Shown here: positions 1 through 64,000 of the stretch, in pieces
How positions within the stretch are numbered: position 1 is the first letter of the stretch
How the letters are laid out: each line of letters begins with the position of its first letter
Assembly (NCBI GenBank): GCA_015228815.1
Contig: JADGCV010000006.1
Coordinates: 74,495-138,494 of the forward strand
Source: Magnetococcales bacterium
GTDB taxonomy: Bacteria > Pseudomonadota > Magnetococcia > Magnetococcales > UBA8363
Direction: 5' to 3'
Length of the DNA stretch: 64,000 nt
The notes under the pieces: generated by a model
Database searches by the model: none
Told to the model about the DNA's origin: nothing
The model's input: only the letters and a program-made list of their open reading frames with translations
Made by a program: the position numbers and the translations under genes

Positions 1-1309
1 CGTAAAAGTCGCCGAACCGTCCCGCATGGCGCAGGGATTGAACCAGCTTCAGTTTTTCACGCGGACCAAAACGGTCGGGATAATCGAAAAAACGGTCGAT
101 CAGCGCCGCGGGCGCCAGACGGGTCAGCCAGGTCAGGGCAGAACGCATCCCAGGCGTCGAGAACAGGGGTTCATGCCGCTGCCGCAGCATCATCAATCGT
201 TGATGAAAATAACCATTGAAAATTTCGTCCGCTCCGTCCCCGGTCAGAACCACCGAAAGTTTTTTCTTCGCCTCCCTGGCCAAAATCCAGGAAGGAAGCG
301 ACAACAGGTCACCAAAGGGTTCATCCAGATGGTAGACCATCTCCGGCAATGTATGGAACAGATCCCCTTCAACCGTGATCGGATTGAATTCAAACCCCAA
401 GAAGTCGGCCACCTGTCGCGCCCGGGGATGCTCGTTGTAGCGGTAATCGAAGCCGACGGAAAAAGAAATTTTCTTGCCGCTCATCTGACGACTCATGGAC
501 GCAGCGACGGCGGCGGAATCGACGCCACCACTCAAGTAGAGTCCAAGCGGCACGTCGCTTTGCAACCGCAAGCGGACGGCATCATCGAACAATTCCTCGA
601 ACCGGTCCACCGTTTCGGGTCCATAACTTGAACCCGGCGACGGCGCGGGATGCCAATACCGGAAAATGCGGATCCGTCCCTCCCGCCGCACCAGCATGTG
701 CGCCGGTTGCAGTTTTTTGAACGATTTAAAAATGGTACGTGGCGCGGGCACATGGCGAAAGGCAAGGTAATGTTCCACCGCGACCGGATCCACCTCACGG
801 GTCATCCACGGAAAGCGCAACAAGGTATGCATTTCCGAGGCGAAAAGAAACCGTGGTCCCTGTTCACCATAATAAAACGGTTTTTTGCCAAACCGATCCA
901 CGGCCGCCACCAGTTGACCGGCGCGCCGGTCCCACAGGGCAAAGGCAAACATGCCGTTGACCCCGTCAAGCAACCGCTCTCCCAACTCTTCATAAAGGTG
1001 CAACAGCACCTCACAGTCGCTATCGGATACGAAACGATGCCCCCGTTCCTTCAACCCTGCCGTCAGTTGCCGGTAATTGTAGATTTCGCCGTTGGCGACC
1101 AAAACCAGGGATCCATCTTCGTTGAACAACGGTTGGTTGCCGGAACTGGACAGGTCGATGATGGTCAGACGCCGGTGTCCCAGGGCCATCCCTTCCTCGC
1201 GAAACGCACCCCCGGCATCGGGACCGCGATGGAAGAGGGCCTGGGTCATCGCCGCGAAAAGGGCAAAATCCTCATGATCGGGACTGAACAGCCCTGTTAT
1301 GCCACACAC
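1..1309 (-). CDS. asnB: Asparagine synthase (glutamine-hydrolysing), N-terminal ~436 aa; the C-terminus runs off the window edge
   Basis: Absent from the ORF track because it is edge-truncated. Minus-strand translation from GTG at 1309 reads (M)CGITGLFSPDHEDFALFAAMTQALFHRGPDAGGAF. This shows the Cys2 nucleophile and HRGPD motif of class II amidotransferase/AsnB. A GGAGG lies ~6 nt upstream. The start is 2 nt after the stop of the upstream ORF (1311). Confidence 0.85.
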   Translation of the reverse strand, partial: MCGITGLFSPDHEDFALFAAMTQALFHRGPDAGGAFREEGMALGHRRLTIIDLSSSGNQPLFNEDGSLVLVANGEIYNYRQLTAGLKERGHRFVSDSDCEVLLHLYEELGERLLDGVNGMFAFALWDRRAGQLVAAVDRFGKKPFYYGEQGPRFLFASEMHTLLRFPWMTREVDPVAVEHYLAFRHVPAPRTIFKSFKKLQPAHMLVRREGRIRIFRYWHPAPSPGSSYGPETVDRFEELFDDAVRLRLQSDVPLGLYLSGGVDSAAVAASMSRQMSGKKISFSVGFDYRYNEHPRARQVADFLGFEFNPITVEGDLFHTLPEMVYHLDEPFGDLLSLPSWILAREAKKKLSVVLTGDGADEIFNGYFHQRLMMLRQRHEPLFSTPGMRSALTWLTRLAPAALIDRFFDYPDRFGPREKLKLVQSLRHAGRFGDFY

Positions 1310-1310
1310 A

Positions 1311-3023
1311 TCACCCCTCCTTGGCCACCGCATGGACCAGGCGGACTTCCGCCAGGCGCCAGGCGCCATCCAGGACATAGACCTTTTCAAGGTCCAACCG
1401 TTCCAACAATTGTGGCAAATGGACGATATTCTCGCCAATGGACCGTTTTTCGATGAAGGAGTGATCCCGGGCTTCCAGAAAATGGATGCGGTTGCCGCGG
1501 AGCGGAGTTTTGAACAAAAGCCGGTCCCGGATGCATACCTTCCCTGCGGACAGCTTGAGACGTCGTTCCAGGGTCCAGGGAGCGGACCGCCCCCCCAGAT
1601 TGGCCGACGATTGATTGAGGGCGCTCCCCTTTCGCCGACGGATCCAATCAATCCCCTTGCGGGTCAGACGCGACCCCAGGGCGGTGGAAGAAGCCAGACG
1701 CAATACCAGACGCGCCATGAACGAAGGGATGAATTTCTTGACCCGGGGCAACGGGGCCAACACGAACGGCTGGCCCTGTTCCACCCCGAAATGCAGGTGA
1801 CGGTCATAGGTCATGTTGGTGGCCGAACCCCGGTCCAGATCGAGGGCGTAGCCAAAATCGGCGACCGAACCCAACGTATCGGGAGAAAACAATCGTGTCA
1901 CCCCCCCGGCGACCGCGGCAAAAATGCCGGAACCGGCGCCGACATGAAAACGGATCAGGGCCGAATCCTTGAACAGGACCGGTTCCGCCATCGGATCCTC
2001 CATCGAGGCCCCCCTGGCCAGGGGAACCGCCTCTCCTTCGGGAGGGGCTATGGTTTGGCGCCTTTGGTAATAATCATGGGCCAGAAGCGTTTGAAACGCC
2101 CAGCGCGGCAGGCGCAAATCATCACCCAGCGTATTGGCGAAGCCTTTGAATCCGGTTTCCATCCTTGCGAAACGGTGATAAAGCCAAGCCGCCTGCCGGG
2201 AATAAGGCGACAATAAAATCACGGCGATGCGGGAAAGATAGGGATTATGGCAGACGCCATATTCTTCACCGATCGTCAAATCGGGATGAACCCATTGGCA
2301 GGCGAATTCGAAAGCGCGGACAAAAGGGGCGATGGCCGACCAGTCGTTCCACAAATCCATGGCCATGGCGACGAATTCCACCGTCAGAAAGGTGTACCCC
2401 ACATCCATGTGCCCCACCTCGGGAAACCATCCTTCGGTGGTTTGCGTCCGGAGGATGGACTGAAGTTTGTCACGGGCATTTGCGGTCAGGGCGGCATCAT
2501 CCAGGACATGCCCCGCCCACGCCAGCGCCGCCACGCCGACCGCCTGGTGGTTGGTTTTGAACAAATCCTGCCGTCCCTTCAGCCAGTGCGCGGTCGCGGC
2601 CAGTTTTTCCCGGGCATGGCGCACCAGTTCCGGCGGCAATACCCCCCCCACCTCCGCCAGGGTACGGGCCACGGCATGACAGGAGAACGCAGCCGCGGCA
2701 AAAGCCCGCTCTCCCTTGTACCATTCGTCCATGGAACCATCGCCATACTGGTTGGCGCACCAGAAACCAAGCTGTGCCGCCACGGTCGCCAACAGTTGCG
2801 GATCCCCTCGCCATGGAGAACCGGGATATTCCCGGACATACAGCAGGGCCAAAGGCAGCATCGCCTCCTGACGACGCATGTCGGAAATCTCCGAGGTCTT
2901 GTCGCGCCAATAGGCCAGATGCATCGACCCCCACGTCGGCGAAAGGGGATCACGATCCATCTGCCCCATCAATCGCGGTACCGCCCGATAAAGAAATTCG
3001 AGGGGCTGCCTCAGGTCCTTCAT
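1311..3023 (-). CDS. Conserved hypothetical protein (~570 aa) in a glycan-modification operon; family not recognised
   Basis: ORF track gives 1311..3296. I prefer the ATG at 3023 (MKDLRQPLEFLYRAV...) because it forms an ATGA overlap with the stop of the upstream GT2 gene (3020). The long open frame sits between asnB and GT2. I see no motif I can name. Confidence 0.6.
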   Translation of the reverse strand: MKDLRQPLEFLYRAVPRLMGQMDRDPLSPTWGSMHLAYWRDKTSEISDMRRQEAMLPLALLYVREYPGSPWRGDPQLLATVAAQLGFWCANQYGDGSMDEWYKGERAFAAAAFSCHAVARTLAEVGGVLPPELVRHAREKLAATAHWLKGRQDLFKTNHQAVGVAALAWAGHVLDDAALTANARDKLQSILRTQTTEGWFPEVGHMDVGYTFLTVEFVAMAMDLWNDWSAIAPFVRAFEFACQWVHPDLTIGEEYGVCHNPYLSRIAVILLSPYSRQAAWLYHRFARMETGFKGFANTLGDDLRLPRWAFQTLLAHDYYQRRQTIAPPEGEAVPLARGASMEDPMAEPVLFKDSALIRFHVGAGSGIFAAVAGGVTRLFSPDTLGSVADFGYALDLDRGSATNMTYDRHLHFGVEQGQPFVLAPLPRVKKFIPSFMARLVLRLASSTALGSRLTRKGIDWIRRRKGSALNQSSANLGGRSAPWTLERRLKLSAGKVCIRDRLLFKTPLRGNRIHFLEARDHSFIEKRSIGENIVHLPQLLERLDLEKVYVLDGAWRLAEVRLVHAVAKEG

Positions 3024-4060
3024 GAACCGGGCGCTCCAGGTTCCACCGCGGAGGAAACAGGCGGGTTGCACTTTTCCCCGGAATCGAACCCCTCGACACA
3101 GCGAATGGGCTTTTGCCCGGCATGGCCCAGATGGAGGTAGAACGTCAATTCTCCCAGCAATCCAAACGCGAGAAACATGAACCCGACCACCATCATGAAC
3201 GGAGAAAGCAACCAGATGGGATGGGATTGCAGCAGACCTTCCTGATGCCCCATCAAAAAGGAAACAAAATGCATCAGCATGAACACACCGCCCCAAAAGA
3301 TGGAAAACACGATGCAGATCATGCTATAGGCACCAAAGAAATAGAGCGGCGACTGCACATATCGGGTCAGGAAAAACACCGTGAGAAAATCCATGAGTCC
3401 GGTAAACATGCGGCTGGTACCAAACTTGGAACGACCAAAACGCCGTGGCGCATGTTCGATGGGCACCTCGCCGACGCGATAACCCCGATTGGCCATAAGC
3501 ACCAGGATATAACGATGCAACTGGCCATACAACGGCAATTCCTGCAAGCATTCCCGGCGGATCAACTTGAACCCGCAATTGAAATCCCGGATGGGAATCT
3601 TGGAAAACCGGCGCACGATGCGATTGAAAAGACGCGAGGGAAGGGTCTTGGTCAACGGATCCTGGCGATTGAACTTCCATCCCGTCACCACATCCAGATT
3701 TTGTTCTCTCATGGCTTGGAGAAGTTTGGGGATCTCTTCCGGTTGATCCTGAAGATCGGTGTCCATCATCACGACCAGTTCATGTTGCGCCAACCCGAAA
3801 CCCGCCTTCAAGGCATTGGATTTTCCCTGGTTGATCCGGAAATGGACTGCCTTCACGATCCCCGGATGCGCCCGCACCAGTTGGCTGATGATCTCGGTAG
3901 AACCATCATGACTGCCATCGTTGATGAAAATCACCTCATGCGGTCCAATATCGTCGAGCACGGGCAACAGCCGCGCCACCAGGGGATCGAGGGTCTGGGC
4001 TTCGTTGAAAACCGGAAGTACGACACTGATCCTGGTTTCTTTCAGTTCAGAGTCTGACAT
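3020..4060 (-). CDS. Family 2 glycosyltransferase with C-terminal transmembrane helices (polyprenyl-phosphate sugar transferase-like, GtrB/ArnC/DPM1 type)
   Basis: ISVVLPVFNEAQTLDPL...IFINDGSHDGS...MMDTDLQDQPEEIPKLL matches the GT2 DXD-type core, followed by hydrophobic C-terminal segments. An AAGGA lies upstream of the ATGs at 4066/4060. The ORF-track start at 4135 is probably too long. Confidence 0.8.
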   Translation of the reverse strand: MSDSELKETRISVVLPVFNEAQTLDPLVARLLPVLDDIGPHEVIFINDGSHDGSTEIISQLVRAHPGIVKAVHFRINQGKSNALKAGFGLAQHELVVMMDTDLQDQPEEIPKLLQAMREQNLDVVTGWKFNRQDPLTKTLPSRLFNRIVRRFSKIPIRDFNCGFKLIRRECLQELPLYGQLHRYILVLMANRGYRVGEVPIEHAPRRFGRSKFGTSRMFTGLMDFLTVFFLTRYVQSPLYFFGAYSMICIVFSIFWGGVFMLMHFVSFLMGHQEGLLQSHPIWLLSPFMMVVGFMFLAFGLLGELTFYLHLGHAGQKPIRCVEGFDSGEKCNPPVSSAVEPGAPGS

Positions 4061-4236
4061 ATTCATTCCTTGGGGAACCGATGAACGATGAAGTCCGTCT
4101 TGACAATCACGCTCCGTTACGGATTTCCCCGACATGGGGAGGCCAGGAACCAGAAAATATATGAACGATCAAAAAAACACCAAGGAAGGAAACCATGACG
4201 GAACAATACAGGAAAAAACAACAACCCCACCAAATT

Positions 4237-5232
4237 TCACGTTCCTGGACGGGAAAGCTGGACGTTGACCATCATGCCCAGATGCCGATCAATCATACGG
4301 TACAGGAAACGCGGCATGACCTTGTGCAGGTGAATCGGGCCAAGATAGAGAAATCTGAATGGGAAGTGACTGCGGGACATACGTTCGATACGAAAACTGG
4401 AAAACAATTGCCGCAATTCCTCGTTGGTATAAAAACGTCCGATGGGATTGGTCGGACCATCCATGAATCGATAAAATTGCTCGTAATCTTCAGTATGCTG
4501 AATACCATCGCGTTTGGCCGGGGCCTTGAGCAGAAGGCGCAAGAAAAAGGTGGCGATGGGAAACAAAACCGGATTGAAGAAGAACAGCTTTCCATACAGG
4601 CTGATAAAGGCCGTGCCACCCGGCTTGATGACCCGCCACGCTTCCGCGACTCCTTTCTCCGTGTCCGGAATGTGGTGCAACACGCCAATGGAGGTGACCC
4701 GGTCAATGACCCCGGTCTGGAAAGGAAGATATTGGGCATCGGCCATGATCGCCATTCCGTTGGCAAGCCCATAGGTACGCAAGGCTTCCCGGGTGCTGAT
4801 GGCGGCCTTTTCGGTAAAATCGACCCCCATCGAAAAAGCCCCATGCTTGGCCGCTTGTTTGACCACCCATCCAGAGCCGGAACCAATATCCAAGGTAACC
4901 AACCCGTGAAGGCTCGCAAAACGGTATTCATCCATGCAGAACATGTCCACCTCTTCCTGGCGCCACACATCCTGGGCCTCATAATATTCCCTGGAATAAA
5001 GGGGATTGGTGGCCTCATATTGAAAATGAGGGCTGTCCTCCCAATGTTCCTTGGCCTGGGCCAGCAAAGAATCGTCCACCGTGAGAAAGCGGGGAATGTC
5101 GTCGATGATGGGATAGTCTCGCCGACATGAATCGCAGGAATAACGCCTGCTCTGTGGCGTGTCAACCAGGGTCAACGTTCCCTTGCATTGTGGACACGCG
5201 ATCCATTGGGTGACTTTTTGAAAATCGAACAT
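4237..5232 (-). CDS. Class I SAM-dependent methyltransferase with an N-terminal Trm112-like zinc ribbon
   Basis: CPQCKGTL...CDSCRRDYPIIDDIPRF is a zinc ribbon. VTLDIGSGSGW is a SAM-binding glycine-rich motif. The preferred start MFDFQKV at 5232 has an AAAGG upstream. The ORF-track start is 5340. Confidence 0.75.
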   Translation of the reverse strand: MFDFQKVTQWIACPQCKGTLTLVDTPQSRRYSCDSCRRDYPIIDDIPRFLTVDDSLLAQAKEHWEDSPHFQYEATNPLYSREYYEAQDVWRQEEVDMFCMDEYRFASLHGLVTLDIGSGSGWVVKQAAKHGAFSMGVDFTEKAAISTREALRTYGLANGMAIMADAQYLPFQTGVIDRVTSIGVLHHIPDTEKGVAEAWRVIKPGGTAFISLYGKLFFFNPVLFPIATFFLRLLLKAPAKRDGIQHTEDYEQFYRFMDGPTNPIGRFYTNEELRQLFSSFRIERMSRSHFPFRFLYLGPIHLHKVMPRFLYRMIDRHLGMMVNVQLSRPGT

Positions 5233-5398
5233 ACCATTACCTTTCGACGGACCCGGAGAGGTAGGTGAACCAGTTCTTTGATCAACGGTATTCCTGTAAA
5301 AAGGCAGAACATCATTTTTTCGGAAGATCTTACTTGGCAATACTTCCCATACTCCTGGGAAATGGATTCGTTGTCAACTTCTTCAAACACCGTTCGGA

Positions 5399-6277
5399 TC
5401 AATTTTCGGTCTGCCCCATGGCATCCGGGTCCCAGGATTTGATCACCGGAACCGCCAGGCCCAGTTTGGCGACCCGCTCGCTCATCCGCCGGGCTTCATC
5501 CTTGGAAACATAGGGACCAAAAAACACCTTCTTGACCGGCATGTCCGCCTCGATCTTGACCATGCGCAACGGTTTGACCCCCAGGGTCTGCGCCTTTTCC
5601 ATGTCATGAACCGCAAACCCCAGCAGCAACGACCGACTCAAGGAAAGAATGAATCCTTCCCAGGTCTCCTCCACCGCGACATCATATCCATTGCTCTTGA
5701 GGACCGTCTCCATGACCTTGGCATCCTCCAACCGGGAGTACGGTCCCGCCTGCACATTGTTCAATCGGACACTCTCCTCCTTCACACCCACCCGCGGTTC
5801 GAGTCCATTCTCCCGCATGCGGGTCAGGAGGCTCTCCATCCCCATCTCCAGAACAAAACTGCCCACCTGAACGACATAACGTCCATGTTCTTCATCGACT
5901 CTGGCGACCACTTTCTTTTCGGGCCTGGCAGTCTCCGCGGGAGGCGGCGTCACCGGTGGTTCTTTTTTTTCGTCCTTCACCGGGGGAACGGGTACCGGCT
6001 CCAAAACCTTCACCTCCGGTTTTGGTTTTTCCATGGCCGGCCTGGCCGCGACAGTCGCCTTGGCCGCATCCTTTCCGACCGGTTCACCAATGACCCGGGC
6101 CGTGGCAATGTCCGGCAGAGGATACCGTTTTCCAGGCATCAGGGGACCCGACCAGACCTCCGTATCGGGCGTTGACGATAAAATCAGTTTGCTGAAGTAG
6201 CCCAGATTACCCATCAACAGCAACAAGGCCATCGTCCAGGCAAACAATCCCATGATTCCGGAAACACGAGAAGACAC
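5399..6277 (-). CDS. SPOR-domain (septal peptidoglycan-binding) membrane protein with a Pro/Lys-rich linker
   Basis: The protein has an N-terminal hydrophobic anchor (MGLFAWTMALLLLMG) and a PEVKVLEPVPVPPVKDEKKEPPVTPPP linker. Repeated SPOR-like segments are present (YVVQVGSF..., VQAGPYSRLEDAKVM, FFGPYVSKDEARRM). Confidence 0.7.
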   Translation of the reverse strand: MSSRVSGIMGLFAWTMALLLLMGNLGYFSKLILSSTPDTEVWSGPLMPGKRYPLPDIATARVIGEPVGKDAAKATVAARPAMEKPKPEVKVLEPVPVPPVKDEKKEPPVTPPPAETARPEKKVVARVDEEHGRYVVQVGSFVLEMGMESLLTRMRENGLEPRVGVKEESVRLNNVQAGPYSRLEDAKVMETVLKSNGYDVAVEETWEGFILSLSRSLLLGFAVHDMEKAQTLGVKPLRMVKIEADMPVKKVFFGPYVSKDEARRMSERVAKLGLAVPVIKSWDPDAMGQTEN

Positions 6278-6288
6278 GCTGACTTCCT

Positions 6289-7056
6289 TTAACAGTTCCG
6301 CTCGTACAGCAGTCGCAGACCGTTCAACGTCAAAAATTCATCGACCATCTCCACCCGCTTGCTCTCGGTCGCCATCAAACGCGCCAGCCCACCCGTGGCA
6401 ATCACCCGGACGGGCGCATATCCCGATTCCTCGATCATCCGGTCGATCAATCCATCGACCAACCCCACATAGCCCCAGAACAATCCCGACTGCATCGATC
6501 CGACCGTATCCCTGCCGACGACCACCTTGGGTTTGGCCAGCTCGATCCGGGGCAGTTTTGCCGTTTTCTCCGACAACGCATCCATCGACAGCCCCAATCC
6601 CGGCGCGATCGCCCCCCCCATGTAATCGCCGTTCGGACCCACCAGATCGAATGTCGTCGCCGTCCCGAAATCGACGACGATCGCCGCCGCCTTCAGGGAA
6701 TCGAACGCCGCCACCGCATTGACGATGCGATCCGCTCCCACCTCGCGCGGATTGTTGTAGCGTATGGTCATCCCCGTCTTGATGCCCGGCCCCACGATCA
6801 TCGGATGAATATTCAGATACCGCTTCAACGCCCGCACCAGGGCCGATTGGATCGGAGGGACGACACTCGCCAGAATGACGGCCTTCACCTCCCGCGCCGG
6901 CAGGTCGGTCAGATGAAACAGGTTGACGATCAGAATGCCATATTCATCCCCCGTCTGCGCCACCCGCGTCGCCAGACGCCAATGACGGATCAGGTTTTCC
7001 CCCTCGTAGACACCAAGGACCACATTGGTATTGCCAACGTCGATGACAAGTAGCAT
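6289..7056 (-). CDS. coaX: Type III pantothenate kinase
   Basis: [19 protein letters not shown]...DFGTATTFD...IATGG is the CoaX signature. The gene is adjacent to birA, as in many bacteria. An alternative start lies at 7089. Confidence 0.85.
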
Positions 7057-7072
7057 ATTTTTGGTTTTTTCC

Positions 7073-8068
7073 CTATAGGGGCATGACATCGCCCGCGATC
7101 ACCCGAGTCGGACGCTCATCCCCCGAACGCTGGACGAGCAGAAATCCTTCCGAATCCATATCCACTGCCCTGCCCGAAAACTGCTCTGCAATCAGATTGA
7201 CCCGGACCTCCTTGCCACGAATCCCCGACCGTTCGATCCAGGCCTCCCGAATCGCGCCGAACCCATGGTTTAAATAATGCCCATACCATTGTTCGAACCT
7301 GAAAAGAAAATCGGCCAACAACGGGGCGCGCTTGATCGTTTTTTGTGAATGATCATGAATCGAACGGGCAATGAGCCCGATCTGGGGTGAAAAAACGGGA
7401 CTCCCGGCATTGACATTCAACCCGACCCCGACGACCACATGATGCACCCGGCCCTCTTCGGCAGCCATTTCGGTCAGAATGCCCGCCAGTTTTCCGCCCC
7501 CGAGCAACAGGTCGTTGGGCCATTTGATCTCCACCCCCTGGACCCCCGCCGCCGTGACCGTTTCGGCAAGCGCCAATCCCGAGATCAGGGTCATCTGTGC
7601 CGTATGACGCGGTTCGACCTCGGGTCGCAGGATCATCGAAAAATAAAGATTCACCCCCGCCGGCGATTCCCACACCCGTCCCAACCGGCCACGGCCATGG
7701 GTCTGGCGGTCGGCGACGACCACCGTCCCCTCCGGCGCCCCCGCCAACGCCATCCGCGCCGCCTGGACGTTGGTGGAATCGGTCTCGGGCAGATAATGAT
7801 AGCGCTCCCCCCGGAACATCGTCCCACGCAACAACCCACCGATCATTTCCCGGGTCAGGGTATCCGGAACATCGTTCAACATATAGCCCTTTCCCGCCAT
7901 CGACAATACCGTGAACCCCGTCCGACGCAATACCTCGATCCGTTTCCAGACCGCCGCCCGGCTGATCCCCAGCCTTCGTCCGATTTCAGCGCCCGAAAGA
8001 GGCCGATCCATGTGGCGGCGCAATAAGGTCAACAGATCGGTATCACATCGTGACGAGGAGAGAGACAT
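7073..8068 (-). CDS. birA: Bifunctional biotin-[acetyl-CoA-carboxylase] ligase / biotin operon repressor
   Basis: An N-terminal wHTH is present ([29 protein letters not shown]). The ligase core shows [12 protein letters not shown] and KWPNDLL. Preferred start is MSLSSS at 8068; the ORF-track start is 8101. Confidence 0.85.
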
Positions 8069-8876
8069 CCTTGCTGCCCGCGCTGTGGGTGATGGCGCCA
8101 ATGGAAATCAAATCGACGCCCGTTTGCGCGACCGCGCGGACATTGGACAACGTTATATTGCCACTCGCTTCCAACAACGCCTTCCCCCCGGCAATGGCCA
8201 CTGCCTTCTCCAGGGTTTCCAGATTCATGTTGTCCAGCAGAATGATCCGCGCCCCCGCGTCCAGGGCCTCCCGCAATTGATCCAGGGTTTCGACCTCGAT
8301 CTCGACCCCATGCAGATGACTGACCGCCTCGTAGGCTTTTTTGAGCGCCATGGAGATGCCACCCGCCAGGGCGATATGGTTTTCCTTGATCAATACCCCA
8401 TCATCCAGGCCAAACCGATGATTGTAACCGCCACCGATGCGCACCGCATATTTCTGCAACAGCCGCAATCCCGGCGTCGTCTTGCGCGTGTCGCAAATCC
8501 GCGCCCGGGTCCCCTCGACCTGCTCCACATATCGCCGCGTCAAGGTTGCCACCGCCGACAGGTTCTGGAAAAAATTAAGCGCCACCCGCTCCCCGGCAAG
8601 GATTCCCCGGGCCGGGCCATGAATGGTGCAAATCCGGTTTCCTGCCAGGACGCCCTCGCCATCGGGCCGTTCCGGCAGGATCCGAATTCGCGGATCGACC
8701 GCGCGAAAGACCTCCGAAATCACCGGCAGACCACAGACCACCATGTCTTCCTTGGCAACCAGCTCCGCTTCCGCCTTCTGACCCGGGGAAACCAACGCAT
8801 TCGTCGTAATATCTCCCCGGCCAAGATCCTGACTCAGGGCAATGGTGACGATGTCCAACCAGGGAGGATTCATCAT
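8043..8876 (-). CDS. nadC: Nicotinate-nucleotide pyrophosphorylase (quinolinate phosphoribosyltransferase)
   Basis: DITTNALV...ICDTRKTTPGLR...GGGYNHRFGLDDGVLIKENH...LLDNM are NadC motifs across the full length. Confidence 0.9.
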   Translation of the reverse strand: MMNPPWLDIVTIALSQDLGRGDITTNALVSPGQKAEAELVAKEDMVVCGLPVISEVFRAVDPRIRILPERPDGEGVLAGNRICTIHGPARGILAGERVALNFFQNLSAVATLTRRYVEQVEGTRARICDTRKTTPGLRLLQKYAVRIGGGYNHRFGLDDGVLIKENHIALAGGISMALKKAYEAVSHLHGVEIEVETLDQLREALDAGARIILLDNMNLETLEKAVAIAGGKALLEASGNITLSNVRAVAQTGVDLISIGAITHSAGSKDVSLLVTM

Positions 8877-8879
8877 GTC

Positions 8880-11675
8880 TTAACTCCGCATCCGTTCCAG
8901 GCGCCGCAGCGCCTCCTTCATTTCATGGATTTTTTCCTTGAGTTCCCCTTCCTTGGCCCGTTCCTTCGTTACGACCTCGGGGTTTGCCCGCGACAGGAAC
9001 GAAGGGTTGGCCAATTTTTTCTCGACCTGCTCCAAATCCCGTGCCAGTTTCTCCGATCCCTTCAGTAAACGCGCCATTTCCGCATCGACATCCATCAACC
9101 CCGCCAATGGAATGTAAAGACGCAGATCTCCCACGACCCCGGTCGCGTTTTCCCCCTCGGGAACCTCATTCTCCCGCGTCCATCGGTCGATTCGCGCCAA
9201 CACCGAAATGATGCGCTCATGCCGCTTCAAGCGTTGGATGATCGACTCCTCCCCCAGGACCACCAGCGGCAGCCCCTTGCCCGGCGGCAATTCCAGTTCG
9301 GCGCGTATCGTCCGAACCGTCGTCACCACTTCGATCACCCAATCCATTTCCCGCTCGATGGCCTCTTCCTCGGCATCAAGCCCTTCCGCCTCGGGCCACG
9401 AAGCCAACATGATCGAACTCCCGGCACATCCGGCCCTCGAAGCCACCCGCAACCAGAGTTCCTCGGTAATGAACGGCATCAGGGGATGCAACAGGCGCAA
9501 TGACGTTTCCAACACCTCCAGCATGGTCGAACGGGTCATGTCCCGGGTCTCTTCCGCGATCCCATCGCCATACAGGACCGGCTTGACCATCTCCAGGTAC
9601 CAGTCACAATAGACACCCCACAAAAATTGATAGATATGGTGGGCATAATCGTTGAAACGGTACTCCTCGATCGCCCGGCGGACCGCTTCGGTCACCCGTT
9701 TCAACCGCGCCCTGATCCATCGGTCGGGGATGGAGGCAACCCCTGCCACAACCAGGACCCGTTCGCTTCCCTCGTGCGAATTCATCAACACAAACCGGCT
9801 CGCGTTCCACAATTTATTACAAAAATTGCGGTATCCTTCAATCCGGCCAAGATCAAACTTGATGTCCCGTCCCTGGGTCGCGAGACTGGCCATCGTGAAG
9901 CGCAACGCATCGGCGCCGTAGGGAGGAATCCCCCGAGGAAATTCCCGACGGGTCGCCTTTTCGATCCGTTCGGCCAGATGCGGCTGCATCATGTCCCGCG
10001 TCCTCTTGGCCACCAGCGACTCCAGATCGATCCCGTCGATCAGGTCCAGGGGATCCAGAATGTTCCCCTTGGACTTGCTCATCTTGTTGCCCTCCGCATC
10101 GCGGATCAACCCGGTGATGTAGACGTCACGAAAAGGAACCTCTTCGGTAAATTCCAGCCCCATCATGATCATCCGGGCGACCCAGAAAAAAATGATGTCA
10201 AATCCGGTGACCAGGCAGTTGGTCGGGTAGAACGTCTTGAGTTCCTCCGTCGCCCCAGGCCATCCCAGGGTCGAAAACGGCCAGAGCGCCGATGAAAACC
10301 AGGTATCCAACACGTCCGGGTCACGTTCCAGATGCACCGGCGATCCATAGTGTTCCGCCGCCAGTTCATAGACCGTCTCTTCGCAATTGCACACGAACAG
10401 ATGACCATCGGGGCCATACCAGGCGGGAATGCGATGCCCCCACCAGATCTGACGCGATATGCACCAGTCCTGAATGTTGCGCATCCATTCGAAGTAGGTT
10501 TTCTCCCAGTGGGCCGGAACCAGCCGGATCCGCCCCTCCTCCACCGCCGCGATCGCCTTTTGCGCCAACGGCGCCACCCGGACAAACCATTGATCGGTCA
10601 ACAACGGTTCGATCACCGATCGCGACCGGTCCCCCCGGGGAACCATGAGTTCATGCGGTTCCACTTTTTCCAGCAATCCCAGCGATTCCAGATCGGCGAC
10701 CACCCGGCGACGCGCTTCATATCGATCCAGTCCACGATAGACCTCGGGGGCGTTTTCGTTGATCGTGGCATCGGCGGCCAAGACACTGATCACCGGCAAA
10801 TGATGACGTTCACCGATGGCATGGTCGTTGAAATCGTGGCCGGGGGTGATCTTGACGCACCCGGACCCGAATTCGGGATCGACATGGTCATCGGCAATGA
10901 TCGGAATCAGACGACCGGTCAATGGCAACGTCACCATGGCACCGACCAACCCTTTGTAGCGCTCATCCTCCGGATGAACCGCCACCGCCGTATCCCCCAG
11001 CATCGTCTCCGGACGGGTCGTCGCCACCACCAAAAATCCCGAACCATCCGCCAGAGGATAGCGCAAATGCCACAGATGGCCCGCCTCCTTCTCCGACAAC
11101 ACCTCCAGATCCGATACCGCCGTCCGCAACACCGGATCCCAATTGACCAACCTTTTTCCCCGATAGATCAAACCCGCTTCATACAGACGGACAAAAACCT
11201 CGGTAACCGCATGCGACAGCTCCCGATCCATGGTAAACCGTTCGCGGCTCCAGTCGCAGGATGCCCCCAACCGGCGCAGTTGACCGACAATCGTCCCCCC
11301 CGATTGCCCCTTCCACTGCCACACCCGCGCCTCGAAGGCCTCGCGCCCCAGATCATGCCGGCTCTTTCCCTCCGCCTCCAGTTGCCGCTCCACCACCATC
11401 TGGGTGGCAATCCCGGCATGGTCGGTCCCTGGCTGCCACAGCGTCCGGTCCCCCCGCATCCGATGATAACGGGTCAGGGCATCCATGATGGTGTCCTGAA
11501 AAGCATGCCCCATGTGCAGGCTTCCCGTCACGTTCGGTGGCGGAATCATGATGCAATAGGGGGCTCCCCGCCCATTCAGGTCGGGAGTGAAATACCCCCG
11601 CTCCTCCCATATCCGATAAAGCCGCTTCTCGACACCCGAGGGATCATACGTCTTTGAAAGTTCCGATTCCGACAT
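8880..11675 (-). CDS. valS: Valyl-tRNA synthetase
   Basis: The 931-aa protein carries [14 protein letters not shown] (HIGH) and KMSKSKGN (KMSKS). It has the ValS editing domain and a C-terminal coiled coil. Confidence 0.95.
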
Positions 11676-11782
11676 TGCGTTTCAATCCATCCGCTACAGT
11701 GTTCGTTCCATGGAACGTCTTCCCTGAAAAACAACCCCACTTCGTCCCATATCCATCCGTGGCGCCCATCCCCATGCCAGAA

Positions 11783-13861
11783 TCAATCCAGCTCACGGAT
11801 CCGGTCAAGTTCCTCGCGTACAACCTCCTCAATCAGTCCAGGCAACAGGCGTTGCACCATGGATGCGACCATCTCACGCACCAACTCCTCGACCTGGCCA
11901 CCATACAGTTCCTCCAACGACCGGGAAGTCACCGCCTCCGCTCCATCTCCCGCCACACCATCCAAACGAGAAAGAACACTCCATGGTTTTTCTTCTTCTT
12001 TTAAAAGTTTTTCTTCCAGAGGCTCTTCCTCCAGGGATGCTTCTTTTAAAAGTTTCTCTTCCAGAGGTTCCTCCTCAAGGGGTTCTTCCTCAAGGGATTC
12101 TTCTTTTGGAAGTTTCTCTTCCGGCGGTTCTTCCTCCAGGGATGCTTCTTTTAAAAGTTTCTCTTCCGGCGGTTCTTTCTCAAGGGATTTTTCCTCCAGA
12201 GAGTCTTCCTCAAGGGATTCTGCCTCAAGGGATGCTTCTTCTGAAAGTTCTTCTTCAAGAGATTCTTCTTTCAAAAGTTCCTCTTCCAGAGATTCTCCCT
12301 CCAGGGGGGGGGCTTCTAATAGTTTCTTCTCAAGATCCTCATCCGGAAATTCTTCTTTTAGAAGATCCTCCTCCAAGGATTCTTCTTTCAGAGATTCCTC
12401 TTTCAGAGATTCCTCTTTCAGAGATTCCTCTTCCAAGGATTCCTCTTCCAAGGATTCCTCTTCCAAGGGTTTCTCTTCCAAGGATTCCTCTTCCAAGGGT
12501 TCCTCTTCCAGAGATTCCTCTTCCAGAGGTTCCTCTTCCAAGGGTTCCTCTTCCAGAGATTCCTCTTCCAGAGGTTCCTCCTCCAAGGACTCTTCTTCCA
12601 GGGATTCCTCTTCCAGAGGTTCCTCCTCCAAGGACTCTTCTTCCAGGGATTCCTCTTCCAGAGGTTCCTCCTCCAAGGACTCTTCTTCCAGGGATTCCTC
12701 TTCCAGAGGTTTCTCCTCCAAGGATTCTTCTTCCAGAGATTCCTCCTCCAAGGACTCTTCTTTCAGAGATTCCTCTTCCAGAGGTTCCTCCTCCAAGGAC
12801 TCTTCTTTCAGAGATTCCTCTTCCAAGGACTCTTCTTTCAGAGATTCCTCTTCCAGCGGTTCCTCCTCCAAGGATTCTTCTTCTGAAAGTCCTTCTTCAA
12901 GAGATTCCTCTTCAAGAGATTCCTCTTCAAGAGATTCTTCCTCCAGGGATTTTTCTTTTAATAGTTTTTCCTCCAGAGATTCCTCATCCGGGGATTCTTC
13001 CAGAGGGAAAGTATCCTGCTCCGAGGGTTCGGGAATGAAGGTTGCTTCCTTTTCGATCGGGATTTCCGATTTCCCCCCAGGAGGGGTTTCATTTTCTTCT
13101 TCCACATCGAGCGGCGGCGGATTTTCGATGGCGGCGTCAAGGAGTTCCAGATCATCCTCGTCCGCGGCGTCAAGGAGGACGGTCTCCTCCTCACCGACGC
13201 CGATGGCGGATTCATCCTCCTTCGATAATTCTCCGGAAAGGGATGAAAGGTCTTCCCAATCACCGGGTTGCGAAACCAGCTTCACCCCCGGTTCACCGGA
13301 ATCCTCCGCCCCGATCGGTTCCATCAAGAGGTGTTCTTCCCCATCGGTATCCTCATTGGAAAGAAGAGCCATCATTTCGTCATCGATCGCTTCCCGTTCC
13401 ATGGCGGTCATGTCCGGAGCATCCTTGGCCGATTCCATGACCGCGGCGATATTGACCGGGGTGGGAAAATCGATTTCCATTCCGGTCAGGTCGAGAATAT
13501 CATCATCTTCATCCATCACCGGGACCGGGTCGCCGGAAGCGGATTGGGGTATCGCACCCGCTTCGGGATCTTCGGGACCGGAATGGATTGGAGAATCGAC
13601 CTCGGAGGGGGGCGAAGGGGAGACATTCTCCGCGAATTCCTCGCTGTCCAACATGCTCTCCAGTGAATTGAGGACCTCCTCCATGGAAGGGACCGGAGGG
13701 ATGTCGGCGGGAAGAGAATCGGGAATGACGCTCCTGGACTCCGTTGCGGAAGGTTCCAGACTGTCGGCCAGTTCGACCTTTTTCAGGGGGGATTTTTTTC
13801 GGCTCGCGGTCCCCTCGGTTTTCTTGACCGACCTGGGTTTGGTGTCCTTGATGGCGGCCAT
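11783..13861 (-). CDS. Giant acidic repeat protein (692 aa) with PopZ/DUF2497-like N- and C-terminal motifs
   Basis: The central ~340 aa consist almost entirely of E-S-L-E-E / E-P-L-E-E pentapeptides. The N-terminal PSMEEVLNSLESML and C-terminal VEELVREMVASMVQRLLPGLIEEVVREELDRIRE resemble my recollection of Caulobacter PopZ termini. The gene lies immediately upstream of valS. Confidence 0.7.
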   Translation of the reverse strand: MAAIKDTKPRSVKKTEGTASRKKSPLKKVELADSLEPSATESRSVIPDSLPADIPPVPSMEEVLNSLESMLDSEEFAENVSPSPPSEVDSPIHSGPEDPEAGAIPQSASGDPVPVMDEDDDILDLTGMEIDFPTPVNIAAVMESAKDAPDMTAMEREAIDDEMMALLSNEDTDGEEHLLMEPIGAEDSGEPGVKLVSQPGDWEDLSSLSGELSKEDESAIGVGEEETVLLDAADEDDLELLDAAIENPPPLDVEEENETPPGGKSEIPIEKEATFIPEPSEQDTFPLEESPDEESLEEKLLKEKSLEEESLEEESLEEESLEEGLSEEESLEEEPLEEESLKEESLEEESLKEESLEEEPLEEESLKEESLEEESLEEESLEEKPLEEESLEEESLEEEPLEEESLEEESLEEEPLEEESLEEESLEEEPLEEESLEEEPLEEEPLEEESLEEEPLEEESLEEKPLEEESLEEESLEEESLKEESLKEESLKEESLEEDLLKEEFPDEDLEKKLLEAPPLEGESLEEELLKEESLEEELSEEASLEAESLEEDSLEEKSLEKEPPEEKLLKEASLEEEPPEEKLPKEESLEEEPLEEEPLEEKLLKEASLEEEPLEEKLLKEEEKPWSVLSRLDGVAGDGAEAVTSRSLEELYGGQVEELVREMVASMVQRLLPGLIEEVVREELDRIRELD
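11990..12975 (-). repeat. Coding tandem repeat array of 15-nt units (and 30/45-nt higher-order units) encoding (E/K)(S/P)LEE
   Basis: The plus strand shows gattcctcttccaag / gactcttcttccagg / ggttcctcctccaag units repeated dozens of times. The array is in frame with the 11783..13861 ORF. Confidence 0.9.
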
Positions 13862-13937
13862 TTTTCCTCTTTCATCCCACCGGGGGATCGTCTGGAGACC
13901 CGAAATCGTCCTTCACATCGGTCCGATCGGTGATCAA

Positions 13938-15212
13938 TCACCATCCAAAATACAGACGGACGGTATCCATCAAATTGCCAATGAATCCTCCCGAGGGAAG
14001 TTCCCTGGATGCCACAACAGGACGATTGAGCAATTCCTGGCCCTTGAATTTAACGATCACCGAGCCGATCTGCTGTCCCTTTTCCAGTGGGGCGAAGATG
14101 GGATCTTCATAGACCATCCCGACCTCCAGGCTGTTTCTTTCCTTTCTGGGGATGGTCACCACGATCGGCTTGTCCACCGTGGCATCGACGAAGTCCTCCG
14201 CCCCCTTCCAGATGCGAAGGCTGCGAATCAAAGCCCCCGGTTCGTAGACGCGCACGGTTTCGAACATGCGGTTGCCATAACGCAGGAGACGCAGGGCATC
14301 CTCCTCGCGCACCTTGCTGCCCGTCGAACCGAGAATGACGGCGGAAAGCCGCTGTCCCTCCTTCTCGCTGGTGGCGACCAGACAATAACCCGCCTCGCGG
14401 GTATGACCGGTCTTGAGGCCGGTGATGGAAGGGTCCCGCCACAAAAGACGGTTGCGGTTGTACTGCTGGATGCCGCTGAAGGTGTACTGCTTCTCCTTGA
14501 CGAAGTAGCTGTACTCGGGATAGCGGTTCATGATGGCACTTGCAAGTTTGAACAGGTCGCGGGCGCTGGTGTAGTGGTTGGGATCGGGCAATCCGGTAGG
14601 ATTCATGAAGTGGGAGTTGGTCAATCCCAATTCCTTGGCCCTGGCGTTCATCATGTCGATGAACCCCGCCTCCGATCCCCCCAGGTGTTCCGCCACCACG
14701 ACGCAGGCATCGTTGCCGCTCTGCACCGCAATCCCGCGGATCAAATCATCGACCTTGATTTCATCGCCAACCTTGACGAAGGTCTTCGATCCCGCAGTCC
14801 GCCACGCCTTTTCACTGACCGGAAGTTTCTGTTCCAGATTCATGTCCCCTTTCGCCAGGGCCTCGTAGATCAGATACAGCGTCATGATCTTGGTCAGAGA
14901 GGCGGGTGGCACCACCTTGTCGGGGTCCTTCTCGAACATGATCACGCCGGTATCGAGGTCACCAAGAATCGCCGACGTGGCGCGAATGTCGAGTGCGTTG
15001 CGATCGGGTTCGACCGCGGAAGAAGACCAGGGAAGAAGACAGAACGTCAAAAACAGCGTTGACAGTATGATGATTGGCACGACGAAAACCCCTCGGATGC
15101 AAGGGTCCCTGTTGATCGAGGTTTTTCCCTGCCAGGCAGTCCGGGCCTGGCCCCAAACCAGATTGTTTTCGGTGCGCATGGCGATGGCCGGTTTCGAACC
15201 GGTTCCAGCCAT
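13938..15212 (-). CDS. D-alanyl-D-alanine carboxypeptidase (PBP5/6 family)
   Basis: The SxxK (ASLTKIM), SxN (QSGNDA) and KTG (KTGHT) motifs are present. The start is uncertain. A GTG at 15080, preceded by GAGGGG, would give a clean signal peptide (MPIIILSTLFLTFCLLPWSSSA). The gene sits downstream of rlpA, like E. coli rlpA-dacA. Confidence 0.85.
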   Translation of the reverse strand: MAGTGSKPAIAMRTENNLVWGQARTAWQGKTSINRDPCIRGVFVVPIIILSTLFLTFCLLPWSSSAVEPDRNALDIRATSAILGDLDTGVIMFEKDPDKVVPPASLTKIMTLYLIYEALAKGDMNLEQKLPVSEKAWRTAGSKTFVKVGDEIKVDDLIRGIAVQSGNDACVVVAEHLGGSEAGFIDMMNARAKELGLTNSHFMNPTGLPDPNHYTSARDLFKLASAIMNRYPEYSYFVKEKQYTFSGIQQYNRNRLLWRDPSITGLKTGHTREAGYCLVATSEKEGQRLSAVILGSTGSKVREEDALRLLRYGNRMFETVRVYEPGALIRSLRIWKGAEDFVDATVDKPIVVTIPRKERNSLEVGMVYEDPIFAPLEKGQQIGSVIVKFKGQELLNRPVVASRELPSGGFIGNLMDTVRLYFGW

Positions 15213-15228
15213 TGACCGCGTGGCCGTA

Positions 15229-16104
15229 TCATTCGGAAACGATCCTGGATTTTTTCAAACCAAGGTTGGACAGTCGGGCCAGCATGACATCGGCGCCAAG
15301 CGGAGAGGGAAACGGACCCACCAAAACCCTGAAATAGCTGTCGCCATTCTTGGTACCCGCACGAACATGGGTCTTTCCGGTCGATTGTATCCGGTTGGCG
15401 AGACTTGCCGCGTTTTCACGCGAACGAAAGGCGCCAACCTGGACAAAGAAGGTATGCTCTGAATCCCGACGTTTATTTTGGACCTTTCCGGTTTCGTTAT
15501 GCAAGTCCTGTTGGTTCTTTTGTTCTGTTTTTAACCGGTTGGCAAAGAGGCGCCGCCGATTTTGACTGTAGGGATGATCACTCGGCAGGGGATCGGCGAA
15601 GCCCAGAGCCTCGATGCGCACCTTTGCCGTCCCCTTGTCGAGAAACTGCAATTCCCGGGCAGCCGACTTGGAAAGGTCGATGATCCGGTCGCCGATGAAC
15701 GGACCACGATCGTTGACCCGGATGGTGGTCCAACGACCGTTGTCCAGGTTCGTCACCCGGACCGTCATGGGAAGGGGCAGGGTCTTGTGCGCCCCGGTCA
15801 TGCCGTACATGTCGAAAAATTCACCATTGGCGGTATCTTCTCCATGAAAATTGGGACCATACCAGGAAGCAATCCCCTCGGCGACAAAATTTTCCGCATC
15901 GTCCCGGGACATCGGAAAGTAGGTCCGACCGTTGATCGTATAGGGATTGCCGGTCTTGACATGATCAAGATTCTTTTGTTTCGCCGGAGCGGGAGGTTCA
16001 AGCTCGGAGACATCCTCCCGAGGCAAACTCTGACACCCCGCGATCAGCAGGCAGCACACCACCGTCACAATCCGGGTCCAATCGAAGGAATACTTGTTTG
16101 TCAT
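15229..16104 (-). CDS. rlpA: Septal ring lytic transglycosylase RlpA-family lipoprotein (DPBB domain plus C-terminal SPOR)
   Basis: A lipobox is present (LLIAGC). The DPBB core reads GIASWYGPNFHGEDTANGEFFD...AHKTLPLPMTVRVTNLDNGR...VNDRGPF. The C-terminal SPOR reads FFVQVGAFRSRENA. Confidence 0.85.
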   Translation of the reverse strand: MTNKYSFDWTRIVTVVCCLLIAGCQSLPREDVSELEPPAPAKQKNLDHVKTGNPYTINGRTYFPMSRDDAENFVAEGIASWYGPNFHGEDTANGEFFDMYGMTGAHKTLPLPMTVRVTNLDNGRWTTIRVNDRGPFIGDRIIDLSKSAARELQFLDKGTAKVRIEALGFADPLPSDHPYSQNRRRLFANRLKTEQKNQQDLHNETGKVQNKRRDSEHTFFVQVGAFRSRENAASLANRIQSTGKTHVRAGTKNGDSYFRVLVGPFPSPLGADVMLARLSNLGLKKSRIVSE

Positions 16105-16567
16105 CGTGCATCCTCTTCAAGGCCATCGGTCCGTCGAATTCCCGTGACTTTCGGGGCGACCACCCATGTGCCGCATGGAAATTAAAGCACTTTTGAAAAT
16201 TATAGCAAGTCAAAGCAAATTTTGTTCCAAAAAAAGATCCATCACCACGCCTTCATGATCGATCGCTCTCGGAAAACCCGTGGGTATTGCAATTTAAACA
16301 TAATTATTTCATTATCTTATATAAAGCATACGCACACCTTGGGACTGGATTGCCCCATCCTTCGGAAAAAATACGCCCACTGGCATCCCTTGCCAGAAAC
16401 CCCATTCCAAGTTCATCCTCGCCTATGGATTCCGCAGTGTCGCGCGGAGATGGTGTCAATTCTCTAACATGGATGCCGCGGTCATTGAAAGGAGAATGGC
16501 GCATCACGATGGTCACCGTCGCCCCTTTCCAAGGCCCCGTGCCAACCCCTTGACCGACCTCGAAGGC

Positions 16568-18391
16568 ATGACCTGGAACGATAAAACCCAAGAATGGCGT
16601 CGCCGGCTGCGCCACGTCCTCCCCCATGCGCACCAGCACCGGGGGGCCTTTGCCGTCGGATTCATTCTTCTGGCGCTGACCAATCTGAGCGCCGCCGCCA
16701 TCCCCTATCTTCTGAAGCGGACCACCGAAACCCTGACCGCCACACCCGACCCCGGAGCCATCGCCCCGTTTGCCCTGGGCCTGATTGTTCTGGCGCTCTT
16801 CAACGCGACCATCCGGGTTCGGGCCAGGACCCATATTTTCGGCATTGGCCGCGCGGTGGAATTTGCGCTGCGGCAACGCTACCATGCCCATCTTCTCGAA
16901 CTCGATGCCCTCTTTTTCGACAAGGAAAAAACCGGTGACCTTGTCGCCCGCGGCAACAACGACATCACCTCCATCCGCATGTTCATCGGCCCTGGATTTC
17001 TCCAGGTTTCCAACACATTCATGGTCTATGCCATCACCCTCCCCGTCATGATCGGCCTCGATCCCTCCCTGACGATCCTGGTGCTCGCCCCCTTTCCCAT
17101 CGTTCTCGGTGGCGCCAGGATCCTGACACGCCGTCTCTACCGCCTCAGCCGCAAGGTTGCCGACCGTTTCGGGGCATTGTCGGGTTTTGTCCAGGAATCG
17201 ATCACCGGCATCCCGGTCATCCGTACCCATGCCCGGGAAGAGGACTGGCGCCGCCGTTTCGCCGACGAAACCCGGGAACTCTACGAAGCCAACGTGCATC
17301 ATACCCGGCTGCAAAGCCTGTTTGCCCCTCTGACCATGCTCAGTGGCGGCATCGGCGCCGTTCTTCTCTTGGGTTTTGGCGGCCAGGAGGTGGCGGCGGG
17401 CCGGTTGACGGTCGGAGATTTCGTTGCCTTTTCGGGATACCTGGCCATTTTGATCTGGCCCACGGTCGGTTTCGGCTGGATCCTGACCGTGCTGCAACGG
17501 GGATTGGCCGCCCTGGAACGGGTGGGACGGATCCTCGACACCCAACCCTTCCGGACCGACGCGCCTCAAGCCCCTCCCCTCGCGCAACGCCTCGGAGGAG
17601 ACATCACGGTCAAACACCTGACCTTCGCCTTCGGTAACGGACCACCGGTCCTGAAAGACATCGATCTGTTCATTCCACAGGGTGGATTTTTCGGCCTGGT
17701 GGGTCGGATCGGCTCGGGCAAGAGCGCCCTGTTGTCGTGTCTGGCGCGCCTCTATCCTGTCGCCGACGGGTGCATCCGGATTGGCGGACACGACCTGATG
17801 TCCCTGGGCGAGGCCGATCTTCGCGCAACCGTGGCCATGACACCGCAGGAAAGTTTTCTCTTCGCCACCTCCCTAAGGGAAAACCTCGATCCGGGAAATC
17901 GTGGCTTGTCCGACGATGAACTCCGGGCGGCCCTGAAAATGGTGGCGCTGGAGGATGAAGTGGCCCGGTTTCCCCAGGGCATCGACAGCCTCCTGGGCGA
18001 ACGGGGGATCACCCTTTCGGGAGGCCAGCGCCAGAGGGTCGCTCTTGCGCGCTCGCTTCTGGCGCACCCGGCGATTCTACTCCTGGACGATGTCTTTTCC
18101 AGCGTCGATGCCCGCACCGAGGAACGGATCCTCGAAAACCTCAGGGAATGCGCCAAAACGCAGACCCTCCTCATGGTCTGCCACCGGGTGGCGGCCCTGC
18201 ACCATGCCGACCGCATCATTCTTCTGGAAGCGGGACGCATCCAGGGGATCGGCAATCATGCCGAACTCATGAAAGCAAACCCCATCTACAGAGACCTGCA
18301 CCAGAAGATGGAACTCAAGGAAGCCCTGCGGACGATGGCCGATGGATTTCCAGCCCCTGCCGCGCCTTCCATGGAACAGATCATCCCATGA
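16568..18391 (+). CDS. ABC transporter, fused permease/ATPase (exporter type, MdlA-like half of a heterodimer)
   Basis: A six-TM N-terminal domain is followed by Walker A GRIGSGKSAL, signature LSGGQRQR and Walker B LLLDD. The start is uncertain; ATGs at 16469, 16496 and 16568 are all possible. Confidence 0.85.
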   Translation: MTWNDKTQEWRRRLRHVLPHAHQHRGAFAVGFILLALTNLSAAAIPYLLKRTTETLTATPDPGAIAPFALGLIVLALFNATIRVRARTHIFGIGRAVEFALRQRYHAHLLELDALFFDKEKTGDLVARGNNDITSIRMFIGPGFLQVSNTFMVYAITLPVMIGLDPSLTILVLAPFPIVLGGARILTRRLYRLSRKVADRFGALSGFVQESITGIPVIRTHAREEDWRRRFADETRELYEANVHHTRLQSLFAPLTMLSGGIGAVLLLGFGGQEVAAGRLTVGDFVAFSGYLAILIWPTVGFGWILTVLQRGLAALERVGRILDTQPFRTDAPQAPPLAQRLGGDITVKHLTFAFGNGPPVLKDIDLFIPQGGFFGLVGRIGSGKSALLSCLARLYPVADGCIRIGGHDLMSLGEADLRATVAMTPQESFLFATSLRENLDPGNRGLSDDELRAALKMVALEDEVARFPQGIDSLLGERGITLSGGQRQRVALARSLLAHPAILLLDDVFSSVDARTEERILENLRECAKTQTLLMVCHRVAALHHADRIILLEAGRIQGIGNHAELMKANPIYRDLHQKMELKEALRTMADGFPAPAAPSMEQIIP

Positions 18392-20289
18392 CCCCCGCCA
18401 TCCACCCCGACACCGATGAAACCCGTTATGGCCGCTTCATGGATTGGCGGCTGTTCACCCGTTTCCTCTCCTATGCCGCCCCCTATCGCCGCTGGATCAC
18501 CGCCGCCCTGATCTTCCTGCCCGCAAACGCCCTGATCCAAATGGCGCAACCCCTGTTGATCCGGCAGGCGGTGGATGATCACCTGACCACGGGAAACATG
18601 GATGGATTCGTTGGCCTCATCGCCCTGTTCATCCTTCTGGTCGGCTTGCAGTTTGCCATCGGCTATGTTCAATCCTTCACCAATGCCGCCCTGGGACAGC
18701 GCGTGGTCCGAGACATTCGCGACCATCTTTTTTCCCATCTTCTGTCGCTGGAGGCAGCCTGGTTCAACCGCCAGACCAGCGGTCGTCTGACCAACCGCAT
18801 CGTCAACGACACCGAGGCAGTCAGCCAGATGGTCAGCTCCGGACTGGTCAACCTGATCGGTGATTTTCTGCTTCTTGTGGGAATCGGCGTGTCGATGACG
18901 CTGCTGTCACCCGGGCTCTCCCTGGTGACCCTCCTGGCCATGCCGGTCATCGTCGTCGGCACCGTCCTCATCACCCGGAACATGCGCCTTGTTCAGCGCC
19001 AGGGCCGCCTCCTCCAGGGACAGATGGCGGGAAGGATGACCGAGGAGGTCGAGGGCGCGGAAGTATTGCGCCTGTTCGCCGGTCAGGAACACCGCCGCCT
19101 GCGGTTTGGCCATCTCAACCAGGAACATTTCGATACCGTCCTCAAGAGCAACTTTCTCGAAGCCCTGCAATTCAGTTTCATCGAGGCCGCCTCGACGATC
19201 ACCATGGCCCTTCTTTTCTGGTATGGGGCCACCCTGGTCGCCCAGGGGGAGACCACCATCGGCACCATCGTCGCCTTCATCGACTATCTGCGCCGCATCT
19301 TTTTTCCGATCCGCGATCTTTCGGGAAAATTCACCACCATGCAGGCGGCCATGACCGCCCTGGAACGGATTTTTCATCTGCTGGATACCCCGCCGGCCAT
19401 CCGTGATCCCGTAGTCCCCTCGCCGCTGCCCCCCTTTCGTGGCGAGATCCGTTTTTCCGATTGCGACTTCAGCTACGGCGACGCCCCGGTCCTGAAAGGA
19501 ATCCACGGTATCATAAGTCCCGGAGAAAAAGTCGCCATCGTCGGCCCCACGGGATCGGGAAAAACAAGTCTTGTCAAACTGATCAACCGCATCCACGAAC
19601 CAACCCGGGGAGCGGTCTTCATCGATGGCCTGGAGGTGCGCCGCTATCCCCTGGGAACCCTCAGACGCCTGGTCGGAATGGTGCAGCAGGAAACCTTTCT
19701 CTTTGCCGGCACCATTGCCCGGAACATCGGCCTCGACGATCCCGCCATCGGCCCGGAGCAACTCCATGCCGCCGCCGTCCAGTCCGGGGCCATCACCTTC
19801 ATCGACCGCCTTCCCCAGGGAATGGCCACGATTTTGTCGGAACGTGGTGGCAACCTGTCCGCCGGTGAACGGCAACTCCTGGGGATCACCCGCATGTTTG
19901 CCTTCAACCCCGCCATTCTGGTCATGGATGAGGCAACCAGCTCGGTCGATACCATCAGCGAACGAATCATCCAGACCGCCCTGAAACGGCTCCTGGAACA
20001 TCGAACCGCCCTCATCATCGCCCACCGCCTCGGGACCATACGCCATGTCGATCGCATCCTCGTCCTGGTCCAGGGCCGGATCACGGAAACGGGAACCCAT
20101 GAGGAACTGATCGCAAAAAATGGGGTCTATGCCCGACTGCATGCATTGCAGTTTCGCGAAGATACCGCCACCATGATGGAGCTCCAATCCGACATTTCCA
20201 ATCCCGAAGGACAATTCGCTCCGCTACCCAACAACCAACCCAACGGTGACGCCGATGAGCCAACGCAACGACGCTCCCCCTTCGAATGA
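18388..20289 (+). CDS. ABC transporter, fused permease/ATPase (MdlB-like partner)
   Basis: An ATGA overlap links it to the upstream ABC gene. Walker A GPTGSGKTSL, signature LSAGERQL and Walker B ILVMDEATS are present. The ORF-track start at 18148 lies inside the upstream gene. Confidence 0.85.
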   Translation: MTPAIHPDTDETRYGRFMDWRLFTRFLSYAAPYRRWITAALIFLPANALIQMAQPLLIRQAVDDHLTTGNMDGFVGLIALFILLVGLQFAIGYVQSFTNAALGQRVVRDIRDHLFSHLLSLEAAWFNRQTSGRLTNRIVNDTEAVSQMVSSGLVNLIGDFLLLVGIGVSMTLLSPGLSLVTLLAMPVIVVGTVLITRNMRLVQRQGRLLQGQMAGRMTEEVEGAEVLRLFAGQEHRRLRFGHLNQEHFDTVLKSNFLEALQFSFIEAASTITMALLFWYGATLVAQGETTIGTIVAFIDYLRRIFFPIRDLSGKFTTMQAAMTALERIFHLLDTPPAIRDPVVPSPLPPFRGEIRFSDCDFSYGDAPVLKGIHGIISPGEKVAIVGPTGSGKTSLVKLINRIHEPTRGAVFIDGLEVRRYPLGTLRRLVGMVQQETFLFAGTIARNIGLDDPAIGPEQLHAAAVQSGAITFIDRLPQGMATILSERGGNLSAGERQLLGITRMFAFNPAILVMDEATSSVDTISERIIQTALKRLLEHRTALIIAHRLGTIRHVDRILVLVQGRITETGTHEELIAKNGVYARLHALQFREDTATMMELQSDISNPEGQFAPLPNNQPNGDADEPTQRRSPFE

Positions 20290-22930
20290 ACTGGAACTCG
20301 AAAACCTGGAATGGCGGGAATCATTGGACCATGTATTCCAGCACCAGGGGGCCAACCGGGTTGTAGAACTGCTGCATACCCTCCAGGCCCATGGCAAAAT
20401 GCTGGGTGTCGAAATCCCGTTTTCCGCCAACACCCCCTTCGTCAATACCATCCCCCCCGAAAAACAACCCCCCTATCCCGGAAACCGCGCCCTGGAACGG
20501 CGGATCAAAAGCCTCATCCGCTGGAACGCCATGGCGATGGTCGTGCGCGCCAACCGGGATGAATCGGGAATCGGCGGCCATATTTCCACCTACGCCTCCG
20601 CCGCCACCCTCTATGAGGTGGGTTTCAATCATTTTTTTCGCGGCCCCGACCATCCGGGAGGCGGCGACCTTGTTTTTTTCCAGGGGCATTCGACCCCCGG
20701 AATCTACGCCCGCGCCTTTCTGGAAAACCGCATCGACGAACAACACCTTGTCAACTTTCGCCGTGAACTCAACCCCATGGGGGGGCTCTCCTCCTATCCC
20801 CACCCCTGGCTCATGCCCGACTTCTGGCAAGCTACGACCGTCTCCATGGGGCTGGGGCCGATCATGGCCATCTATCAGGCGCGGTTCATGCGCTATCTGG
20901 CGGACCGCAACCTCAAGGACACCTCCGACCGGAAAATATGGGCTTTCCTCGGCGACGGCGAAACCGACGAACCCGAAACCCTGGGCGCCATCAGCCTGGC
21001 GGCCCGGGAAAAGCTGGACAACCTGATCTTCGTCATCAACTGCAACCTGCAACGGCTTGACGGTCCCGTCCGCGGCAACGGACAGATCATTCAGGAACTC
21101 GAAGCGGACTTTCGCGGCGCGGGATGGAATGTCATCAAAGTCATCTGGGGTTCCGACTGGGATCCCCTCTTCGCCCGCGATCATGACGGACGGCTCATGA
21201 AACGGCTCTCCGAACTGGTCGATGGCGACTACCAGAAACTTTCCGCCGAGGGCGGGGCCTTCATCCGCCGTCATGTGTTCGGCGGGCATCCGCAACTGAT
21301 GGAGATGGTGGCCCATCATTCCGACGAACAACTGGAACGGATGAATCGCGGTGGCCATGATCCCGAAAAAGTCCATGCCGCCTTCAAAGCGGCGGTGGAA
21401 CATCGGGGACGGCCCTCGGTGGTCCTGGCGATGACCATCAAGGGATATGGGCTGGGTGCGGCGGGAGAAGGGAAAAACATCACCCACTCGCAGAAAAAAC
21501 TTAATGAAGAGGAACTGCGCGATTTCCGTTCACGCTTCCAGGTCCCCCTGTCGGATCAGGAGGTGGCGGGCATGCCCTTCTACAAACCGCTGCCCGACAG
21601 TCAGGAGGTCCGTTATCTTCGGACCCATCGGGAAAAACTGGGCGGATTTCTCCCCTGCCGCCGTCCGATCGACGAATCCCTGCCGCTGCCGCCGGCGTCT
21701 CTGTTCGAGGAATTTCGCCCGGGGACCGAGGATCGCAAGATTTCCACCACCATGGCCTTTGTCCGGCTCCTGTCGAAACTGCTCAGGGATCCGGGATTGG
21801 GTAAACGGATCACCCCCATCGTCCCCGACGAGGCGCGCACCTTCGGCATGGAAGGATTGTTCCGCCAATGCGGCATCTACTCCCATCCGGGCCAGCTCTA
21901 CGAACCGGTGGATCATGACAGTCTGCTGTACTACAAGGAAACCCGCGATGGCCAGATTCTTGAGGAAGGGATCACCGAAGCGGGAGGGATGAGTTCCTTC
22001 ATCGCCGCCGGAACCTCCTATGCCAACCATGGCATCACCATGATTCCCTTTTTCATCTATTATTCCATGTTCGGCTTCCAGAGGATCGGTGATCTGGCCT
22101 GGGCCGCCGCCGACATGCGTTCCCGGGGATTTCTCGTCGGCGGCACCGCGGGGCGGACGACACTGGCCGGAGAGGGCTTGCAGCATCAGGATGGCCACAG
22201 CCATCTCCTGGCGCTGCCGATCCCCAATCTGGTCGCCTACGATCCCGCCTTCGCCTTCGAACTGGAGGTGATCATCGAGGACGGACTGCGGCGAATGATC
22301 GTCGAGCGGGAAGATGTTTATTATTATCTGACGGTCATGAATGAAAACTACCCCCAACCCCCAATGCCCGAGGGGGCCAGGGAAGGAATTCTCTCCGGTC
22401 TTTATCTGTTTCGCCCGGCGCCCGATCCGTCGTTTTCGCGCAAGGTGCAACTGTTCGGCAGCGGCGCCATCATCAACGAGGTCCTGGCGGCCCAGGAATT
22501 GCTCGCCGAATTCGAGGTCGCCGCCAACGTCTGGAGCGTCACCAGTTACAAGTCGCTCTACCGGGAGGCGATGGCGGTGGATCGTTTCAACCGCCTGCAC
22601 CCCGAAAGGCCGCTGCAAAAACCCTATCTGACCCGTTGTCTTGAAGGACATTCGGGACCGGTGATCGCCGCGAGCGACTATGTGCGCACCCTTCCCGACA
22701 TGGTGGCCCAATGGGTCCCGGAAGGGATGATCAGCCTCGGGACCGACGGCTTCGGGCGCAGCGATTCACGACCGGCGCTGCGGGATTTCTTCGAGGTGGA
22801 TGTCAAGTTCATCACCCAGGCGGCCCTGAGCGCCTTGTGTCGCCGTGGCCAGATCGACGCCACCGTGGTCACGCAGGCACTCCGGCAACTTGGCATCGAT
22901 CCCGAACGGCCCGATCCGATCACACGATGA
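20246..22930 (+). CDS. aceE: Pyruvate dehydrogenase E1 component (homodimeric type)
   Basis: The 894-aa protein has the typical AceE N-terminus (LEWRESLDHVFQHQG), the ThDP-binding GDGE...N region and a transketolase-like C-terminal half. aceF and lpdA follow. Confidence 0.95.
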   Translation: MTPMSQRNDAPPSNELELENLEWRESLDHVFQHQGANRVVELLHTLQAHGKMLGVEIPFSANTPFVNTIPPEKQPPYPGNRALERRIKSLIRWNAMAMVVRANRDESGIGGHISTYASAATLYEVGFNHFFRGPDHPGGGDLVFFQGHSTPGIYARAFLENRIDEQHLVNFRRELNPMGGLSSYPHPWLMPDFWQATTVSMGLGPIMAIYQARFMRYLADRNLKDTSDRKIWAFLGDGETDEPETLGAISLAAREKLDNLIFVINCNLQRLDGPVRGNGQIIQELEADFRGAGWNVIKVIWGSDWDPLFARDHDGRLMKRLSELVDGDYQKLSAEGGAFIRRHVFGGHPQLMEMVAHHSDEQLERMNRGGHDPEKVHAAFKAAVEHRGRPSVVLAMTIKGYGLGAAGEGKNITHSQKKLNEEELRDFRSRFQVPLSDQEVAGMPFYKPLPDSQEVRYLRTHREKLGGFLPCRRPIDESLPLPPASLFEEFRPGTEDRKISTTMAFVRLLSKLLRDPGLGKRITPIVPDEARTFGMEGLFRQCGIYSHPGQLYEPVDHDSLLYYKETRDGQILEEGITEAGGMSSFIAAGTSYANHGITMIPFFIYYSMFGFQRIGDLAWAAADMRSRGFLVGGTAGRTTLAGEGLQHQDGHSHLLALPIPNLVAYDPAFAFELEVIIEDGLRRMIVEREDVYYYLTVMNENYPQPPMPEGAREGILSGLYLFRPAPDPSFSRKVQLFGSGAIINEVLAAQELLAEFEVAANVWSVTSYKSLYREAMAVDRFNRLHPERPLQKPYLTRCLEGHSGPVIAASDYVRTLPDMVAQWVPEGMISLGTDGFGRSDSRPALRDFFEVDVKFITQAALSALCRRGQIDATVVTQALRQLGIDPERPDPITR

Positions 22931-22973
22931 CGACCATGGCAACCATCCACTGGCACGGCAAGGAGCGGACCCA

Positions 22974-24323
22974 ATGAGTACGGAATTCACACTGCCCAAC
23001 CTGGGGGAAAACATCTCGGGGGGAGACATCGTTCATGTTCTGGCGACCGCTGGCATGTCGGTCACCGCAGGGACGGTCCTTCTCGAAGTGGAAACCGACA
23101 AGGCGGTCGTCGAAGTCCCGGCAAACGAGGATATGATCGTCCAGGAGGTCCGGATCAAACCCGGAGATCACGTCAAGGTCGGACAAGCCCTGTTCATCGT
23201 GGAACCGGGAGGAGCGAAAACAGCCGCCCCTCCCGATCTGTCACCCCCTCCCGTAACGGCGCCCCCGACCGCGCCCCCGACCGGCGCGGACCAGACCGAC
23301 AGGGCACAAACCACAACGGGTGATGCCGCCACCGCCCGGCCCGCCGGAATGGAGGGATCTCCGATGGCGGTTGCGCCCCCCGTCCGTTCGACGGTCCCGG
23401 TCGCGGCGGCCCCTTCGGTGCGCCGCGAGGCGCGGGAACTCGGGGTTGACATTCGTCAGGTCAAGGGAACCGGGCCGGGAGGACGGATCGGCATGGCGGA
23501 TGTCCGGGCCTGGGTGCGGGAACACAACCGCAATCCCGCCGCCGCCGTCTCCCAGGGACCGATCGGGGTGGGTGATGCCCGGGTACCGCTGCACACGCAA
23601 CTGCCCGACTTTGCCTCGTGGGGCACGATCACCCGGGAAAAGATGAAAAATGTCCGACGCGCCACGGCCATGCACATGGCCGCCACCTGGAACACCGTCC
23701 CCCAGGTCACCTGCCATGACAAGGCGGACATCACCCGCCTGGAAGAACTGCGTCACCGGTTTGCCCCCCGGATCGCCAAGGGTGGCGGAAAACTTTCGCT
23801 CACGGCCATCGTTTTGAAGGTCGTGGCAACGGCGCTCAAGATGTTTCCCCAGTTCAACGCCTCGGTGGACATGGCCAATGATGAAATCATTTTCAAGCAG
23901 TACATCCACCTTGGAGTTGCGGTCGATACCCCGAGGGGACTCATCGTGCCGGTGCTCCGCGACGTGGACCGGAAAAACATCACCCAACTGGCCGCCGCCC
24001 TGACCATTCTTTCCGAAACGGCGCGCGCGGGAAAGACGGCGTTGGAGGATATGCGCGGAGGATGCTTTACGGTATCCAATCTTGGCGGAATCGGCGGTAT
24101 CGGTTTCACCCCCATCGTCAACTATCCCGAGGTGGCGATCCTTGGAATGTCGAAAGGGGTGGTGGAGGCGGTGCAGGTCGCGGGAACATTCGAACCCCGC
24201 CTCATGTTGCCATTGTCGCTATCGTTCGATCATCGTCTGATCGATGGCGCGGATGGCGCCCGCTTTTTGCGTTGGATTTGCGAAGCGTTGGAAGAACCGC
24301 TCCTTCTGTCCCTTGAAGGATAG
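22974..24323 (+). CDS. aceF: Dihydrolipoamide acetyltransferase (PDH E2), with a single lipoyl domain
   Basis: MSTEFTLPNLGE...VETDKAVVEVP is the lipoyl-Lys motif. APSVRREARELGVD is the E3-binding domain. The catalytic DHRLIDGA is present. The ORF-track start at 22845 overlaps aceE. Confidence 0.9.
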   Translation: MSTEFTLPNLGENISGGDIVHVLATAGMSVTAGTVLLEVETDKAVVEVPANEDMIVQEVRIKPGDHVKVGQALFIVEPGGAKTAAPPDLSPPPVTAPPTAPPTGADQTDRAQTTTGDAATARPAGMEGSPMAVAPPVRSTVPVAAAPSVRREARELGVDIRQVKGTGPGGRIGMADVRAWVREHNRNPAAAVSQGPIGVGDARVPLHTQLPDFASWGTITREKMKNVRRATAMHMAATWNTVPQVTCHDKADITRLEELRHRFAPRIAKGGGKLSLTAIVLKVVATALKMFPQFNASVDMANDEIIFKQYIHLGVAVDTPRGLIVPVLRDVDRKNITQLAAALTILSETARAGKTALEDMRGGCFTVSNLGGIGGIGFTPIVNYPEVAILGMSKGVVEAVQVAGTFEPRLMLPLSLSFDHRLIDGADGARFLRWICEALEEPLLLSLEG

Positions 24324-24372
24324 AAGCCCGCGACTTAAGTCACGCACCCTGGCAACCGGTTGGGAGAAGGTC

Positions 24373-25785
24373 ATGAATAAACCCGGACATGTCATCGTCA
24401 TCGGCGGCGGTCCCGGAGGCTATGCCGCCGCGTTTTTGGCCGCCGGTCATGGATTTGAAACCACCCTCGTGGACCTTCAGCCCCATCCTGGAGGGGTGTG
24501 TCTCCATTGGGGTTGCATTCCCAGCAAAGCCTTGCTGCACGCTGCCAAAACCATCAGCGAAGCCCGCGAAGCGGCGCATATCGGGATCCGTTTCCAGGAG
24601 CCGGAAATCGACCTGGAGATGTTGCGCTCCTGGAAAAACAAGGTGGTCGAACACCTGACCTCGGGATTGGGACAGCAATGTCTGAAGCGCAAGGTCACCT
24701 TCATTCAGGGACGGGCGACGTTTTTGTCGTCCGATCGGGTGGCGATCGATCGAGCCGATGGCGAACGAATCGCGTTGACTTTCGACCAGTGCATCCTCGC
24801 CACGGGTTCCAAACCGCGATCGCTGCCGGAGTTGGATTGGGAATCACCACGGGTCATGGATTCCACCCGTGCCCTGGAACTCGAAAAAATTCCGGAAACG
24901 TTACTCGTCGTGGGCGGTGGCGTCATCGGCCTTGAATTGGGATCGGTGTACGCAACCCTGGGGTCCAGGGTGACCCTGATGGAGATGACCTCGGGATTGC
25001 TTCCGGGGGCGGATCGGGATCTGGTTCGTCCCTTGAGCAAGCGGATCGACCGGTGGGCGCAAAAGGTGATGCTCGAAACCCGGATCACCGGGGTTCGGCA
25101 CGAGGAGCAGGGGATCGACATCACCTTTGCCGACAAGGAGGGCCATTCGTTCAACGACAGGTTCGACCGGGTTTTGGTCAGCGTCGGACGAATTCCCAAC
25201 TCGGAAGGGTTGGGCCTCGAAAACACCGGTGTCGTATTGGATCGGGGATTTGTCCGTGTGGACCGCGGCCAGAGGACCGACGACCCGCGAATTTCCGCCA
25301 TTGGCGACCTGACGGGTGGTCCAATGCTGGCCCACAAGGCGTCCCATGAAGCGCGGGTGGCGGTGGCGGTATTGGCGGGAAAAAAAGAAACGTTCGAACC
25401 CCGTGGCATTCCCGCCGTTGCCTTTACCGATCCGGAGTTGGCGTGGGTGGGATTGACCGAAACCGAGGCCAAGCGGCAAGGGATCGAAGTGAAATCGGTC
25501 CGTTTCCCCTGGGGGGCCTCGGGTAGGGCGCAAACTTTAAGCAGTGCCGATGGACTCACCAAACTGATCGTCGATCCCGAGACGGAACGGATTCTGGGTG
25601 TGGGAATCGTGGGAAGTGGGGCGGGAGAATTGATCGCGGAGGGGGTTTTGGCACTCGAAATGGGCGCCACGGCCTATGACCTGGCAGCGACGATCCATCC
25701 CCATCCGACGTTGTCGGAAACGGTGATGGAGGCGGCGGACGTTTTTCTCGGCCACTGCACCCATTACTTTGTTCCAAAACGCTGA
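24373..25785 (+). CDS. lpdA: Dihydrolipoyl dehydrogenase (E3)
   Basis: VIVIGGGPGGYAAA is the FAD motif, GGVCLHWGCIPSK the redox disulfide, and HPHPTLSE the C-terminal dimerisation motif. Start is at MNKPGH. Confidence 0.9.
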   Translation: MNKPGHVIVIGGGPGGYAAAFLAAGHGFETTLVDLQPHPGGVCLHWGCIPSKALLHAAKTISEAREAAHIGIRFQEPEIDLEMLRSWKNKVVEHLTSGLGQQCLKRKVTFIQGRATFLSSDRVAIDRADGERIALTFDQCILATGSKPRSLPELDWESPRVMDSTRALELEKIPETLLVVGGGVIGLELGSVYATLGSRVTLMEMTSGLLPGADRDLVRPLSKRIDRWAQKVMLETRITGVRHEEQGIDITFADKEGHSFNDRFDRVLVSVGRIPNSEGLGLENTGVVLDRGFVRVDRGQRTDDPRISAIGDLTGGPMLAHKASHEARVAVAVLAGKKETFEPRGIPAVAFTDPELAWVGLTETEAKRQGIEVKSVRFPWGASGRAQTLSSADGLTKLIVDPETERILGVGIVGSGAGELIAEGVLALEMGATAYDLAATIHPHPTLSETVMEAADVFLGHCTHYFVPKR

Positions 25786-25810
25786 AGAGTCCACAGGAAA
25801 AACAGGCATC

Positions 25811-26032
25811 ATGGACATGATCCAGGAACTTCAATACAAAGTAAGTCGTCTGTTCCCACTCCTTGCACAAGAAGCATTGGATTTCATTGGATACCTGGAA
25901 CATATCCATCAGCGTGACCAGGGGTCTGTCCTTTTGAAACATGCCCAACAGACATCCATGCGCAAGGTTTGGGATAACCCAATCGATGAGGTATGGAATG
26001 ACATGTACACCTGGATAAAAAATATAACCTAG
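25811..26032 (+). CDS. Small DUF2281-like putative antitoxin
   Basis: MDMIQELQYKVSRLFPLLAQEALDFIGYLEH...MRKVWDNPIDEVWND resembles DUF2281-type antitoxins that I recall upstream of PIN toxins. This stretch is visibly AT-richer than its flanks. Confidence 0.5.
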   Translation: MDMIQELQYKVSRLFPLLAQEALDFIGYLEHIHQRDQGSVLLKHAQQTSMRKVWDNPIDEVWNDMYTWIKNIT

Positions 26033-26084
26033 GATAATTAACCATAAAACATCCACTTGGTTACCGTCAGGGACCAAACTTTTC

Positions 26085-26558
26085 ATGAACCCCAAGGTCT
26101 ATCTGGAAACCAGCATCATCAGCTATCTGGCGGCCCGGCCCAGCCGGGACTTGGTGCTTGCCGCCCATCAGCAGATTACCGCCGAATGGTGGGACAAGAG
26201 CCGCCGCCACTTCGACCTGTACACGTCCGAACTGATATTCCGGGAGGCAAACGCGGGCGACCCCGGAGCCGCCAAACGTCGGTTGGAATTTTTGGCGGGC
26301 CTGCCCAGTCTCAATGTCAATGAAGAGGTCATGACTCTGGCCATCGCACTACTGGATGCTCGGGCTGTTCCTCGACAGGCGGTTGATGACGCCTATCACA
26401 TCGCCCTGGCTGCCGTGCATAGGATGGATTACCTGCTGACTTGGAATTGCAAGCACATCGCCAATGCCACCATGTGGAGCCGGATTGATGGCATCTGTCG
26501 TTCCCAAGGCCATGAACCTCCAGCCATCGCCACCCCCGAACAACTTCAGGAGGAATGA
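26085..26558 (+). CDS. PIN-domain protein (VapC-like toxin family)
   Basis: The 157-aa protein shows VYLETSIISYL...DDAYHIALAAVHRMDYLLTWNCKHI, the PIN layout. The first acidic position is Glu and the last is Asn rather than Asp. Confidence 0.75.
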   Translation: MNPKVYLETSIISYLAARPSRDLVLAAHQQITAEWWDKSRRHFDLYTSELIFREANAGDPGAAKRRLEFLAGLPSLNVNEEVMTLAIALLDARAVPRQAVDDAYHIALAAVHRMDYLLTWNCKHIANATMWSRIDGICRSQGHEPPAIATPEQLQEE

Positions 26559-26755
26559 CCATGTGGGAAGACCCCATAGTCGCGGAAGTCCGCAAGGTCC
26601 GAGAAGAACATGCCGCCCGCTTCAATTATAACCCAGTGGCCATCTACCACGACATCAAGCGCATGGAACAGGAGTCGGGCCGGGAATACGTGGATTTCTC
26701 GCGAAAGCCGGACCAGAAAGCAGCAAGACCAGCTGATGGCTGTCAGGTAAGATAA
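26555..26755 (+). CDS. Small protein translationally coupled to the PIN gene (possible cognate antitoxin)
   Basis: An ATGA overlap links it to the PIN stop. (MT)MWEDPIVAEVRKVREEHAARFNYNPVAIYHDIKRMEQESGREYV is a type of small ORF I recall downstream of this PIN subfamily. Confidence 0.5.
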   Translation: MTMWEDPIVAEVRKVREEHAARFNYNPVAIYHDIKRMEQESGREYVDFSRKPDQKAARPADGCQVR

Positions 26756-26775
26756 CGCAACGATCATCTTTTTGA

Positions 26776-27142
26776 TTGACACACATCCTCTTTTTTTCCT
26801 ATCCTGCCCCCATGGACACGACTCGCAAACACACCCCGTCGCTGCGACTGCATGGCTCCCTCCCGAGTGCCAACCCCGACCCGTGGGCGAAGGAAGGTTT
26901 GCGACAGGACTGAGTTGATCCGCCAAATCTTGAAACCGAAGGCCATGGGTTCCCCCGAATCCATGGCTTTTTTAATTCCCCCTTCCCGACAAAAAAAGCG
27001 GAGGAAAATAATGAAAAAAAACCATTTTTTACTGCGACTGACGGGCGGCCGCCTTTGGATGGCGTTGTGGCGCCCAGGCGGCCGGTTCGCTCCCACCATT
27101 GTCCTTCAATCGCATACGACAAGGAGTCGATTTCGATGTTGA
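26776..27142 (+). promoter_or_regulatory. Candidate leuA leader: sigma70-like promoter, two small ORFs, intrinsic terminator and repeated CATGG cores
   Basis: TTGACA (26776-81), an 18-nt spacer, then TATCCT (26800-05). An ATG at 26812 sits 7 nt after the -10 element and opens a possible leaderless 33-codon ORF. A terminator hairpin lies at 26942-67 with a T6 run. A second 43-codon uORF (27011-27142) has GGAGG 6 nt upstream and overlaps the leuA ATG. Confidence 0.3.
26939..26973 (+). terminator. Rho-independent terminator-like hairpin
   Basis: GCCATGG (26942-48), a 12-nt loop, CCATGGC (26961-67), then TTTTTT (26968-73). An AA tract precedes the stem. Confidence 0.55.
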
Positions 27143-28833
27143 CCCAGGCCCGCCGGAAATACCGCCCCGCCCCGCCCATTCCCATGACGGTCCGCCATTG
27201 GCCCGACCGCACCCTTTCCCAACCACCCCAATGGTGCAGCATCGACCTTCGCGATGGCAACCAGGCCCTGGCGATTCCGATGAACCCGGAACGGAAAAGA
27301 CGTCTGTTCCAGATGCTCATCCGTTTGGGATTTCGTGAAATAGAAGCCGGCTTTCCCGCCGCCTCTCAGGATGAATTCGCCTTCATGCGCACCCTGGTCG
27401 ATACCACCCCCGAGGAGGTCGCCATCCAGGTATTGACCTCGGCACGCGAGGAACACATACGCCGCACTTTCGCAGCCCTCGAAGGGATGCCCCAGGCAAC
27501 CGTCCATTTTTATCTTTCCACCTCCCCGGTCCAACGGCGGGTGGTGTTCGGAGTGGATGAAAAAACCCTGATCGCACGGGCCGTCACCGCCGCAACCTTG
27601 ATCCGGACCCTTGCCGAACGGCAACCGGAGACCCGATGGCACTTTCAATTTTCGCCCGAGAGTTTCTCGGCGACGGAGCCTGAATTTGCCCTTGCCATCT
27701 GCGAAGCGGTGGTTGCAGTCTGGGAACCCGACCGCGAACACCGGATTATTCTCAATCTTCCCGCCACGGTCGAAGTCGCGGCACCCAACCGGTTTGCCGA
27801 CCAGATCGAATGGTTCGACCGCCACCTTGCCCGCCGTGAGGCAGTCATCCTTTCCATTCATCCCCACAACGACCGCGGGTGTGCTGTCGCGGCGGCGGAG
27901 TTGGCCCTTTTGGCCGGGGCGGAACGTGTCGAGGGGGCCTTGTTCGGCAATGGGGAACGGACGGGAAACCTTGATCTTGTCACGTTGGCGCTCAATCTTT
28001 ACAGCCAGGGAATCGATCCCGGACTTGATCTTTCGGACATGGGGCAAATAATCGAATGTTACCGTGAATGCACCGGAATGGAGGTCGCCCCGCGCCACCC
28101 CTATGCCGGAGCCATGGTCCATACCGCCTTTTCGGGATCCCATCAGGATGCCATCCGCAAGGGATTGGCCGCCGCGGTCCCGGACGGCCCCTGGGAGGTC
28201 CCCTACATTCCCATCGATCCCCGTGACATGGGCTTTGATTTGTCGGGCATCATCCGGGTCAACAGCCAATCGGGAAAGGGGGGAGCGGCCTATCTTCTGG
28301 CCCGGGAACGCGGCATCACCCTTCCCCGCTGGCTCGAACCGGAATTCGCCCGTGAAGTGCAACGGGCGACGGAACAAAGCGGTGGTGAATTGTCCGCACC
28401 CCAACTCATCGACCTGTTCGACCGGACCATGCGGCATCCACCGCAACACATCCGCCTGGAACACAGCCATCTGTACCAGGAGCCGCAACGGGAGTTGCCC
28501 CAGGATTCAGGATACCGGATCGAATTGAAGGTGACGATCGATGGCCAATCCAGAACCCTTTTCGGCCAGGGCAACGGTCCCATCGATGCCGCCTGCCACG
28601 CCTTGCCGGGTCCGTGGCACATCCGACAGTATGAGGAACACGCCCTGGGACAAGGGAGCGATGCCCAGGCCATCGCCTTCATCCAGCTCGAACAACATCC
28701 CTGCCGCCCCCGGTCCGGCGTGGGAATTCATGAGGACATCATCACCGCCTCCCTGCACGCCTTGATGGCGGCCATCAACCTCTGCCTTGCAGAATGGTCC
28801 CCCGCCGACCGTCGAACCTTGTTTTTGGATTGA
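27136..28833 (+). CDS. leuA: 2-isopropylmalate synthase, long (actinobacterial/LeuA type 2) form
   Basis: AAGGAG lies 9 nt upstream of the [53 protein letters not shown] and a C-terminal LeuA dimer/regulatory domain are present. The ORF-track start at 27055 is probably too long. Confidence 0.9.
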   Translation: MLTQARRKYRPAPPIPMTVRHWPDRTLSQPPQWCSIDLRDGNQALAIPMNPERKRRLFQMLIRLGFREIEAGFPAASQDEFAFMRTLVDTTPEEVAIQVLTSAREEHIRRTFAALEGMPQATVHFYLSTSPVQRRVVFGVDEKTLIARAVTAATLIRTLAERQPETRWHFQFSPESFSATEPEFALAICEAVVAVWEPDREHRIILNLPATVEVAAPNRFADQIEWFDRHLARREAVILSIHPHNDRGCAVAAAELALLAGAERVEGALFGNGERTGNLDLVTLALNLYSQGIDPGLDLSDMGQIIECYRECTGMEVAPRHPYAGAMVHTAFSGSHQDAIRKGLAAAVPDGPWEVPYIPIDPRDMGFDLSGIIRVNSQSGKGGAAYLLARERGITLPRWLEPEFAREVQRATEQSGGELSAPQLIDLFDRTMRHPPQHIRLEHSHLYQEPQRELPQDSGYRIELKVTIDGQSRTLFGQGNGPIDAACHALPGPWHIRQYEEHALGQGSDAQAIAFIQLEQHPCRPRSGVGIHEDIITASLHALMAAINLCLAEWSPADRRTLFLD

Positions 28834-28902
28834 CCTCCGGAAATTCCAGTCTCCCCCCCGTCCGGGATCGGCCCGCCGATCCCGGACCCTTTCACAATCG
28901 TT
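27871..28902 (+). repeat. Direct repeat copy 1: leuA 3' ~960 bp plus ~70 bp downstream, duplicated at 34331-34925
   Basis: Hand alignment gives 27871-28046 = 34331-34506 and 28491-28902 = 34514-34925, at roughly 96-97% identity. Similarity stops abruptly at both outer ends. Confidence 0.9.
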
Positions 28903-28995
28903 TGAACAACCTCAACAAACTTGCGGCTGTGCGACATCCGATGTATGATTATTTCTACAAAATAACTCATATAAAACATACCCATTAAGGAAACC

Positions 28996-31900
28996 ATGCA
29001 ACAACTGCCCCCCGCCATTCCCATTGTCTTGGTTGATATTGAAAATTTCAGTCAATGGAACCAGGACGAGCAGGCCAAAATCATTGACCGTTTACAGACA
29101 GGACTCAGGGAAAGCCTGAAACCCTTGATCGGGTACGCCAACCCCGACACGATCATCAACCGCCACGGCGCTGGGGACGGTTATTATTTGTTTCTTCAAA
29201 GTTTTTCAACCCCGGTTGCCATGCGGGTAGCCTTGAATCTGGAAAACTTTCTGCTCCAAGACAACCAGAAGCATCCCCGCTATCCCCTGCGCCTGCGGGT
29301 GGTATTGACTTTGGGAAGTGTCGGACTCAAGGGGGACCAATATCTGGGAGAGGCGTTGACCGAGGCGGCACGGCTCATCGATCATGATTGGATCAGGAAG
29401 ATATTGAAAACCCGCAAGGAAAGTCCCGTTGTCCTGGCAACCTCGAACTTTTTTTGGGACGATTGGCATCCTCATCCCCAGCGCACCGCTCCAGAGTTGA
29501 CCTTTCCAGAAGAGCGCCCCTGGATCGCGGTTGAATTATCCGTCAAACATGGCCGCCTCATCGGTGCCCATGTGCAGGTCGAGCCAACAACCTTTTTTCC
29601 AATCGCCCAACAACAAACCATTCAGGAAAAACCGGTAGAAACCTCTGCCTGCGATCTGACCCCCTGGCTCAAATCACTGCATGACGAAACCCGGTATCTC
29701 ACAATCAGCGGCATCGGCTCCGGCGGAGGCCGGGGCAAAACAGCCAATCTTTACCCGATTGAAGATCTTTATACGGTCATCAAGTGCCATGACATAGTCA
29801 TCAACGCACGGCAATCAACGATGGAACGGATGGGGGGGCAAGAGACGCGCGGTAAAAAGGTCAACCTGGCGGAACTGTTGCCACGACACAAAAGATTGTT
29901 GATCGAGGGACAGCCGGGATCGGGGAAGACCACGTTTTTAAAACTGACCGCCGCCATGCTCGCCAGGGATATTCTGGGAAATGAACCCTGCCCGGGCGGA
30001 GGGACCTGGCGCAAACGCCATCTGGGCCTGGATGACCGCTTGGAATCGCCGATTCCGTTGTTTTTGCGGCTTTCGGAACTGGCCAGGCTATTGTCCGACA
30101 GGCCCCCCCCAAAAATGGCGGACGACCGTTTTCGGCTGTTGGATCTTCTCCAGACCACCCGGGACGCGGGCCGGGAGGCAACATGGCGGGACTATTGGCA
30201 AACCTTGCTGGAAGAAGGCCGGGTCCTGCTGCTGTTGGATGGACTGGATGAAGTCGCGGATGATCGCTTGCGTGAGCGGGTGTTCGCCATTTTTCAAAGT
30301 GCGGTAACCCACTGGAAAAAAAATACCATCATTGTCAGCAGCCGTCCCATTGAAGCGGAGCGGTTGGAACAGATGGGATTTCAACGGACGGTGATCGAAC
30401 CTTTTGGCATCGCTCAAACACAGGAGTTTATCGACCATTGGTCGGCAGCCCTGTATGGCCAAGCCATCGGCGTCCCTGGCGGTGCGGCGGAACAACATGC
30501 CGAAATCCTGGTTCAGGCCATTCTCGCCAAACATTCCATCCGCAAGTTGGCGGCCAATCCGGTCATGTTGACCTGTTTGTGCGTGGTTCATTGGAACGAA
30601 GGCCAATTGCCCGAAGGAAGGGCGCGGGTCTACAGGGCGGTGATCCGCTGGTTGTTGGGCGCCAAGGATGAGGTGCGCGCCGACTTCAACAGGAATGAAC
30701 AAGAACGCTATACCACCCGGTTCGCCCATGAATCTTTTGCCGCCATTGCCCTGGCCATGATGGGCGGTCGTCAAGGGAGGAAAAAAGCCATTTTCGACCT
30801 TGAGGAGGCCGCCAAGGCTGTAATGCCCCTTCATGAACGTCATTTTCCGGACGTCACTACGGACCGGCTTGTTTCAATACGAAAATGGATCCAATTCGAG
30901 TGCATTTACAGCGGCATTCTGGAAGAGATGGGGCGGAACCGCCTCCGATTTTGGCATTTGACCTTTCAAGAGTATCTGGCGGCGCAAAACTTGGCGTGGA
31001 TGAGCGATGACAAGGAGAGCGGATGGTGGCCTCTTGTCGAAGGCCGTTTGGAAGACCCCCATTGGCGGGAAACGATCGATCTGTTTCCCGGCGTTCTTTT
31101 CGATGAGGGTGGTAGCCAGCGCCCGGATGAATTATTGACACGGGTAGTAGCCAAATGGCGTACCTCCACTTGGTCCGATCCATTTCTGAAACTGGTCCCG
31201 GGCAAAAGACACAACAACGGCTTGGCGGAGGCCGCTCACAAGGCTGGCCTCCTGGTGCGAATCCTGGAGCCGATGAAGGTATATCAATACCAACCCAGCC
31301 CCGAGATCCAGAAAGAATACCGGCAGGTGCGCAACCAAGCCCTGAACCTTTTCACCCTGGAAGGTGCGGCCAAGGTGCCGATCAAGGTACGCCTGGCAGC
31401 GGCGGAAGCGTTGGGCCAGGGGGGCGACCCGCGCCTGACCGAGGACAAGTGGCGAGAAAATCTTATCAAAGTGCCTGGAACCGACATTTGCCTGGGGAAA
31501 TACCCGGTGACAGTGCAGGAATACCAACGCTTTGTCGAAGATGGTGGCTACGACAACCCCGATTATTGGCAGGAGGATCACGCCTGGACCTTTCGGCAAG
31601 CGCATGACTGGAAGGAACCAGATCAATGGGCACAACAATTGGACCATGGCAATCGCCCCGTCGTGAGGGTCTCCTGGTATGAAGCCAGAGCTTATTGTCT
31701 TTGGCTGACCCGGCAAAAGTCGGACGTAACAAGGGATATCCGTTTTTTCCTCCCCAATGAAGATGATTGGGAGAGGGCGGCCACCCCCACCCATGGTGAT
31801 TACCCCTGGGGCACGGAAAACCCGACACCGGAATTGGCCAATTATAGCGACGGCAAGATCGGCGCCCCCACCCCGGTGGGACTCTACCCCGCAGGCAACA

Positions 31901-32154
31901 GTTCCCTGGGCCATTGCGACTTGGCCGGCAACGTCTGGGAGTGGTGCTCCACTCCTGGATCGAAGAAAGACGCTATCGAGGAAGATGCAGTGAAATACGG
32001 ACCACCGAAGGTAGTTCGGGGCGGGTCCTGGGGCTTCCCAGCTTCCGACCTCCAGGTCGGCGGCAGAGGCGGTCGCATCGACGGTCGTGCGGGCTACCGC
32101 GGCGCCGGTCTGGGCTTTCGCCTCGCCGCCCCCGCCAGCACGCTTGATCCTTGA
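28996..32154 (+). CDS. STAND/NLR-like protein: class III cyclase-like domain + NACHT NTPase + HEAT-like repeat + FGE-sulfatase (SUMF1/CLec) domain, 1052 aa
   Basis: AAGGA lies 6 nt upstream of the ATG.
- aa 8-130: LVDIENFSQW, GAGDGYYLF, LRLRVVLTLGSVGLKGDQYLGEALTEAARL (cyclase homology-like)
- aa 305-312: GQPGSGKT (Walker A)
- aa 410-419: VLLLLDGLDE (Walker B), with IVSSRP
- aa ~797-813: KVRLAAAEALGQGGDPR (HEAT-like)
- aa ~825-1047: RVSWYEARAYCLWL, GNVWEWC, RGGSW (FGE-sulfatase). Confidence 0.85.
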   Translation: MQQLPPAIPIVLVDIENFSQWNQDEQAKIIDRLQTGLRESLKPLIGYANPDTIINRHGAGDGYYLFLQSFSTPVAMRVALNLENFLLQDNQKHPRYPLRLRVVLTLGSVGLKGDQYLGEALTEAARLIDHDWIRKILKTRKESPVVLATSNFFWDDWHPHPQRTAPELTFPEERPWIAVELSVKHGRLIGAHVQVEPTTFFPIAQQQTIQEKPVETSACDLTPWLKSLHDETRYLTISGIGSGGGRGKTANLYPIEDLYTVIKCHDIVINARQSTMERMGGQETRGKKVNLAELLPRHKRLLIEGQPGSGKTTFLKLTAAMLARDILGNEPCPGGGTWRKRHLGLDDRLESPIPLFLRLSELARLLSDRPPPKMADDRFRLLDLLQTTRDAGREATWRDYWQTLLEEGRVLLLLDGLDEVADDRLRERVFAIFQSAVTHWKKNTIIVSSRPIEAERLEQMGFQRTVIEPFGIAQTQEFIDHWSAALYGQAIGVPGGAAEQHAEILVQAILAKHSIRKLAANPVMLTCLCVVHWNEGQLPEGRARVYRAVIRWLLGAKDEVRADFNRNEQERYTTRFAHESFAAIALAMMGGRQGRKKAIFDLEEAAKAVMPLHERHFPDVTTDRLVSIRKWIQFECIYSGILEEMGRNRLRFWHLTFQEYLAAQNLAWMSDDKESGWWPLVEGRLEDPHWRETIDLFPGVLFDEGGSQRPDELLTRVVAKWRTSTWSDPFLKLVPGKRHNNGLAEAAHKAGLLVRILEPMKVYQYQPSPEIQKEYRQVRNQALNLFTLEGAAKVPIKVRLAAAEALGQGGDPRLTEDKWRENLIKVPGTDICLGKYPVTVQEYQRFVEDGGYDNPDYWQEDHAWTFRQAHDWKEPDQWAQQLDHGNRPVVRVSWYEARAYCLWLTRQKSDVTRDIRFFLPNEDDWERAATPTHGDYPWGTENPTPELANYSDGKIGAPTPVGLYPAGNSSLGHCDLAGNVWEWCSTPGSKKDAIEEDAVKYGPPKVVRGGSWGFPASDLQVGGRGGRIDGRAGYRGAGLGFRLAAPASTLDP
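32017..32154 (+). repeat. VR-like 3' cassette of the NACHT gene (left arm of the inverted repeat), including a GC-only 12-mer and the stop
   Basis: The stretch from cgg ggc ggg tcc tgg to gcc gcc ccc gcc agc acg ctt gat cct tga aligns with the 3' end of the TIR gene (32587-32715, opposite strand). The final 48 nt differ at 2 positions. Confidence 0.85.
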
Positions 32155-32203
32155 TTTTTTGGGTTTTGGTCCTTGATGGGGTCCAGGGGGCGATGATGAC
32201 TTT

Positions 32204-32410
32204 GTCACTTTGAACCGCTTCCTTTCCGAAGCGGCCATCGTTCTTGGCAAATCCCCCCGGCAGTTGGGCTACCGGATCAAGAACGGCGCACTTTGAGCGC
32301 ACAAAAACAAGGGCTTCTGGGTCATCGTCAACACCGACCTGCCCCTTTTCGAAGTTTGGAAACACGATACCCTTTTGCCCGCCCCCGGATTTCGAATTCC
32401 AAAAAAGTAG
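32204..32410 (+). pseudogene. Remnant of a small excisionase/AlpA-type (HTH_17-like) DNA-binding gene with an in-frame TGA
   Basis: The frame reads (V)TLNRFLSEAAIVLGKSPRQLGYRIKNGAL*AHKNKGFWVIVNTDLPLFEVWKH...KK*. The stop at 32294-96 interrupts the expected helix-turn-helix plus wing. No convincing start or RBS is visible. Confidence 0.35.
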
Positions 32411-32586
32411 GCTGTCCCCGAACTCCAAAGTGACATTTTGTCAGTTTGTCACTGTCACATGGACATCATGACCGTTATTAGTGACAAAGATGGACCAATA
32501 ACGACCATTTTTGTCACTTTAAACGACAAGAATGGTCGTTCTATTGTCATTTCACGCAACCATTGGGCTGCGACCCATGGACCCCA

Positions 32587-32715
32587 TCAAGGATTAAGCG
32601 TGCTGGCGGGGGCGGCAAGGCGAAAGCCCAGACTGACGCCGCAGCCGCCCGCAGGAGCGTCGCCGCGGAAGCCGACCCGGAGGTAGGAAGCCGGGCGGAA
32701 CCAAGACCCGCCCCT
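32587..32715 (-). repeat. VR-like 3' cassette of the TIR gene (right arm of the inverted repeat)
   Basis: The stretch from agg ggc ggg tct tgg to gcc gcc ccc gcc agc acg ctt aat cct tga aligns with 43 codons of the NACHT gene cassette. See the findings for the mismatch pattern. Confidence 0.85.
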
Positions 32716-34059
32716 GATAGAGCGAACATCTGCATTGCCACGCTTGACCACGGGGTCCTTGACCATCGTTCCATCGGCCCGTTTTTTATACACCTGATTA
32801 TCCCAGACATCCCGGCACCATTCCCAAACATTTCCTGCCAAGTCCAAATGGCCGAAGGGACCTGCGCCCGCCGGATACCGTCCGACCAAGGCTGGTTTTC
32901 CATTGCCGTAGTCCAAACCAAAACAGGCCAATTCCTTCGTGGGGTCGTCGTCTCCCCAGGGATGGCGGCATCCCTCCGGTCCCCGAGCGGCATACTCCCA
33001 TTGCGCTTCCGAAGGGAGAAAGAATTCCTTTCCGGACTTTTTGGAAAGCCACTCACAAAAAGCGACGGCATCTTGCCAAGCCACACCGACAACCGGCTGC
33101 TGCGGATCGGAATATTTTTGATCGCGCCAATAGAACGGTTCCCTATATTTCGTCTCCAGGATGAAAATCCCATAGTGCTGGTTCGTCACCGGCGTTTCCG
33201 CCAGCCCAAAAGGTGAAAGTTCCACCCGATGTTCCGGTTTTTCAAAATCCCTTCCCTGGTTGTCTCCCATCGTAAAGATTCCCCCCGGCACCGGAAGCAA
33301 TCGCAGCCCCGGCAGGGGTTCAAGAATTTTTTGTTTTGTGGTTTTTACCTTTCTGGTTTTAGGAGTCCCTGCTTTGCTGTCGATGACATAAATTCTCTCT
33401 GGGACGCCTGCGGCTACAGAATTTTTTTCCGAAACGCCCGACATCGCTTCTTTGCCTAAGGTCTTCCCGGCTTCGGTTCCCGGCGCCAAAGGTAAGGAAC
33501 GCCTTTCGGCGATCAATTCGCGGATCCGGTTCGACAAATTGAGAAAAACCTCTTGTTTCCCAATTTCATTCATGTGTCCCAGTGTTCGTGTTGGTGAAGC
33601 AAACCCTTGAATCTTGGTCAATATTTTTGTTTTATCATTGACTGCGACCTGAGAAGGGCTCACAAAGACAGGAAGAAGGGTCAGCTTTTTTTTCTCGAAA
33701 GCTCTCAATAGCCACGGCAATTCCGTCTCAGCGACAAATTTGGAAGCAAGAAAGGGCTGAGAGATAAAAAGCACCGCCACGGAAGCTTCCTCCATGGCCG
33801 CAACAATTTCTTTTTCCCAAACCGCTCCCTCTGTGATCTTCCCGTCATACCAACACTGAACCCCCTCTTCCCCCTTCAACGTCTCAATATACGGCCAAAA
33901 AAGTTCCAAACAGCTGACGTCTTTATGACTGTAACTGATGAAGACCGCAGGTTTTGACACGCTTCTGGCACCCAAAGACATCATCCTTTCAATAACCAGT
34001 CGTAGAATCCTGTCGGCTCTAACATCAATACCAAGAAGGTTCAAAAGGCCAACGATCAT
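32587..34059 (-). CDS. TIR domain + FGE-sulfatase (SUMF1/CLec) domain protein, 490 aa
   Basis: aa ~38-130 read AVFISYSHKD...CWYDGKITEGAVWEKEI...ASVAVLFISQPFLASKFVAETEL (TIR_2-like). aa ~262-485 read PGGIFTMGDNQG, VVGVAWQDAVAFCEWL, GNVWEWC, RGGSWF (FGE-sulfatase). GGAG lies 3 nt upstream of the ATG at 34059; alternative ATGs are at 33984/33981. Confidence 0.85.
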   Translation of the reverse strand: MIVGLLNLLGIDVRADRILRLVIERMMSLGARSVSKPAVFISYSHKDVSCLELFWPYIETLKGEEGVQCWYDGKITEGAVWEKEIVAAMEEASVAVLFISQPFLASKFVAETELPWLLRAFEKKKLTLLPVFVSPSQVAVNDKTKILTKIQGFASPTRTLGHMNEIGKQEVFLNLSNRIRELIAERRSLPLAPGTEAGKTLGKEAMSGVSEKNSVAAGVPERIYVIDSKAGTPKTRKVKTTKQKILEPLPGLRLLPVPGGIFTMGDNQGRDFEKPEHRVELSPFGLAETPVTNQHYGIFILETKYREPFYWRDQKYSDPQQPVVGVAWQDAVAFCEWLSKKSGKEFFLPSEAQWEYAARGPEGCRHPWGDDDPTKELACFGLDYGNGKPALVGRYPAGAGPFGHLDLAGNVWEWCRDVWDNQVYKKRADGTMVKDPVVKRGNADVRSIRGGSWFRPASYLRVGFRGDAPAGGCGVSLGFRLAAPASTLNP

Positions 34060-34261
34060 CCACTCCGTGACTTAATGGTGTTACGAGTCCTTTAATTTCA
34101 AGCCCGCCATTATTACCATGATTTGGATTCGAATTCCACCTCGTTGGCCCAAGCGGCGCCGTCTCCCGACTGGACGTCAATCAGGCATGATCATTTCACC
34201 ACCATCCCCCTCAGCCTGAGAAACAGTTTGTCGATATATCTGTCCCGGTCATCCGTCATGA

Positions 34262-34924
<663 letters not shown>

Positions 34925-34925
<1 letters not shown>

Positions 34926-35566
34926 CATGCTTCCCGGATCAAACGCCCCCCCTCGATCCGGACCTTGCATTCGATCAATCCCGGTTTGCCCTCGGGGTCG
35001 GGACCCAGGCAGCGGCCCGACGCCAGATCGAAGATCCAGTTGTGCATCCGACATTCGACACGATCGCCATGATCGACGCCTTTGCACAAGGTCGTCTTGG
35101 AATGCGGGCAGCGGCTCAGATAGACCTTCGCCGTTTCCGGACCGGTACGGAATACGATCAGATCGCCGTCCGGCTTGTGGACACACGCCATTTTGTTCAG
35201 AGGAAAAGAGGCCATCGTCCCAAGGACGTTATCTCCGACCACCTTCTCTTCACCCGGTGCCTCGGGAAGAAGATCCAGATCCCGCAATACTTCAATGGCA
35301 TCAAGCAGTTTGTTCAGCCCCGAGGCGGGGAAGGCCATCATCACCGCATCAAGGATTTCCTCCTTGCTGGCCCCCGCCTTCAACGCCTTGGGGGCGTATT
35401 GCCGCAACCCCCGTTCCGTCCCCACCGCCACCTTGGTCACGATCTGGATCAAGAACCTGGTTTTATCATCCAACGCCTTGACACTGTGTTTGTAAAAACC
35501 AAGCAAATTCGTCGCCGCTTCGGGACGGACAGCCCCCAGATACCTTAATGCCTTCGACACGATCAT
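34925..35566 (-). CDS. Fusion protein: carboxymuconolactone decarboxylase (AhpD-like) domain + Rieske [2Fe-2S] domain
   Basis: The N-terminal half shows CMD-like helices (DDKTRFLIQIVTKVAVG...EEILDAVMMA). The C-terminal half shows CPHSKTTL...ECRMHNWIFDL, which fits the Rieske CxH...CxxH pattern. Confidence 0.75.
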
Positions 35567-35678
35567 CTCCTTTCAGAATGCAATCAACCGATTTGAAACG
35601 TTTGCAGAAACATGGAAAGCAGCCTAAGCCACGAATACGACATGAAAATGGCCCGTCCAGGATTCAGACCCCGGATGT

Positions 35679-38363
35679 TCACGTCGTACCAACCGAGTCA
35701 TCGCCCGACGTGACAGAACGCTCTTCCTCCCGACCAGCGCCATTCCCTTCCCGGGATGGAACCGTCGCGGAGGACGGTCGATCATCTTCCCCATCCCCCT
35801 CCCTGCGTTCCTCGATTCCTTCGCGAGAACCATTGCCGGTCACCGGTTTACCCCGACCGCGCCCCCGCCCCCGTCCGCCACGACGCGAACGTTTGCGCTT
35901 GGCCGCGGCATCGGTCCGGGCCGGATTGGCCATGTCCGATTCATGGGCATGGGGTCCCAGATCCCGATCCTGAAGGTCTTCTTCCTCGTCCTCTTCCGGC
36001 AATGGACTCGAAGCCCTCTCCGTAGTGCCGGGAGTCACCTCGTGCAAGGTATAAAGCCCTGGAAAACGCATGGCCAACGCCTCGACATGGCGCATGTCCT
36101 GAATCTGTTTTTCTTGTGGCCGCTCCCTGGATTGCGGTCCGGAAACGACCTCCTCTTCCCGTTGCCCCGTGGCATCATCCTCCACTTCAGAGCGACTCGA
36201 CGCATCCGGAAAACGGGACGGGGCAGAACCCAAACCCGCATCCTGCACGAGGGAACCGGTCTCGCTGCCCCCCTGATTCTTCTTGCGCCGCCGTTTGCGC
36301 CGGCGCTTTTTCTTCGCCCCCTCTCCGGTGTCGCTGGCGACCGCGGTCCCAGAATCACGGGCAACGACAACAGGATCGGCCTTCTTCTCCACATCCAGGG
36401 CATCCTCCACGACCGGCGGCGATTTCACCTTCTCATCCCGCGTTCGCTCCCGCTCCTTTTTCGATTTTTCGACATGGCTGGTATTGAATTCGGGCGGTTG
36501 GAGACGAAGATCGGCATGAATGTTGATGCTCACCTGGTTGGACTCCTCCAACCGCACCAACGGCGACCGCTTGTGGTTGAACAGGTAGTTCATCACCTCG
36601 GACGAAACATGGTAATTGTAAACCTGATATTTCCCCTGGGCCACCTCCTCCTCGATGCAACGGTAGGTATACACCGCCGCCGACTCCACCGAACGGATCG
36701 TCCCCAACCCCTTGCACCGGGGACATTCCATCCGATTGGTCTCGCTGAAGGTCGGTCGCAGACGCTGCCGCGATAATTCCAACAACCCAAACTGGGAAAT
36801 GCGACCAATCTGAACCTTGGCCCGGTCGCTTTTGAACGCCTCCTTGACCCGTTTTTCCACTTCCTGGATGTGCTTGCGATCCTCCATGTCGATGAAGTCG
36901 ATGACCACCAACCCCCCCAGGTCCCTCAGGCGCAATTGCCGCGCAATTTCATCGACAGCCTGAAGATTGGTCTTGAAGGCCGTCGATTCCACATCCTTTT
37001 CCCGTGTGGAACGGCCCGAATTGATGTCGATGGTGACCAACGCCTCGGTGGGATCGATGACCAGATAACTCCCCGCCTTCAACTGGACCACCCGATCGTG
37101 CATGGTCTCGATCTGACTTTCCACCTGGAAGCGGGCAAACAGGGGAATGCTCTCGCGATAGGGTTGCACCACCTTGACATAGCGGGGCATCAATAAACGC
37201 ATGAAATCCTTCCCCAGACGATACCCCTCCTGCCCCTCGATGAGGATTTCCTCCATGTCGGTGGTATACAGATCGCGGATGGTCCGGATGATCAGGTCTC
37301 CCTCCTGGTGAATGAGACAGGGGGCCTTGCGGGTCCGGGTCCCTTCGAGGATCATCTTCCACAGTCGCATCAGATAACTGATGTCGCGGCTGAACTCCCG
37401 TTTGTTGCGCTGTACGCCGGCGGTACGGATGATCAGGCTCATTTCGGGAGAAATGGGCAGGGTGTTGAGGATTCCCTTGAGGTTCTTGCGTTCGGCAGGG
37501 TCGGTGATCTTGCGCGAGATCCCCCCTCCGCCAGGATTCTCGGGAAGAAGGACCGTGTAGCGACCCGCCAGCGAAAGATTGGTCGTCAGGGTAGCCCCCT
37601 TGTTGCCGCGGGACTCCTTCACAACCTGGACCAGGACCGTCTGGTTGCGATGCAATATCTTCTGAATCGGTGGCGGGCGGCGCCGATGCTGCCGGCGAAT
37701 TTCCTCAAGCGGCGGACGGTCCTCCTCTTCGTCCCGCTCCGATTCGGATTCCAGTTCGGAAACATCCCCCTCCGGGTCGTCCTGACCGGTGGCATGTCCA
37801 ACATCGGCAGCCGCGTCCTCGTCGCCGGAATCGTCTTCCTCCTCCAGCGCTTCCTCCGACTCCGCTTCCAATCCGTCATCCTGTTCCCGACCCGAGGCGG
37901 AGGCCTCGGAAAAATCCATGACATCAAGGGAGGATTCGGCGGAAGATTCGGCGCCGTCCCCGGGAGAGGAAGGGTCCACCGCTTCCGTTTCCCGGCGGGC
38001 CTCATCGACGGAAAAATCGATCGATTCGTCGCCATCCGCCGCATCCGCCGCCACGGCGGCCTGGAGCGCCGATGTGGCGGACGCTTCCCGCGCCGCGGCG
38101 CCGGCGCCGGTCAATCCTCCAGGGGTGAAATATTTCGGATGGATGTCGTTGACGGAAAGAAAACCTTGACGTCCACCATGAAATTCGATGAATGCTGCCT
38201 GAAGCGATGGTTCCACCCGGGAAACCCGCCCCAGATAGATGTTGCCCTTGATCTGCTCCTTGTTGGCGGTTTCGATATCGAGATCCACGAGTCGGTTGTC
38301 CTGAACAATGGCAACCCGGATTTCTTCAGGATGGGTGGCATCCACCAGCATGCGTCTGGTCAT
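35679..38363 (-). CDS. rne: Ribonuclease E
   Basis: MLVDATHPEEIRVAIVQDNRLVDLDIE...GNIYLGRVSRVEPSLQAAFIEF is the S1 domain. The RNase E/G catalytic core follows (VIDFIDM...). The C-terminal half is Arg/Glu-rich and low-complexity. A large acidic insertion follows the S1 region. Confidence 0.9.
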   Translation of the reverse strand: MTRRMLVDATHPEEIRVAIVQDNRLVDLDIETANKEQIKGNIYLGRVSRVEPSLQAAFIEFHGGRQGFLSVNDIHPKYFTPGGLTGAGAAAREASATSALQAAVAADAADGDESIDFSVDEARRETEAVDPSSPGDGAESSAESSLDVMDFSEASASGREQDDGLEAESEEALEEEDDSGDEDAAADVGHATGQDDPEGDVSELESESERDEEEDRPPLEEIRRQHRRRPPPIQKILHRNQTVLVQVVKESRGNKGATLTTNLSLAGRYTVLLPENPGGGGISRKITDPAERKNLKGILNTLPISPEMSLIIRTAGVQRNKREFSRDISYLMRLWKMILEGTRTRKAPCLIHQEGDLIIRTIRDLYTTDMEEILIEGQEGYRLGKDFMRLLMPRYVKVVQPYRESIPLFARFQVESQIETMHDRVVQLKAGSYLVIDPTEALVTIDINSGRSTREKDVESTAFKTNLQAVDEIARQLRLRDLGGLVVIDFIDMEDRKHIQEVEKRVKEAFKSDRAKVQIGRISQFGLLELSRQRLRPTFSETNRMECPRCKGLGTIRSVESAAVYTYRCIEEEVAQGKYQVYNYHVSSEVMNYLFNHKRSPLVRLEESNQVSINIHADLRLQPPEFNTSHVEKSKKERERTRDEKVKSPPVVEDALDVEKKADPVVVARDSGTAVASDTGEGAKKKRRRKRRRKKNQGGSETGSLVQDAGLGSAPSRFPDASSRSEVEDDATGQREEEVVSGPQSRERPQEKQIQDMRHVEALAMRFPGLYTLHEVTPGTTERASSPLPEEDEEEDLQDRDLGPHAHESDMANPARTDAAAKRKRSRRGGRGRGRGRGKPVTGNGSREGIEERREGDGEDDRPSSATVPSREGNGAGREEERSVTSGDDSVGTT

Positions 38364-38563
38364 TCGTCTGTGTTCCTTTGTTCGCGTGTGGCCGTGCCGC
38401 CACGGGCCGGAGACGAAAATGCCCCGGCGGGCGGTACGGCAAGGTTCGAATATGAAAAGGTTTCAAAATGGAGAAAAAAAAAGGGAATCCGTGCGGAGGC
38501 GCCAGCGGTGCATTCGTGCTTTTGAGGTGATCTTTCATGCGGGCATTATAGAAAGGGTTTGCG

Positions 38564-39607
38564 ATGAAAGCAAATGCGGTGAACCCCCAGGGGAAAAAAA
38601 CCGGGGTTTCGGTGGTCGAAGTCGATGCACTCCATGCCGGGATGCGGCTTGACCGATTCCTCAAACGCCACTTTCCCGATCTTCCCGCCGGTTTGATCCA
38701 CAAGTTGCTGCGTACCGGACAGGTACGCCTGGATGGCTGTCGCGTCAAGGGAGATGAACGGCTGGTCACCGGAGGAAAGGTGCGAATTCCTCCCCTGAAT
38801 GTTTCACATCCCACCCCTCGCGAAACCACGCCCACCCCTCCCGCCGCCATGCTCAAGGCCCTTGAAGGAAGCGTCCTCCTGGAAGGGGAAGGGTTCATCG
38901 TCATCAACAAACCGCCCGGATGGCCGGTTCATGGCGGAACGGGACAAACCTCGGGGTTGATCGATGGTTTGCGCCATCTGTGGAAAGATTCTCCCCACCA
39001 CCCCGAGTTGTGCCACCGTCTGGACCGCGACACCTCGGGCTGCCTGCTCCTGGCCACCGACCGCCAGGCCGCCAGCGTCCTGACCTCGGCCTTTCGCGAT
39101 GGCGCGGTGGAAAAAAACTATCTGGCCCTGGTCCGGGGATGTCCCGACCCCGCCGAAGGGGTGATCGAATCCTCCCTGGCCAAGGGGGTGATCCGATCCG
39201 GGGAACGAATGGTGGTCACCGACGATTCGGGACGGACGGCCCGGACCCGATACCGGACCAGCGAACGTTTCACAATCGCCTCGTTGCTCGAAATATCCCT
39301 GGAGACGGGACGGACCCATCAGGTTCGGGCCCACCTGACCTCCCTGGGACATCCCCTGGCGGGCGACGGCAAGTATGGACAACGCGACTTCAATCGCGTC
39401 ATGAAATCCCTGGGTCTGACGCGAATGTTTCTCCACGCCAGGAGCCTCTCCTTTCCCCATCCCCGCTCCCGCGTCCCTGTCCGGGTCACGGCCCCCCTCG
39501 ATCCCCATCTGGTCCGGTTGATCGACAGCCTGCGCCAGGAAAACAAACCACGCCCGTCGCCATCGTCACCGCCGGCCAAACCATCGGGGTCGCCTCATGA
39601 ACGTTGA
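38564..39607 (+). CDS. rluC: 23S rRNA pseudouridine synthase, RluC/RluA family
   Basis: An S4-like N-terminus is present (RLDRFLKRHFP...LLRTGQVRLDG). The catalytic HRLDRDTSGCLL motif is present. The gene is divergent from rne, as in E. coli. Confidence 0.85.
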   Translation: MKANAVNPQGKKTGVSVVEVDALHAGMRLDRFLKRHFPDLPAGLIHKLLRTGQVRLDGCRVKGDERLVTGGKVRIPPLNVSHPTPRETTPTPPAAMLKALEGSVLLEGEGFIVINKPPGWPVHGGTGQTSGLIDGLRHLWKDSPHHPELCHRLDRDTSGCLLLATDRQAASVLTSAFRDGAVEKNYLALVRGCPDPAEGVIESSLAKGVIRSGERMVVTDDSGRTARTRYRTSERFTIASLLEISLETGRTHQVRAHLTSLGHPLAGDGKYGQRDFNRVMKSLGLTRMFLHARSLSFPHPRSRVPVRVTAPLDPHLVRLIDSLRQENKPRPSPSSPPAKPSGSPHER

Positions 39608-40256
39608 TCTGGTCATCTTCGATTGCGACGGCACCCTGACCGACAGCCTCGATGCCATCTGGCAGGGAGTCAATCGGGCCATGGCGGCCCAAGGACTCTC
39701 TCGACGCTTCTCCCCGAAAGAGGTCGCAGCCATCGTCGGACTCTCCCTCGAACAGGCCTTCGCCCAGTTGTTGCCCGGGACCCCAGGCACGGTCTCACAG
39801 GCGCTGGGCCAGCGCTACAGGGAGCAATTCCGCCGCATGATCGGTGAAGGAATGCCCGAATCACCCCTCTTCCCCGGAGTCGTGGACACCCTGACCCGAC
39901 TCCATGAAGCGGGCATGGTCCTGGGCATCGCCACCGGAAAATCGATGGCCGGTCTCGAACGGACACTCCAAAACCACAATCTGAAACATTATTTCACCTT
40001 TTTCCAAACCGCCGATTCCGCCCCGAGCAAACCCCATCCCGCCATGATCACCCGGATCCTCGCCGAAAGCGGGCTTGCCGCGTCCCGGACCCTCATGGTC
40101 GGAGATACCGATTTCGACATGCTCATGGGACATGGCGCCGGCGTGGCGACTTGCGCCGTCACCTACGGTTGTCACGACCGCCCCCGCCTGACCATGGCCC
40201 GGCCCGATTTTTTCATCGACCGGATGCCGGAGCTGCCACCGCTTCTGGGAATTTAA
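39597..40256 (+). CDS. HAD-superfamily hydrolase (phosphoglycolate phosphatase-like)
   Basis: VIFDCDGTLTDS is HAD motif I, GIATGKS motif II region, and VGDTDFDMLMG motif IV. The gene overlaps the rluC stop. Confidence 0.8.
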   Translation: MNVDLVIFDCDGTLTDSLDAIWQGVNRAMAAQGLSRRFSPKEVAAIVGLSLEQAFAQLLPGTPGTVSQALGQRYREQFRRMIGEGMPESPLFPGVVDTLTRLHEAGMVLGIATGKSMAGLERTLQNHNLKHYFTFFQTADSAPSKPHPAMITRILAESGLAASRTLMVGDTDFDMLMGHGAGVATCAVTYGCHDRPRLTMARPDFFIDRMPELPPLLGI

Positions 40257-40471
40257 GAAGGGAAAACGTCCAGGGAATTCCATGACGCATCCGGGGCATT
40301 GCCCCGGACCCGGCCACGAGGATCATCTCCATGGACCGGCAATAATTTTATTTTGGCAAAGAGTGTCTGTCAAAGGTGGAGAAAATCCACGGTTCATGGC
40401 AGGATTCGTCTTGCGACTTTGGCATGCTCCCCGATTCGGGGGCGATCAAATCAGCGGAAAGAATCAATACC

Positions 40472-41875
40472 ATGAGCCCCAGGACACTGTTTGCAAAAAT
40501 ATGGGAAGAACATGTGATCCGCGAAGATGCGGATGGAACCACTCTTCTCTATATCGACCGACACCTGGTCCACGAGGTCACCTCGCCCCAGGCGTTCGAA
40601 GGACTCCGTCTGAACCGGCGCGAAGTCCGCAGACCCCAGGCCACCTTCGCCGTCCCCGACCACAACGTCCCCACGCGCGACCTGGCCCACGGCATCCTCG
40701 ATCCGGTCTCCCGCCTCCAGGTCGAAACCCTGGAAAATAATTGTCGCGAATTCGGTATACGTATCTTCGGAATGGGAGACCCGCGTCAAGGGGTCGTCCA
40801 TGTGATGGCCCCCGAACAAGGATTGATCCTGCCGGGCCTGACCGTGGTCTGCGGCGATTCCCATACCGCCACCCATGGCGCCTTCGGCGCTCTGGCCTTC
40901 GGCATCGGAACCTCGGAGGTGGAACACGTCCTCGCCACCCAGACGCTGACCCAGAAACGCCCCAAGACCCTGCGCATCACCATGACCAATACATTGGGTC
41001 CCGGAGTGACCGCCAAGGATCTGGTGCTCCATCTGATCGGCCATATCGGCACCGCCGGCGGCACCGGTTTCGCGATCGAATTCGCCGGCGAAGCGATCCG
41101 CGCCCTGTCGATGGAAGGTCGGATGACGGTCTGCAACATGGCCATCGAAGCCGGAGCCCGCGCCGGAATGATCGGCGTGGATGACCGGACCATCGATGAT
41201 CTGGCGGGACGCCCGTTTTCTCCCAAAGGCAAGGACTGGATCGAGGCGGTGATCCAATGGCGCCACTATGTTTCCGATCCGGGAGCCACCTTCGACCACG
41301 AAATCAAACTGGACGCCCGGGAAATCGAACCCCAGGTCTCCTGGGGAACATCGCCCGAAATGATGGCCTCGATCTCGGGATGCGTTCCTCAACCCGCCGA
41401 TGAACCAGATCCGGTGCGGCGCGCATCCATGGAAAAAGCGCTGGCCTACATGGGATTGACCCCTGGCCGGAAAATCACCGACATCGCCATCGACAAGGTA
41501 TTCATCGGTTCCTGCACCAACGGACGCATCGAAGACCTTCGGGCGGCGGCGGACATCGTCAAGGATCGCCGGATCGCCCACTCCGTCAAACTGGCCCTGG
41601 TCGTCCCCGGCAGCGGACTGGTCAAACGTCAGGCGGAAGAGGAAGGTCTGCACCGGATTTTCCTCGACGCCGGGTTCGAATGGCGCGAACCGGGATGTTC
41701 GATGTGTCTGGCGATGAACAACGATGTCCTGCACGCAGGCGAACGCTGCGCCTCGACCTCCAACCGTAATTTCGAAGGACGACAGGGCGCCGGAAGCCGA
41801 ACCCATCTGGTCAGCCCGGCCATGGCGGCAGCAGCAGCGATCTTCGGCCATTTCGTCGATGTCCGAGGCTTGTAG
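40472..41875 (+). CDS. leuC: 3-isopropylmalate dehydratase large subunit
   Basis: [15 protein letters not shown]...[16 protein letters not shown]...GDSHT...[12 protein letters not shown]...CSMCLAMN is the aconitase-family LeuC signature. The ORF-track start at 40376 is too long. Confidence 0.95.
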
Positions 41876-41953
41876 GTCCACGTCGTCATGTCCCGTCACC
41901 TCTCCCGCGAACCGAAAAACGATCTTAGTCCGGACGATGCAAGGAGTTGTATC

Positions 41954-42622
41954 ATGGATCTGGAACTTGTTCTGTTCAAGACCTGCCCCTTTGCGCAGCG
42001 GGTCGTCATTGTGCTCGATCATCTGGAAATTCCCTATCGCAAAACAATCATCAGTCCCGGCGACCGCCCCGACTGGCTCCTGGAATGCGCGCCGATGGGA
42101 CAGGTCCCCGTGCTCCGAATCAATGGCGACCGGGCACTCTTCGATTCGGTGGCCATCGCCGAATTCGCCAACGATCATGCCGACGGAAACCTGCTTTCCT
42201 CCGACCATGTGCAACGGGGGATGGAACGGGCGATCGTGGAATGGGCGGGAACGTGTCAACGAGCCTTCGGCGAATGCATCGCCGCCGAAGACGAGTCGGC
42301 ATGGCATCGGCAACTGGCCGATCTGACCACAAAACTCTACTGGGTCGAAAAACTGGCGCATCCCTCCGGACCATGGCTCATGGGAGAAGGATTCACCCTG
42401 GCCGACGCCGCCATGGCACCCCTGTTCATGAGAATGCGGGCACTGCAAAAAAAGGTGGTCTGCTTCAACGCCGAGGCAACCCCGAACATGGTCCGGGCCA
42501 TGGAAAAGATTCTTGCCATGGAGGTCGTCGCCCGGTCGGTAGAGGGCGACTTCGACCGAATGTTTCGCATGATGGTCCGGGGACGCGCCAAAGGTGGATA
42601 TGTCGATTCCCTGATGGGATGA
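41954..42622 (+). CDS. Glutathione S-transferase family protein, inserted between leuC and leuD
   Basis: AAGGAG lies 7 nt upstream of the ATG at 41954. [24 protein letters not shown]...GQVPVL...FDSVAIAEF is a thioredoxin-like GST N-domain. Confidence 0.8.
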
Positions 42623-42674
42623 CCCGAGAACGAAGTCCACGGACGAAACGACGTTCATCAAGGAGAAGAAGGTC

Positions 42675-43346
42675 ATGAAACCTTTTCGGGTCATGAATGC
42701 CCTGGTGGCACCACTGGATCGGGCCAATGTCGATACCGATGCCATCATTCCCAAGCAATTCCTCAAATCGATCAACCGGACCGGATTCGGCCCCAACCTG
42801 TTCGACGAATGGCGCTATCTGGACCGCGGCGAACCAGGACGCCCCGCGAACAATCGTCCCGAAAATCCCGATTTCGTCCTCAATCAACCCCGTTACCGCG
42901 ATGCGGAAATCCTTCTGGCACGCGATAATTTTGGTTGCGGCAGTTCTCGGGAGCATGCCCCGTGGGCGCTGCTCGACTACGGCTTCCGCGTCATCATCGC
43001 CCCCAGCTTCGCCGACATTTTTTTCAATAATTGCTTCAAGAACGGGATCCTCCCCATCATCATGGAGTCGTCACGGGTCGATCGGCTGTTCCAGGAAACC
43101 GCGGCGACTCCAGGCTATCGCCTGACAGTGAATCTCGAAACCATGACCGTGGTCACGCCCAATGGAGAATCATTGGACTTTTCGGTCGATCCCTTCCGCA
43201 GACACTGCCTGCTGCATGGACTCGACGACATCGGCCTGACCCTGGAACACGAGGCGGCAATCCAACAGTTCGAAAACAAACGCCGTCGGGAACGTCCATG
43301 GGCCTTCATCCCCGACGAGGGGGATCGCCTTGGATTCGATGATTGA
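42675..43346 (+). CDS. leuD: 3-isopropylmalate dehydratase small subunit
   Basis: [25 protein letters not shown]...[15 protein letters not shown]...[13 protein letters not shown] are LeuD motifs. Confidence 0.95.
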
Positions 43347-43395
43347 GGCGGACGAAAATTTCCAGGAACGCGATTCACATAAGGACGGGACGTTT

Positions 43396-44484
43396 ATGAC
43401 ACACAAGAATATTCTGGTGTTGCCGGGCGACGGCATCGGGCGGGAAATCATCGCCGAGGCAATGAAGGTGTTGGAATGGGTCGGCGCCCGGCCCGGTGTG
43501 CGGTGGACCATCGACGAAGGACTGATCGGCGGCAGCGCCTATGACGCCACGGGAGTGCCACTGCCGGAAGAGACGGTCAACCGGGCAAGAAAAGCGGATG
43601 CGGTGCTGTTGGGGGCGGTCGGAGGACCCAAGTGGGACAAACTCGACTTTTCCCTGCGCCCGGAACGGGGATTGCTGGGGATTCGCAAGGCCCTGGACCT
43701 TTATTGCAATCTGCGTCCCGCCCAGGTCTTCGAACAATTGATCGATGCCTCTCCCTTGAAACGGGAGGTCGTCTCGGGGATCGACATCATGGTTGTACGT
43801 GAACTTTCCTCGGGGATCTATTTTGGCGAGCCTCGCGGGATCGAAACCCTTGCCGATGGACGGCGGCGTGGGTTCAATACCCTCTCCTACAGCACCGATG
43901 AAATCGAACGGGTCGCCCGCCGGGCCTTCGAAACGGCCCGCAAACGACGCAACAGGGTGTGTTCGGTCGATAAGGCCAACGTCCTTGAATCGACCGGCCT
44001 GTGGCGCGAGGTGGTCAGCCTTTTGGGGAAAAGCGAATTTCCCGATGTCCACCTGACGCACATGTATGTCGATAATGCCGCCATGCAGCTTTTGCGCAAC
44101 CCACGGCAATTCGACTGCATCCTCACCACCAACATGTTCGGCGACATCCTTTCCGACGAGGCCAGCATGCTCACCGGATCGATCGGCATGCTGGCCTCCG
44201 CTTCACTGGGCGATCGAAATGCCCTGTACGAACCGATCCACGGCTCGGCCCCCGACATTGCCGGCAAGGGGGTCGCCAACCCTCTGGCCACGATCCTGTC
44301 GGTGGCGATGATGCTGCGTCATTCCCTGGGGTTGCCCGAGGAAGCCGACCGGATTCAACGGGCCGTGGCCCGGGTTCTGGATCAGGGATTGCGGACCGCC
44401 GACATCATGCAACCGGGCGCCCGGGAAGTGGGAACGGTCGCCATGGGAGATGCCGTCATGAACGTGTTGCGGGAAGAGGTATGA
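43396..44484 (+). CDS. leuB: 3-isopropylmalate dehydrogenase
   Basis: [13 protein letters not shown]...[11 protein letters not shown]...NLRP...[22 protein letters not shown]...[17 protein letters not shown] are LeuB motifs. Start is at MTHKN. Confidence 0.95.
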
Positions 44485-44505
44485 TCCCGTGTCATTACCG
44501 CAACC

Positions 44506-44528
44506 AGGCGGTCCTGGCCGCCTTTTTG
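44506..44528 (+). terminator. Intrinsic terminator-like hairpin after leuB
   Basis: AGGCGG, a 6-nt loop, CCGCCT, then TTTTTG, located 22 nt after the leuB stop. Confidence 0.45.
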
Positions 44529-44550
44529 TCACGCTTGTTGGAGAACACGA

Positions 44551-45567
44551 ATGAAAAAATACAATGTCGCCGTTGTCGGAGCGACTGGCAACGTCGGACG
44601 GGAAATGCTCAACATCCTGGCGGAACGGGATTTTCCCATCCATGAACTCCACCTTCTGGCCTCGCAGCGGAGCGCCGGGACCACGATGCGGTTCAAGGAT
44701 CGGGAACTCATCGTCAAGGACCTGGACAAATTTGCGTTTACCGGGGTCCACATCGGCCTGTTTTCACCCGGGGCCTCGGTGTCATCCCGTTATGCCCCCA
44801 TCGCCGCCAGTGCCGGATGCGTGGTGGTGGACAACACCTCCTTTTTCCGCATGGATCCCGATGTGCCCCTGATCGTTCCGGAGGTCAACCCCGACGCCAT
44901 TGCCGGCTACAGGAAAAAAGGAATCATCGCCAATCCCAACTGTTCGACCATTCAAATGGTCGTGGCCCTGAAACCGATTCATGATGCCGCCATCATTCAA
45001 CGGGTCGTCGTCGCCACCTATCAGGCTGTCTCGGGGGCGGGCAAGGAAGCGATGGATGAGCTTTTCGAACAGACCCGCTGCACCTTCGTTCCGGGAACCA
45101 GCGTGGCGCCGAAAAAGTTTTCCAAGGAGATCGCCTTCAATGTGCTGCCGCACATCGATCAGTTCCTGGAGAACGGCTACACCAAGGAAGAGATGAAAAT
45201 GGTCAACGAAACCCGGAAAATTCTCGATCCTGCCATCCGGGTCGCGCCAACGGCCGTTCGGGTACCGGTGTTCAACGGCCATTCCGAGGCGATCACCATC
45301 GAAACGAAGAAGAAACTGACCGCCAGCGAGGCCCGTCGTCTTCTGGCCCAGGCCCCTGGAATCGAGGTCATGGACGACCCGGCCAACAAGGTCTATGCCA
45401 GTCCGCGTGATGCCTCGGGAAAAAATGCAACCTTCGTTTCACGCATTCGTGAAGATGTCAGTTGTGACAATGGCCTGCAAATGTGGGTTGTTTCGGACAA
45501 CCTGCGCAAAGGGGCCGCATTGAACGCCGTCCAGATTGCCGAGGTGTTGATTCGCCAATACCTGTGA
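44551..45567 (+). CDS. asd: Aspartate-semialdehyde dehydrogenase
   Basis: VAVVGATGNVGREM...IANPNCSTIQM (active-site Cys)...ATYQAVSGAG...HSEA are Asd motifs. Confidence 0.95.
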   Translation: MKKYNVAVVGATGNVGREMLNILAERDFPIHELHLLASQRSAGTTMRFKDRELIVKDLDKFAFTGVHIGLFSPGASVSSRYAPIAASAGCVVVDNTSFFRMDPDVPLIVPEVNPDAIAGYRKKGIIANPNCSTIQMVVALKPIHDAAIIQRVVVATYQAVSGAGKEAMDELFEQTRCTFVPGTSVAPKKFSKEIAFNVLPHIDQFLENGYTKEEMKMVNETRKILDPAIRVAPTAVRVPVFNGHSEAITIETKKKLTASEARRLLAQAPGIEVMDDPANKVYASPRDASGKNATFVSRIREDVSCDNGLQMWVVSDNLRKGAALNAVQIAEVLIRQYL

Positions 45568-45583
45568 ACGAATCGGACCTTGT

Positions 45584-45643
45584 CCCAGACCCCTTTTTTC
45601 TTTCAATAATCTCGAACCGAGGGGAAGATACCTGGGCAGTTAC
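45584..45643 (+). repeat. Dispersed repeat copy A: 27-mer, variable gap, 15-mer
   Basis: cccagaccccttttttctttcaataat (45584-45610) is identical to the reverse complement of 58925-58951. tacCtgggcagttac (45629-43) matches the reverse complement of 58897-58911 with 1 mismatch. Confidence 0.85.
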
Positions 45644-45679
45644 GTTGTTTCTTCAAGGCTCGCGGATGAAGGAAAGGAT

Positions 45680-48196
45680 GTGAAAAACAGCAACCCCGGG
45701 ATTTCGTTCCACACACCAGAGGAAAGGACGATCCTTTTCCCGGCCCGATCGGGAACACCGTTCGCGTCATGGCTTGTGGGACTGGCGGCGATCATTCTGA
45801 ATTTTTTTCTCGTTTCCGTTTCCTGGGGCGTGAGCCTGGGAGGCATGGAGGTCAAAAGCCACCTGGGTGAACCATTCCAGGGGATGGTCGCCGTCACCCT
45901 GGGAGAAAAAGAACAGGGCATCCCTCTGGAGGTCACCACGGCCCATCCCGACGATTATCAACCCCTGAATCTGGATTACAACGAGCAGGTTGGCAGTGTG
46001 ATCCTGAAAATGGAAGGAAAGGGAAGCCGGCGACTGTTGTCGGTAACGACGAAAGACCCGGTGAACATCCCTTTTTTCAATCTTCTGCTGAAACTGTCCC
46101 TGGGACAGGGAGATCATTTTCGCAATTATCCCGTATTCCTCGAAGTCCGGCCCACCCCTCTTTCCCGAGAATTTCAACCGGACCGGAAGGTCAACCGTCC
46201 GCCATCCCCATCACCGACTGCAATCGAACCAGGGGAATATGGACCCGTCCGGCCCGGGGAGACCCTGATCGGGATCGCCGAAAAATTCACCCCGCCCCAT
46301 CTTACCCGCCATCAGGTTCTGGCCGCTTTTTTTGAACACAACAAATCACTTCTGGTCAATGGCAACATGAATGGCCTTCCGGTCGGGACCGTTCTCAGGG
46401 TGCCGCCCGCCGACGATCAAGGCAAGCTGAATCCGGACCAGGCCAAGGCCCTGGCAGCCAGCCACCGCCAAACCTGGCTTCAGGGCCAGAAAAACGGCAA
46501 TGCCGCCCAGGACAATCGTTCCCGGTCCGAGCCGCCCGCCTCTGAAAAGATTGAGGTACAACCGGTCACGAAAGGGACCGGCCACGACATGCCGGCGCAC
46601 TCCCCCCCGACCCAGGTCGAGCCTACCGCGAAAACCCGGGAAACCCCGACCCCGCATCCCACGACCCAATCTGCCAACGAACCCGTAGCAACGGTGGTCG
46701 ATATGCGCCTGACGTTGTCGCCCTCCGGAAAGGAAGATGCCCTGGCCCTGACGAACCGCCTTGATACGGCGAAGGACCCGGTGTCCCGTCAACCAGAGCC
46801 GGTACCGGCGCCAACCGTGGGAACGGAAGGAGTCACCGCAGTCGCCCTGGAGGCCTTGGAGAAAGAAATCGCGGCCCTTTCGGAACAACTCAAACAAAGC
46901 GAATCCGCCCGAACCACCCTGCAACAACAATTGACTGCCCTCGAAGGGCGCTTCCGGAAACTGGAACAAAACCGGCCCCCTCCGGTTCCCTCGTCGCCCC
47001 CCGAAATGGAGATTCCCTGGGAGTTGGCAGGAAGTGTTGCCGCGGTGGTGGTCATTCTGACCGGTCTTCTGTCGTGGCGCCGTCTTCGAAGCAAGGGAAA
47101 AGGAAACTCCGACCCAGCCCCGCGCCCCCAAGCTCCTCCGGTCCCCCCGAGCCGGGAACGGCACATGACCGATCTTGCCGCCAACAGCGTCATGCCGATG
47201 CATCGGGACCGTCTTTCGTCCCATCGACCGCCGTCATCCGGTTTTCCTCTCGAAGCGCTCATGGAATCGCGCCAGGAATCGGAACCGTCCGCGGTGCTTC
47301 CGGACTCCGGTCATGACCTTGCCGCCGCGGATCCACGGACCCGGGAATCGGCGGCCATTCCGCCAGGAACCCCATTCACCCCATCGCCCCCGGCCACACA
47401 GGAGATTCAGGAACCGCGAAAAGAGGCGATGTCCGCCGCTTCCCGGTCGTCCTTCGTCCCTCTGGCCCTGGGGACGGCGGGTGCCATCGCGGTGACCTCA
47501 TCGCTCATGGGCGCCAGGGAAGAGGATGGCATTCATGAAAATCTCCTGGACCTTGGCGATGCCGACGACGAAAGCGATTCCATTTTCAATCTGGCCGGCA
47601 ATACGGGAAAGACGGAATTGGATACGGTCGGCGTCGAAACCTTGTTGGGGTCGGCCCGGATCGATGCCGATCTGGCAATCGGATCGACCCCGCCGCTCGA
47701 TGGCCAGGTCCCCGGCACGGATCGCGTGGCGCCCCTTATGGAACCATCCCCGGCCAATCCGTTCGCCTTGCCGGAAGGCGATGCCCTGGTAAAACCGCTG
47801 CACGCGCCCGGGGAATCCGCTTTGGAAACGTTGACCTTCGCGTTGGCGATGCCTCCCCCTCCAGAGGCATCCGCGGTGGAGGCGGAAACAGTGTCTCCCC
47901 CGCCAGGGAACGCCATGACCGACATCGAATCCCTGACCTTCGAAGTCCCCGCGATTGCCGAAACGATCACCGATGTCCCCGTGGCCAAATCCCCGGTCAT
48001 CGAAATAGAGACCATTCCCTTCGAGCCGGAAGAAACATCCCGGAAACCGGCAGTCGTCGTCCCACCGCCGACGCAGGACAATGAAACGGAAAAAAAAGGA
48101 CGACCGGGTGCGATAATTGCCATGCCGCAAACAAGGGACGACAATGACACGTTTGACCTTTCTGACCTTGAATTGACCCTGGACGGTGATTCGTGA
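45680..48196 (+). CDS. fimV: FimV-like peptidoglycan-binding/polar scaffold protein (838 aa)
   Basis: GTG start with AAGGAAAGGA upstream. An N-terminal FimV-type domain is present (SHLGEPFQGMVAV...FFNLLLKLS...YPVFLE). A LysM-like segment follows (YGPVRPGETLIGIAEKF). The protein also has a coiled coil, a TM helix and an acidic C-terminus ending DLSDLELTLDGDS. The leuB-asd-fimV order matches what I recall in Pseudomonas. Confidence 0.75.
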   Translation: MKNSNPGISFHTPEERTILFPARSGTPFASWLVGLAAIILNFFLVSVSWGVSLGGMEVKSHLGEPFQGMVAVTLGEKEQGIPLEVTTAHPDDYQPLNLDYNEQVGSVILKMEGKGSRRLLSVTTKDPVNIPFFNLLLKLSLGQGDHFRNYPVFLEVRPTPLSREFQPDRKVNRPPSPSPTAIEPGEYGPVRPGETLIGIAEKFTPPHLTRHQVLAAFFEHNKSLLVNGNMNGLPVGTVLRVPPADDQGKLNPDQAKALAASHRQTWLQGQKNGNAAQDNRSRSEPPASEKIEVQPVTKGTGHDMPAHSPPTQVEPTAKTRETPTPHPTTQSANEPVATVVDMRLTLSPSGKEDALALTNRLDTAKDPVSRQPEPVPAPTVGTEGVTAVALEALEKEIAALSEQLKQSESARTTLQQQLTALEGRFRKLEQNRPPPVPSSPPEMEIPWELAGSVAAVVVILTGLLSWRRLRSKGKGNSDPAPRPQAPPVPPSRERHMTDLAANSVMPMHRDRLSSHRPPSSGFPLEALMESRQESEPSAVLPDSGHDLAAADPRTRESAAIPPGTPFTPSPPATQEIQEPRKEAMSAASRSSFVPLALGTAGAIAVTSSLMGAREEDGIHENLLDLGDADDESDSIFNLAGNTGKTELDTVGVETLLGSARIDADLAIGSTPPLDGQVPGTDRVAPLMEPSPANPFALPEGDALVKPLHAPGESALETLTFALAMPPPPEASAVEAETVSPPPGNAMTDIESLTFEVPAIAETITDVPVAKSPVIEIETIPFEPEETSRKPAVVVPPPTQDNETEKKGRPGAIIAMPQTRDDNDTFDLSDLELTLDGDS

Positions 48197-48218
48197 ACAC
48201 AAGGGAGGGATAAGAATC

Positions 48219-49199
48219 GTGATCGGAAAATGGACGATGCTGTTCTTTTGTTTCCTGGGGTGGTCATGGCACGGTAGCGCCATGGCCGACGATGCAGTCT
48301 CCTTTGGACAGGTTGAAGTCGGCAGCGCCATGGGCGAACCTTTGCATGTCCGCATTCCTTTCCAGGGGTTGGGTTCGTCCACTCTGGAAACAACAGAAGC
48401 GCTTTGGGGAGTGCCGACCAATTATGCCCATCAGGGAGGCCCCGTTCTGAAAACATCAATACGCCAGGAGAATGACAAGAATATTCTGCTGATCGACAGC
48501 GACCGCGGCATGACGATTCCCTTTTTCACCCTCATGATCCGCATGGTGACCGCCGATCGGGTCATCATCCAGAATCTGCCGGTATTTTTGGGAGAGATGG
48601 CCCAGGCATCCGCCGCGAAGGATGGGATACCGTCGGAACACGATCCCATCCAGACCGATGGATCCGCGGCCTCGACCGGATCCACCCGGGACACGACGCG
48701 GGAAATGCCGGTCCAGGGATGGTCTCGGGCATGGATTTGGGGACTGTCCGCCCTGGTATTGTCGGGTGGTCTTTTGCTCCTGCCAAGGTTCAGAAGGACA
48801 CCGACCCGAAGCGGTCTTTCCCGTGGCGGCGCACGCAATCGTCCCATGGCAGTCCCACTTTCCACGCCACGGGAAACGATGGCGACGGACCGCGACACCG
48901 CGCCAGCGTTCGAAGAGACGAAAAAGGAGAAAAACGAGCCGGAAATTGTCCTTCCTTCTCAGACAACGGTTCCCGACCCGCGGGAAGAGACCGTTGGCGC
49001 CACCACAAAACCCTCCGATCCGGAGACATCCCCATCCTCCCGGTCACCACGATCGGGCCATGTCGAAGCGATGTCACCGGCGGACCGGAGCAAAGGGGTG
49101 AAAATCAGTTCGATGATCCGAGGAAAATCGCCATTGTCGGGGAAAAATCCCCATTCAATCGAGAGGCGTAACAGGAAGAAATCACCACCGGTTGGTTGA
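48219..49199 (+). CDS. Second FimV N-terminal-domain protein (paralogue), with signal peptide and TM helix
   Basis: GQVEVGSAMGEPLHVRIPF...IPFFTLMIRMV...NLPVFLGE parallels the N-domain of the upstream gene. The preferred GTG at 48219 has GGGAGGG 9 nt upstream. The ORF-track start is 48186. Confidence 0.6.
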   Translation: MIGKWTMLFFCFLGWSWHGSAMADDAVSFGQVEVGSAMGEPLHVRIPFQGLGSSTLETTEALWGVPTNYAHQGGPVLKTSIRQENDKNILLIDSDRGMTIPFFTLMIRMVTADRVIIQNLPVFLGEMAQASAAKDGIPSEHDPIQTDGSAASTGSTRDTTREMPVQGWSRAWIWGLSALVLSGGLLLLPRFRRTPTRSGLSRGGARNRPMAVPLSTPRETMATDRDTAPAFEETKKEKNEPEIVLPSQTTVPDPREETVGATTKPSDPETSPSSRSPRSGHVEAMSPADRSKGVKISSMIRGKSPLSGKNPHSIERRNRKKSPPVG

Positions 49200-49353
49200 G
49201 TGAATCCATGAAACCGCAACCATCTTGGGATGCGTCGTTTTCGTCATTCCCACAGTGGTTGACCGAAAGCGGCCCCCCTGGACTCGAAGCGGATCGTTCA
49301 GAACGGATACGGCAAGATCACCGCCGTCATCCACCGTTCCCAAGGCGAACCCC

Positions 49354-50460
49354 ATGACCGACGTCGCCCAGCCTCATGATCATCTGTTGAAAGCCATCCT
49401 CGCCGATGCCGAAACGGCGGGAACCCTGCTGCGTGAGCGGCTGCCTGCCGAGGTGGCGGTTTTGCTTGCCCCCGATCCGCCGGAACTGGTGGAAGGCAGC
49501 TTCATCGACGACGCGCTGCGGGAGCACCGAACCGACCGTCTCTATCGGGCACGGCTCAAGGACGGCGGGGATGCCTTCATCTACACCCTGCTGGAGCACA
49601 AGAGCCGACCGGACCGCAAGGCCGGCTGGCAGTTGCACCGCTACATGACCCGCGTCCTGGAGCAATGGGAACGGGAACACCCGGACTGGGAACATCTGCC
49701 ACCCGTCATCGGCATGGTCCTCTATCACGGCGCCGCCCCCTGGCGGGTTCCGGACGAGTTCCGTTCCCTGATGGCAGGATGCGAGGCCTTGCACCCCTAC
49801 CTGCCCAATTTTCGTTTCGTGGTAGTGGACCTGGGTCGGATCGACAACGAAGCCTTGTCCGGCAATCCCCGCCTGCGGGCCGGACTGCTGACCCTGAAAT
49901 TCGTCTTTCGCAAGGGGGAACAACGAGGTATCATAAGGATGGTCGGGTTGTCGTTGCGGAAGGCCCCCGATCTGCTGCACCAAATCGTCCTGTATATGGT
50001 CTCGACCTACAATGGCATCGACGAGGCGGCAATCCGGGAACTGGTCCGGACAGCCCGCCCAAAGGAGGAAGCGATGATGGTTTCCAAGTTCGCGAGGGAT
50101 ATACTCTCGGACCATCCCCCCGCCTGGGTGGTGGATATGGTGCGACAGGAAGCGAGGATGATGACTCCGTTCGCGCAGAAGATCCTTGCAGAAAATCCCC
50201 CCGACTGGACGGTGGATATAGTGCGACAGGAAGGTCGGCAGGAAGGTCGGCAGGAAGGTCGGCAGGAAGGTCGGCAGGAAGGTCGGCAGTCCGAGGCAGT
50301 GACCATTCTGGTTCGCCTGCTCCGTCGCCGCTTCGGGCAACTTCCGGACTGGGTATCCGCCCAGGTCAACGCAGCAAAGACGGAACTCCTTGAAATCTGG
50401 TCGGATCGTATCCTGGACGCCCAATCCCTGGAAGAAGTTTTCCACGTTTCGGAAAAATAG
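49354..50460 (+). CDS. Rpn-family recombination-promoting nuclease / putative transposase (YhgA-like PD-(D/E)xK) with a DUF4351-like C-terminus
   Basis: MTDVAQPHDHLLKAIL...DRLYRARLKDGGDAFIYTLLEHKS...VLYHG is the Rpn/Transposase_31 core. The C-terminus has duplicated 24-aa units, an (RQEG)x5 run and LVRLLRRRFGQLPDWV. Confidence 0.8.
   Translation: MTDVAQPHDHLLKAILADAETAGTLLRERLPAEVAVLLAPDPPELVEGSFIDDALREHRTDRLYRARLKDGGDAFIYTLLEHKSRPDRKAGWQLHRYMTRVLEQWEREHPDWEHLPPVIGMVLYHGAAPWRVPDEFRSLMAGCEALHPYLPNFRFVVVDLGRIDNEALSGNPRLRAGLLTLKFVFRKGEQRGIIRMVGLSLRKAPDLLHQIVLYMVSTYNGIDEAAIRELVRTARPKEEAMMVSKFARDILSDHPPAWVVDMVRQEARMMTPFAQKILAENPPDWTVDIVRQEGRQEGRQEGRQEGRQEGRQSEAVTILVRLLRRRFGQLPDWVSAQVNAAKTELLEIWSDRILDAQSLEEVFHVSEK
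50227..50289 (+). repeat. Perfect 12-nt tandem repeat (caggaaggtcgg) x5 inside the Rpn gene
   Basis: Five identical consecutive units encode QEGR x5. Confidence 0.95.
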
Positions 50461-50648
50461 AAAAAAACAGACACCAAACCGCAACCAGCCTGGGATACGC
50501 AGTTTTCAAATGCCATTCCCGCCTTCGCTTGAGATGACGTTTGGCAATGACGCATCGCAGGATGGTTGCGATTCAAGAAGACCCGGAACGGCGACTTTCA
50601 TCCCCCGGTCCTTGCGAAAATGTTGGACCATCGCCACCGGAATTGACC

Positions 50649-51782
50649 ATGCATCAAGAAAAGAAAAACAAAAAACCAAAGCTTCTCGTTTTGGCGCACC
50701 TTCCGCCGCCAGTCCACGGGGTCACGGTCATGAGCCGATCGGTCGTCGATTCACGACTGATCCGCGACCACTTCGATCTGGTGGTCCTGCCGATTCAATT
50801 CACTGCCAATCTTCACGAGGTGGGACGCAATCATTGGGCAAAAATGATCCGGCTGCTGGGATTCACCCTTCGCCTGCTCTATCTGGGGCTGATCCACCGG
50901 CCCGAGCTGGTTTATTTTACCCTGGTACCGATCGGAATGCCGTTCTACCGTGATTTCATGCTCCTTTCCCTGATCAAGGCCATGGGATTGCGTGCGGTTC
51001 TGCACCTTCACGGCATCGGGGTCAAGGAATCCGCGCGACGCCGAATCAACCGTGTTCTCCATCGCCGCACCTTCTCCGGCGTTGAAATCATTCACCTGTC
51101 CCCCCTGCTCCATGAGGACATCGCCGCCTACATTCCCCGGGAACGATGTCATTTTCTCGCCAACGGCATCCCTTCACCTCCCGCCATGGGCGATACATTG
51201 CCGCCCCCCCTGGAAAAAAGAGAGAACTCCGTCCGGTTTCTTTTTCTTTCCAATATTACCGAAGAGAAAGGGCCGCTTGATTTCGTCCGCGCCCTGGGAA
51301 TACTTCGGGATCGGGGACGATCGTTTCATGCGACCATCGCCGGAGCGGTTATTTCCCATGACTGCCTGAATCGTCTGGAACGACTGATCGGGGAATTGCA
51401 TCTGGAAAATCGAGTCGTGTATGTCGGGCCAAAGTATGACCAGGAAAAAGCGGCGCTTTTCTTCCGGTCCGATATTTTCGTCCTGCCGACCCATCGGGAA
51501 AGTTTTCCCCTGGTCCTCCTGGAGGCGATGTCCCATGGCCTGCCGACGATCGCGCCGGTGGAGGGGGCCATCCCCGCCATCATCGAGGATGGAGTGACCG
51601 GCATTCTATATCAGAAGAAAGATGTGGAAAACCTTGCCCAGGCCATGGAATCATTGGAGATGAACCATGATCTGCGCCACAGTATGGGAAAGGCGGGAAA
51701 AAAACGTTTTCAAGAACATTTCACCCTCGAAGTTTTCGAGGCGCGACTGGAACGGATCCTTTCCACCTGCCTGCAACGATAA
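50649..51782 (+). CDS. Glycosyltransferase, GT4/group 1 type
   Basis: KLLVLAHLPPPVHGVTVMS forms the N-terminal half. The C-terminal half shows FVLPTHRESFPLVLLEAMSHGLPTIAP...IIEDGVTG (EX7E-type motif). Start is at MHQEKK. Confidence 0.8.
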   Translation: MHQEKKNKKPKLLVLAHLPPPVHGVTVMSRSVVDSRLIRDHFDLVVLPIQFTANLHEVGRNHWAKMIRLLGFTLRLLYLGLIHRPELVYFTLVPIGMPFYRDFMLLSLIKAMGLRAVLHLHGIGVKESARRRINRVLHRRTFSGVEIIHLSPLLHEDIAAYIPRERCHFLANGIPSPPAMGDTLPPPLEKRENSVRFLFLSNITEEKGPLDFVRALGILRDRGRSFHATIAGAVISHDCLNRLERLIGELHLENRVVYVGPKYDQEKAALFFRSDIFVLPTHRESFPLVLLEAMSHGLPTIAPVEGAIPAIIEDGVTGILYQKKDVENLAQAMESLEMNHDLRHSMGKAGKKRFQEHFTLEVFEARLERILSTCLQR

Positions 51783-51794
51783 CCCCGTCATTTC

Positions 51795-54700
51795 ATGGCG
51801 CCGCCAGTGTACGCACACGCGAAACGGACATGTTTCATCACTCCCGGTCATGTCGTCCGCCTGATTCTGGGTGTGTTTTTTCTGTTTGTGGTCCTTCCCG
51901 TCCAGGGAGAACCCCCTCCGCCCGCGCCGCGGGCGATCTGGGAGGTCGAACCCTTGACTGCCGAAGCGATCGCCACGGTGCGCGGTCGGACGGAACAGGA
52001 ACTTTCGGCATTGCCCGCCGATGCCAAGGAATCCAGTACCGAGGGGGCGATGCGGGCGGTCTTGAAGGCCCGGCTGGAACTGTTGACGGAACTCGATGAC
52101 ACCCTCAAAAGTCGTCTCCATCTGCAACATGCAGCCCCGATATTGCTCCAGTCGGAGGGGGAGATCGGCAATGCCCTGTCCCGGATCAAAAAACTGTCCG
52201 AGCCACTTCCGCCGGAAAATCCAACGAATGATGTTTTCGAAACCTTCCGTGAAAAACTGACCACATCCTCGATCAAACTCGAAGAACTCAGAAAAGACAT
52301 GCAGGAACGGGCGGAAATCATGCAGGGATTGAGCGCCCGGGCCACCAGTGTCCGCGAACGCCAGCGCGAAGCCCAACGGAATGAGGAAAAATTCCGTACC
52401 CTGTTGTCCGGAGCCACCGTCACCGACAACCGCTCGCTGGTCATGGCGCGGGTGGACAATGAAAAATTGTCGCAACGGGTCGCGTTGGAGATACTCAAGG
52501 AACTGGAAGCGGAACAGGAGTTCGAAAAGCAGACGGTGGGCGTTCGCGACCGGCGCCTGGAACTGGCGCAACTGGAATTCGACCGGGTGCAACAGGAAGT
52601 GTCGCTGTATCAGGGGGCCCTGAACCGGATCCAGAACCAGACCCTGAAGGCCCAAGAGGCGGAAATCAACCTCAAGGAATCGGCCATCGAAAACGCCACC
52701 AGCGGGGATGCCTTGTTTCTGGCAACCTGGGAGGCCAGTGCCGCCCGGGTCCGACGCAACGTGACAGGCAATACCGCCCTGCTCAACGAAATCCGTTCCA
52801 CCATTACCGAACAGGAAGACCGGTTGAAGACGGAACGGGAGGAGTTGAAAAATTTGCGCAGCCTTGCGGGTCAGGGATCGGGATTGAACGAACTCTCCTC
52901 GGCGATCTTCAAGGAGGCCTATCTGCGCATCGGTTCCAGCCGCAAGGAAATCAAGGCCCTGGATCAGGGAGATTTGGAGCGGCGAATCGGCGAGGCGATG
53001 GAACGGCAATCGGCGATCATCGCCCAACTTCCAGGATTGCGCAGTCAATGGCGCACGGAAATGCAGGCGGCCTCGATGGGGATGCCCGAACACAGACTCA
53101 AATCGTTCATGGACAAGGCGGAAAAGGTATTCAACGCCTATCGGGAAATCTTGGCGGAGGAAAAGAAAGTACTTCTTGAAATCAACCTTCATGGACAGAG
53201 GATGCGCCTTCTCCCGGTGGAACGTCGGGAGGTGCTGGCGGAACTGGAAACCTTCGTTCTGTCGCGAATTTTCTGGGTTCAGGACGACATACCGGTCGGT
53301 CTGACCATGATCAAGCAACTGGTGAACGAACTTTTTTCTCTGGAACGCCCGTATTCATTGATCAACTGGTGGTTGAGCGTCCTGTCGCGGGACACACTGG
53401 AAACGCTTGTCCGCTTTGTACGCAGCGGTCGGATGGCGCTTCTGGGAGGATTGCTGCTGTTTGGTCTGCCCCTGGTTCTTTTCTGGATCAACCACCGCAT
53501 GCGACATGTTTCCGCTGCCCGAAGCGGAGCGGAATTTTCCGCGGATCGCGAAGGATTGGGAAGGGACCAGTGGTTTCGTTTTTTTGCATCATGGTTAAGC
53601 CCGTTCTATGTCCTCGCGCTCGCCTGGGGCATCGATTCGATGGGCTTTCCCGCGGCGCTGGGAACGGTGGGGGCACGGTTCATGATTCACACGGGGCTGT
53701 TTCTGCTGCTCTGGCGCATCAACGTCTTTCTGTTGCGGACTCCTGGAATTCTGTCTTTCTCCATGGGATGTCCGGTGGAGATCTGCCACGACCTCTATCG
53801 CGCCATCCGCCTTGTTCTCCTGGCCTATCTGGTATGCCTTCTCCCCTGGATGATTTTCGACGATTGGCCGTTTCATTTTGAAATACTCCCCCGCCTGGGC
53901 CTGACCCTGTTCGAACTGGCGGTCATGGCCGCCATCTATCGGCTGATCCGCCTGCGATCCAATCTGGTGCAAAAGTTTCTGAGCCTGGGAGACAGGACCG
54001 GTTTTCTGGGACGCAACTGGAATCTGATCCTGTTGCCCGCCCTGATGTTCATGGTGTTGATCATCATCATGGACCTGGCGGGCTATCGCTTTGGCGCCCG
54101 CTATCTGGCGACCAATGGCCTGTTGAGTTTCATCACCATCATCGCCATGACCGGAATCTACCGTTTTCTGGCGGTGGCCTCGGAAAAAATGATCCAACAC
54201 TGGGTCCGGGAGCCCGTCGCCACCGATCCGCCGCCACCGGGTCAGGCCAAATCCGATCACAGGGCGCGACAGATCCAGGGACCGTTGAGTTGGATCGTCT
54301 TTCTGACGGGGACTTTGGCCCTGGCCGATTATTGGGGCATCAACGAAAGCGTGCTGCACTCGTTGAGCGACATCACCCTCTACAGCGTCACCAGCGCCGA
54401 TGGCCAGATCCAATTTGTCAGCCTTGCCGATTGGATCTGGTTTGTCTTCAGCCTGTTTCTGGTCTTCTGGGCCGCCCGTCGCCTGCCCCATCTGTTTCAG
54501 TGGTTTTTCTTTTCGCGCATGGATGCGGATGCCGGCATGCGCTACGCGATCATCACGATGACACGATACCTGGTCGTTCTGACCGGTATTTTCATCGCTT
54601 TTTCATTCCTGAAACTCGATCTGGCCAAGATTGGCTGGCTGGCGGCGGCCATTTCGGTGGGACTGGGTTTTGGGCTTCAGGAAATCGTGGCCAATTTTGT

Positions 54701-55250
54701 GAGCGGCATCATCCTGCTGGTGGAACGACCGATCCGGGTCGGAGATCTGATCACCGTGGGGACGATGACCGGAACCATCACCCGCATCAACATTCGCGCC
54801 ACCACCCTGCGCAACGTCGATCAACAGGAAATTCTCATTCCGAACCGGCAATTGATCACCCAGGAGGTCACCAACTGGACCCTGGGCGACACTCGTGTCC
54901 GCCTGGTGGTCGCCATCGGGGTCGCCTATGGATCCGATGTCGATCGGGTTGGCGCCCTGTTAATGGAACTGGCGTGCGACCAGGCGGAGGTTCTTCCTGA
55001 CCCCGCGCCCGAGGTCTACTTCATGAATCATGGCCCCAGTTCCCTGGACTTTGAACTGCGGGTCTACCTGAGCCATCCCAAACTGACCCTGCCGATGCGT
55101 GACCGGTTGAACAAGCTGATCAACAAACGTTTCCAACAGGAAAAGATCGACATCCCCTTTCCCCAGACTGACATTCATATCCGCTCCGGTCTGGAAAACA
55201 AAATAGTTCCCACCGCATCACCACCCGAAGTGGTTGAAGCCACGCTCTGA
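51795..55250 (+). CDS. Large mechanosensitive channel of the MscK/KefA (MscS superfamily) type
   Basis: The 1151-aa protein has a signal/TM segment, then a ~450-aa coiled-coil periplasmic region and multiple TM helices. The MscS core reads GFGLQEIVANFVSGIILLVERPIRVGDLITVG...GTITRINIRATTL. Confidence 0.85.
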   Translation: MAPPVYAHAKRTCFITPGHVVRLILGVFFLFVVLPVQGEPPPPAPRAIWEVEPLTAEAIATVRGRTEQELSALPADAKESSTEGAMRAVLKARLELLTELDDTLKSRLHLQHAAPILLQSEGEIGNALSRIKKLSEPLPPENPTNDVFETFREKLTTSSIKLEELRKDMQERAEIMQGLSARATSVRERQREAQRNEEKFRTLLSGATVTDNRSLVMARVDNEKLSQRVALEILKELEAEQEFEKQTVGVRDRRLELAQLEFDRVQQEVSLYQGALNRIQNQTLKAQEAEINLKESAIENATSGDALFLATWEASAARVRRNVTGNTALLNEIRSTITEQEDRLKTEREELKNLRSLAGQGSGLNELSSAIFKEAYLRIGSSRKEIKALDQGDLERRIGEAMERQSAIIAQLPGLRSQWRTEMQAASMGMPEHRLKSFMDKAEKVFNAYREILAEEKKVLLEINLHGQRMRLLPVERREVLAELETFVLSRIFWVQDDIPVGLTMIKQLVNELFSLERPYSLINWWLSVLSRDTLETLVRFVRSGRMALLGGLLLFGLPLVLFWINHRMRHVSAARSGAEFSADREGLGRDQWFRFFASWLSPFYVLALAWGIDSMGFPAALGTVGARFMIHTGLFLLLWRINVFLLRTPGILSFSMGCPVEICHDLYRAIRLVLLAYLVCLLPWMIFDDWPFHFEILPRLGLTLFELAVMAAIYRLIRLRSNLVQKFLSLGDRTGFLGRNWNLILLPALMFMVLIIIMDLAGYRFGARYLATNGLLSFITIIAMTGIYRFLAVASEKMIQHWVREPVATDPPPPGQAKSDHRARQIQGPLSWIVFLTGTLALADYWGINESVLHSLSDITLYSVTSADGQIQFVSLADWIWFVFSLFLVFWAARRLPHLFQWFFFSRMDADAGMRYAIITMTRYLVVLTGIFIAFSFLKLDLAKIGWLAAAISVGLGFGLQEIVANFVSGIILLVERPIRVGDLITVGTMTGTITRINIRATTLRNVDQQEILIPNRQLITQEVTNWTLGDTRVRLVVAIGVAYGSDVDRVGALLMELACDQAEVLPDPAPEVYFMNHGPSSLDFELRVYLSHPKLTLPMRDRLNKLINKRFQQEKIDIPFPQTDIHIRSGLENKIVPTASPPEVVEATL

Positions 55251-55263
55251 TCGCATCATTTTC

Positions 55264-56142
55264 CTACCTTCCTTTGATGTGGCCACGGAATAAAAAAAAC
55301 CGTTGACATGCCACCTTCCAAAGGAACCGTGGCGCGGAAATGACCGTCCGACGCCACAGACGACGGGGATTGCGAATCAGGCGCGGCAACCATTCCAACC
55401 CCAACCGTTGAAAGAACGGGGAGGAACGATGGACCCTCCCGGAAAAAAAGTCAAAAACCGCGCCGATGGGGCCGATGATGGGTACATCGAGACGATGCCG
55501 GTGTTCATGGATCCATTTTTCCTGTTTGGGGGCGGTCAGTCCGACCCAAAGCACATGAGGACGGGCCTCCTTGATGGCCCGAAGGATCCGTTCATTTTCT
55601 TCGTGATCGAATCGGGCCGAAAAGGGGGGGGCGTACCATCCCACCACATGGATTCCAGGAAATTGCTTTTCCATCTCCATCCGGATCCGTTCCAGGGTGT
55701 CCGGGGTCGCGCCGAGGAAAAAACACCGCCCCGTCGGCAACCCCGACAAGGCCCGATTGATGGCCATGAACAGATCGGTCCCCGTCACCCGGTCGCGGAT
55801 GGATCCCCCCAGAAGACGGGAAGCCCATGAAATGCCAACGCCGTCGGGAACGATCAGGTCGGCATCGAGAATGGCCCGACGAAATCCGGCATCGCCCTCG
55901 GCCACCATGAGCGAATGCGGATTGGCACAGACAAAATAGTGTGATTTCGCCAAATCCTCCGACCAGGAAAGAATCTGTTCAAGGCAGGCGTCAAGCGGCA
56001 TCCGGGTCACGGGAAACCCGAGAATCGATTCGGTCTGCACCACGGGATCGTGCCGCGTCGATGGCGAATGGCGGGCAACGGTGGCCGGGTCCCCGGGTCC
56101 GGAGGTCATGTCGCAATCCTTTTCTTCCATCCGATCCGCCAT
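55264..56142 (-). CDS. WecB/TagA/CpsF-family glycosyltransferase
   Basis: ILGFPV...FVCANPHSLMVA...ADLIVPDGVGISWASRLLG...LWVGLTAPKQEKW...GAVFDFFSG are family motifs. The start is uncertain (56142, 56130 or 56109); the ORF-track 56307 overlaps the upstream gene. Confidence 0.8.
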   Translation of the reverse strand: MADRMEEKDCDMTSGPGDPATVARHSPSTRHDPVVQTESILGFPVTRMPLDACLEQILSWSEDLAKSHYFVCANPHSLMVAEGDAGFRRAILDADLIVPDGVGISWASRLLGGSIRDRVTGTDLFMAINRALSGLPTGRCFFLGATPDTLERIRMEMEKQFPGIHVVGWYAPPFSARFDHEENERILRAIKEARPHVLWVGLTAPKQEKWIHEHRHRLDVPIIGPIGAVFDFFSGRVHRSSPFFQRLGLEWLPRLIRNPRRLWRRTVISAPRFLWKVACQRFFLFRGHIKGR

Positions 56143-56182
56143 CCTCCCGAGACCCCTTGCCTTGGTTTCAGGAATGGAATGT

Positions 56183-57040
56183 CTATTTTCGATAACAGGT
56201 ACGCCCTTCACGGGCCAGTTGTTCCAGGGTTTCAAGGACCTCCCCGCACCCCAGGAGAATGGCCTGGAGGCGATGCAAGGCACCCGTCCTGTAGTACCCC
56301 CGGTCAATCAGATCGGGCACGATCAGACGCAAATCCCGGCGGCGAGACAGGTCGGGATCGAACAGATGGGTTGTCGTGAAGCACCGATTTCCCTGGGCAT
56401 CGCGGCTTTCAAGAGTCCATGTTTCCCTGGTGAACGGGTCGAAGGGAAGCAATGGGCGAATGATTTCCTCGACGGCATGAAAGAAAGTCAAAGCCCGAAT
56501 ATCGACCCCAAGCAGAAGGTTTTGCCCCTTGAACGCCAACATTCGAGCATATGGAGAACCTTGGCCGCAGGGGGTGAGACAGCGTTGATGATCCTGGATC
56601 AACGCCTGGGCATGGCGCCCCCAGGCGGCGACAGGATGGGTCGGATGAAGGCTGCGGACGACCCCTGGGCTTCTGCGAAACAGTTCGGTCACCAGTCCCA
56701 TTTGACTCGGGGTACGCCGGACATCGAACAACGTTCCCCCCTCGGCCCAATCGCGGGCGAGGCCAGTGAAGGGAAGCGTCGGCATCAACAGGGTTCCCTC
56801 TTCACCCACCACCCGCTGCAACAGGCCGATCAGCTCCCTTGGAGTCCCGGAGAATCCTGCAAACCCGTCCCAGGAACAATGGACCATCACCACCTGTCCC
56901 GGTCCCAATCCCAGGCGGACCAGGAAATCGTGAAGTTCCAGGGCGTCAAATCCCTGAAAACGACGGATGGCCCCCAACCGTGCCCGCCGAAGACGCGACG
57001 TGACAAAACGTCCCCATCGAAGAAGCAGGGGATGGTTCAT
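56183..57040 (-). CDS. AAC(3)-family (aminoglycoside 3-N-acetyltransferase fold) acetyltransferase, probably acting on a sugar
   Basis: VMVHCSWDGFAGFSGTP...LLMPT...LVTELFRRSPGVVRSLHPTHPVAAWG...CGQGSPYARM...LLLGVDIRALTFFHAVEE matches my recollection of the Antibiotic_NAT family. Confidence 0.75.
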   Translation of the reverse strand: MNHPLLLRWGRFVTSRLRRARLGAIRRFQGFDALELHDFLVRLGLGPGQVVMVHCSWDGFAGFSGTPRELIGLLQRVVGEEGTLLMPTLPFTGLARDWAEGGTLFDVRRTPSQMGLVTELFRRSPGVVRSLHPTHPVAAWGRHAQALIQDHQRCLTPCGQGSPYARMLAFKGQNLLLGVDIRALTFFHAVEEIIRPLLPFDPFTRETWTLESRDAQGNRCFTTTHLFDPDLSRRRDLRLIVPDLIDRGYYRTGALHRLQAILLGCGEVLETLEQLAREGRTCYRK

Positions 57041-57276
57041 AAAGCTTTACCTCCCGGAATGGATATTGACACCTGTCGGTTCCCAAAGCCCGCCGCGGTC
57101 GGAAGCCATCAGGGTCCGTTCTTTGGCGATTGCGGAATCCGGGAGGAGTATGATAATAATGCAACCCAGAAATAAAGACATCCGCTCCCCTTCAACCCAA
57201 TGGCCCGGAAATCGGCAAGTCCCGATCAAGGGGCGTTCCGACAATCGCGTGTTTTCAACCCGGATCGGCAATCATC

Positions 57277-57903
57277 ATGGAAACAGAACTGATCAGTCAA
57301 CTGACCGCCTTTGTCCAGGTCGTTTTTATCGATCTTGTCCTTGCGGGCGACAACGCGATCGTCGTAGGAATGGCTGCGGCTTCGGTTCCTGCGCATCAAC
57401 GAAAACAGGTGATCATTCTTGGAACCGTGGCGGCGGTTATTCTGCGTATTCTTTTTGCCCTGGTGACGACGCAACTGTTGCAGATCATCGGTCTGACCCT
57501 GGCCGGCGGACTTTTATTGATGTTCGTGGCATGGCAAATGTTCAAGGATATCCGCTCGCACAGGCACAAGAAGAGCGAAGAGGAGTTGGCACGGGAAGCC
57601 ATGTCAAAGGGTGAGAAGAAATCGGTGGCGGGAGCGGTGTGGCAAGTGGCCATGGCCGACCTGTCGATGTCCCTGGACAACGTTCTGGCGGTCGCCGGAG
57701 CGGCCAAGGATCATCCGGGAATTTTGATTGCGGGACTGGTCATTGCCATCATCATGATGGCCTTTGCCGCCAACTACATTGCCCGCATGATTCAACAGCG
57801 TCCCTGGATCGCCTGGGTGGGGCTTGCGATCATCACGTATGTTGCCCTCGACATGATCTGGCGCGGCTATTTCCAGATCACGACCGTGACTGGCGCCGTC
57901 TGA
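57277..57903 (+). CDS. TerC-family integral membrane protein (YjbE-like)
   Basis: VVFIDLVLAGDNAIVVGMAA and a second LSMSLDNVLAVAGAA repeat are present, in a polytopic membrane protein. Confidence 0.85.
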   Translation: METELISQLTAFVQVVFIDLVLAGDNAIVVGMAAASVPAHQRKQVIILGTVAAVILRILFALVTTQLLQIIGLTLAGGLLLMFVAWQMFKDIRSHRHKKSEEELAREAMSKGEKKSVAGAVWQVAMADLSMSLDNVLAVAGAAKDHPGILIAGLVIAIIMMAFAANYIARMIQQRPWIAWVGLAIITYVALDMIWRGYFQITTVTGAV

Positions 57904-57983
57904 TTCCTTAGCGTGGCCCGCGGTCCGGCCCGAGGGCATGGACCGTTAAAGGAATAACTTTCAACGGACAAGGAGTTTCCACC

Positions 57984-58712
57984 ATGAAACAAGGAAAAGT
58001 GTTGTCGCTATTGGGGATGGGCGCGTTGGCCATGGCGCTGTCCTCCTGTGCCCCCCCTGTCGCCCAGGAGGGCTGGATGCATCAGGGATTTCGTCAATGG
58101 CATCCGCAGGCGGGCAAGGCCCAGATCGCCGCGACCGGCACCCAGTGTTATTTTTGCGCGCCGACCGCGACGGTCGAGGCCGCAAAGGCCGATGGCGACA
58201 GCGACGATGACCGTGTGCGGGACAGCCAGGATCAATGCCCTGGAACTCCGAAGGGGATCACCGTGGATGCGCGCGGATGCCCCTTGAATGTCGATGGCGA
58301 CAATGACGGCGTTCAGGATCACCTGGACAAATGCCTGAAAACCCCGACGGGGGCAAAGGTGGACACCGATGGATGCTGGCAACCGGGTCCCATCCAGTTT
58401 GGCACGGGCAGCACGAAAATCGATCTTGACGCCCGGAAGGTTCTCAAGGAACTCATCATCGTCCTGAAGAACAATCCCCACGTCACCCTGGGCATTCATG
58501 GTCACGCCGACAATCGCGGCAAGGACAAGGCCAACAAGAAGTTGGCGGAAAGCCGGGCCAAGGTGATTCAACAGTATTTGATCAAGAATGGCATCGCCAA
58601 AGACCGCCTCTCCGTGGCCACCTTCGGCGAACAACAACCGATCGCCGACAACAAGTCGAAACAAGGACGGGCGAAAAACCGCCGGGTCGAATTTGTCGCC
58701 CAACCACATTGA
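57984..58712 (+). CDS. OmpA-family lipoprotein with thrombospondin type 3 (calcium-binding) repeats
   Basis: AAGGAG RBS. A lipobox is present (ALSSC). DSDDDRVRDSQDQCPGTPKG and DGDNDGVQDHLDKCLKTPTG are TSP3 repeats. The OmpA C-domain reads GHADNRG...NKKLAESRA...NRRVEF. Confidence 0.85.
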   Translation: MKQGKVLSLLGMGALAMALSSCAPPVAQEGWMHQGFRQWHPQAGKAQIAATGTQCYFCAPTATVEAAKADGDSDDDRVRDSQDQCPGTPKGITVDARGCPLNVDGDNDGVQDHLDKCLKTPTGAKVDTDGCWQPGPIQFGTGSTKIDLDARKVLKELIIVLKNNPHVTLGIHGHADNRGKDKANKKLAESRAKVIQQYLIKNGIAKDRLSVATFGEQQPIADNKSKQGRAKNRRVEFVAQPH

Positions 58713-58896
58713 TCTGCCCGGTTCATCGAACCCGGGGGTGCCCGATCGCGGCGCCCCCGGGGGCAGTATGCCGTCTTATGACATCGAGGAAGGCGCGATA
58801 GGGACTTGGCCATCGAAGAACGTCAGGCGAATGTACGATGCCCTGAGCAAACGCACGGATGCATGATGGTTGTGGATCGCAAATTGAATAGAGATG

Positions 58897-58951
58897 GTAA
58901 CTGCCCAAGTACCTTACAGGTTTAATTATTGAAAGAAAAAAGGGGTCTGGG
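58897..58951 (-). repeat. Dispersed repeat copy B (inverted relative to copy A at 45584-45643)
   Basis: gtaactgcccaAgta (58897-58911) and attattgaaagaaaaaaggggtctggg (58925-58951) are present. The gap is 13 nt here versus 18 nt in copy A. This copy abuts the five-hairpin element. Confidence 0.85.
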
Positions 58952-58965
58952 GGATTGCCCCCAGG

Positions 58966-59262
58966 GTTTTGATTTTGTTTTTGACTTTGTTTTTTACGCG
59001 CCATTTCACCCGAAGCGGTTTCTCGCGTGGTTTTTGCGAGAAACCGCGCAGGCGCGTGCCTTGGTTTGCCCTTCTTCGCGGTTTTTGCGAAGAAGGGCAA
59101 ACGCATTGCAGGATGGAAACTTGCAATGTGTCCTGGTCTTTTCGCAAAAACCGCGAAAAGACCAGGACCAGAGCGCGCGCCTGAGCGAATTTCCGCAAAA
59201 ATCACGCGGAAATTCGCTTCGGGTGAAATGGCGCATGGAAAAACAAAATCAAAATCAGCGGC
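58966..59262. repeat. ~300 bp composite palindromic element: T/A-rich terminal inverted repeats, a 20-bp closing stem and five perfect internal hairpins (REP/BIME- or MITE-like)
   Basis: - Closing stem: 58998-59017 pairs with 59215-59234 (20/20)
- H1: 59015-26/59036-47, 12 bp, loop gtggttttt
- H2: 59065-79/59087-101, 15 bp, loop ggttttt
- H3: 59104-10/59122-28
- H4: 59131-45/59153-67, 15 bp, loop aaaaacc
- H5: 59185-96/59206-17, 12 bp, loop aaaaatcac. Confidence 0.85.
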
Positions 59263-59277
59263 GCCCCCTTTTTTCGT

Positions 59278-60381
59278 TCATGCTCCAAAGGACTCAAGGG
59301 CCTGACGGGTACGTTGAATCTGCTGAAGTATGATCCGTTCGATTCCCTGGGGACTGGTCTGCTTGCCCAGACTGAATCGCAACCATTGGGAGCGGCACAA
59401 CGAAAAGTTTATCCCACCATTGGCGAATATCCCATGAATCCTCGGGTGTCGCTCCAGCCATTCCCCGACCGCCGGAGCGACATCCACCGAGCGACCGACC
59501 GGATAGGCCAGAAAATCGATCAGAGAGATTCCTTTTTCTTTCCAATAGCATTCGTTGTCCTCGATGGCCCGAACCGCCTCCGTGGCCGTCTGGCGCCCGA
59601 GGAGGCGGTGGCCGGTGGTATGGTTGCCGATCTCCCAGCCCCCCCGCTCAAGCTCCGCCACCGCCGCACAATCCAGATGGATGCGCAACGCGGCAGGATC
59701 CCCCAGGCACTCGTGAAACACGGCTGTCGTCGCCTCTTCGACCACATCGGCCACATAGTTGTCCTTGATCCGGGCAAACAATTCTTCCCCCGTTTCCGGC
59801 CAGCGAACTTCCGGGGCCATGGAACCAAGAACCGCCGCCAATCGTGACGCATGCCCCCGCGCCACCAGCAGCGCCGCCAACACCCGAAAAAAACTTTGCC
59901 TCCCTCCGGCAAACTCGGAACAAACAAATACCGTCGGTTTCAATCCCAGCGACCGGATGACCGGATGGGCATGGGTCAGATTGTTGGTGAAACCATCGTC
60001 GAACGTCACGGCAAAACAAGGCCGATCGGGTCCGCCCCGCTCCCAAAGTCCGGGCAATTCACCAAGCGCCACAGGGGTCATGCGGGTCATCATGAACTCC
60101 AGTTGCGCCCGAAATTCAGCCACGGTCGTTTCCCCCTTTCGATAACACGCTTCCCAGGGTTGTCGATGGTCGGGATCGACGATACTGTGGTAGATCAGAA
60201 TGTAGATGCCGTTGGGAAACACGGAGGTCTTCGCCAGGCCCTTTCCCCCCGGAATCAGTCTTCGAAAAAGACGGGACATGGGCGTCGCGGTCGTTGCCGG
60301 TTGGACAACGGTGGACCGCTCGATCGCTTTCTGAAGCGCCGGCCATTCACCCCCTGGTCCCGGGAGCGCGGGTGACATCAT
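59278..60381 (-). CDS. Polysaccharide deacetylase (NodB-homology/CE4-like) family protein
   Basis: ILIYHSI...FAVTFDDGFTNNLTHAHPVIRSLGLKPTVFV...IGNHTTGH are family motifs. The preferred start MMSPALPG at 60381 forms an ATGA overlap with the upstream gene's stop. An alternative ATG lies at 60279. Confidence 0.8.
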   Translation of the reverse strand: MMSPALPGPGGEWPALQKAIERSTVVQPATTATPMSRLFRRLIPGGKGLAKTSVFPNGIYILIYHSIVDPDHRQPWEACYRKGETTVAEFRAQLEFMMTRMTPVALGELPGLWERGGPDRPCFAVTFDDGFTNNLTHAHPVIRSLGLKPTVFVCSEFAGGRQSFFRVLAALLVARGHASRLAAVLGSMAPEVRWPETGEELFARIKDNYVADVVEEATTAVFHECLGDPAALRIHLDCAAVAELERGGWEIGNHTTGHRLLGRQTATEAVRAIEDNECYWKEKGISLIDFLAYPVGRSVDVAPAVGEWLERHPRIHGIFANGGINFSLCRSQWLRFSLGKQTSPQGIERIILQQIQRTRQALESFGA

Positions 60382-61421
60382 CCGAGGCCCCCCTGGCCCG
60401 TCAGGGTGGTCCAGATCCAGGGGACCCGCCGCAACCATCGGCGACGCGCCAGAACCTGGTCCCGCTCGGCCCGTAAATGACAAAACAGATCATGATACCC
60501 ACGACACATTCGTTCGGCGGTATGGGGAAATCCAGCCATCCGGGCAGTCCATTGGGGAAAGGTGGCGAGCATTTCCTCCAATTTTTCTTCCAGGGTTTCG
60601 GGTGAATATTCAATGCCAAACCCTTGGCAATATTCAGGCATGGAACCGCTGTTCAGATAGAGGAGCGGCAATCCGGTCAGGCCCGCCTCCAGGTTGTGAT
60701 GCCCCCCCGATTCGTGCCTCGATGCGGTGATGTAGGCATCATGGCGGCGCAATTCCTCCGCCAGCGCCTCTCCCGACAGGGGTTCCAGATGCCGTCCCTG
60801 CTCAAAACGAAACCCTTCCGGCACACGTCCGATATAGGTAAACTCGATCCGCGAGGCCCAGCGGGGATCGGCCAGCAAACGATCCAGGCGCTGATAGACA
60901 TCAAACCCCTTGTTCCAGTGGTTGCTCCAATGATGGGTCACCAGCCTGAGCCGCGCCCCCCGGATCCGGGATGCCCCCGGATGCCACAACCGTTGATCGC
61001 TGCCATTGAGGAGAATGCTCGACGGGCGCGCTGGATCGAATCCCGCCGCGACATAACGATCCCGGACCCACGCGCTGACAAAGACGGTATGATCGGCGAT
61101 CCGGTTGGCATGGATGCGAAACCGGTTGAATTTTTTTTCGGCGTCGTCCCTGGCCTCACTGGTGTTGTTGATCCGATGCACCACGATGGCTTTGGAGTTT
61201 TTCAAGAGCAGGTAGCGCAGGATGGCCTTGTGGTCGTAGGCGGAAATGCGCAGACGGGCATCGGGTTCGACCAGGAGTATGATGTCAAGATCGCGGTCCC
61301 CGAGGTCATGAACGACCGCTTCACCCCGATCCTTCAGATAACGGCTCAGGGAATGGCCGAATTGGTTCCCGCCACCCCAGGCCCCCGATTGAAGGTTCAT
61401 GCCAAGACTGATCTTCATCAT
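60378..61421 (-). CDS. Putative GT-B fold glycosyltransferase
   Basis: MMKISLGMNLQSGAWGGGNQFGHSL forms the N-terminal half. The C-terminal ITASRHESGGHHNLEAGLTGLPLLYLNSGSMPEY resembles a GT4 EX7E region. The ORF-track start is 61439. Confidence 0.65.
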   Translation of the reverse strand: MMKISLGMNLQSGAWGGGNQFGHSLSRYLKDRGEAVVHDLGDRDLDIILLVEPDARLRISAYDHKAILRYLLLKNSKAIVVHRINNTSEARDDAEKKFNRFRIHANRIADHTVFVSAWVRDRYVAAGFDPARPSSILLNGSDQRLWHPGASRIRGARLRLVTHHWSNHWNKGFDVYQRLDRLLADPRWASRIEFTYIGRVPEGFRFEQGRHLEPLSGEALAEELRRHDAYITASRHESGGHHNLEAGLTGLPLLYLNSGSMPEYCQGFGIEYSPETLEEKLEEMLATFPQWTARMAGFPHTAERMCRGYHDLFCHLRAERDQVLARRRWLRRVPWIWTTLTGQGGLG

Positions 61422-61466
61422 CGCATTGTCCCATGACATCGTTTTTCAGTAAGGTGCGCTTTGGCC

Positions 61467-62417
61467 CTACAACCAGTCCAGGTTGACCCGATCACCCGGA
61501 TCCGGCAAGTCCTCGACGGCGGTGATGGGTCGAAACGCAGTCCCCTGGCGCAAGCTGGCAAACCAGGCGGGAGCGCGATGTCCATGAATGGTGGTGATCC
61601 CCAATCCGGGAGCGGTGCGTTGCATGACCGGCAGCGGTTGAATGGCCAGACTGGGAGATCCCAATACATTGGCGGCAAAATGGGAAAAGGTGGACATGGG
61701 GGTAGTGATGATCACCGGACAACACGCCAACCCAAACAGATCAAGGACAGGATTGGTTGCGGCGGCATGTCCGCCGTGGGCATTGTAGCTTCCATCCGCC
61801 AGTGACGGCAGGACGGCGAAGCGTTCCCGCAATCGTCCCTCTTCCCCAGGCTCCAGGTTGTTGTGCGACAAAAGAAAAACCACATGGCCAAATCGAGAAC
61901 GCACCTGCTCCATGGCGTGAATGTACCACCACAAAGGAACCCGGGGATGCCGGGTGGCATGGATGTCATAGCCATCCCCCTCTTCCCCATGAAAGTCGCC
62001 CCGGCGAATGTGGACCCCGACAAGCATGGCCCCATCGGAACGGCCCAGGTGACGGCGCAGTTGTTCGCGACCCGCGGCATTCAGGCGCAGCCGTGCCATC
62101 GTCGGCAGGTACACCCGGTCCAACACCCCCTGGTCCCCCCCCGTCGTCCCCCTCTGGATCAATACCCGATGGCGTCCCAGACGGTGAAAGGTCGTCCCAT
62201 CGGGATCGCGCACCTTGCGGCCAAACAGTTTATCCATCGGTGTATAGCGCCATCGGCGGGCCCCCGCCACCTCCAATCCTTCGATGTCGGGCCAATCGAG
62301 GCAAACCTGATGGCCAAACAGTTCATGGAAGGCAAAACAAAGCGCCAAACCCTCCAATCGATTGCACAGGCCGGTGTATTGGGTGCTGATGATTCGTTTA
62401 AACCACATGGAATCCAT
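61467..62417 (-). CDS. Putative fucosyltransferase-superfamily glycosyltransferase (HxRRGD motif)
   Basis: TGLCNRLEGL lies near the N-terminus. VGVHIRRGDF matches the motif I recall for the GT11/GT23/O-FucT superfamily. Assignment rests on motifs only. Confidence 0.5.
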   Translation of the reverse strand: MDSMWFKRIISTQYTGLCNRLEGLALCFAFHELFGHQVCLDWPDIEGLEVAGARRWRYTPMDKLFGRKVRDPDGTTFHRLGRHRVLIQRGTTGGDQGVLDRVYLPTMARLRLNAAGREQLRRHLGRSDGAMLVGVHIRRGDFHGEEGDGYDIHATRHPRVPLWWYIHAMEQVRSRFGHVVFLLSHNNLEPGEEGRLRERFAVLPSLADGSYNAHGGHAAATNPVLDLFGLACCPVIITTPMSTFSHFAANVLGSPSLAIQPLPVMQRTAPGLGITTIHGHRAPAWFASLRQGTAFRPITAVEDLPDPGDRVNLDWL

Positions 62418-62495
62418 CCATCCCCGGTCCCCGTCTCATTCTGAAACCCGCCCCATTTCCGGTCATGACCGTCATTCCATTCCGTGCGTGGCTGT

Positions 62496-63800
62496 TCACC
62501 GTTCTTGCTTTTCCCGGAGGATCCGGACAAGTTCATCCCCAACCTGATCGATCCCCCGAGGCGACCAGTGACCATCGACGTTCAGGTAGGTCCCCCGTAC
62601 CCCATCGAGCGTCGTGGTCAGATCATGAACCGGAACACCATCGCCACGCAACCGTTCCATGAATACCCGCAATGCCTGACGCCGGTTGCTGCCATACTCC
62701 TGGGGATTGCCAAAAATCGACCATGTCTCGCCATATCTGGGATCGACATGGAATCCCATGGGGACCAGAACCACCGAAAAGGGGATGCCATGATCGGCAC
62801 ACACCTGTTTCATGGCGCGCATCCGGGGATATATTCCCATGATCAGTTCCTCGGGCAAGGTTTTTTCCTCCCGGTAGGCTTCCCCCACCGCCCAATGGAA
62901 CAGGGGTTCGAACATGTAACTGCGAAACAAACCGCCATCGGGAGTTTTCAAGGCAGAAAAAAGATATTCGCTCTCGGGACGGGCCAACACAAGACGCAAC
63001 CGTTCCCTCCGGTCGCCCTCGAACCCGGAAAGATCAAGCAGAAAACGGCGCACCCCGGCATCGTCCAGGGTACGCAGACGATGCATCATCGCCTGTTCCC
63101 GCTCATGCAGGTTTTCCCGCGAACCGGGTTGCCATACCCGCAGAACATTGCGATGCCGGTTGGTCACCAGATGATTCAGGGCCAGAAGCCCCATCTCCGA
63201 GGCAATGGAATCCTTGGGATAGGTCGAAAAAATGGCGAGCCGGGTGGATAGTTTGTCGGGAGAAAAATCGTTACCGACATAGAAGAACAGAAAAATTTCA
63301 TCCGCCCCCAGGGGGATGACAATGTTTTTGATGCGGTAGAAATAATCGCTGGTTCCGGTTGCCGACACCCCGAAATTGACCACTTCCCAATCCTGGCGCG
63401 CCAGTTTTTTCTCGACCGCCAGGGGAAGGGGAATGGCGGCGGATTCCTCAAGAAAAGAATCGCCGACAAAAGCGATGCGCCGCACTCCGGAAAGCGGTTT
63501 CACGGTCCGTTCCCGGTCCCGCTGTCCCCACGAATTGAACCCCTGCCCCGCCTCGAGGTCGAGGACCCGTCCCCAACCCTGACGTCCCAGACCGGGATCG
63601 ACCCCATGCAGACCCAGAACCGGCCACGAGGGGACCCACCATCCCGCCACAAAATTGGCAAGATACAGAGAAACGACAACCGCGACCACCCAAAGAAAAA
63701 AGATCACCGCAAAACGAAACAGAGGCATCTTCCAAAGAAAATGCTCGGCACCAGGGTCCGCAACAATAATTTTATTTTTTGCCAACGAATGACGCTTCAT
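62496..63800 (-). CDS. SGNH/GDSL-type hydrolase or polysaccharide O-acetyltransferase (AlgJ/AlgX-like), membrane anchored
   Basis: An N-terminal TM helix is present. Block I is FVGDSF, block III is YVGNDF, and block V is VDGHWSPRG (DxxH with Trp, as in AlgJ/X-type proteins). Confidence 0.7.
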   Translation of the reverse strand: MKRHSLAKNKIIVADPGAEHFLWKMPLFRFAVIFFLWVVAVVVSLYLANFVAGWWVPSWPVLGLHGVDPGLGRQGWGRVLDLEAGQGFNSWGQRDRERTVKPLSGVRRIAFVGDSFLEESAAIPLPLAVEKKLARQDWEVVNFGVSATGTSDYFYRIKNIVIPLGADEIFLFFYVGNDFSPDKLSTRLAIFSTYPKDSIASEMGLLALNHLVTNRHRNVLRVWQPGSRENLHEREQAMMHRLRTLDDAGVRRFLLDLSGFEGDRRERLRLVLARPESEYLFSALKTPDGGLFRSYMFEPLFHWAVGEAYREEKTLPEELIMGIYPRMRAMKQVCADHGIPFSVVLVPMGFHVDPRYGETWSIFGNPQEYGSNRRQALRVFMERLRGDGVPVHDLTTTLDGVRGTYLNVDGHWSPRGIDQVGDELVRILREKQER

Positions 63801-63828
63801 TCACTGAACCATGATTATGATTAATAAT

Positions 63829-64000
63829 CTACAACCAATCGATCGATTGATCATAACAAACATCGGGCAGTTGGGCCATGGAGGTCACTTCATGAAACCC
63901 CTGCCCCTGATTCCAGGTATCCATCCAGGTCTGAAAGTCCTGACCAAACGACAGGCTGTACCCCATGCGCGGTTCACTGCGGGAGGTGCGGCGCACAGGG
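63829..64000 (-). CDS. 3' end (57 codons) of an unidentified gene running in from beyond the window
   Basis: An open minus-strand frame reads ...MGYSLSFGQDFQTWMDTWNQGQGFHEVTSMAQLPDVCYDQSIDWL* with its stop at 63829-31. It lies 28 nt upstream of the SGNH gene. No family is recognised. Confidence 0.4.
   Translation of the reverse strand, partial: PVRRTSRSEPRMGYSLSFGQDFQTWMDTWNQGQGFHEVTSMAQLPDVCYDQSIDWL

What the first reader, a model, noticed from the sequence alone, without database searches (positions are those of the whole stretch)
28996..34059. Convergent cyclase-like-NACHT-FGE and TIR-FGE genes: candidate uncharacterised NLR-type immune module
Two genes fill an inserted 5.4 kb island.

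Gene A (28996-32154, +) combines four parts:
- an N-terminal domain with the class III nucleotidyl-cyclase pattern (LVDIENFSQW, GDGYYLF, LRLRVVL..GDQYLGEALTEAARL)
- a NACHT P-loop NTPase (GQPGSGKT, LLLLDGLDE)
- a HEAT-like repeat
- a C-terminal FGE-sulfatase/CLec domain

Gene B (32587-34059, -) is a TIR domain fused to another FGE-sulfatase/CLec domain.

NACHT/STAND ATPases and TIR domains are established anti-phage components. FGE-type domains have been proposed as ligand sensors in conflict systems. I do not know of an experimentally described system with this pairing, or with a cyclase-like head on a NACHT protein.

The context also fits a defence island: recently inserted DNA, a neighbouring PIN toxin module, and an AT-rich TIR half. 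Whether A and B cooperate or act independently is inference. Cooperation could run, for example, through a cyclic-nucleotide signal, hetero-oligomerisation, or a shared ligand class recognised by their related C-terminal cassettes.
Basis: partly seen in the sequence, partly recalled or inferred. Interest (0 to 1): 0.88.

Follow-up and report, generated by a model that had tools for sequence, protein, structure and literature searches.

The report
Orphaned DGR-target immune receptor gene pair
Two convergent genes in a Magnetococcales genome encode an NLR-like protein and a TIR protein, each ending in a variable lectin-fold sensor; they are the two targets of a diversity-generating retroelement whose reverse transcriptase and template have been deleted here, so this is one more example of an already predicted kind of bacterial "antigen-receptor" locus, not a new system.

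Summary
Gene A (28996-32154, +) has a class III cyclase-like head, a NACHT module, a helical spacer and an FGE/C-type-lectin (CLec) domain. Gene B (32587-34059, -) has a TIR domain and an FGE/CLec domain. The 5.4 kb island is bounded by 415-bp direct repeats of the leuA 3' end.

The last ~120 nt of both genes are variable repeats (VRs) of a diversity-generating retroelement (DGR). In a related Magnetococcales MAG, the same cyclase-NACHT-FGE gene (57% identical over its full length) faces a TIR-NACHT-FGE gene. An HTH gene, an Avd-like gene, a template repeat (TR) and a reverse transcriptase (RT) lie between them. In the window that cassette is deleted. What remains is a 42-codon HTH pseudogene fragment with an in-frame stop, plus the post-RT spacer.

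A-versus-B differences cluster at columns that are adenines in the relatives' TRs (14/28 versus 8/98 elsewhere). That is the DGR signature.

Published comparative-genomics papers already describe NACHT-FGS receptors, their DGR diversification, cNMP-cyclase heads on STAND proteins, and degenerate DGR loci. None has been tested experimentally. The pairing reflects a shared diversifier, and I found no evidence for a cyclase-to-TIR relay.

Verdict: a real, ordinary member of a known, computationally defined kind. Interest is moderate to low.

The parts
28488..28902 (+). Left direct repeat: the 3' end of the intact leuA gene (27055-28833) plus its terminator hairpin. It marks the left edge of the island.
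   Evidence: 97% identical to 34511-34810. The alignment runs on to about 28902/34925 and then breaks. Pfam finds HMGL-like, IPMS_D2 and LeuA_dimer in this gene.
28996..32154 (+). Gene A (MBF0108312.1): cyclase-like head, NACHT, helical spacer and FGE/CLec domain, 1052 aa.
28996..29622 (+). Class III nucleotidyl-cyclase-like head (residues 1-209). D14, G60, D61, G62, G107 and R126 are invariant across the family.
29869..30453 (+). NACHT nucleotide-binding module: Walker A GQPGSGKT at residues 305-312 (K311) and Walker B LLLLDGLDE at 411-419. Helical/winged-helix domains follow, to about residue 720.
31219..31461 (+). Short alpha-helical spacer (residues 742-822).
   Evidence: Faint HEAT_PBS hit, E 0.16. 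Helices at 742-822 in the model.
31462..32151 (+). FGE-sulfatase / C-type-lectin-fold sensor domain of A.
   Evidence: Pfam 7e-36. PDB hits include EgtB, ToxD and the DGR variable protein TvpA (2y3c, 4e-9).
32018..32142 (+). VR_A: the variable repeat of a DGR. It is followed by an IMH-like GC-rich end, and it carries a 9-nt insertion relative to VR_B and to the relatives' TRs.
32222..32347 (+). Pseudogene relic: codons about 5-46 of the DGR-associated HTH gene, with an in-frame stop.
   Evidence: tblastn gives 71% identity to the L002 221-aa HTH_17 protein. The translation shows the stop. 76% nt identity to L007 1824-1949.
32427..32586 (+). Spacer homologous to the segment just downstream of the RT gene in intact loci. 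The deletion of the rest of the HTH gene, the Avd-like gene, the TR and the RT (about 2.2 kb) lies between 32352 and 32426.
   Evidence: Window 32427-32731 aligns with L007 4181-4507; there is a 24-nt match at 96% to L002 15848-15871. No RT, Avd or TR match anywhere in the 64 kb window.
32587..34059 (-). Gene B (MBF0108313.1): TIR plus FGE/CLec, 490 aa. Homologues suggest the true start is M26 or M27.
33655..33945 (-). TIR domain (residues 39-135). The putative catalytic E113 is conserved in at least 90% of TIR-FGE homologues.
32614..33297 (-). FGE/CLec sensor domain of B, 42% identical to that of A.
32599..32714 (-). VR_B: the variable repeat, an inverted copy of VR_A.
   Evidence: Inverted repeats I1 and I2.
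34331..34925 (+). Right direct repeat: an internally deleted leuA 3' fragment (pseudogene) plus the terminator. It marks the right edge of the island.
   Evidence: 34331-34532 matches 27871-28072 at 90%, and 34511-34810 matches 28488-28787 at 97%. LeuA_dimer hit at 1e-20.

Best explanation
The island is a degenerate diversity-generating-retroelement (DGR) 'antigen-receptor' locus in a Magnetococcales genome.

A and B are two parallel sensor-effector proteins. Their C-terminal FGE-fold (C-type-lectin) domains end in homologous variable repeats. Both repeats were once rewritten from a single template repeat by an RT encoded between the two convergent genes. In this genome the cassette (most of the HTH gene, an Avd-like gene, the TR and the RT) has been deleted. 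Only the first ~46 codons of the HTH gene (with a stop) and the post-RT spacer are left.

Shown:
- the domain architecture;
- homology to intact DGR loci;
- the deletion relics;
- the adenine-position pattern of A-versus-B differences.

Inferred mechanism:
- A works like an NLR. Ligand binding at the variable CLec surface releases the NACHT module to oligomerise. This brings the class III cyclase heads into the dimers they need for catalysis, and a cyclic nucleotide is made. Its receptor is not encoded in the island.
- B is a simpler receptor. Ligand-driven clustering of its CLec domain assembles TIR domains into an NAD+-cleaving form.
- The two act independently. They are neighbours because they shared one diversifier.
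- With the cis DGR gone, their specificities are probably frozen, at least for A, whose VR carries a 9-nt insertion. Servicing in trans by a second locus in the same MAG is not excluded.
For: Architecture.

The closest full-length homologue (P0002, 57% identity over 1026 aa) lies in L002/L003. There it is followed by a 221-aa HTH_17 ORF, a 125-aa bAvd-like ORF, a TR, an RVT_1 RT and a convergent TIR-NACHT-FGE gene.

L007 has the same cassette between a Metallophos-NACHT-FGE gene (P0231, 67% identical to A's chassis) and a TIR-NACHT-FGE gene. Its TR/VR differences are almost purely at adenines: 15/25 and 13/25 adenine columns against 2/91 and 1/91 other columns.

L004 has a cyclase-NACHT-FGE gene next to an RT fragment.

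The 3' ends of A and B align with these VRs and TRs and carry the VR-type 3' flank. Relics of the cassette sit in the 432-nt intergenic spacer.

A-versus-B mismatches: 14/28 at TR-adenine columns against 8/98 elsewhere, Fisher p = 3e-6 (similar).

The window holds no TR, RT or Avd.

Catalytic motifs are intact: D14, D61 and R126 are invariant in 36 family members; Walker A and B are present; TIR E113 is at least 90% conserved.

The FGE catalytic cysteine pair is absent. That region is the VR itself (read directly from the sequence; FGE C336/C341 from my own knowledge).

The NACHT-FGE chassis carries interchangeable heads typical of conflict effectors: Metallophos, TIR, SIR2_2, DUF4062, Mrr, trypsin and ParA. 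The cyclase-like head itself occurs on NB-ARC-TPR, NACHT, ABC-ATPase, PNP and VMAP-like proteins.

Literature: PMC10907252 sections 5, 8 and 12 (two-target STAND-CLec DGR loci, degenerate loci); 10.1101/2022.07.19.500537 supplementary discussion (FGS-type NACHT proteins likely DGR-diversified; cNMP cyclases as effectors); 10.64898/2026.08.12.744502 section 5 ('immune clade 1' cyclases fused to NACHT/AP-ATPase and VMAP).
Against: - There is no experimental evidence for any member of this family, so defence, cNMP synthesis and NADase activity are all inferred.
- PADLOC recognises no system.
- The cyclase head lacks the canonical Asn (T122) and the Lys/Asp base-specifying pair (H57/Q115 by the alignments), so its activity and substrate are uncertain.
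- No cNMP receptor is encoded in this island or in the intact relatives' loci.
- Convergent pairs without a local RT or TR recur in other genomes (L008/9, L010, L011) and still show adenine-column differences. So lack of a cis DGR need not mean that diversification has stopped.
- A probable second locus in the same MAG shares the window-type VR backbone.
Confidence: 0.75

Rival explanations
1. The pair is not frozen. A and B are remote DGR targets, still diversified in trans by an RT and TR encoded elsewhere in the same genome. The likely source is the paralogous cyclase-NACHT-FGE / TIR-FGE locus on the 119,678-bp contig.
For: - P0228 (MBF0108653.1), P0113 (MBF0108658.1) and P0118 (MBF0108659.1) have accession numbers about 340 away from A and B (MBF0108312/313). 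They are therefore probably from the same MAG, with four unseen CDS between P0228 and P0113.
- P0113's frameshifted C-terminus reads 'FRPPGR...CGLPRRQSGLSPRRPRQ'. The same reading appears in an alternative frame of VR_A, so the non-adenine backbone is shared.
- Pairs without a DGR in L008, L010 and L011 keep 82-89% VR identity, with differences at adenine columns.
- Trans diversification of degenerate loci is documented in Thiohalocapsa (PMC10907252 section 8).
Against: - VR_A has a 9-nt insertion that VR_B and every TR seen lack. A full homing event would erase it.
- The window pair has the lowest VR-VR identity of the pairs (78% over 138 nt) and 8% mismatches at non-adenine columns.
- The second locus has a different 3' flank (..CCAGCCTTGG..) from the window VRs (..CCAGCACGCTTGATCC..).
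- I could not fetch the second contig, so an RT and TR there are unproven.
Confidence: 0.3
2. A and B form a two-component relay or hetero-complex. A senses the ligand and makes a cyclic nucleotide (or recruits B directly), and this activates the NACHT-less TIR protein B, in the manner of Pycsar/Pucsar.
For: - The cyclase-head gene is convergently paired with a TIR-bearing FGE gene in at least four loci from different MAGs: the window, L002/3, L008/9 and L011.
- In the window and in L008, B lacks its own NTPase.
- cNMP-activated TIR effectors exist (10.64898/2026.08.12.744502).
Against: - B has no cNMP-binding domain, and its 120-aa linker has no Pfam hit even at E<=1.
- In L002/3 and L011 the TIR partner has its own NACHT. 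In L010 the partner is a trypsin-NACHT-FGE protein with Trypco1. In L007 the TIR-NACHT-FGE protein pairs with a Metallophos head instead.
- TIR-FGE proteins of 410-490 aa are widespread without any obligatory cyclase partner.
- Sharing one TR is a sufficient explanation for the pairing.
Confidence: 0.12
3. The proteins are not immune receptors. They are environmental or regulatory sensors: DGR-tuned signal transduction with a cNMP output for physiology.
For: - Class III cyclases are mostly physiological signalling enzymes.
- DGR targets in cyanobacteria have been proposed to tune regulatory pathways (PMC7517822, title and abstract seen).
- No known defence system is recognised by PADLOC.
Against: - On the same chassis the head swaps with TIR, SIR2, Mrr nuclease, trypsin and Schlafen-like domains. 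These are conflict effectors, not regulators.
- The cyclase head family also sits on NB-ARC-TPR and VMAP/MoxR systems.
- The locus occupies a different genomic site in every genome, often beside toxin-antitoxin genes.
- The 2026 phylogeny places STAND-fused cyclases in a fast-evolving 'immune clade 1' (10.64898/2026.08.12.744502 section 5).
Confidence: 0.12
4. The pair is a decaying remnant with no current function.
For: - The DGR cassette is deleted and the HTH gene is a pseudogene.
- There is an insertion in VR_A.
- A paralogous TIR-FGE (P0113) in what is probably the same MAG is frameshifted in its VR.
- B lacks the NACHT found in the L002/L011 partners.
Against: - Both ORFs are full length relative to homologues, with no stops or frameshifts.
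- All catalytic and nucleotide-binding motifs are intact.
- The TIR-FGE short form is a recurrent architecture, not a one-off deletion.
Confidence: 0.1

Closest known systems
DGR-diversified STAND-NTPase/CLec target pairs (RT 'clade 5D' loci of Dore et al. 2024, PMC10907252; FGS domains in NTP-dependent conflict systems, Kaur et al. 2020, PMC7159879)
   Same: - Two target genes, each with a single C-terminal FGE/CLec domain ending in a VR.
- A central NACHT.
- N-terminal effector heads such as TIR.
- Degenerate loci that lack RT or TR are also described.
- Relatives of this locus have the full HTH/Avd/TR/RT cassette.
   Different: - Here the cis cassette is deleted.
- The host is a unicellular magnetotactic coccus, not a multicellular bacterium.
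- Target 1 carries a cyclase-like head that Pfam does not recognise.
- Target 2 has no NTPase.
Bacterial NACHT (bNACHT) proteins of the 'antigen-receptor, FGS type' (Kibby et al., bioRxiv 10.1101/2022.07.19.500537)
   Same: - Tripartite layout: N-terminal effector, NACHT, C-terminal FGS sensor.
- cNMP cyclases are listed among the N-terminal enzymatic effectors.
- FGS types are predicted to be DGR-diversified.
   Different: The bNACHT proteins shown there to protect against phage are other types (short C-terminal extension, repeats). As far as I found, no FGS-type or cyclase-head member has been tested.
'Immune clade 1' cNMP cyclases fused to STAND NTPases and VMAP proteins (Chakravarti et al. 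2026 preprint, 10.64898/2026.08.12.744502; VMAP ternary systems, PMC7159879)
   Same: - Class III cyclase fold at the N-terminus of NACHT, AP-ATPase and VMAP proteins.
- The family found here has exactly these partners: NACHT-FGE, NB-ARC-TPR, and a VMAP-like protein followed by MoxR.
   Different: I could not test membership of that clade because no tree or accessions were compared. The base-specifying residues here are His/Gln and the canonical Asn is Thr.
Pycsar / Pucsar cyclic-nucleotide defence
   Same: A class III-type cyclase and a TIR protein are encoded side by side.
   Different: - Pycsar/Pucsar effectors carry a cNMP-binding domain, and the cyclase is a stand-alone protein.
- B has none, and the cyclase here is the head of an NLR-like protein.
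DGR variable proteins with CLec/FGE fold (Treponema TvpA 2y3c; Bordetella phage Mtd)
   Same: - The VR sits at the C-terminal end of the fold, in the ligand-binding face.
- A's FGE domain hits TvpA at 4e-9.
- The RGGSW...GFR frame has variable positions between these motifs.
   Different: TvpA and Mtd are surface or tail-fibre binding proteins with no signalling domains. Here the fold is the sensor of cytoplasmic effector proteins.
Avs / eukaryotic NLRs (NLRC4, NLRP3, NOD2)
   Same: - NACHT plus helical domains superpose on NLRC4, NLRP3 and NOD2.
- The logic is the same: effector, NTPase, sensor.
   Different: - The sensor is a single hypervariable lectin-fold domain, not TPR or LRR repeats.
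- The head is a cyclase, not a nuclease, CARD or PYD.

Membership tests
Diversity-generating retroelement (complete locus) | DGR-type reverse transcriptase gene | tested here: not met
   tblastn with the L002 RT finds nothing in the 64 kb window. The RT is present in L002, L003, L007 and L004.
Diversity-generating retroelement (complete locus) | Template repeat (a third copy of the VR, differing at adenines) | tested here: not met
   blastn of both 3' ends against the window finds only the two VRs.
Diversity-generating retroelement (complete locus) | Accessory gene (Avd/HTH) | tested here: not met
   Only a 42-codon HTH fragment with an in-frame stop remains at 32222-32347. There is no Avd.
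DGR target gene (VR-bearing CLec protein) | VR at the C-terminal end of a CLec/FGE fold, homologous to known VR/TR, with substitutions confined to TR-adenine positions | tested here: met
   VR_A and VR_B align with the L002 and L007 TRs and VRs. A-versus-B differences are 14/28 at adenine columns against 8/98 elsewhere, p = 3e-6. This is indirect, because the cognate TR is lost.
Bacterial NACHT / NLR-related STAND | NACHT module with Walker A and Walker B, followed by helical/winged-helix domains | tested here: met
   Pfam NACHT 3.9e-10 and NPHP3_N. GQPGSGKT at 305 and LLLLDGLDE at 411. Foldseek matches NLRC4, NLRP3 and NOD2 at E about 1e-11 to 1e-9.
Bacterial NACHT / NLR-related STAND | Anti-phage phenotype | not testable with these tools
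PADLOC gives no system-level hit.
Class III nucleotidyl cyclase | Cyclase homology-domain fold | tested here: met
   AF2 pLDDT 96.4. All 50 best listed Foldseek PDB hits are class III AC/GC. Profile against PDB gives 3e-10.
Class III nucleotidyl cyclase | Two metal-binding aspartates and the phosphate/transition-state arginine | tested here: met
   D14, D61 and R126 are invariant in 36 sequences and align with the corresponding residues of 3mr7 and Ma1120.
Class III nucleotidyl cyclase | Canonical Asn and base-specifying Lys/Asp (AC) or Glu/Cys (GC) pair; Pfam PF00211 above threshold | tested here: not met
   By ungapped alignment to 3mr7 the positions are T122, H57 and Q115. A has no PF00211 hit, and P0001 has only a faint one (E 0.06). 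Ma1120, an active cyclase, also lacks Asn at the canonical position in the alignment, so this does not prove inactivity.
TIR NADase effectors | TIR fold above the curated threshold, with a conserved catalytic Glu | tested here: met
   TIR_2 scores 41 bits against a cut-off of 28. PADLOC ThsB and SAVED-TIR hits. E113 is at least 90% conserved among 19 TIR-FGE proteins. phmmer against PDB found nothing.
Pycsar/Pucsar-type cNMP signalling system | Effector with a cyclic-nucleotide-binding domain next to the cyclase | tested here: not met
   B has only TIR and FGE. Its linker 135-255 has no Pfam hit at E<=1.
Formylglycine-generating enzyme / EgtB (enzymatic FGE family) | Catalytic Cys pair (FGE) or DinB-domain iron site (EgtB) | tested here: not met
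   NCBIfam scores (77 and 84 bits) are far below the EgtB/SenA/PvdO cut-offs of 360-500 bits, and only the C-terminal fold matches. There is no Cys pair in 'RGGSWGFPASDLQVGG...' (sequence; FGE residues from my own knowledge).
VMAP/MoxR-vWA ternary conflict system | MoxR ATPase and vWA component adjacent | tested here: not met
   Neither is in the island. Both are present next to the cyclase-head homologue P0001 in L001.

The most novel reading that the evidence does not exclude
The convergent cyclase-NACHT-CLec / TIR-CLec pair persists without a cis DGR in several Magnetococcales genomes. The most novel reading is that it persists because the two proteins are functionally coupled. The NLR-like protein would sense a ligand and emit a cyclic nucleotide (or co-assemble on the same ligand) to fire the NTPase-less TIR protein. 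Both receptors would meanwhile be re-specified in trans by a DGR at a paralogous locus in the same genome. That would amount to a distributed, adaptive-like receptor network in a unicellular bacterium.
Probability: 0.12. Interest if true: 0.7.

Novelty: new member of a known kind. Interest (0 to 1): 0.35.

Why it matters
If these proteins are immune receptors, they belong to the only bacterial receptor class whose ligand-binding surface is rewritten by targeted hypermutation. No member of that class has been tested.

This locus is a natural 'frozen' version. It has two intact receptors with different outputs (cyclic nucleotide, NAD+ cleavage), no RT and no other genes, in 5.4 kb. That makes it a compact construct for asking three questions:
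- What does an FGE-fold sensor bind?
- Does NACHT oligomerisation switch on a class III cyclase head?
- Do such receptors stay useful after losing their diversifier?

The work also defines a cyclase-like head family of about 100 cluster representatives that Pfam does not annotate. NCBI labels these proteins only as 'SUMF1/EgtB/PvdO family nonheme iron enzyme', which is misleading.

Tried and rejected
- Looked for a TR, RT or Avd in the window by blastn and tblastn: none.
- Scanned GTDB genomes for the conserved VR/TR 3' end. Only three Magnetococcales loci matched, and the window's own genome is not among the representatives.
- The same kind of scan in JGI metagenomes gave 0 hits.
- A protein-based metagenome scan returned only NACHT-FGE relatives without the cyclase head. 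4 of 25 had an RT nearby.
- Tried to fetch the source MAG's other contig through the look-up of encoding contigs with A, B, P0107, P0228 and P0113. None is on record, so I could not test for a trans-acting DGR.
- PADLOC: no system-level match.
- Rfam: nothing in 25500-36000.
- tRNA genes: none in the window, so this is not a tRNA-targeted island.
- The promoter/terminator scan did not exceed the shuffled expectation.
- phmmer of the TIR region against PDB: nothing.
- Considered that B is a one-off internal deletion of a TIR-NACHT-FGE gene. Rejected as the sole explanation, because short TIR-FGE proteins are common.
- Considered a GGDEF rather than a class III assignment for the head. Rejected: only one GGDEF hit appeared, at E 0.04, against many class III hits.
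- Considered an enzymatic FGE/EgtB role. Rejected (no Cys pair).

Full report
**1. What is in the sequence**

Two convergent ORFs sit at the stated coordinates: A at 28996-32154 (+), 1052 aa, and B at 32587-34059 (-), 490 aa. They are NCBI proteins MBF0108312.1 and MBF0108313.1 of a Magnetococcales MAG. Both are annotated only as 'SUMF1/EgtB/PvdO family nonheme iron enzyme'.

Pfam gives NACHT/NPHP3_N and a C-terminal FGE-sulfatase domain for A. It gives TIR_2 plus FGE-sulfatase for B. PADLOC and NCBIfam agree on the domains but recognise no known defence system.

The island is real. The 3' end of leuA with its terminator (28488-28902) is repeated at 34511-34925 at about 97-98% identity. A further leuA piece is repeated at 90% identity (27871-28072 matches 34331-34532). 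The 5.4 kb between the repeats is therefore bracketed by an intact leuA and an internally deleted leuA fragment. GC content drops to 0.46-0.51 over the TIR half. The neighbouring 'PIN' ORF is only a sub-threshold hit.

**2. The cyclase-like head**

Residues 1-209 of A have no Pfam match. An exhaustive HMMER search found 106 cluster representatives with this domain. In 36 of them, D14, G60, D61, G62, G107 and R126 are invariant.

The single sequence hits the class III cyclase 3mr7 at 7e-4. The family profile hits 3mr7 at 3e-10, Ma1120 at 2e-6 and mammalian adenylyl/guanylyl cyclases at about 3e-3. An AlphaFold2 model (pLDDT 96.4) matches only class III cyclases; all 50 best listed Foldseek hits are of this class (best E 3e-9).

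The two metal-binding aspartates and the arginine are kept. The canonical Asn is Thr, and the base-specifying positions are His/Gln (alignment). The substrate cannot be predicted and activity is unproven.

The head is a mobile module. It also sits on NB-ARC-TPR, other NACHT proteins, an ABC-type ATPase and a PNP-family protein. It is also found on a VMAP-like protein that is followed by MoxR and an FGE protein.

**3. The NLR-like body**

A full-length model of A (pLDDT 83.6) shows these parts in order:
- the head;
- a small linker domain;
- the NACHT nucleotide-binding domain, with Walker A at 305-312 and Walker B at 411-419;
- helical domains;
- the FGE fold.

Foldseek places the body with NLRC4, NLRP3 and NOD2.

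The NACHT-FGE chassis is a large family with interchangeable heads: Metallophos (the most common), TIR, SIR2_2, DUF4062, ParA-like, Mrr, trypsin and the cyclase-like head. The closest chassis to A (67% identity) carries a Metallophos head (P0231).

**4. The key finding: both genes are DGR targets and the DGR has been deleted**

The 3' ends of A and B are inverted repeats: 82 nt at 87% identity and 138 nt at 78%.

A's closest full-length homologue is P0002 (57% identity over its whole length). It lies in L002/L003, two Magnetococcales MAGs. There it is followed by a 221-aa HTH_17 ORF, a 125-aa bAvd-like ORF, a template repeat, an RVT_1 reverse transcriptase and a convergent TIR-NACHT-FGE gene. 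L007 has the same cassette. L004 has an RT fragment next to a cyclase-NACHT-FGE gene.

In L007 the TR differs from VR1 and VR2 at 15/25 and 13/25 adenine columns, but at only 2/91 and 1/91 other columns. This is a textbook DGR.

The window's two 3' ends align with these VRs and TRs and carry the VR-type 3' flank. A-versus-B differences fall on 14 of 28 TR-adenine columns but on only 8 of 98 other columns (p = 3e-6; similar).

The window contains no TR, RT or Avd. The 432-nt spacer between A and B keeps two relics:
- 32222-32347 encodes codons about 5-46 of the HTH protein (71% aa identity), interrupted by a stop codon.
- 32427-32586 matches the segment just downstream of the RT in intact loci.

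The intervening ~2.2 kb (rest of the HTH gene, Avd, TR, RT) is replaced by about 75 nt.

**5. Gene B**

B matches the L002 TIR-NACHT-FGE partner only at the TIR domain (52%) and the FGE domain (60%). The ~715 central residues, including NACHT, are absent.

Short TIR-FGE proteins of 410-490 aa are common in Magnetococcales, Acidobacteriota and other groups. One is the convergent partner of a cyclase-NACHT-FGE gene in L008. The architecture is therefore recurrent and not an accident of this locus.

The putative catalytic E113 is at least 90% conserved. Homologues suggest the real start is M26 or M27. B has no cNMP-binding domain, and its linker has no detectable domain.

**6. Other loci**

Convergent pairs with a cyclase-head gene occur in these forms:
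- with a cis DGR: L002/3;
- without a DGR and without relics: L008/9, with a TIR-FGE partner and a 211-nt spacer;
- with a trypsin-NACHT-FGE partner plus Trypco1: L010;
- with a TIR-NACHT-FGE partner but no RT or TR within 9 kb: L011.

In every pair, VR1-versus-VR2 differences concentrate on adenine columns, while the non-adenine backbone is specific to each pair. These are therefore remote or former DGR targets, as described for degenerate loci in Thiohalocapsa (PMC10907252).

The locus sits at a different chromosomal site in each genome, often beside toxin-antitoxin genes.

**7. Is the window pair still diversified?**

This could not be settled. Evidence against continued diversification:
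- VR_A has a 9-nt insertion absent from VR_B and from all TRs seen.
- The pair has the lowest VR identity of all pairs examined (78% over 138 nt, against 82-89% for the L008, L010 and L011 pairs).

Evidence for it:
- A paralogous locus (P0228/P0113/P0118 = MBF0108653/658/659) is almost certainly in the same MAG, with four unseen genes between its two targets.
- P0113's frameshifted VR shows the same non-adenine backbone as the window's VRs.

That contig could not be fetched.

**8. Mechanism (inferred)**

A works as an NLR-like receptor. The hypervariable CLec face binds a ligand and the NACHT module oligomerises. The heads are thereby brought into the dimers that class III cyclases need (established knowledge of the family), and a cyclic nucleotide is made. 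No cognate cNMP receptor is encoded in this locus or in the intact relatives' loci, so the downstream step is unknown.

B would be activated by ligand-driven clustering of its TIR domains and would cleave NAD+.

Two observations argue for independent action. The partner gene in relatives carries its own NTPase or a different effector. The cyclase head and the TIR-FGE protein each also occur without the other. A and B are neighbours because they shared one template.

**9. Comparison with what is known, and novelty**

All of the following are already in the comparative-genomics literature:
- NACHT proteins with FGS 'antigen-receptor type' sensors predicted to be DGR-diversified, and cNMP cyclases as N-terminal effectors (10.1101/2022.07.19.500537);
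- FGS domains and cNMP-cyclase-VMAP proteins in NTP-dependent conflict systems (PMC7159879);
- two-target STAND-CLec DGR loci and degenerate or trans-serviced loci (PMC10907252);
- FGE-type sensors in a 2026 STAND census (PMC13581612);
- a cyclase 'immune clade 1' fused to NACHT and AP-ATPase (10.64898/2026.08.12.744502).

I found no experimental work on any member.

This locus is therefore a new member of a known, computationally defined kind. Three features are modestly notable: the clean deletion of the DGR core, a head family invisible to Pfam, and a unicellular host.

I score interest at 0.35.

Noticed in passing
window 27871-28902 and 34331-34925: The island is bracketed by an intact leuA and an internally deleted second copy of the leuA 3' end. 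That copy lacks the equivalent of 28073-28487. Its two pieces are 90% and 97% identical to the intact gene. The unequal identities suggest the fragment arrived with the island, or was partly gene-converted. There is no integrase, transposase or tRNA nearby.
   Followed up: partly
not in window; proteins P0228, P0113, P0118 (MBF0108653.1, MBF0108658.1, MBF0108659.1): A second cyclase-NACHT-FGE / TIR-FGE locus lies on a 119,678-bp contig. Accession proximity suggests it belongs to the same MAG. Four unseen CDS sit between the two targets and could be an intact DGR cassette. P0113's VR is frameshifted.
   Followed up: partly
L001 3628-8307: In a related organism, the genes directly downstream of the same E2/E3 (lipoamide dehydrogenase) pair are a cyclase-head VMAP-like protein (58% identical head), a MoxR ATPase and a protein of more than 732 aa ending in an FGE domain. 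The region downstream of lpdA therefore looks like a hotspot for such conflict loci. The window has a PIN-like pair, leuA and this island there.
   Followed up: partly
L007 (JADGCQ010000010.1), protein P0231: The NACHT-FGE chassis most similar to gene A (67% identity) carries a calcineurin-like phosphoesterase (Metallophos) head instead of the cyclase head. This indicates recent head swapping between a nucleotide-making and a possibly nucleotide-degrading domain.
   Followed up: no
L004, L008, L009, L091 contig ends: Several MAG contigs end within about 150-640 nt of a cyclase-NACHT-FGE or partner gene. This would be expected if VR/TR or paralogue repeats break assemblies, and it means DGR components may be under-observed in MAGs. 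GCA_002753735.1 carries at least two paralogous cyclase-NACHT-FGE genes (P0229, P0232).
   Followed up: no
window 33982-34059 (first 26 codons of gene B): The closest homologues of B start about 3-13 residues before the 'FISYSH' motif. The annotated 490-aa start is therefore probably too far upstream, and M26 or M27 is the more likely start.
   Followed up: partly
window 25769-26755: Three small overlapping or adjacent ORFs (87 aa, a 157-aa PIN-like ORF, 66 aa) lie between lpdA and leuA. The PIN hit is below Pfam's threshold (19.6 bits against a cut-off of 23.6) and the partners have no family hit. A toxin-antitoxin module is plausible but not shown.
   Followed up: partly
L011 1-1849: About 7 kb upstream of the cyclase-NACHT-FGE gene of Magnetococcus sp. 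MYC-9 is a large protein with weak Anti-Pycsar Apyc1 / metallo-beta-lactamase hits and a faint cNMP_binding hit. This is probably coincidental, but it is the only cNMP-related neighbour I saw.
   Followed up: no
window 32045-32062 (within VR_A): The 9-nt insertion in VR_A (GGCGGCAGA) resembles the next 9 nt (GGCGGTCGC, 6/9 identical). It may be a local slippage duplication that arose after the last homing event.
   Followed up: no
whole family: These loci are abundant in Magnetococcales, which are unicellular magnetotactic cocci (my own knowledge). The published association of this DGR/CLec-STAND class is with multicellular bacteria (PMC10907252).
   Followed up: no

Follow-up and report, generated by a model that had tools for sequence, protein, structure and literature searches.

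Two convergent genes ending in FGE domains

The window, by which we mean the whole 64-kb stretch of DNA from a magnetotactic bacterium that was analyzed, contains two genes that point toward each other and that each end in an FGE-sulfatase/CLec domain. Gene A (28996–32154, forward strand) encodes a 1052-residue protein (NCBI MBF0108312.1; 100% match to P0001) in which a class III cyclase-like domain comes first, a NACHT NTPase follows, and the C-terminus is an FGE-sulfatase/CLec domain closing with a cassette referred to here as VR-A. Pfam places NACHT at residues 394–483 (E=3.9e-10, with the Walker A sequence GQPGSGKTT), NPHP3_N at residues 299–450 and FGE-sulfatase at residues 833–1044. An AF2 model of residues 1–250 (pLDDT 82) has adenylyl and guanylyl cyclase catalytic domains as its best Foldseek matches in the PDB (E=1.6e-8). 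The layout is NLR-like, the NACHT P-loop NTPase sitting between the cyclase-like fold and the FGE domain, and gene A resembles the bNACHT/Avs NLR-like proteins in having an effector, an NTPase and a sensor, although its sensor is a DGR-type CLec/FGE domain and not a set of TPR or LRR-like repeats. No PADLOC model matches it.

Gene B (32587–34059, reverse strand) encodes a protein of 490 residues (NCBI MBF0108313.1) in which Pfam identifies TIR_2 (residues 39–135) and FGE-sulfatase/CLec (residues 255–482) but no NACHT domain. Its TIR domain resembles the ThsB-like TIR effectors of Thoeris and matches the PADLOC models for ThsB-like proteins (E=1.8e-10) and SAVED-TIR. The logic of the domains and the published literature suggest that both proteins may act as immune sensors.

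Paired cassettes at the 3′ ends

VR-A (32017–32154, forward strand) comprises 46 codons including the stop, beginning with RGGSW and ending with LGFRLAAPASTLDP, and its counterpart VR-B (32587–32715, reverse strand) comprises 43, from RGGSW to LGFRLAAPASTLNP. Both lie at the extreme 3′ end of the open reading frame within the FGE-sulfatase fold, the PF03781 match extending to residue 1044 of 1052 in A and to residue 482 of 490 in B. BlastN aligns the two over 138 nt with 78% identity (E=2e-25), and a repeat search returns inverted arms at 32100–32155 and 32586–32641 (56 nt, 93% complementary) together with a second pair at 32170–32192 and 32571–32593 (23 nt, 91%); the inverted repeat of about 130 nt reported in a preliminary description of this DNA, which was made by eye, is clearly present. 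BlastN with both cassettes as queries (word size 7) finds no third copy in the 64-kb window.

There are four features of interest. First, the similarity begins abruptly at the RGGSW codons, as had been claimed: when the two FGE domains are aligned as codons with the proteins as guide, windows of 15 codons have nucleotide identities of 0.33–0.69 upstream and of 0.76–0.91 from these codons onward. Second, the differences within the cassettes favor the first two codon positions, with 10, 9 and 3 mismatches at positions 1, 2 and 3, as against 77, 57 and 119 in the 173 aligned codons upstream (Fisher p=0.003); third positions are 93% identical inside the cassette and 31% identical upstream. The earlier hand counts that gave rise to this claim (43 aligned codons, a three-codon extra block in A, and 22 mismatches divided 19 and 3) are reproduced exactly, and the identity over the last 48 nt, previously put at 46/48, is 45/48 on recounting. 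Third, the extra block in VR-A consists of 9 nt (AGA GGC GGT) at 32065–32073 on the forward strand, though its exact placement is ambiguous; it is lacking from VR-B and from all relatives, and apparently arose by tandem duplication of the G-x-R unit before it. Finally, each cassette contains the GC-only 12-mer GCCGCCCCCGCC (32125–32136 on the forward strand in A, 32605–32616 on the reverse strand in B), which is conserved in the variable regions (VRs) and template repeats (TRs) of every relative considered below. The homology of TR and VR in intact relatives stops just a few bases past this 12-mer (AGCACG... in the VR, AACACG... in the TR), which agrees with its previous description as IMH-like. 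B alone has CTT in place of CTC at a site 3 nt 5′ of the 12-mer.

Intact relatives and the adenines of their templates

Related loci in other Magnetococcales MAGs have an intact layout. In L007/L008 and L012 the order is target, hairpin, TTTGTCA array, HTH gene, Avd, TR, reverse transcriptase (RT), array, hairpin and a convergent target, and both targets are FGE genes; the RT is next to a target in L007 and L012, and L003 reads target, hairpin, array, HTH and bAvd before its contig ends. A bAvd is found in L003, L012 and L011, and the RTs of the family carry IGNLTSQ and YMDD motifs. The accessory protein encoded between target and Avd is about 220 residues long and joins a Xis/BldC-like HTH_17 head to an Avd-like four-helix bundle; PADLOC has no model for either this protein or Avd, and the DGR papers searched contain no description of such a module. 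Complete loci are present in L007, L012, HQL75, HQL65 and HQL76, and loci without an RT in the window, in DCbin4 and in L004. The DNA of L007 and L008 is identical, as is that of L004, L005 and L006, over 18–23 kb, and these duplicate assemblies are thus uninformative on activity.

The VRs of the intact loci depart from their TRs mostly at adenines. In L012, 16/19 and 13/19 of the TR adenines are changed in the two VRs and 1/89 of the other sites in each; in L007 the corresponding figures are 11/21 and 9/21 at adenines and 9/90 and 6/90 elsewhere. Remote targets have been accepted as such if their differences from the TR are at adenines only (Wu et al. 2018, PMC5758913), but since the cognate TR of A and B is gone this can be checked solely against the TRs of related genomes. 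Read against these, 14 of 21 differences between A and B fall on adenines of the L007 TR (p=3.9e-8) and 12 of 20 on adenines of the L012 TR (p=1.3e-6). When the five cassettes with the same scaffold are taken together (A and B from the window and three from the DCbin4 MAG), columns with at least three different nucleotides occur at 14/21 TR adenines and at 4/90 other positions (OR 43, p=1.3e-9). Five differences between A and B are transitions at sites where neither of the two homologous TRs (L007, L012) has adenine; the CTC/CTT change is one of them.

The coincidence with TR adenines, the FGE/CLec context and the bias toward codon positions 1 and 2 together show that the two cassettes are, as the preliminary description had proposed, variable regions of a diversity-generating retroelement (DGR). 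In such an element, error-prone reverse transcription of the TR RNA would misread adenines, and the cDNA would replace the last 110–130 nt or so of each target, rewriting both C-terminal CLec/FGE ligand-binding surfaces. The pattern of mismatches would follow, because AAC-type codons would be randomized and non-adenine sites, third codon positions among them, would stay as in the TR. One can also imagine a history without any retroelement, in which gene conversion between the inverted paralogues homogenized their 3′ ends and positive selection then acted on ligand-binding residues. Inverted repeats 430 nt apart could indeed convert, and diversifying selection commonly acts on the binding sites of immune sensors; however, this leaves unexplained why the variable columns match adenines in the TRs of related intact DGRs (p=1e-9 to 4e-8), why the IMH-like tail, spacer and hairpin are common to bona fide VRs, and why remnants of a DGR cassette lie exactly between A and B. 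We consider it extremely improbable, and reject it on the TR-adenine coincidence.

Remnants of a cassette between A and B

The sequence between the two genes contains recognizable pieces of the intact layout. Following the stop codon of gene A is a 22-nt spacer (32155–32176, forward strand) that leads up to the hairpin position. It had been described as an insertion in A flanked by CCTTGA repeats, but alignment with the relatives rejects this, as the spacer is common to A, L003 and L007 (both VR1 and VR2) and is an ancestral element that was deleted in B.

Beyond the spacer, intact relatives have a conserved GC hairpin with a 9–14 bp stem and a 3-nt loop, and those of L003 and L007 fold as DNA with energies of -12 to -16.5 kcal/mol (z=-3.4 to -6.0). 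A stable GC hairpin shortly 3′ of the VR is absent at both A and B, though remnants can be recognized by alignment. At A, just the left arm, TGGGGTCCAGGGGGCG, persists (32177–32192, forward strand); the right (3′) arm is lost, and the region folds at -2.2 kcal/mol (z=+0.64). At B, alignment and folding identify a decayed hairpin, GGTCCATGGGTC-GCA-GCCCAATGG (32560–32583, reverse strand), with a folding energy of -7.0 kcal/mol and a z of -0.88, no better than shuffled sequence. The bulged hairpin noted earlier after gene B is therefore a genuine remnant of the conserved GC hairpin, but as a functional structure it is rejected.

Further inward, the first part of an HTH_17-type accessory gene survives as a pseudogene stub of about 47 codons (32210–32350, forward strand) with an in-frame TGA at 32294–32296, its homology ending near 32350. 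It is matched by the L003 HTH protein in TBlastN (32210–32365, E=1.7e-14, 58% identity), aligns with L007 positions 9993–10139 in BlastN, and has 28–31 of 47 residues identical to members of the family. A recent origin of the stub by copying within the genome from the HQL76 cassette is rejected, because the HTH protein P0125 (28/47 identical) is no closer to it than are other members (29–31/47). Next comes a deletion junction (32351–32427), at which, by BlastN coordinates and the L007 annotation, the equivalent of L007 10140–12555 is missing, approximately 2.4 kb containing the rest of the HTH gene, Avd, TR and RT. Homology resumes with 24 nt (32428–32451, forward strand) that are 96% identical to L007 12556–12579, the stretch that immediately follows the stop codon of the RT gene. 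Across the interval 32201–32550 are the remains of a TTTGTCA(Y) array with six TTGTCA cores, at a density of 13.9 per kb; elsewhere in the window it is 0.33 per kb, so that the motif is enriched about 40-fold here.

The machinery itself is missing from the window, as had been reported. No RT is found in the 64 kb by a six-frame scan for YxDD and [ILV]GxxxSQ or by TBlastN with two RTs of the family (best E 0.03–0.05, which is noise); TBlastN with the L003 bAvd finds no Avd in the window (best E=0.026, at an unrelated site); and BlastN with both cassettes (word size 7) recovers the A/B pair and no TR. This could be an artefact if Avd, TR and RT still lie between A and B in the real genome, or in part of the population, and were collapsed in the MAG consensus. 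Contigs often break at DGR loci (those of L003, L009 and L010 stop at a cassette or close to one), and structural variants with an intact RT and TR occur at degenerate loci described by Doré 2024 (PMC10907252). But the HTH stub has diverged and carries an in-frame stop, the loss of a hairpin arm, the loss of the spacer and the point decay are independent lesions that no assembler creates, and the contig is continuous over 64 kb with housekeeping flanks. Such an artefact seems very unlikely.

The organization can be compared with that of the DGR of Bordetella phage BPP-1 (mtd/avd/TR/brt), in which the VR likewise forms the 3′ terminus of a CLec-fold gene, mutagenesis is specific for adenines at AAC codons, and an IMH-like GC-only stretch ends the TR/VR homology. 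The A/B locus differs in being chromosomal, in that its targets are multi-domain proteins inside the cell and not a phage tail fiber, and in having no RT, Avd or TR within the window. Homing in BPP-1 depends on a GC-rich hairpin situated 4–34 bp downstream of the VR (PMC3240598), a requirement experimentally established for BPP-1 only; the intact Magnetococcales relatives have their own form of it (3-nt loop, 9–14 bp stem), and at A and B it is broken.

A proposed history of the locus

We propose that this is a degenerate DGR locus, with A and B the leftover targets of a machinery that was deleted from between them, and we regard this as the probable explanation. Of the options raised in the preliminary description, that of a relic, or of orphan or remote targets, is favored by the HTH pseudogene stub and by the L007-like post-RT sequence between the targets. 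The ancestral locus would have consisted of target A, a GC hairpin, a TTTGTCA array, the HTH-type gene, Avd, TR, RT, a second TTTGTCA array, a second GC hairpin and the convergent target B. A deletion of about 2.4 kb would then have taken out Avd, TR, RT and the greater part of the HTH gene, after which the cis hairpins needed for homing would have decayed in both targets, B losing the 22-nt spacer and A gaining the 9-nt duplication.

The decayed hairpins, the transitions at sites that are likely not adenines in the template and the 9-nt indel suggest that both cassettes are static now, and the earlier portrayal of a currently programmable recognition module is overstated. With the machinery deleted, the hairpins decayed, the spacer lost and the 9 nt duplicated, VR-A and VR-B are most likely frozen snapshots; homing has probably ceased at this locus, and A (cyclase-like/NACHT) and B (TIR) would be left with sensor domains of fixed specificity. 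The third codon positions nevertheless differ less between A and B (3/43) than between VR1 and VR2 of L007 (8/43), even though L007 keeps its RT, and since they have drifted less, the last homing at A and B may have been fairly recent, or may be continuing.

A second DGR and the question of service in trans

The preliminary description had held that a genome without a DGR-type RT would speak against variable regions at A and B. By accession contiguity, the same MAG encodes an RT (MBF0108657), an HTH protein (MBF0108654, HQL76_05725) and a target (MBF0108653) on another contig, of 119,678 bp, about 345 accessions (proteins) away from genes A and B. This contiguity and the locus-tag index 1145 argue that a paralogous and intact-looking DGR belongs to the same MAG as A and B. 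In the RT (P0132) both IGNLTSQ and YMDD are preserved, and the VR scaffold of the target P0002, PAS-x-LRVG-x-R...AG-x-R-xxx-LGFRLAAPAS, is identical to that of A and B, so rewriting of A and B in trans is mechanistically possible.

An alternative is that the local cassette was lost but VR-A, VR-B or both are still rewritten by the complete DGR of the 119,678-bp contig. Several observations are in its favor: accessions and the locus-tag index place A (MBF0108312), B (MBF0108313) and the other DGR in one MAG; RT P0132 retains both motifs; the P0002 VR has every invariant residue of the A/B scaffold apart from the private Arg-to-Cys change of B (CGC to TGC); A has the same adenine-free 27 nt, CTGGGCTTTCGCCTCGCCGCCCCCGCC, at its 3′ end as two P0002-type cassettes of DCbin4; A and B are very similar at third codon positions; and trans service of remote or degenerate loci has precedents (PMC10907252; PMC5758913). 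On the other hand, the post-VR hairpins are decayed at both A and B, the private C-to-T change of B, 3 nt from the GC 12-mer, should be overwritten by any homing, A and B are separated by five transitions at sites without adenine in either homologous TR as well as by the 9-nt indel, and the tails past the GC stretch differ, with STLDP and STLNP before the stop in A/B and SLGS in P0002. On balance we think continued service in trans rather unlikely, though not negligibly so.

A scan of genome contigs with the pattern of the adenine-free 3′ end gave matches only in the Magnetococcales DCbin4 MAG, and both are VRs, with no TR among the matches; a scan of metagenomes with a relaxed 3′-end pattern gave none. 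The 10 kb upstream of P0004 contain no RT in DCbin4 or in GCA_015234015.1, and both contigs break at a TIR-FGE target convergent to P0004.

A broader proposal, which we consider unlikely, is that a single complete DGR in each Magnetococcales genome may serve several loci, including the cassette-less A/B locus, aided by the HTH accessory module. The putative role of the accessory protein would be to bind the TTTGTCA arrays flanking every VR hairpin and to recruit or regulate the complex of RT, Avd and TR RNA at the targets. Cultured members of the Magnetococcales are unicellular cocci. If the proposal were true, the NACHT and TIR sensors of the window would be programmable in trans within a lineage that has unicellular cultured members, counter to the proposed link between this class of DGRs and multicellularity.

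Relation to described systems and significance

The situation proposed here, in which the machinery is deleted between leftover DGR targets, has already been described in other bacteria, and it establishes no new category: the concept of DGR-diversified sensors, degenerate loci and remote loci are all published. Doré 2024 (PMC10907252) describes DGR-diversified NACHT/TIR-CLec 'antigen sensors', degenerate loci with machinery missing or pseudogenized as a result of deletions and MITE insertions, and remote targets served in trans, the PB-PSB1 loci DGR4/5 being inferred to be served by DGR2; the novelty that the preliminary description saw in diversified NACHT and TIR sensors was overstated. The A/B locus resembles those loci in having two targets, each with a single C-terminal CLec/FGE domain, in having counterparts of their central NACHT and of their N-terminal effectors, which include TIR, and in that complete and degenerate loci occur together in one genome and service in trans is possible. 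It differs in that the host is a Magnetococcales MAG, an order absent from the text and supplements of that paper, in that the machinery is completely gone and the cis hairpins are decayed, in that target B lacks a NACHT domain and target A has a cyclase-like N-terminus, and in that the Magnetococcales cassette family has an additional HTH_17-type gene and TTTGTCA arrays. Remote targets have also been reported among the TvpA paralogues of Treponema denticola and in Lineage 4 DGRs, where FGE-sulfatase-type VRs lie more than 100 kb from the RT and TR (Wu et al. 2018, PMC5758913). Unlike these dispersed targets, the A/B locus carries the wreck of its own cassette, and we therefore regard it as a former cis target rather than a dispersed copy.

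On this reading the locus is a clean and datable case of the death of a DGR: enzyme and template have been cut out, and both hypervariable receptor genes remain whole. It also points to an order of decay, with the NACHT and TIR sensors being kept at fixed specificity and the cis homing signals rotting later. It extends the DGR-diversified NLR-like 'antigen sensors' to the Magnetococcales, and the complete and RT-less loci of this order could be used to ask when such sensors must go on being diversified and whether a single complete DGR can serve many loci.

Genes A and B and their shared 3′ cassette

Gene A (28996-32154, forward strand) encodes a 1052-aa protein that combines a NACHT NTPase with an FGE-sulfatase domain of the CLec fold at its C-terminus, and the convergent gene B (32587-34059, reverse strand) a 490-aa protein with TIR_2 and FGE-sulfatase domains. 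Their stop codons lie 432 bp apart in a housekeeping neighbourhood (PDH complex, leuA, RNase E/G), and their NCBI entries (MBF0108312.1 and MBF0108313.1) belong to a 144,449-bp contig of a 'Magnetococcales bacterium' MAG. The family of gene A (388 hits) has the layout metallophosphatase, TIR, SIR2, DUF4062, ParA or other domain, then NACHT, then FGE. A Pfam search with residues 1-250 of gene A (28996-29745) gave no match; the model of this region (pLDDT 82) is folded like the catalytic domain of class III nucleotidyl cyclases (E = 1.6e-8 in Foldseek against PDB; target-normalised TM-scores 0.71-0.77). The cyclases matched are adenylyl/guanylyl ones and a uridylyl one. D14, G60-D61-G62 and R101 are invariant in this domain, the Asp and Arg being the expected active-site residues. 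Judged from the model, gene A may encode a cyclase-NACHT-CLec protein that signals via a nucleotide second messenger.

As the preliminary description had claimed, the 3′ ends of the two genes pair as an inverted repeat, one stretch of 56 nt matching at 93% and another of 23 nt at 91%; the whole alignment of these cassettes, VR-A and VR-B, spans 138 nt and is 78% identical (E = 2e-25), and there is no third copy within the 64-kb window. The abrupt onset of similarity is also borne out, since nucleotide identity in a codon alignment of both FGE domains is 0.33-0.69 before the RGGSW codons and 0.76-0.91 from there on. Likewise we reproduced the counts of 22 mismatches in 43 aligned codons, distributed 10/9/3 over codon positions 1/2/3; the 173 codons upstream have 77/57/119, and third-position identity is 93% in the cassette and 31% upstream. 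The GC-only 12-mer and the additional 9 nt in A were correctly described, but the last 48 nt are identical at 45 positions rather than 46, and the supposed 22-nt insertion in A between CCTTGA repeats is really an ancestral spacer lost by B. The additional 9 nt (32065-32073, forward strand) are an apparent tandem duplication of the G-x-R unit (GGC GGC AGA / GGC GGT CGC), a length change that templated homing cannot produce.

Intact relatives

A Logan contig (L003) carries a relative of gene A (57% identical). Downstream of it come a GC hairpin and nine copies of the TTTGTCA motif, then a 226-aa ORF that matches HTH_17 weakly, and finally a bAvd gene, after which the contig stops. Via the 226-aa protein we reached two complete cassettes, L007/L008 (GCA_002753515.1 and GCA_015232815.1) and L012 (JGI 3300021055). 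Both have the order target, ~25-nt spacer, hairpin, TTTGTCA array, HTH gene, Avd, template repeat (TR) and reverse transcriptase (RT), with a second array, hairpin, spacer and convergent FGE target 3′ of the RT, which has the DGR-typical IGNLTSQ motif and YMDD. L012 is a textbook DGR signature: VR1 departs from the TR at 16 of 19 adenines and VR2 at 13 of 19, each with changes at only 1 of 89 other sites, and VR1/VR2 mismatches fall 3/9/2 over codon positions 1/2/3. The L007 pair is noisier (adenines 11/21 and 9/21, other sites 9/90 and 6/90), and its non-adenine mismatch of 7-10%, against 1% in L012, fits the presence of a MITE-like inverted-repeat element (AAACCGCA...CCCCGCGAAAGCGGGGATCC...TGCGGTTTAA) that breaks the Avd gene (~10930-11080) and has a second copy downstream of the RT (~12670-12820).

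The HTH-type gene of ~220 aa lies between target and Avd (L003 12215-12895; L007 10001-10666; L012 1801-2466; L011 191-844). The HTH_17 match of its head is weak in the Magnetococcales copy (E = 0.005) and stronger in L011 (E = 8e-9), a distant family member that again has bAvd downstream of it; with the family profile, 751 cluster representatives are detected at E ≤ 1e-3. In the AF2 model (pLDDT 73.5) the head is Xis/BldC-like and the C-terminal part forms a four-helix bundle; the best matches of this bundle, all weak, include Avd (8ub7_B, 4dwl). Wu et al. 2018 describe four accessory classes (Avd, HRDC, MSL, CH1) and do not mention an HTH protein (PMC5758913). Arrays of 6-10 TTTGTCA(C/T) motifs flank the DGR core on either side, between VR hairpin and cassette (window 32201-32550; L007 9790-10000 and 12530-12945; L003 11982-12215; L012 ~1640-1800 and ~4190-4330), at 14-38 per kb over a background of 0.3-1 per kb, and are plausible candidate binding sites of the HTH protein.

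Cassette remnants between A and B

A stub of the HTH gene is present at 32210-32350 of the window, its translation reading LNRFLSEAAIVLGKSPRQLGYRIKNGAL and AHKNKGFWVIVNTDLPLF on either side of an in-frame TGA. Homology covers residues 1-47 of the HTH protein (tblastn E = 1.7e-14; 28-31/47 identical) and stops there. A 24-nt remnant (32428-32451) matches the sequence after the L007 RT stop codon at 96%, and the counterpart of L007 10140-12555 between these points is therefore missing, a stretch of ~2.4 kb comprising the remaining HTH gene, Avd, TR and RT. Six TTGTCA cores are left between A and B (13.9 per kb versus 0.33 elsewhere). Judged from these sequence remnants, the locus is the wreck of an L007/L012-type cassette. 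A 7-bp palindrome (GCGCACTTTGAGCGCAC, 32286-32302) spans the in-frame TGA and, on the minus strand, was called as a terminator-like element; such calls are no commoner than in shuffled sequence.

Variable sites and template adenines

As the cognate TR is lost, the homologous TRs of L007 and L012 were used. In the 111 nt up to the end of the GC stretch, A and B differ at 21 sites, 14 of which are adenine in the L007 TR (21 adenines; p = 3.9e-8); against the L012 TR, 12 of 20 differences are at adenines (p = 1.3e-6). Among five same-scaffold cassettes (A, B and three of the DCbin4 MAG, L001 and L002), columns with at least three nucleotides occupy 14/21 L007-TR adenines and 4/90 other sites (OR 43, p = 1.3e-9), and are split 7/10/1 over codon positions 1/2/3. 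This coincidence rules out drift as the source of the A/B differences, and gene conversion with selection would be an unnecessary explanation. The DGR reading of the cassettes is correct.

Is the locus still rewritten?

We consider VR-A and VR-B, on balance, probably a frozen relic. That the locus is still served in trans seems rather unlikely, although several features point that way. First, third positions are cleaner in A/B (3/43 differ) than in the L007 VR pair (8/43). Second, the MAG has a second DGR on a 119,678-bp contig, with target P0002 (MBF0108653), HTH protein P0125 (MBF0108654, HQL76_05725) and RT P0132 (MBF0108657); it lies only ~345 accessions after A/B, at locus-tag index 1145, placing both loci in one MAG. 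Third, the invariant scaffold of A and B is found again in the P0002 VR (RGGSWFDPASGLRVGLRYVSLAGGRGGVLGFRLAAPASLGS).

Against this, both window hairpins are broken, A lacking the 3′ arm (z = +0.6) and B carrying point mutations (z = -0.9). Homing in phage BPP-1 depends on such a hairpin, located 4-34 bp downstream of its VR (PMC3240598), and the hairpin is unbroken in all RT-bearing loci folded, L007 (-16.5 and -14.2 kcal/mol; z = -6.0 and -5.5) and L003 (-12.0 kcal/mol; z = -3.4); the two of L012 (GGTCCAGGGGGC-TT-GCCCCCTGG) are perfect by eye. It is broken in RT-less DCbin4 too. Moreover, A and B differ by five transitions where neither homologous TR has adenine, among them CTC/CTT, a change seen in B alone at a distance of 3 nt from the GC 12-mer. 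The 9-nt block separates the two as well.

Other RT-less clusters and precedents

RT-less convergent target pairs recur in Magnetococcales. The DCbin4 contig ends (PEAN01000031, L001 5080-5192; PEAN01000065, L002 1738-1827) are mutual reverse complements, so the contigs abut and form one RT-less cluster with a NACHT-FGE target and two TIR-FGE targets, three FGE targets in all. In L004/L005/L006 (10001-17181) NACHT-FGE and a HicB-like gene are followed by convergent Trypsin-NACHT-FGE and Trypco1; the VR is common to both genes of the RT-less pair from RGGSW on, and a hairpin (GTCCAGGGGC-GTA-GCCCCTGG) survives after one target only.

Our literature search found no paper joining Magnetococc* and DGR, and Magnetococcales are absent from the text and supplements of Doré et al. 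2024 (PMC10907252). That study describes DGRs whose diversified CLec domains belong to NACHT/STAND proteins, a TIR domain being present in some and two targets per locus the usual number; 'degenerate' loci without machinery and MITE-driven degradation; and trans diversification, recognized by a perfect match at non-adenine sites (PMC10907252). Its NACHT/STAND-CLec targets, TIR and degenerate loci resemble the window locus. Remote targets >100 kb from the RT were reported by Wu et al. 2018 (PMC5758913). With these precedents the idea of a 'programmable immune sensor' is already published, and the most fitting description of A and B is that of two targets left over at a degenerate DGR locus, with an apparently complete paralogous DGR elsewhere in the genome.

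Follow-up and report, generated by a model that had tools for sequence, protein, structure and literature searches.

Among the described repeats, bacterial MITEs stand closest to the element reported here; in the reviewed definition, with the Correia elements of Neisseria as an example, they reach an upper size of ~400 bp (PMC3184786). Like them, the Magnetococcales element is non-coding, multi-copy and intergenic, consists of a core enclosed by terminal inverted repeats, forms a long stem-loop of high stability, falls in the upper range of the reported sizes and may overlap gene ends. Unlike them, its terminal repeats are terminator modules that also occur solo, and in place of a simple spacer its core is a palindrome that branches into several hairpins; no autonomous partner bearing its terminal repeats was found among the loci examined.

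A second comparison is offered by the REP/BIME and REPIN-RAYT systems (PMC3116915, PMC3337134). Inverted pairs of GC-rich hairpins, a mosaic made of reusable modules, a preference for the spacers of convergent genes and subfamilies that differ by compensated stem changes are shared with these systems, whereas the Magnetococcales element carries no GTAG, showed no single hairpins in the ~210 kb examined, exceeds a REPIN fourfold in size and has no RAYT in the 64 kb analysed around it. SPRITE, the Rho-independent terminator-like repeat of Streptococcus pneumoniae (PMC3184786; PMC3049150), resembles the terminal module of the Magnetococcales element (A-run, GC hairpin, T-run), both being dispersed, of terminator form and located after genes; however, SPRITE is a single unit of ~105 bp in Firmicutes, whereas here a palindromic core of 300 bp lies between two modules. 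SPRITE and the present module are unrelated in sequence. The Rhizobium-specific intergenic mosaic elements (RIMEs) belong to the Alphaproteobacteria, a class related to that of the present element. They are likewise intergenic mosaics assembled from large palindromes, but appear to differ from it in architecture and size.

The element was found in a 64-kb stretch of Magnetococcales DNA, hereafter the window, where it occupies most of the convergent spacer between an OmpA-family gene and a polysaccharide deacetylase gene (Table 1). We consider it probable that positions 58926-59280 hold a decayed copy of a non-coding, palindromic and mosaic intergenic repeat of Magnetococcales, which is MITE/BIME-like and doubles as a bidirectional terminator. 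The repeat family is real: its copies are scattered over unrelated loci, for the most part where the 3' ends of convergent genes meet, and its stems keep their pairing through compensatory change. The family is previously undescribed, and literature searches returned nothing relevant on Magnetococcales repeats or MITEs, although the kind of bacterial repeat is well known.

Table 1. Features of the palindromic element and its surroundings in the window (positions of the window), followed by the other copies of the same element.
Feature	Position or source	Strand	Remarks
Partial second terminator module with outer flank	45584-45656	-	Ends at GGGGTCTGGG; 17 nt past the stop of an aspartate-semialdehyde dehydrogenase-like gene
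OmpA-family gene, left convergent neighbour	57984-58712	+	Pfam OmpA, E = 5.7e-22
Outer flank module (TTGAAT..GTAACTGCCCAAGTACC..)	58884-58925		In this lineage, found together with the terminator module
Left terminal inverted repeat ATTATTGAAAGAAAAAAGGGGTCTGGGGGATTGCCCCCAGGGTTTTGATTTTG	58926-58975		Holds hairpin 58947-58964; bidirectional-terminator form
T-rich hexamer tract (TTTTGA/TTTTGT)n	58965-58996	+	Pairs with A-rich tract 59239-59257
Left closing-stem arm	58998-59017		Partner 59215-59234; 4 pairs compensated versus the other subfamily (helix 2)
HP1	59015-59047		12-bp stem, loop gtggttttt; pairs with HP5 in the minimum-energy fold
HP2	59064-59102		16-bp stem, loop ggttttt closed by CGC/GCG; 3 pairs compensated (helix 5)
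HP3	59104-59128		7 perfect bp, loop ggatggaaact; central, on the dyad axis
HP4	59130-59168		16-bp stem, loop aaaaacc (ggttttt on the - strand); 8/16 pairs compensated (helix 7)
HP5	59184-59218		13-bp stem, loop aaaaatcac
Right closing-stem arm	59215-59234		Partner of 58998-59017
A-rich hexamer tract	59239-59257	+	Partner of T-rich tract 58965-58996
Degenerate right end CAGCGGCGCCCCCTTTTTTCGTTCA	59258-59280		Terminal hairpin absent
Polysaccharide deacetylase gene, right convergent neighbour	59278-60483	-	Pfam survey; database protein P0001
L006, L010, L011	Three contigs of Magnetococcales MAG nWRX3bin6		Same element
L007	MAG C5_bin.1		Same element
L012	MAG DCbin2		Same element
L015	Metagenome		Same element

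The five-hairpin palindrome is the sole strong inverted-repeat cluster of the window; a search with a 12-nt seed found six inverted repeats, five of which lie at the palindrome site. A preliminary description of this DNA had claimed a closing stem of 20 bp, and a script check paired its two arms perfectly, the left one reading GCGCCATTTCACCCGAAGCG. The loops gtggttttt, ggttttt, aaaaacc and aaaaatcac were read exactly as described, and the claimed dyad symmetry is strict, with both strands folding alike. Five hairpins are indeed present, but their stems, given before as 12, 15, 7-9, 15 and 12 bp, measured 12, 16, 7, 16 and 13 bp, so that the values 15 and 12 were slight undercounts. The stem of HP3 reaches 10-12 bp over 59101-59131 when one G-T is allowed, and HP3 is the least conserved part of the element in the copy alignment. 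Outside the closing stem, the reported T-rich and A-rich inverted repeats with an indel were recovered, 58967-58982 pairing perfectly with 59239-59254 over 16 nt and the left arm carrying 12 nt extra; the number of hexamer repeats differs from copy to copy.

The extent of ~300 bp assigned to the palindrome (58966-59262) proved too small, its true span being ~58926-59280. What had been overlooked is that the palindrome continues outward into terminator-like terminal repeats and that the window copy is truncated on its right side. The dyad extends through an A-run/GGGG arm (58936-58945) that pairs with a CCCC/T-run (59265-59274), and a sixth hairpin, CTGGGGG-attg-CCCCCAG, is located at 58947-58964. 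The open reading frames called across the palindrome had been regarded as artefacts, in agreement with the lack of a Pfam match for the tested ORF and with the indels that separate the copies.

Folding of 58920-59290 as RNA gave -226.8 kcal/mol on the + strand (z = -21.1) and -216.2 kcal/mol on the - strand (z = -18.6), and folding of the core as DNA gave -114.6 (z = -17.4); none of the shuffled controls folded as stably as the real sequence in the RNA or the DNA folds. The palindrome structure is far above chance. HP2, HP3 and HP4 are the only local hairpins of the minimum-energy fold, and the five-hairpin form, in which HP1 and HP5 were forced to be local, is less stable by just 2.5 kcal/mol (DNA) or 4.5 kcal/mol (RNA parameters), hence the two forms are near-isoenergetic. 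On either strand, the modelled core could adopt a long stem capped by a three-hairpin junction, or five hairpins.

The Pfam survey of the ~45 ORFs of the window returned ordinary housekeeping genes. The deacetylase next to the element is 100% identical to P0001, a protein of a Magnetococcales MAG, and since P0001 has 367 aa, the true deacetylase start is probably downstream of the ORF start. Among 5.8 billion proteins searched, the next-best homologue is 62-64% identical; its gene has a different downstream neighbour and is followed by a comparable solo terminator-like module. The deacetylase C-terminus is not shortened relative to homologues. The stop codon of the gene (59278-59280, - strand) is supplied by the TGA of the terminal repeat, and the window copy abuts it.

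The terminal repeats of the element have the form of terminators. Both ends of the full copies carry ATTATTRAAAGAAAAAAGGGGTCTGGGGGATTGCCCCCAGGGTTTTGATTTTG in inverted orientation; the terminal inverted repeat of ~50 bp at each end is laid out as an A-run, a GC hairpin and a T-rich tract. The terminal hairpin with its T tract scored as intrinsic-terminator-like on both strands, and the inward-facing T tract is the better one, so polymerases from either flank would reach it first. Each end would be expected, from its sequence, to halt transcription entering from the flanking gene, and the whole may act as a double terminator or insulator. The left terminal repeat of the window copy is intact and is homologous to the terminator located directly after the orthologous deacetylase gene in L001, while the right one is degenerate, with a 17-nt gap in place of CCCTGGGGGCAATCCCCCAG in alignment A1. 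Since the right terminator hairpin is lost, a deacetylase transcript would cross the core and probably stop at the left module; the window copy, in this state, is probably immobile.

These modules also occur apart from the composite element. The outer flank module is 78% identical over 73 nt to a second site in the window (45584-45656), which brings the content of the window to one full and one partial copy, and the GTAACTGC.. arms also flank a solo terminator module in L001 (10540-10660). Four modules, either solo or half, were counted in the 11-kb loci L001-L003, and one of these immediately follows the orthologous deacetylase gene; L018 contains tandem A-tract-plus-hairpin units. The outer flank module, the A-run/GGGG arm, the GC hairpin and the hexamer tracts are thus reused solo, in tandem and in composite, which indicates that the family is a mosaic of reusable modules; as in BIMEs, a small set of modules is recombined in intergenic repeats. 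In form, and as far as the sequence tells, the dispersed and sequence-conserved GC hairpin plus T-run after genes would also qualify as SPRITE-type. One Rpn/Transposase_31 gene in L001 comes after a terminator module. The window has a single Transposase_31 (Rpn/YhgA-like) gene as well, at 49225-50460, but no terminator module lies beside it, and a link between this gene family and the module was dropped.

Scanning one genome per species and metagenomes with the loop 13-mers in inverted orientation (CGCGGTTTTTGCG, 38-68 nt, CGCAAAAACCGCG) yielded nine genome loci and three more from metagenomes. Six of these proved to be copies of the same element beyond the window, namely five genome loci in three Magnetococcales MAGs and one metagenome locus (Table 1). 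They have the same order of parts, terminal repeat, (TTTTGA)n, closing stem, HP1, linker, HP2, central hairpin, HP4, linker, HP5, closing stem, A-rich tract and terminal repeat. Full copies measure 400-420 bp with a core of ~240 bp, and the ~50-bp inverted repeats are present at both ends of L006, L007, L010, L011 and L012. The six other copies are 83-94% identical among themselves, and the window copy is 72-75% identical to them.

The copies are located mostly just past stop codons, at the 3' ends of convergent gene pairs, and their neighbours are unrelated (hybrid histidine kinase with AcrB, ApaG with MBL hydrolase, DUF6272 with FAD oxidoreductase, and DnaE); no transposase gene adjoins any copy, judging from the neighbouring genes and the window ORFs. 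A comparison with orthologous intergenic sequence, also suggested earlier, could be made for the MBL-ApaG convergent spacer of a relative (L020; MBL protein 83% identical), from which the element is missing; this spacer of 368 nt is unrelated, cannot be aligned and is too diverged to serve as a clean empty site. When the junction flanks were compared by eye, no direct repeat was seen if the ends are taken as ATTATT/AATAAT, and a TA duplication is compatible with the flanks but indistinguishable from palindromic ATTATT...AATAAT ends. Terminal inverted repeats around a short non-coding core, dispersed copies and absence at one orthologous locus are among the features by which MITEs are recognized.

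Conservation is distributed unevenly along the element, the left terminal module being much better conserved than the core. The window and L006 share this module without a single difference over ~52 nt, L007 matches it at 97% over 73 nt and the remaining copies are near-identical to it, whereas the core is only ~74% identical, with the differences concentrated in the stems. The 52-nt terminal identity persists across genomes whose deacetylases reach at most ~64% identity. A plain terminator needs structure only, and 52 identical bases exceed this need, from which we infer sequence-specific recognition.

The stems, for their part, have changed without losing their pairing. In alignment A1, which comprises six sequences, one of them an outlier, 96.8% of 943 cells are paired, and double-sided changes occur in 19 of 162 pairs, most compensatory cells tracing to one lineage split. 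Shuffles gave 5.1 +/- 2.0 double-sided pairs, none of 500 reaching 19, and sliding the partners by 1-3 columns left 1-4 such pairs; the earlier claim that pairing rather than sequence is preserved is borne out by this excess. The compensated pairs include those of HP4, HP2 and the closing-stem helix (counts in Table 1). HP2 and HP4 have 16 bp and a 7-nt loop in every copy, except for HP4 of L011 with one G-T mismatch, and the loop of HP2 does not vary among the copies. A fresh compensated change is also seen in HP4 of L010, a closely related copy. Within the window copy, setting each left hairpin against the reverse complement of its right counterpart gives 4 differing stem positions of 12 for HP1 and HP5, and 8 of 16 for HP2 and HP4; every difference is compensated, and the loops and the closing stem are unchanged between the arms.

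Given its conserved ends, varying interior, unrelated loci, absence from an orthologous site and lack of an internal gene, the element fits a MITE. It is reasonable to suggest that the family spread as a non-autonomous DNA element by means of a trans-acting enzyme that would recognize the conserved terminal module. Hairpin-templated template switching can correct quasipalindromes, and the perfect stems may have been kept in this way or through selection for single-stranded DNA that folds while the element is mobilised; the two may also have acted together. Two more specific affiliations were considered and rejected. An IS200/IS605-derived PATE has subterminal hairpins, lacks terminal inverted repeats and goes with a TnpA (Y1) gene in the genome, whereas the element has long terminal inverted repeats and the window ORFs include no Y1 transposase; and the likeness of GGGGTCTG to the first 8 nt of Tn3-family inverted repeats is too short to mean anything.

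The preliminary description had named four candidates for the palindrome, of which a MITE or a REP/BIME-like repeat agrees with the recurrence, the conserved ends and the mosaic modules, while the mobilisation by a RAYT, the origin and the structured ncRNA fared less well. A REPIN/BIME cluster, the hairpins of which would be REP sequences mobilised in single-stranded form by a RAYT (Y1/HUH) encoded once elsewhere, is an unlikely explanation. REP sequences are GC-rich palindromes of 20-40 nt that are found singly and as inverted doublets and bear a conserved GTAG-type tetranucleotide on their 5' side, and RAYT genes typically have REPs on their flanks. The GC-clamped hairpins are in inverted orientation between convergent genes, their stems vary with perfect compensation around conserved loops, which would suit the recognition of single-stranded hairpins, and the element is a mosaic of common modules as in BIMEs. 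However, no GTAG-type 5' signature precedes any hairpin, the unit has 400 bp instead of about 100 bp, and hairpins of the family were not found as solo or doublet units, nor any GGTTTTT-loop hairpin outside the composite element, in the ~210 kb of sequence examined. Moreover, the ~45 window ORFs include no Pfam match to Y1 (IS200/RAYT), DDE or serine/tyrosine recombinase families, and it is the terminal module, not the hairpins, that is best conserved.

Could the hairpins act in RNA instead, either in a structured ncRNA or in the 3'-UTR of the deacetylase mRNA, where they might stabilise the transcript or serve as a protein sponge? The extreme predicted stability (z about -20) and the compensatory changes would be expected of such an RNA, and with the right hairpin lost here, the deacetylase transcript would enter the core directly. 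Against this, the strict dyad symmetry makes both strands alike, for which an RNA has no need, and the stems are Watson-Crick perfect on both strands. In addition, a promoter scan of 58500-59600 detected no sigma-70-type promoter, the inward-facing terminator modules of full copies would shield the core from transcription, and the copies are found in both kinds of gene context. The Rfam scan, which had been proposed earlier, gave no family at gathering score in the whole window; when the locus and five related loci were scanned by E-value, nothing beyond hairpin noise of the miRNA-precursor type, far below threshold, came up. A function in RNA is accordingly quite improbable.

We regard it as very unlikely that the palindrome, whether double-stranded or extruded, is a cis-acting DNA site, be it for replication (origin or single-strand initiation signal), transfer (oriT), partition, recombination or the binding of a cruciform by protein. 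Its dyad with conserved inverted 13-mers (CGCGGTTTTTGCG) flanked by AT-rich tracts is of the kind such sites might have, and the terminator modules would insulate the core from transcription; but there are several copies per genome next to housekeeping genes that have nothing in common, none of the adjacent genes is of the replication, relaxase, partition or recombinase type, and the element is missing at the orthologous locus of the relative. Plasmid and phage collections likewise gave no blastn match to the element, and neither the loop-dyad pattern nor the core of the terminal repeat had a match in viral contigs (0 in both scans). Palindromes can arise and become perfect through template switching, and the window has a single such copy, but a one-off local palindrome formed in this way at this convergent pair, with no family and no function, is refuted by the six homologues that occupy other loci and other genomes and is hardly credible.

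Understood as a mosaic MITE/BIME-like repeat, the element opens no long-standing question. Bacteria have many MITE, REP and BIME families, and one more in an uncultured lineage was to be expected. For the annotation of Magnetococcales MAGs, the repeat family and its recurrent terminator module account for mirrored spurious ORFs and for long 'empty' convergent spacers, and the copies could mark strain-level variation. It further provides a clean natural case of a 400-bp branched palindrome kept perfect via compensatory change, useful for studies on how palindromes are tolerated and maintained. Either the strictly conserved terminal module or a GGTTTTT-loop module in another phylum could lead to a new mobilising enzyme.

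The latter is hinted at by L009, a scan match in an uncultured Cytophagia MAG, where a GC-rich island of ~260 bp (~60% GC in flanks of 30-35%) contains three hairpins, the first being CCCGGGGTCGC-ggttttt-GCGACCCCGGG, followed by a central hairpin and, last, GTGGCCGC-aaaaacc-GCGGCCAC. The loops are the same as those of the window element and the spacing is 54 versus 53 nt, while the stems (11 bp and 8 bp) are unrelated. Our results raise the remote prospect that hairpins with 7-nt GGTTTTT/AAAAACC loops closed by CGC/GCG, together with a central hairpin and inside an outer stem, form a cross-phylum recognition structure for a hairpin-binding enzyme, or a kissing-loop RNA; if true, the loop module would stand for a new class of mobile or functional elements that are specified by structure and differ from REPIN-RAYT. 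Convergence or chance could also explain the likeness, since a 13-mer located in one palindrome arm is automatically mirrored in the other. Two further matches (L016 and L017) have the 13-mer pair with local stems of 3-6 bp only and were given little weight, since they may be chance occurrences within unrelated palindromes. The Candidatus Xenobia matches (L008, L013 and L014) belong to a different family, consisting of inverted arrays of tandem GCGGTTTTT 9-mers with a central hairpin; with no transposase at these sites, the arrays adjoin prophage and TPR genes.

Beyond their terminal repeats, single copies of the window element bear additional flank modules that are either shared or inverted, examples of which are tabulated below; a nested or modular assembly is suggested. 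Elsewhere in the window, a partial copy of the terminator module breaks off at GGGGTCTGGG; 17 nt separate it from the stop codon of an aspartate-semialdehyde dehydrogenase-like gene. Two GC-rich hairpins (CCCGGTTC..GAACCCGGG and GGGGGTGCC..GGCGCCCCC) lie directly 3′ of the OmpA stop at 58713-58780; they have no T-run, and about 150 nt of unassigned sequence lies between them and the palindromic repeat.

Palindromes are also present in other MAGs. A Candidatus Xenobia MAG contains a separate multi-copy palindromic family, distinct from the window element, in every copy of which a central hairpin is flanked by inverted arrays of 3-4 tandem GCGGTTTTT/GCGGTTTTC 9-mers. Two of its copies bracket a TPR gene, and Mu-like portal and terminase genes adjoin. 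In the AT-rich contig of a Cytophagia MAG (L009), a GC-rich island (6690-6950, ~60% GC) directly 3′ of a Fic-domain gene contains a three-hairpin palindrome, with the GGTTTTT and AAAAACC loops common to the window element.

Features located in the window and in loci with further copies or palindromes
Feature	Sequence	Locus	Coordinates	Strand
Extra flank modules	GTGTTGACATTC../..GAATGTCAACAC	L010 (MAG nWRX3bin6)	7105-7150 and 6650-6700	
Extra flank module	TGATCATTTTCAGGYATTTGTACRTGCCAATTTCAAATGC	L006 (MAG nWRX3bin6)	5464-5513	
Extra flank module	TGATCATTTTCAGGYATTTGTACRTGCCAATTTCAAATGC	L011 (MAG nWRX3bin6)	4117-4166	
Extra flank module	TGATCATTTTCAGGYATTTGTACRTGCCAATTTCAAATGC	L015 (metagenome)		
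Partial terminator module and outer flank	GTAACTGCCCAGGTA (outer flank)	window	45584-45656	-
Transposase_31 (Rpn/YhgA-like) + DUF4351 gene		window	49225-50460	
Xenobia palindrome		L008	7800-7930	
Xenobia palindrome		L013	2230-2360	
Xenobia palindromes		L014	2040-2160 and 4690-4810	

The Transposase_31/DUF4351 gene of the window is situated between direct repeats of about 30 bp (49209-49243 and 50477-50510), which follow the pattern AAACCGCAACCA.C.TGGGAT.CG..GTTTTC and both encode KPQP(S/A)WD in one reading frame. This gene looks like an insertion that duplicated the sequence just upstream of the next ORF, a glycosyltransferase gene starting at 50541. In a relative (L001-L003), an Rpn/Transposase_31 gene (2837-3793) is inserted between two glycosyltransferase genes, the same pair being adjacent in the window. 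It is directly preceded by a copy of the element's terminator-like terminal module (2750-2800).

Diverged internal tandem repeats of about 70-83% identity occupy window positions 11993-13006 within ORF 11859-15062, whose product of 1067 aa is without Pfam match. The 3′ part of a leuA-like gene (27055-28833) is duplicated in two further direct repeats, one of 415 nt (28488-28902 versus 34511-34925, 97% identity) and the other of 179 nt (27871-28049 versus 34331-34509, 94% identity), the second copy lying about 6 kb downstream. Two FGE-sulfatase genes stand between the copies, one combined with NACHT and the other with a TIR domain, and they look like a defence-island-type insertion.
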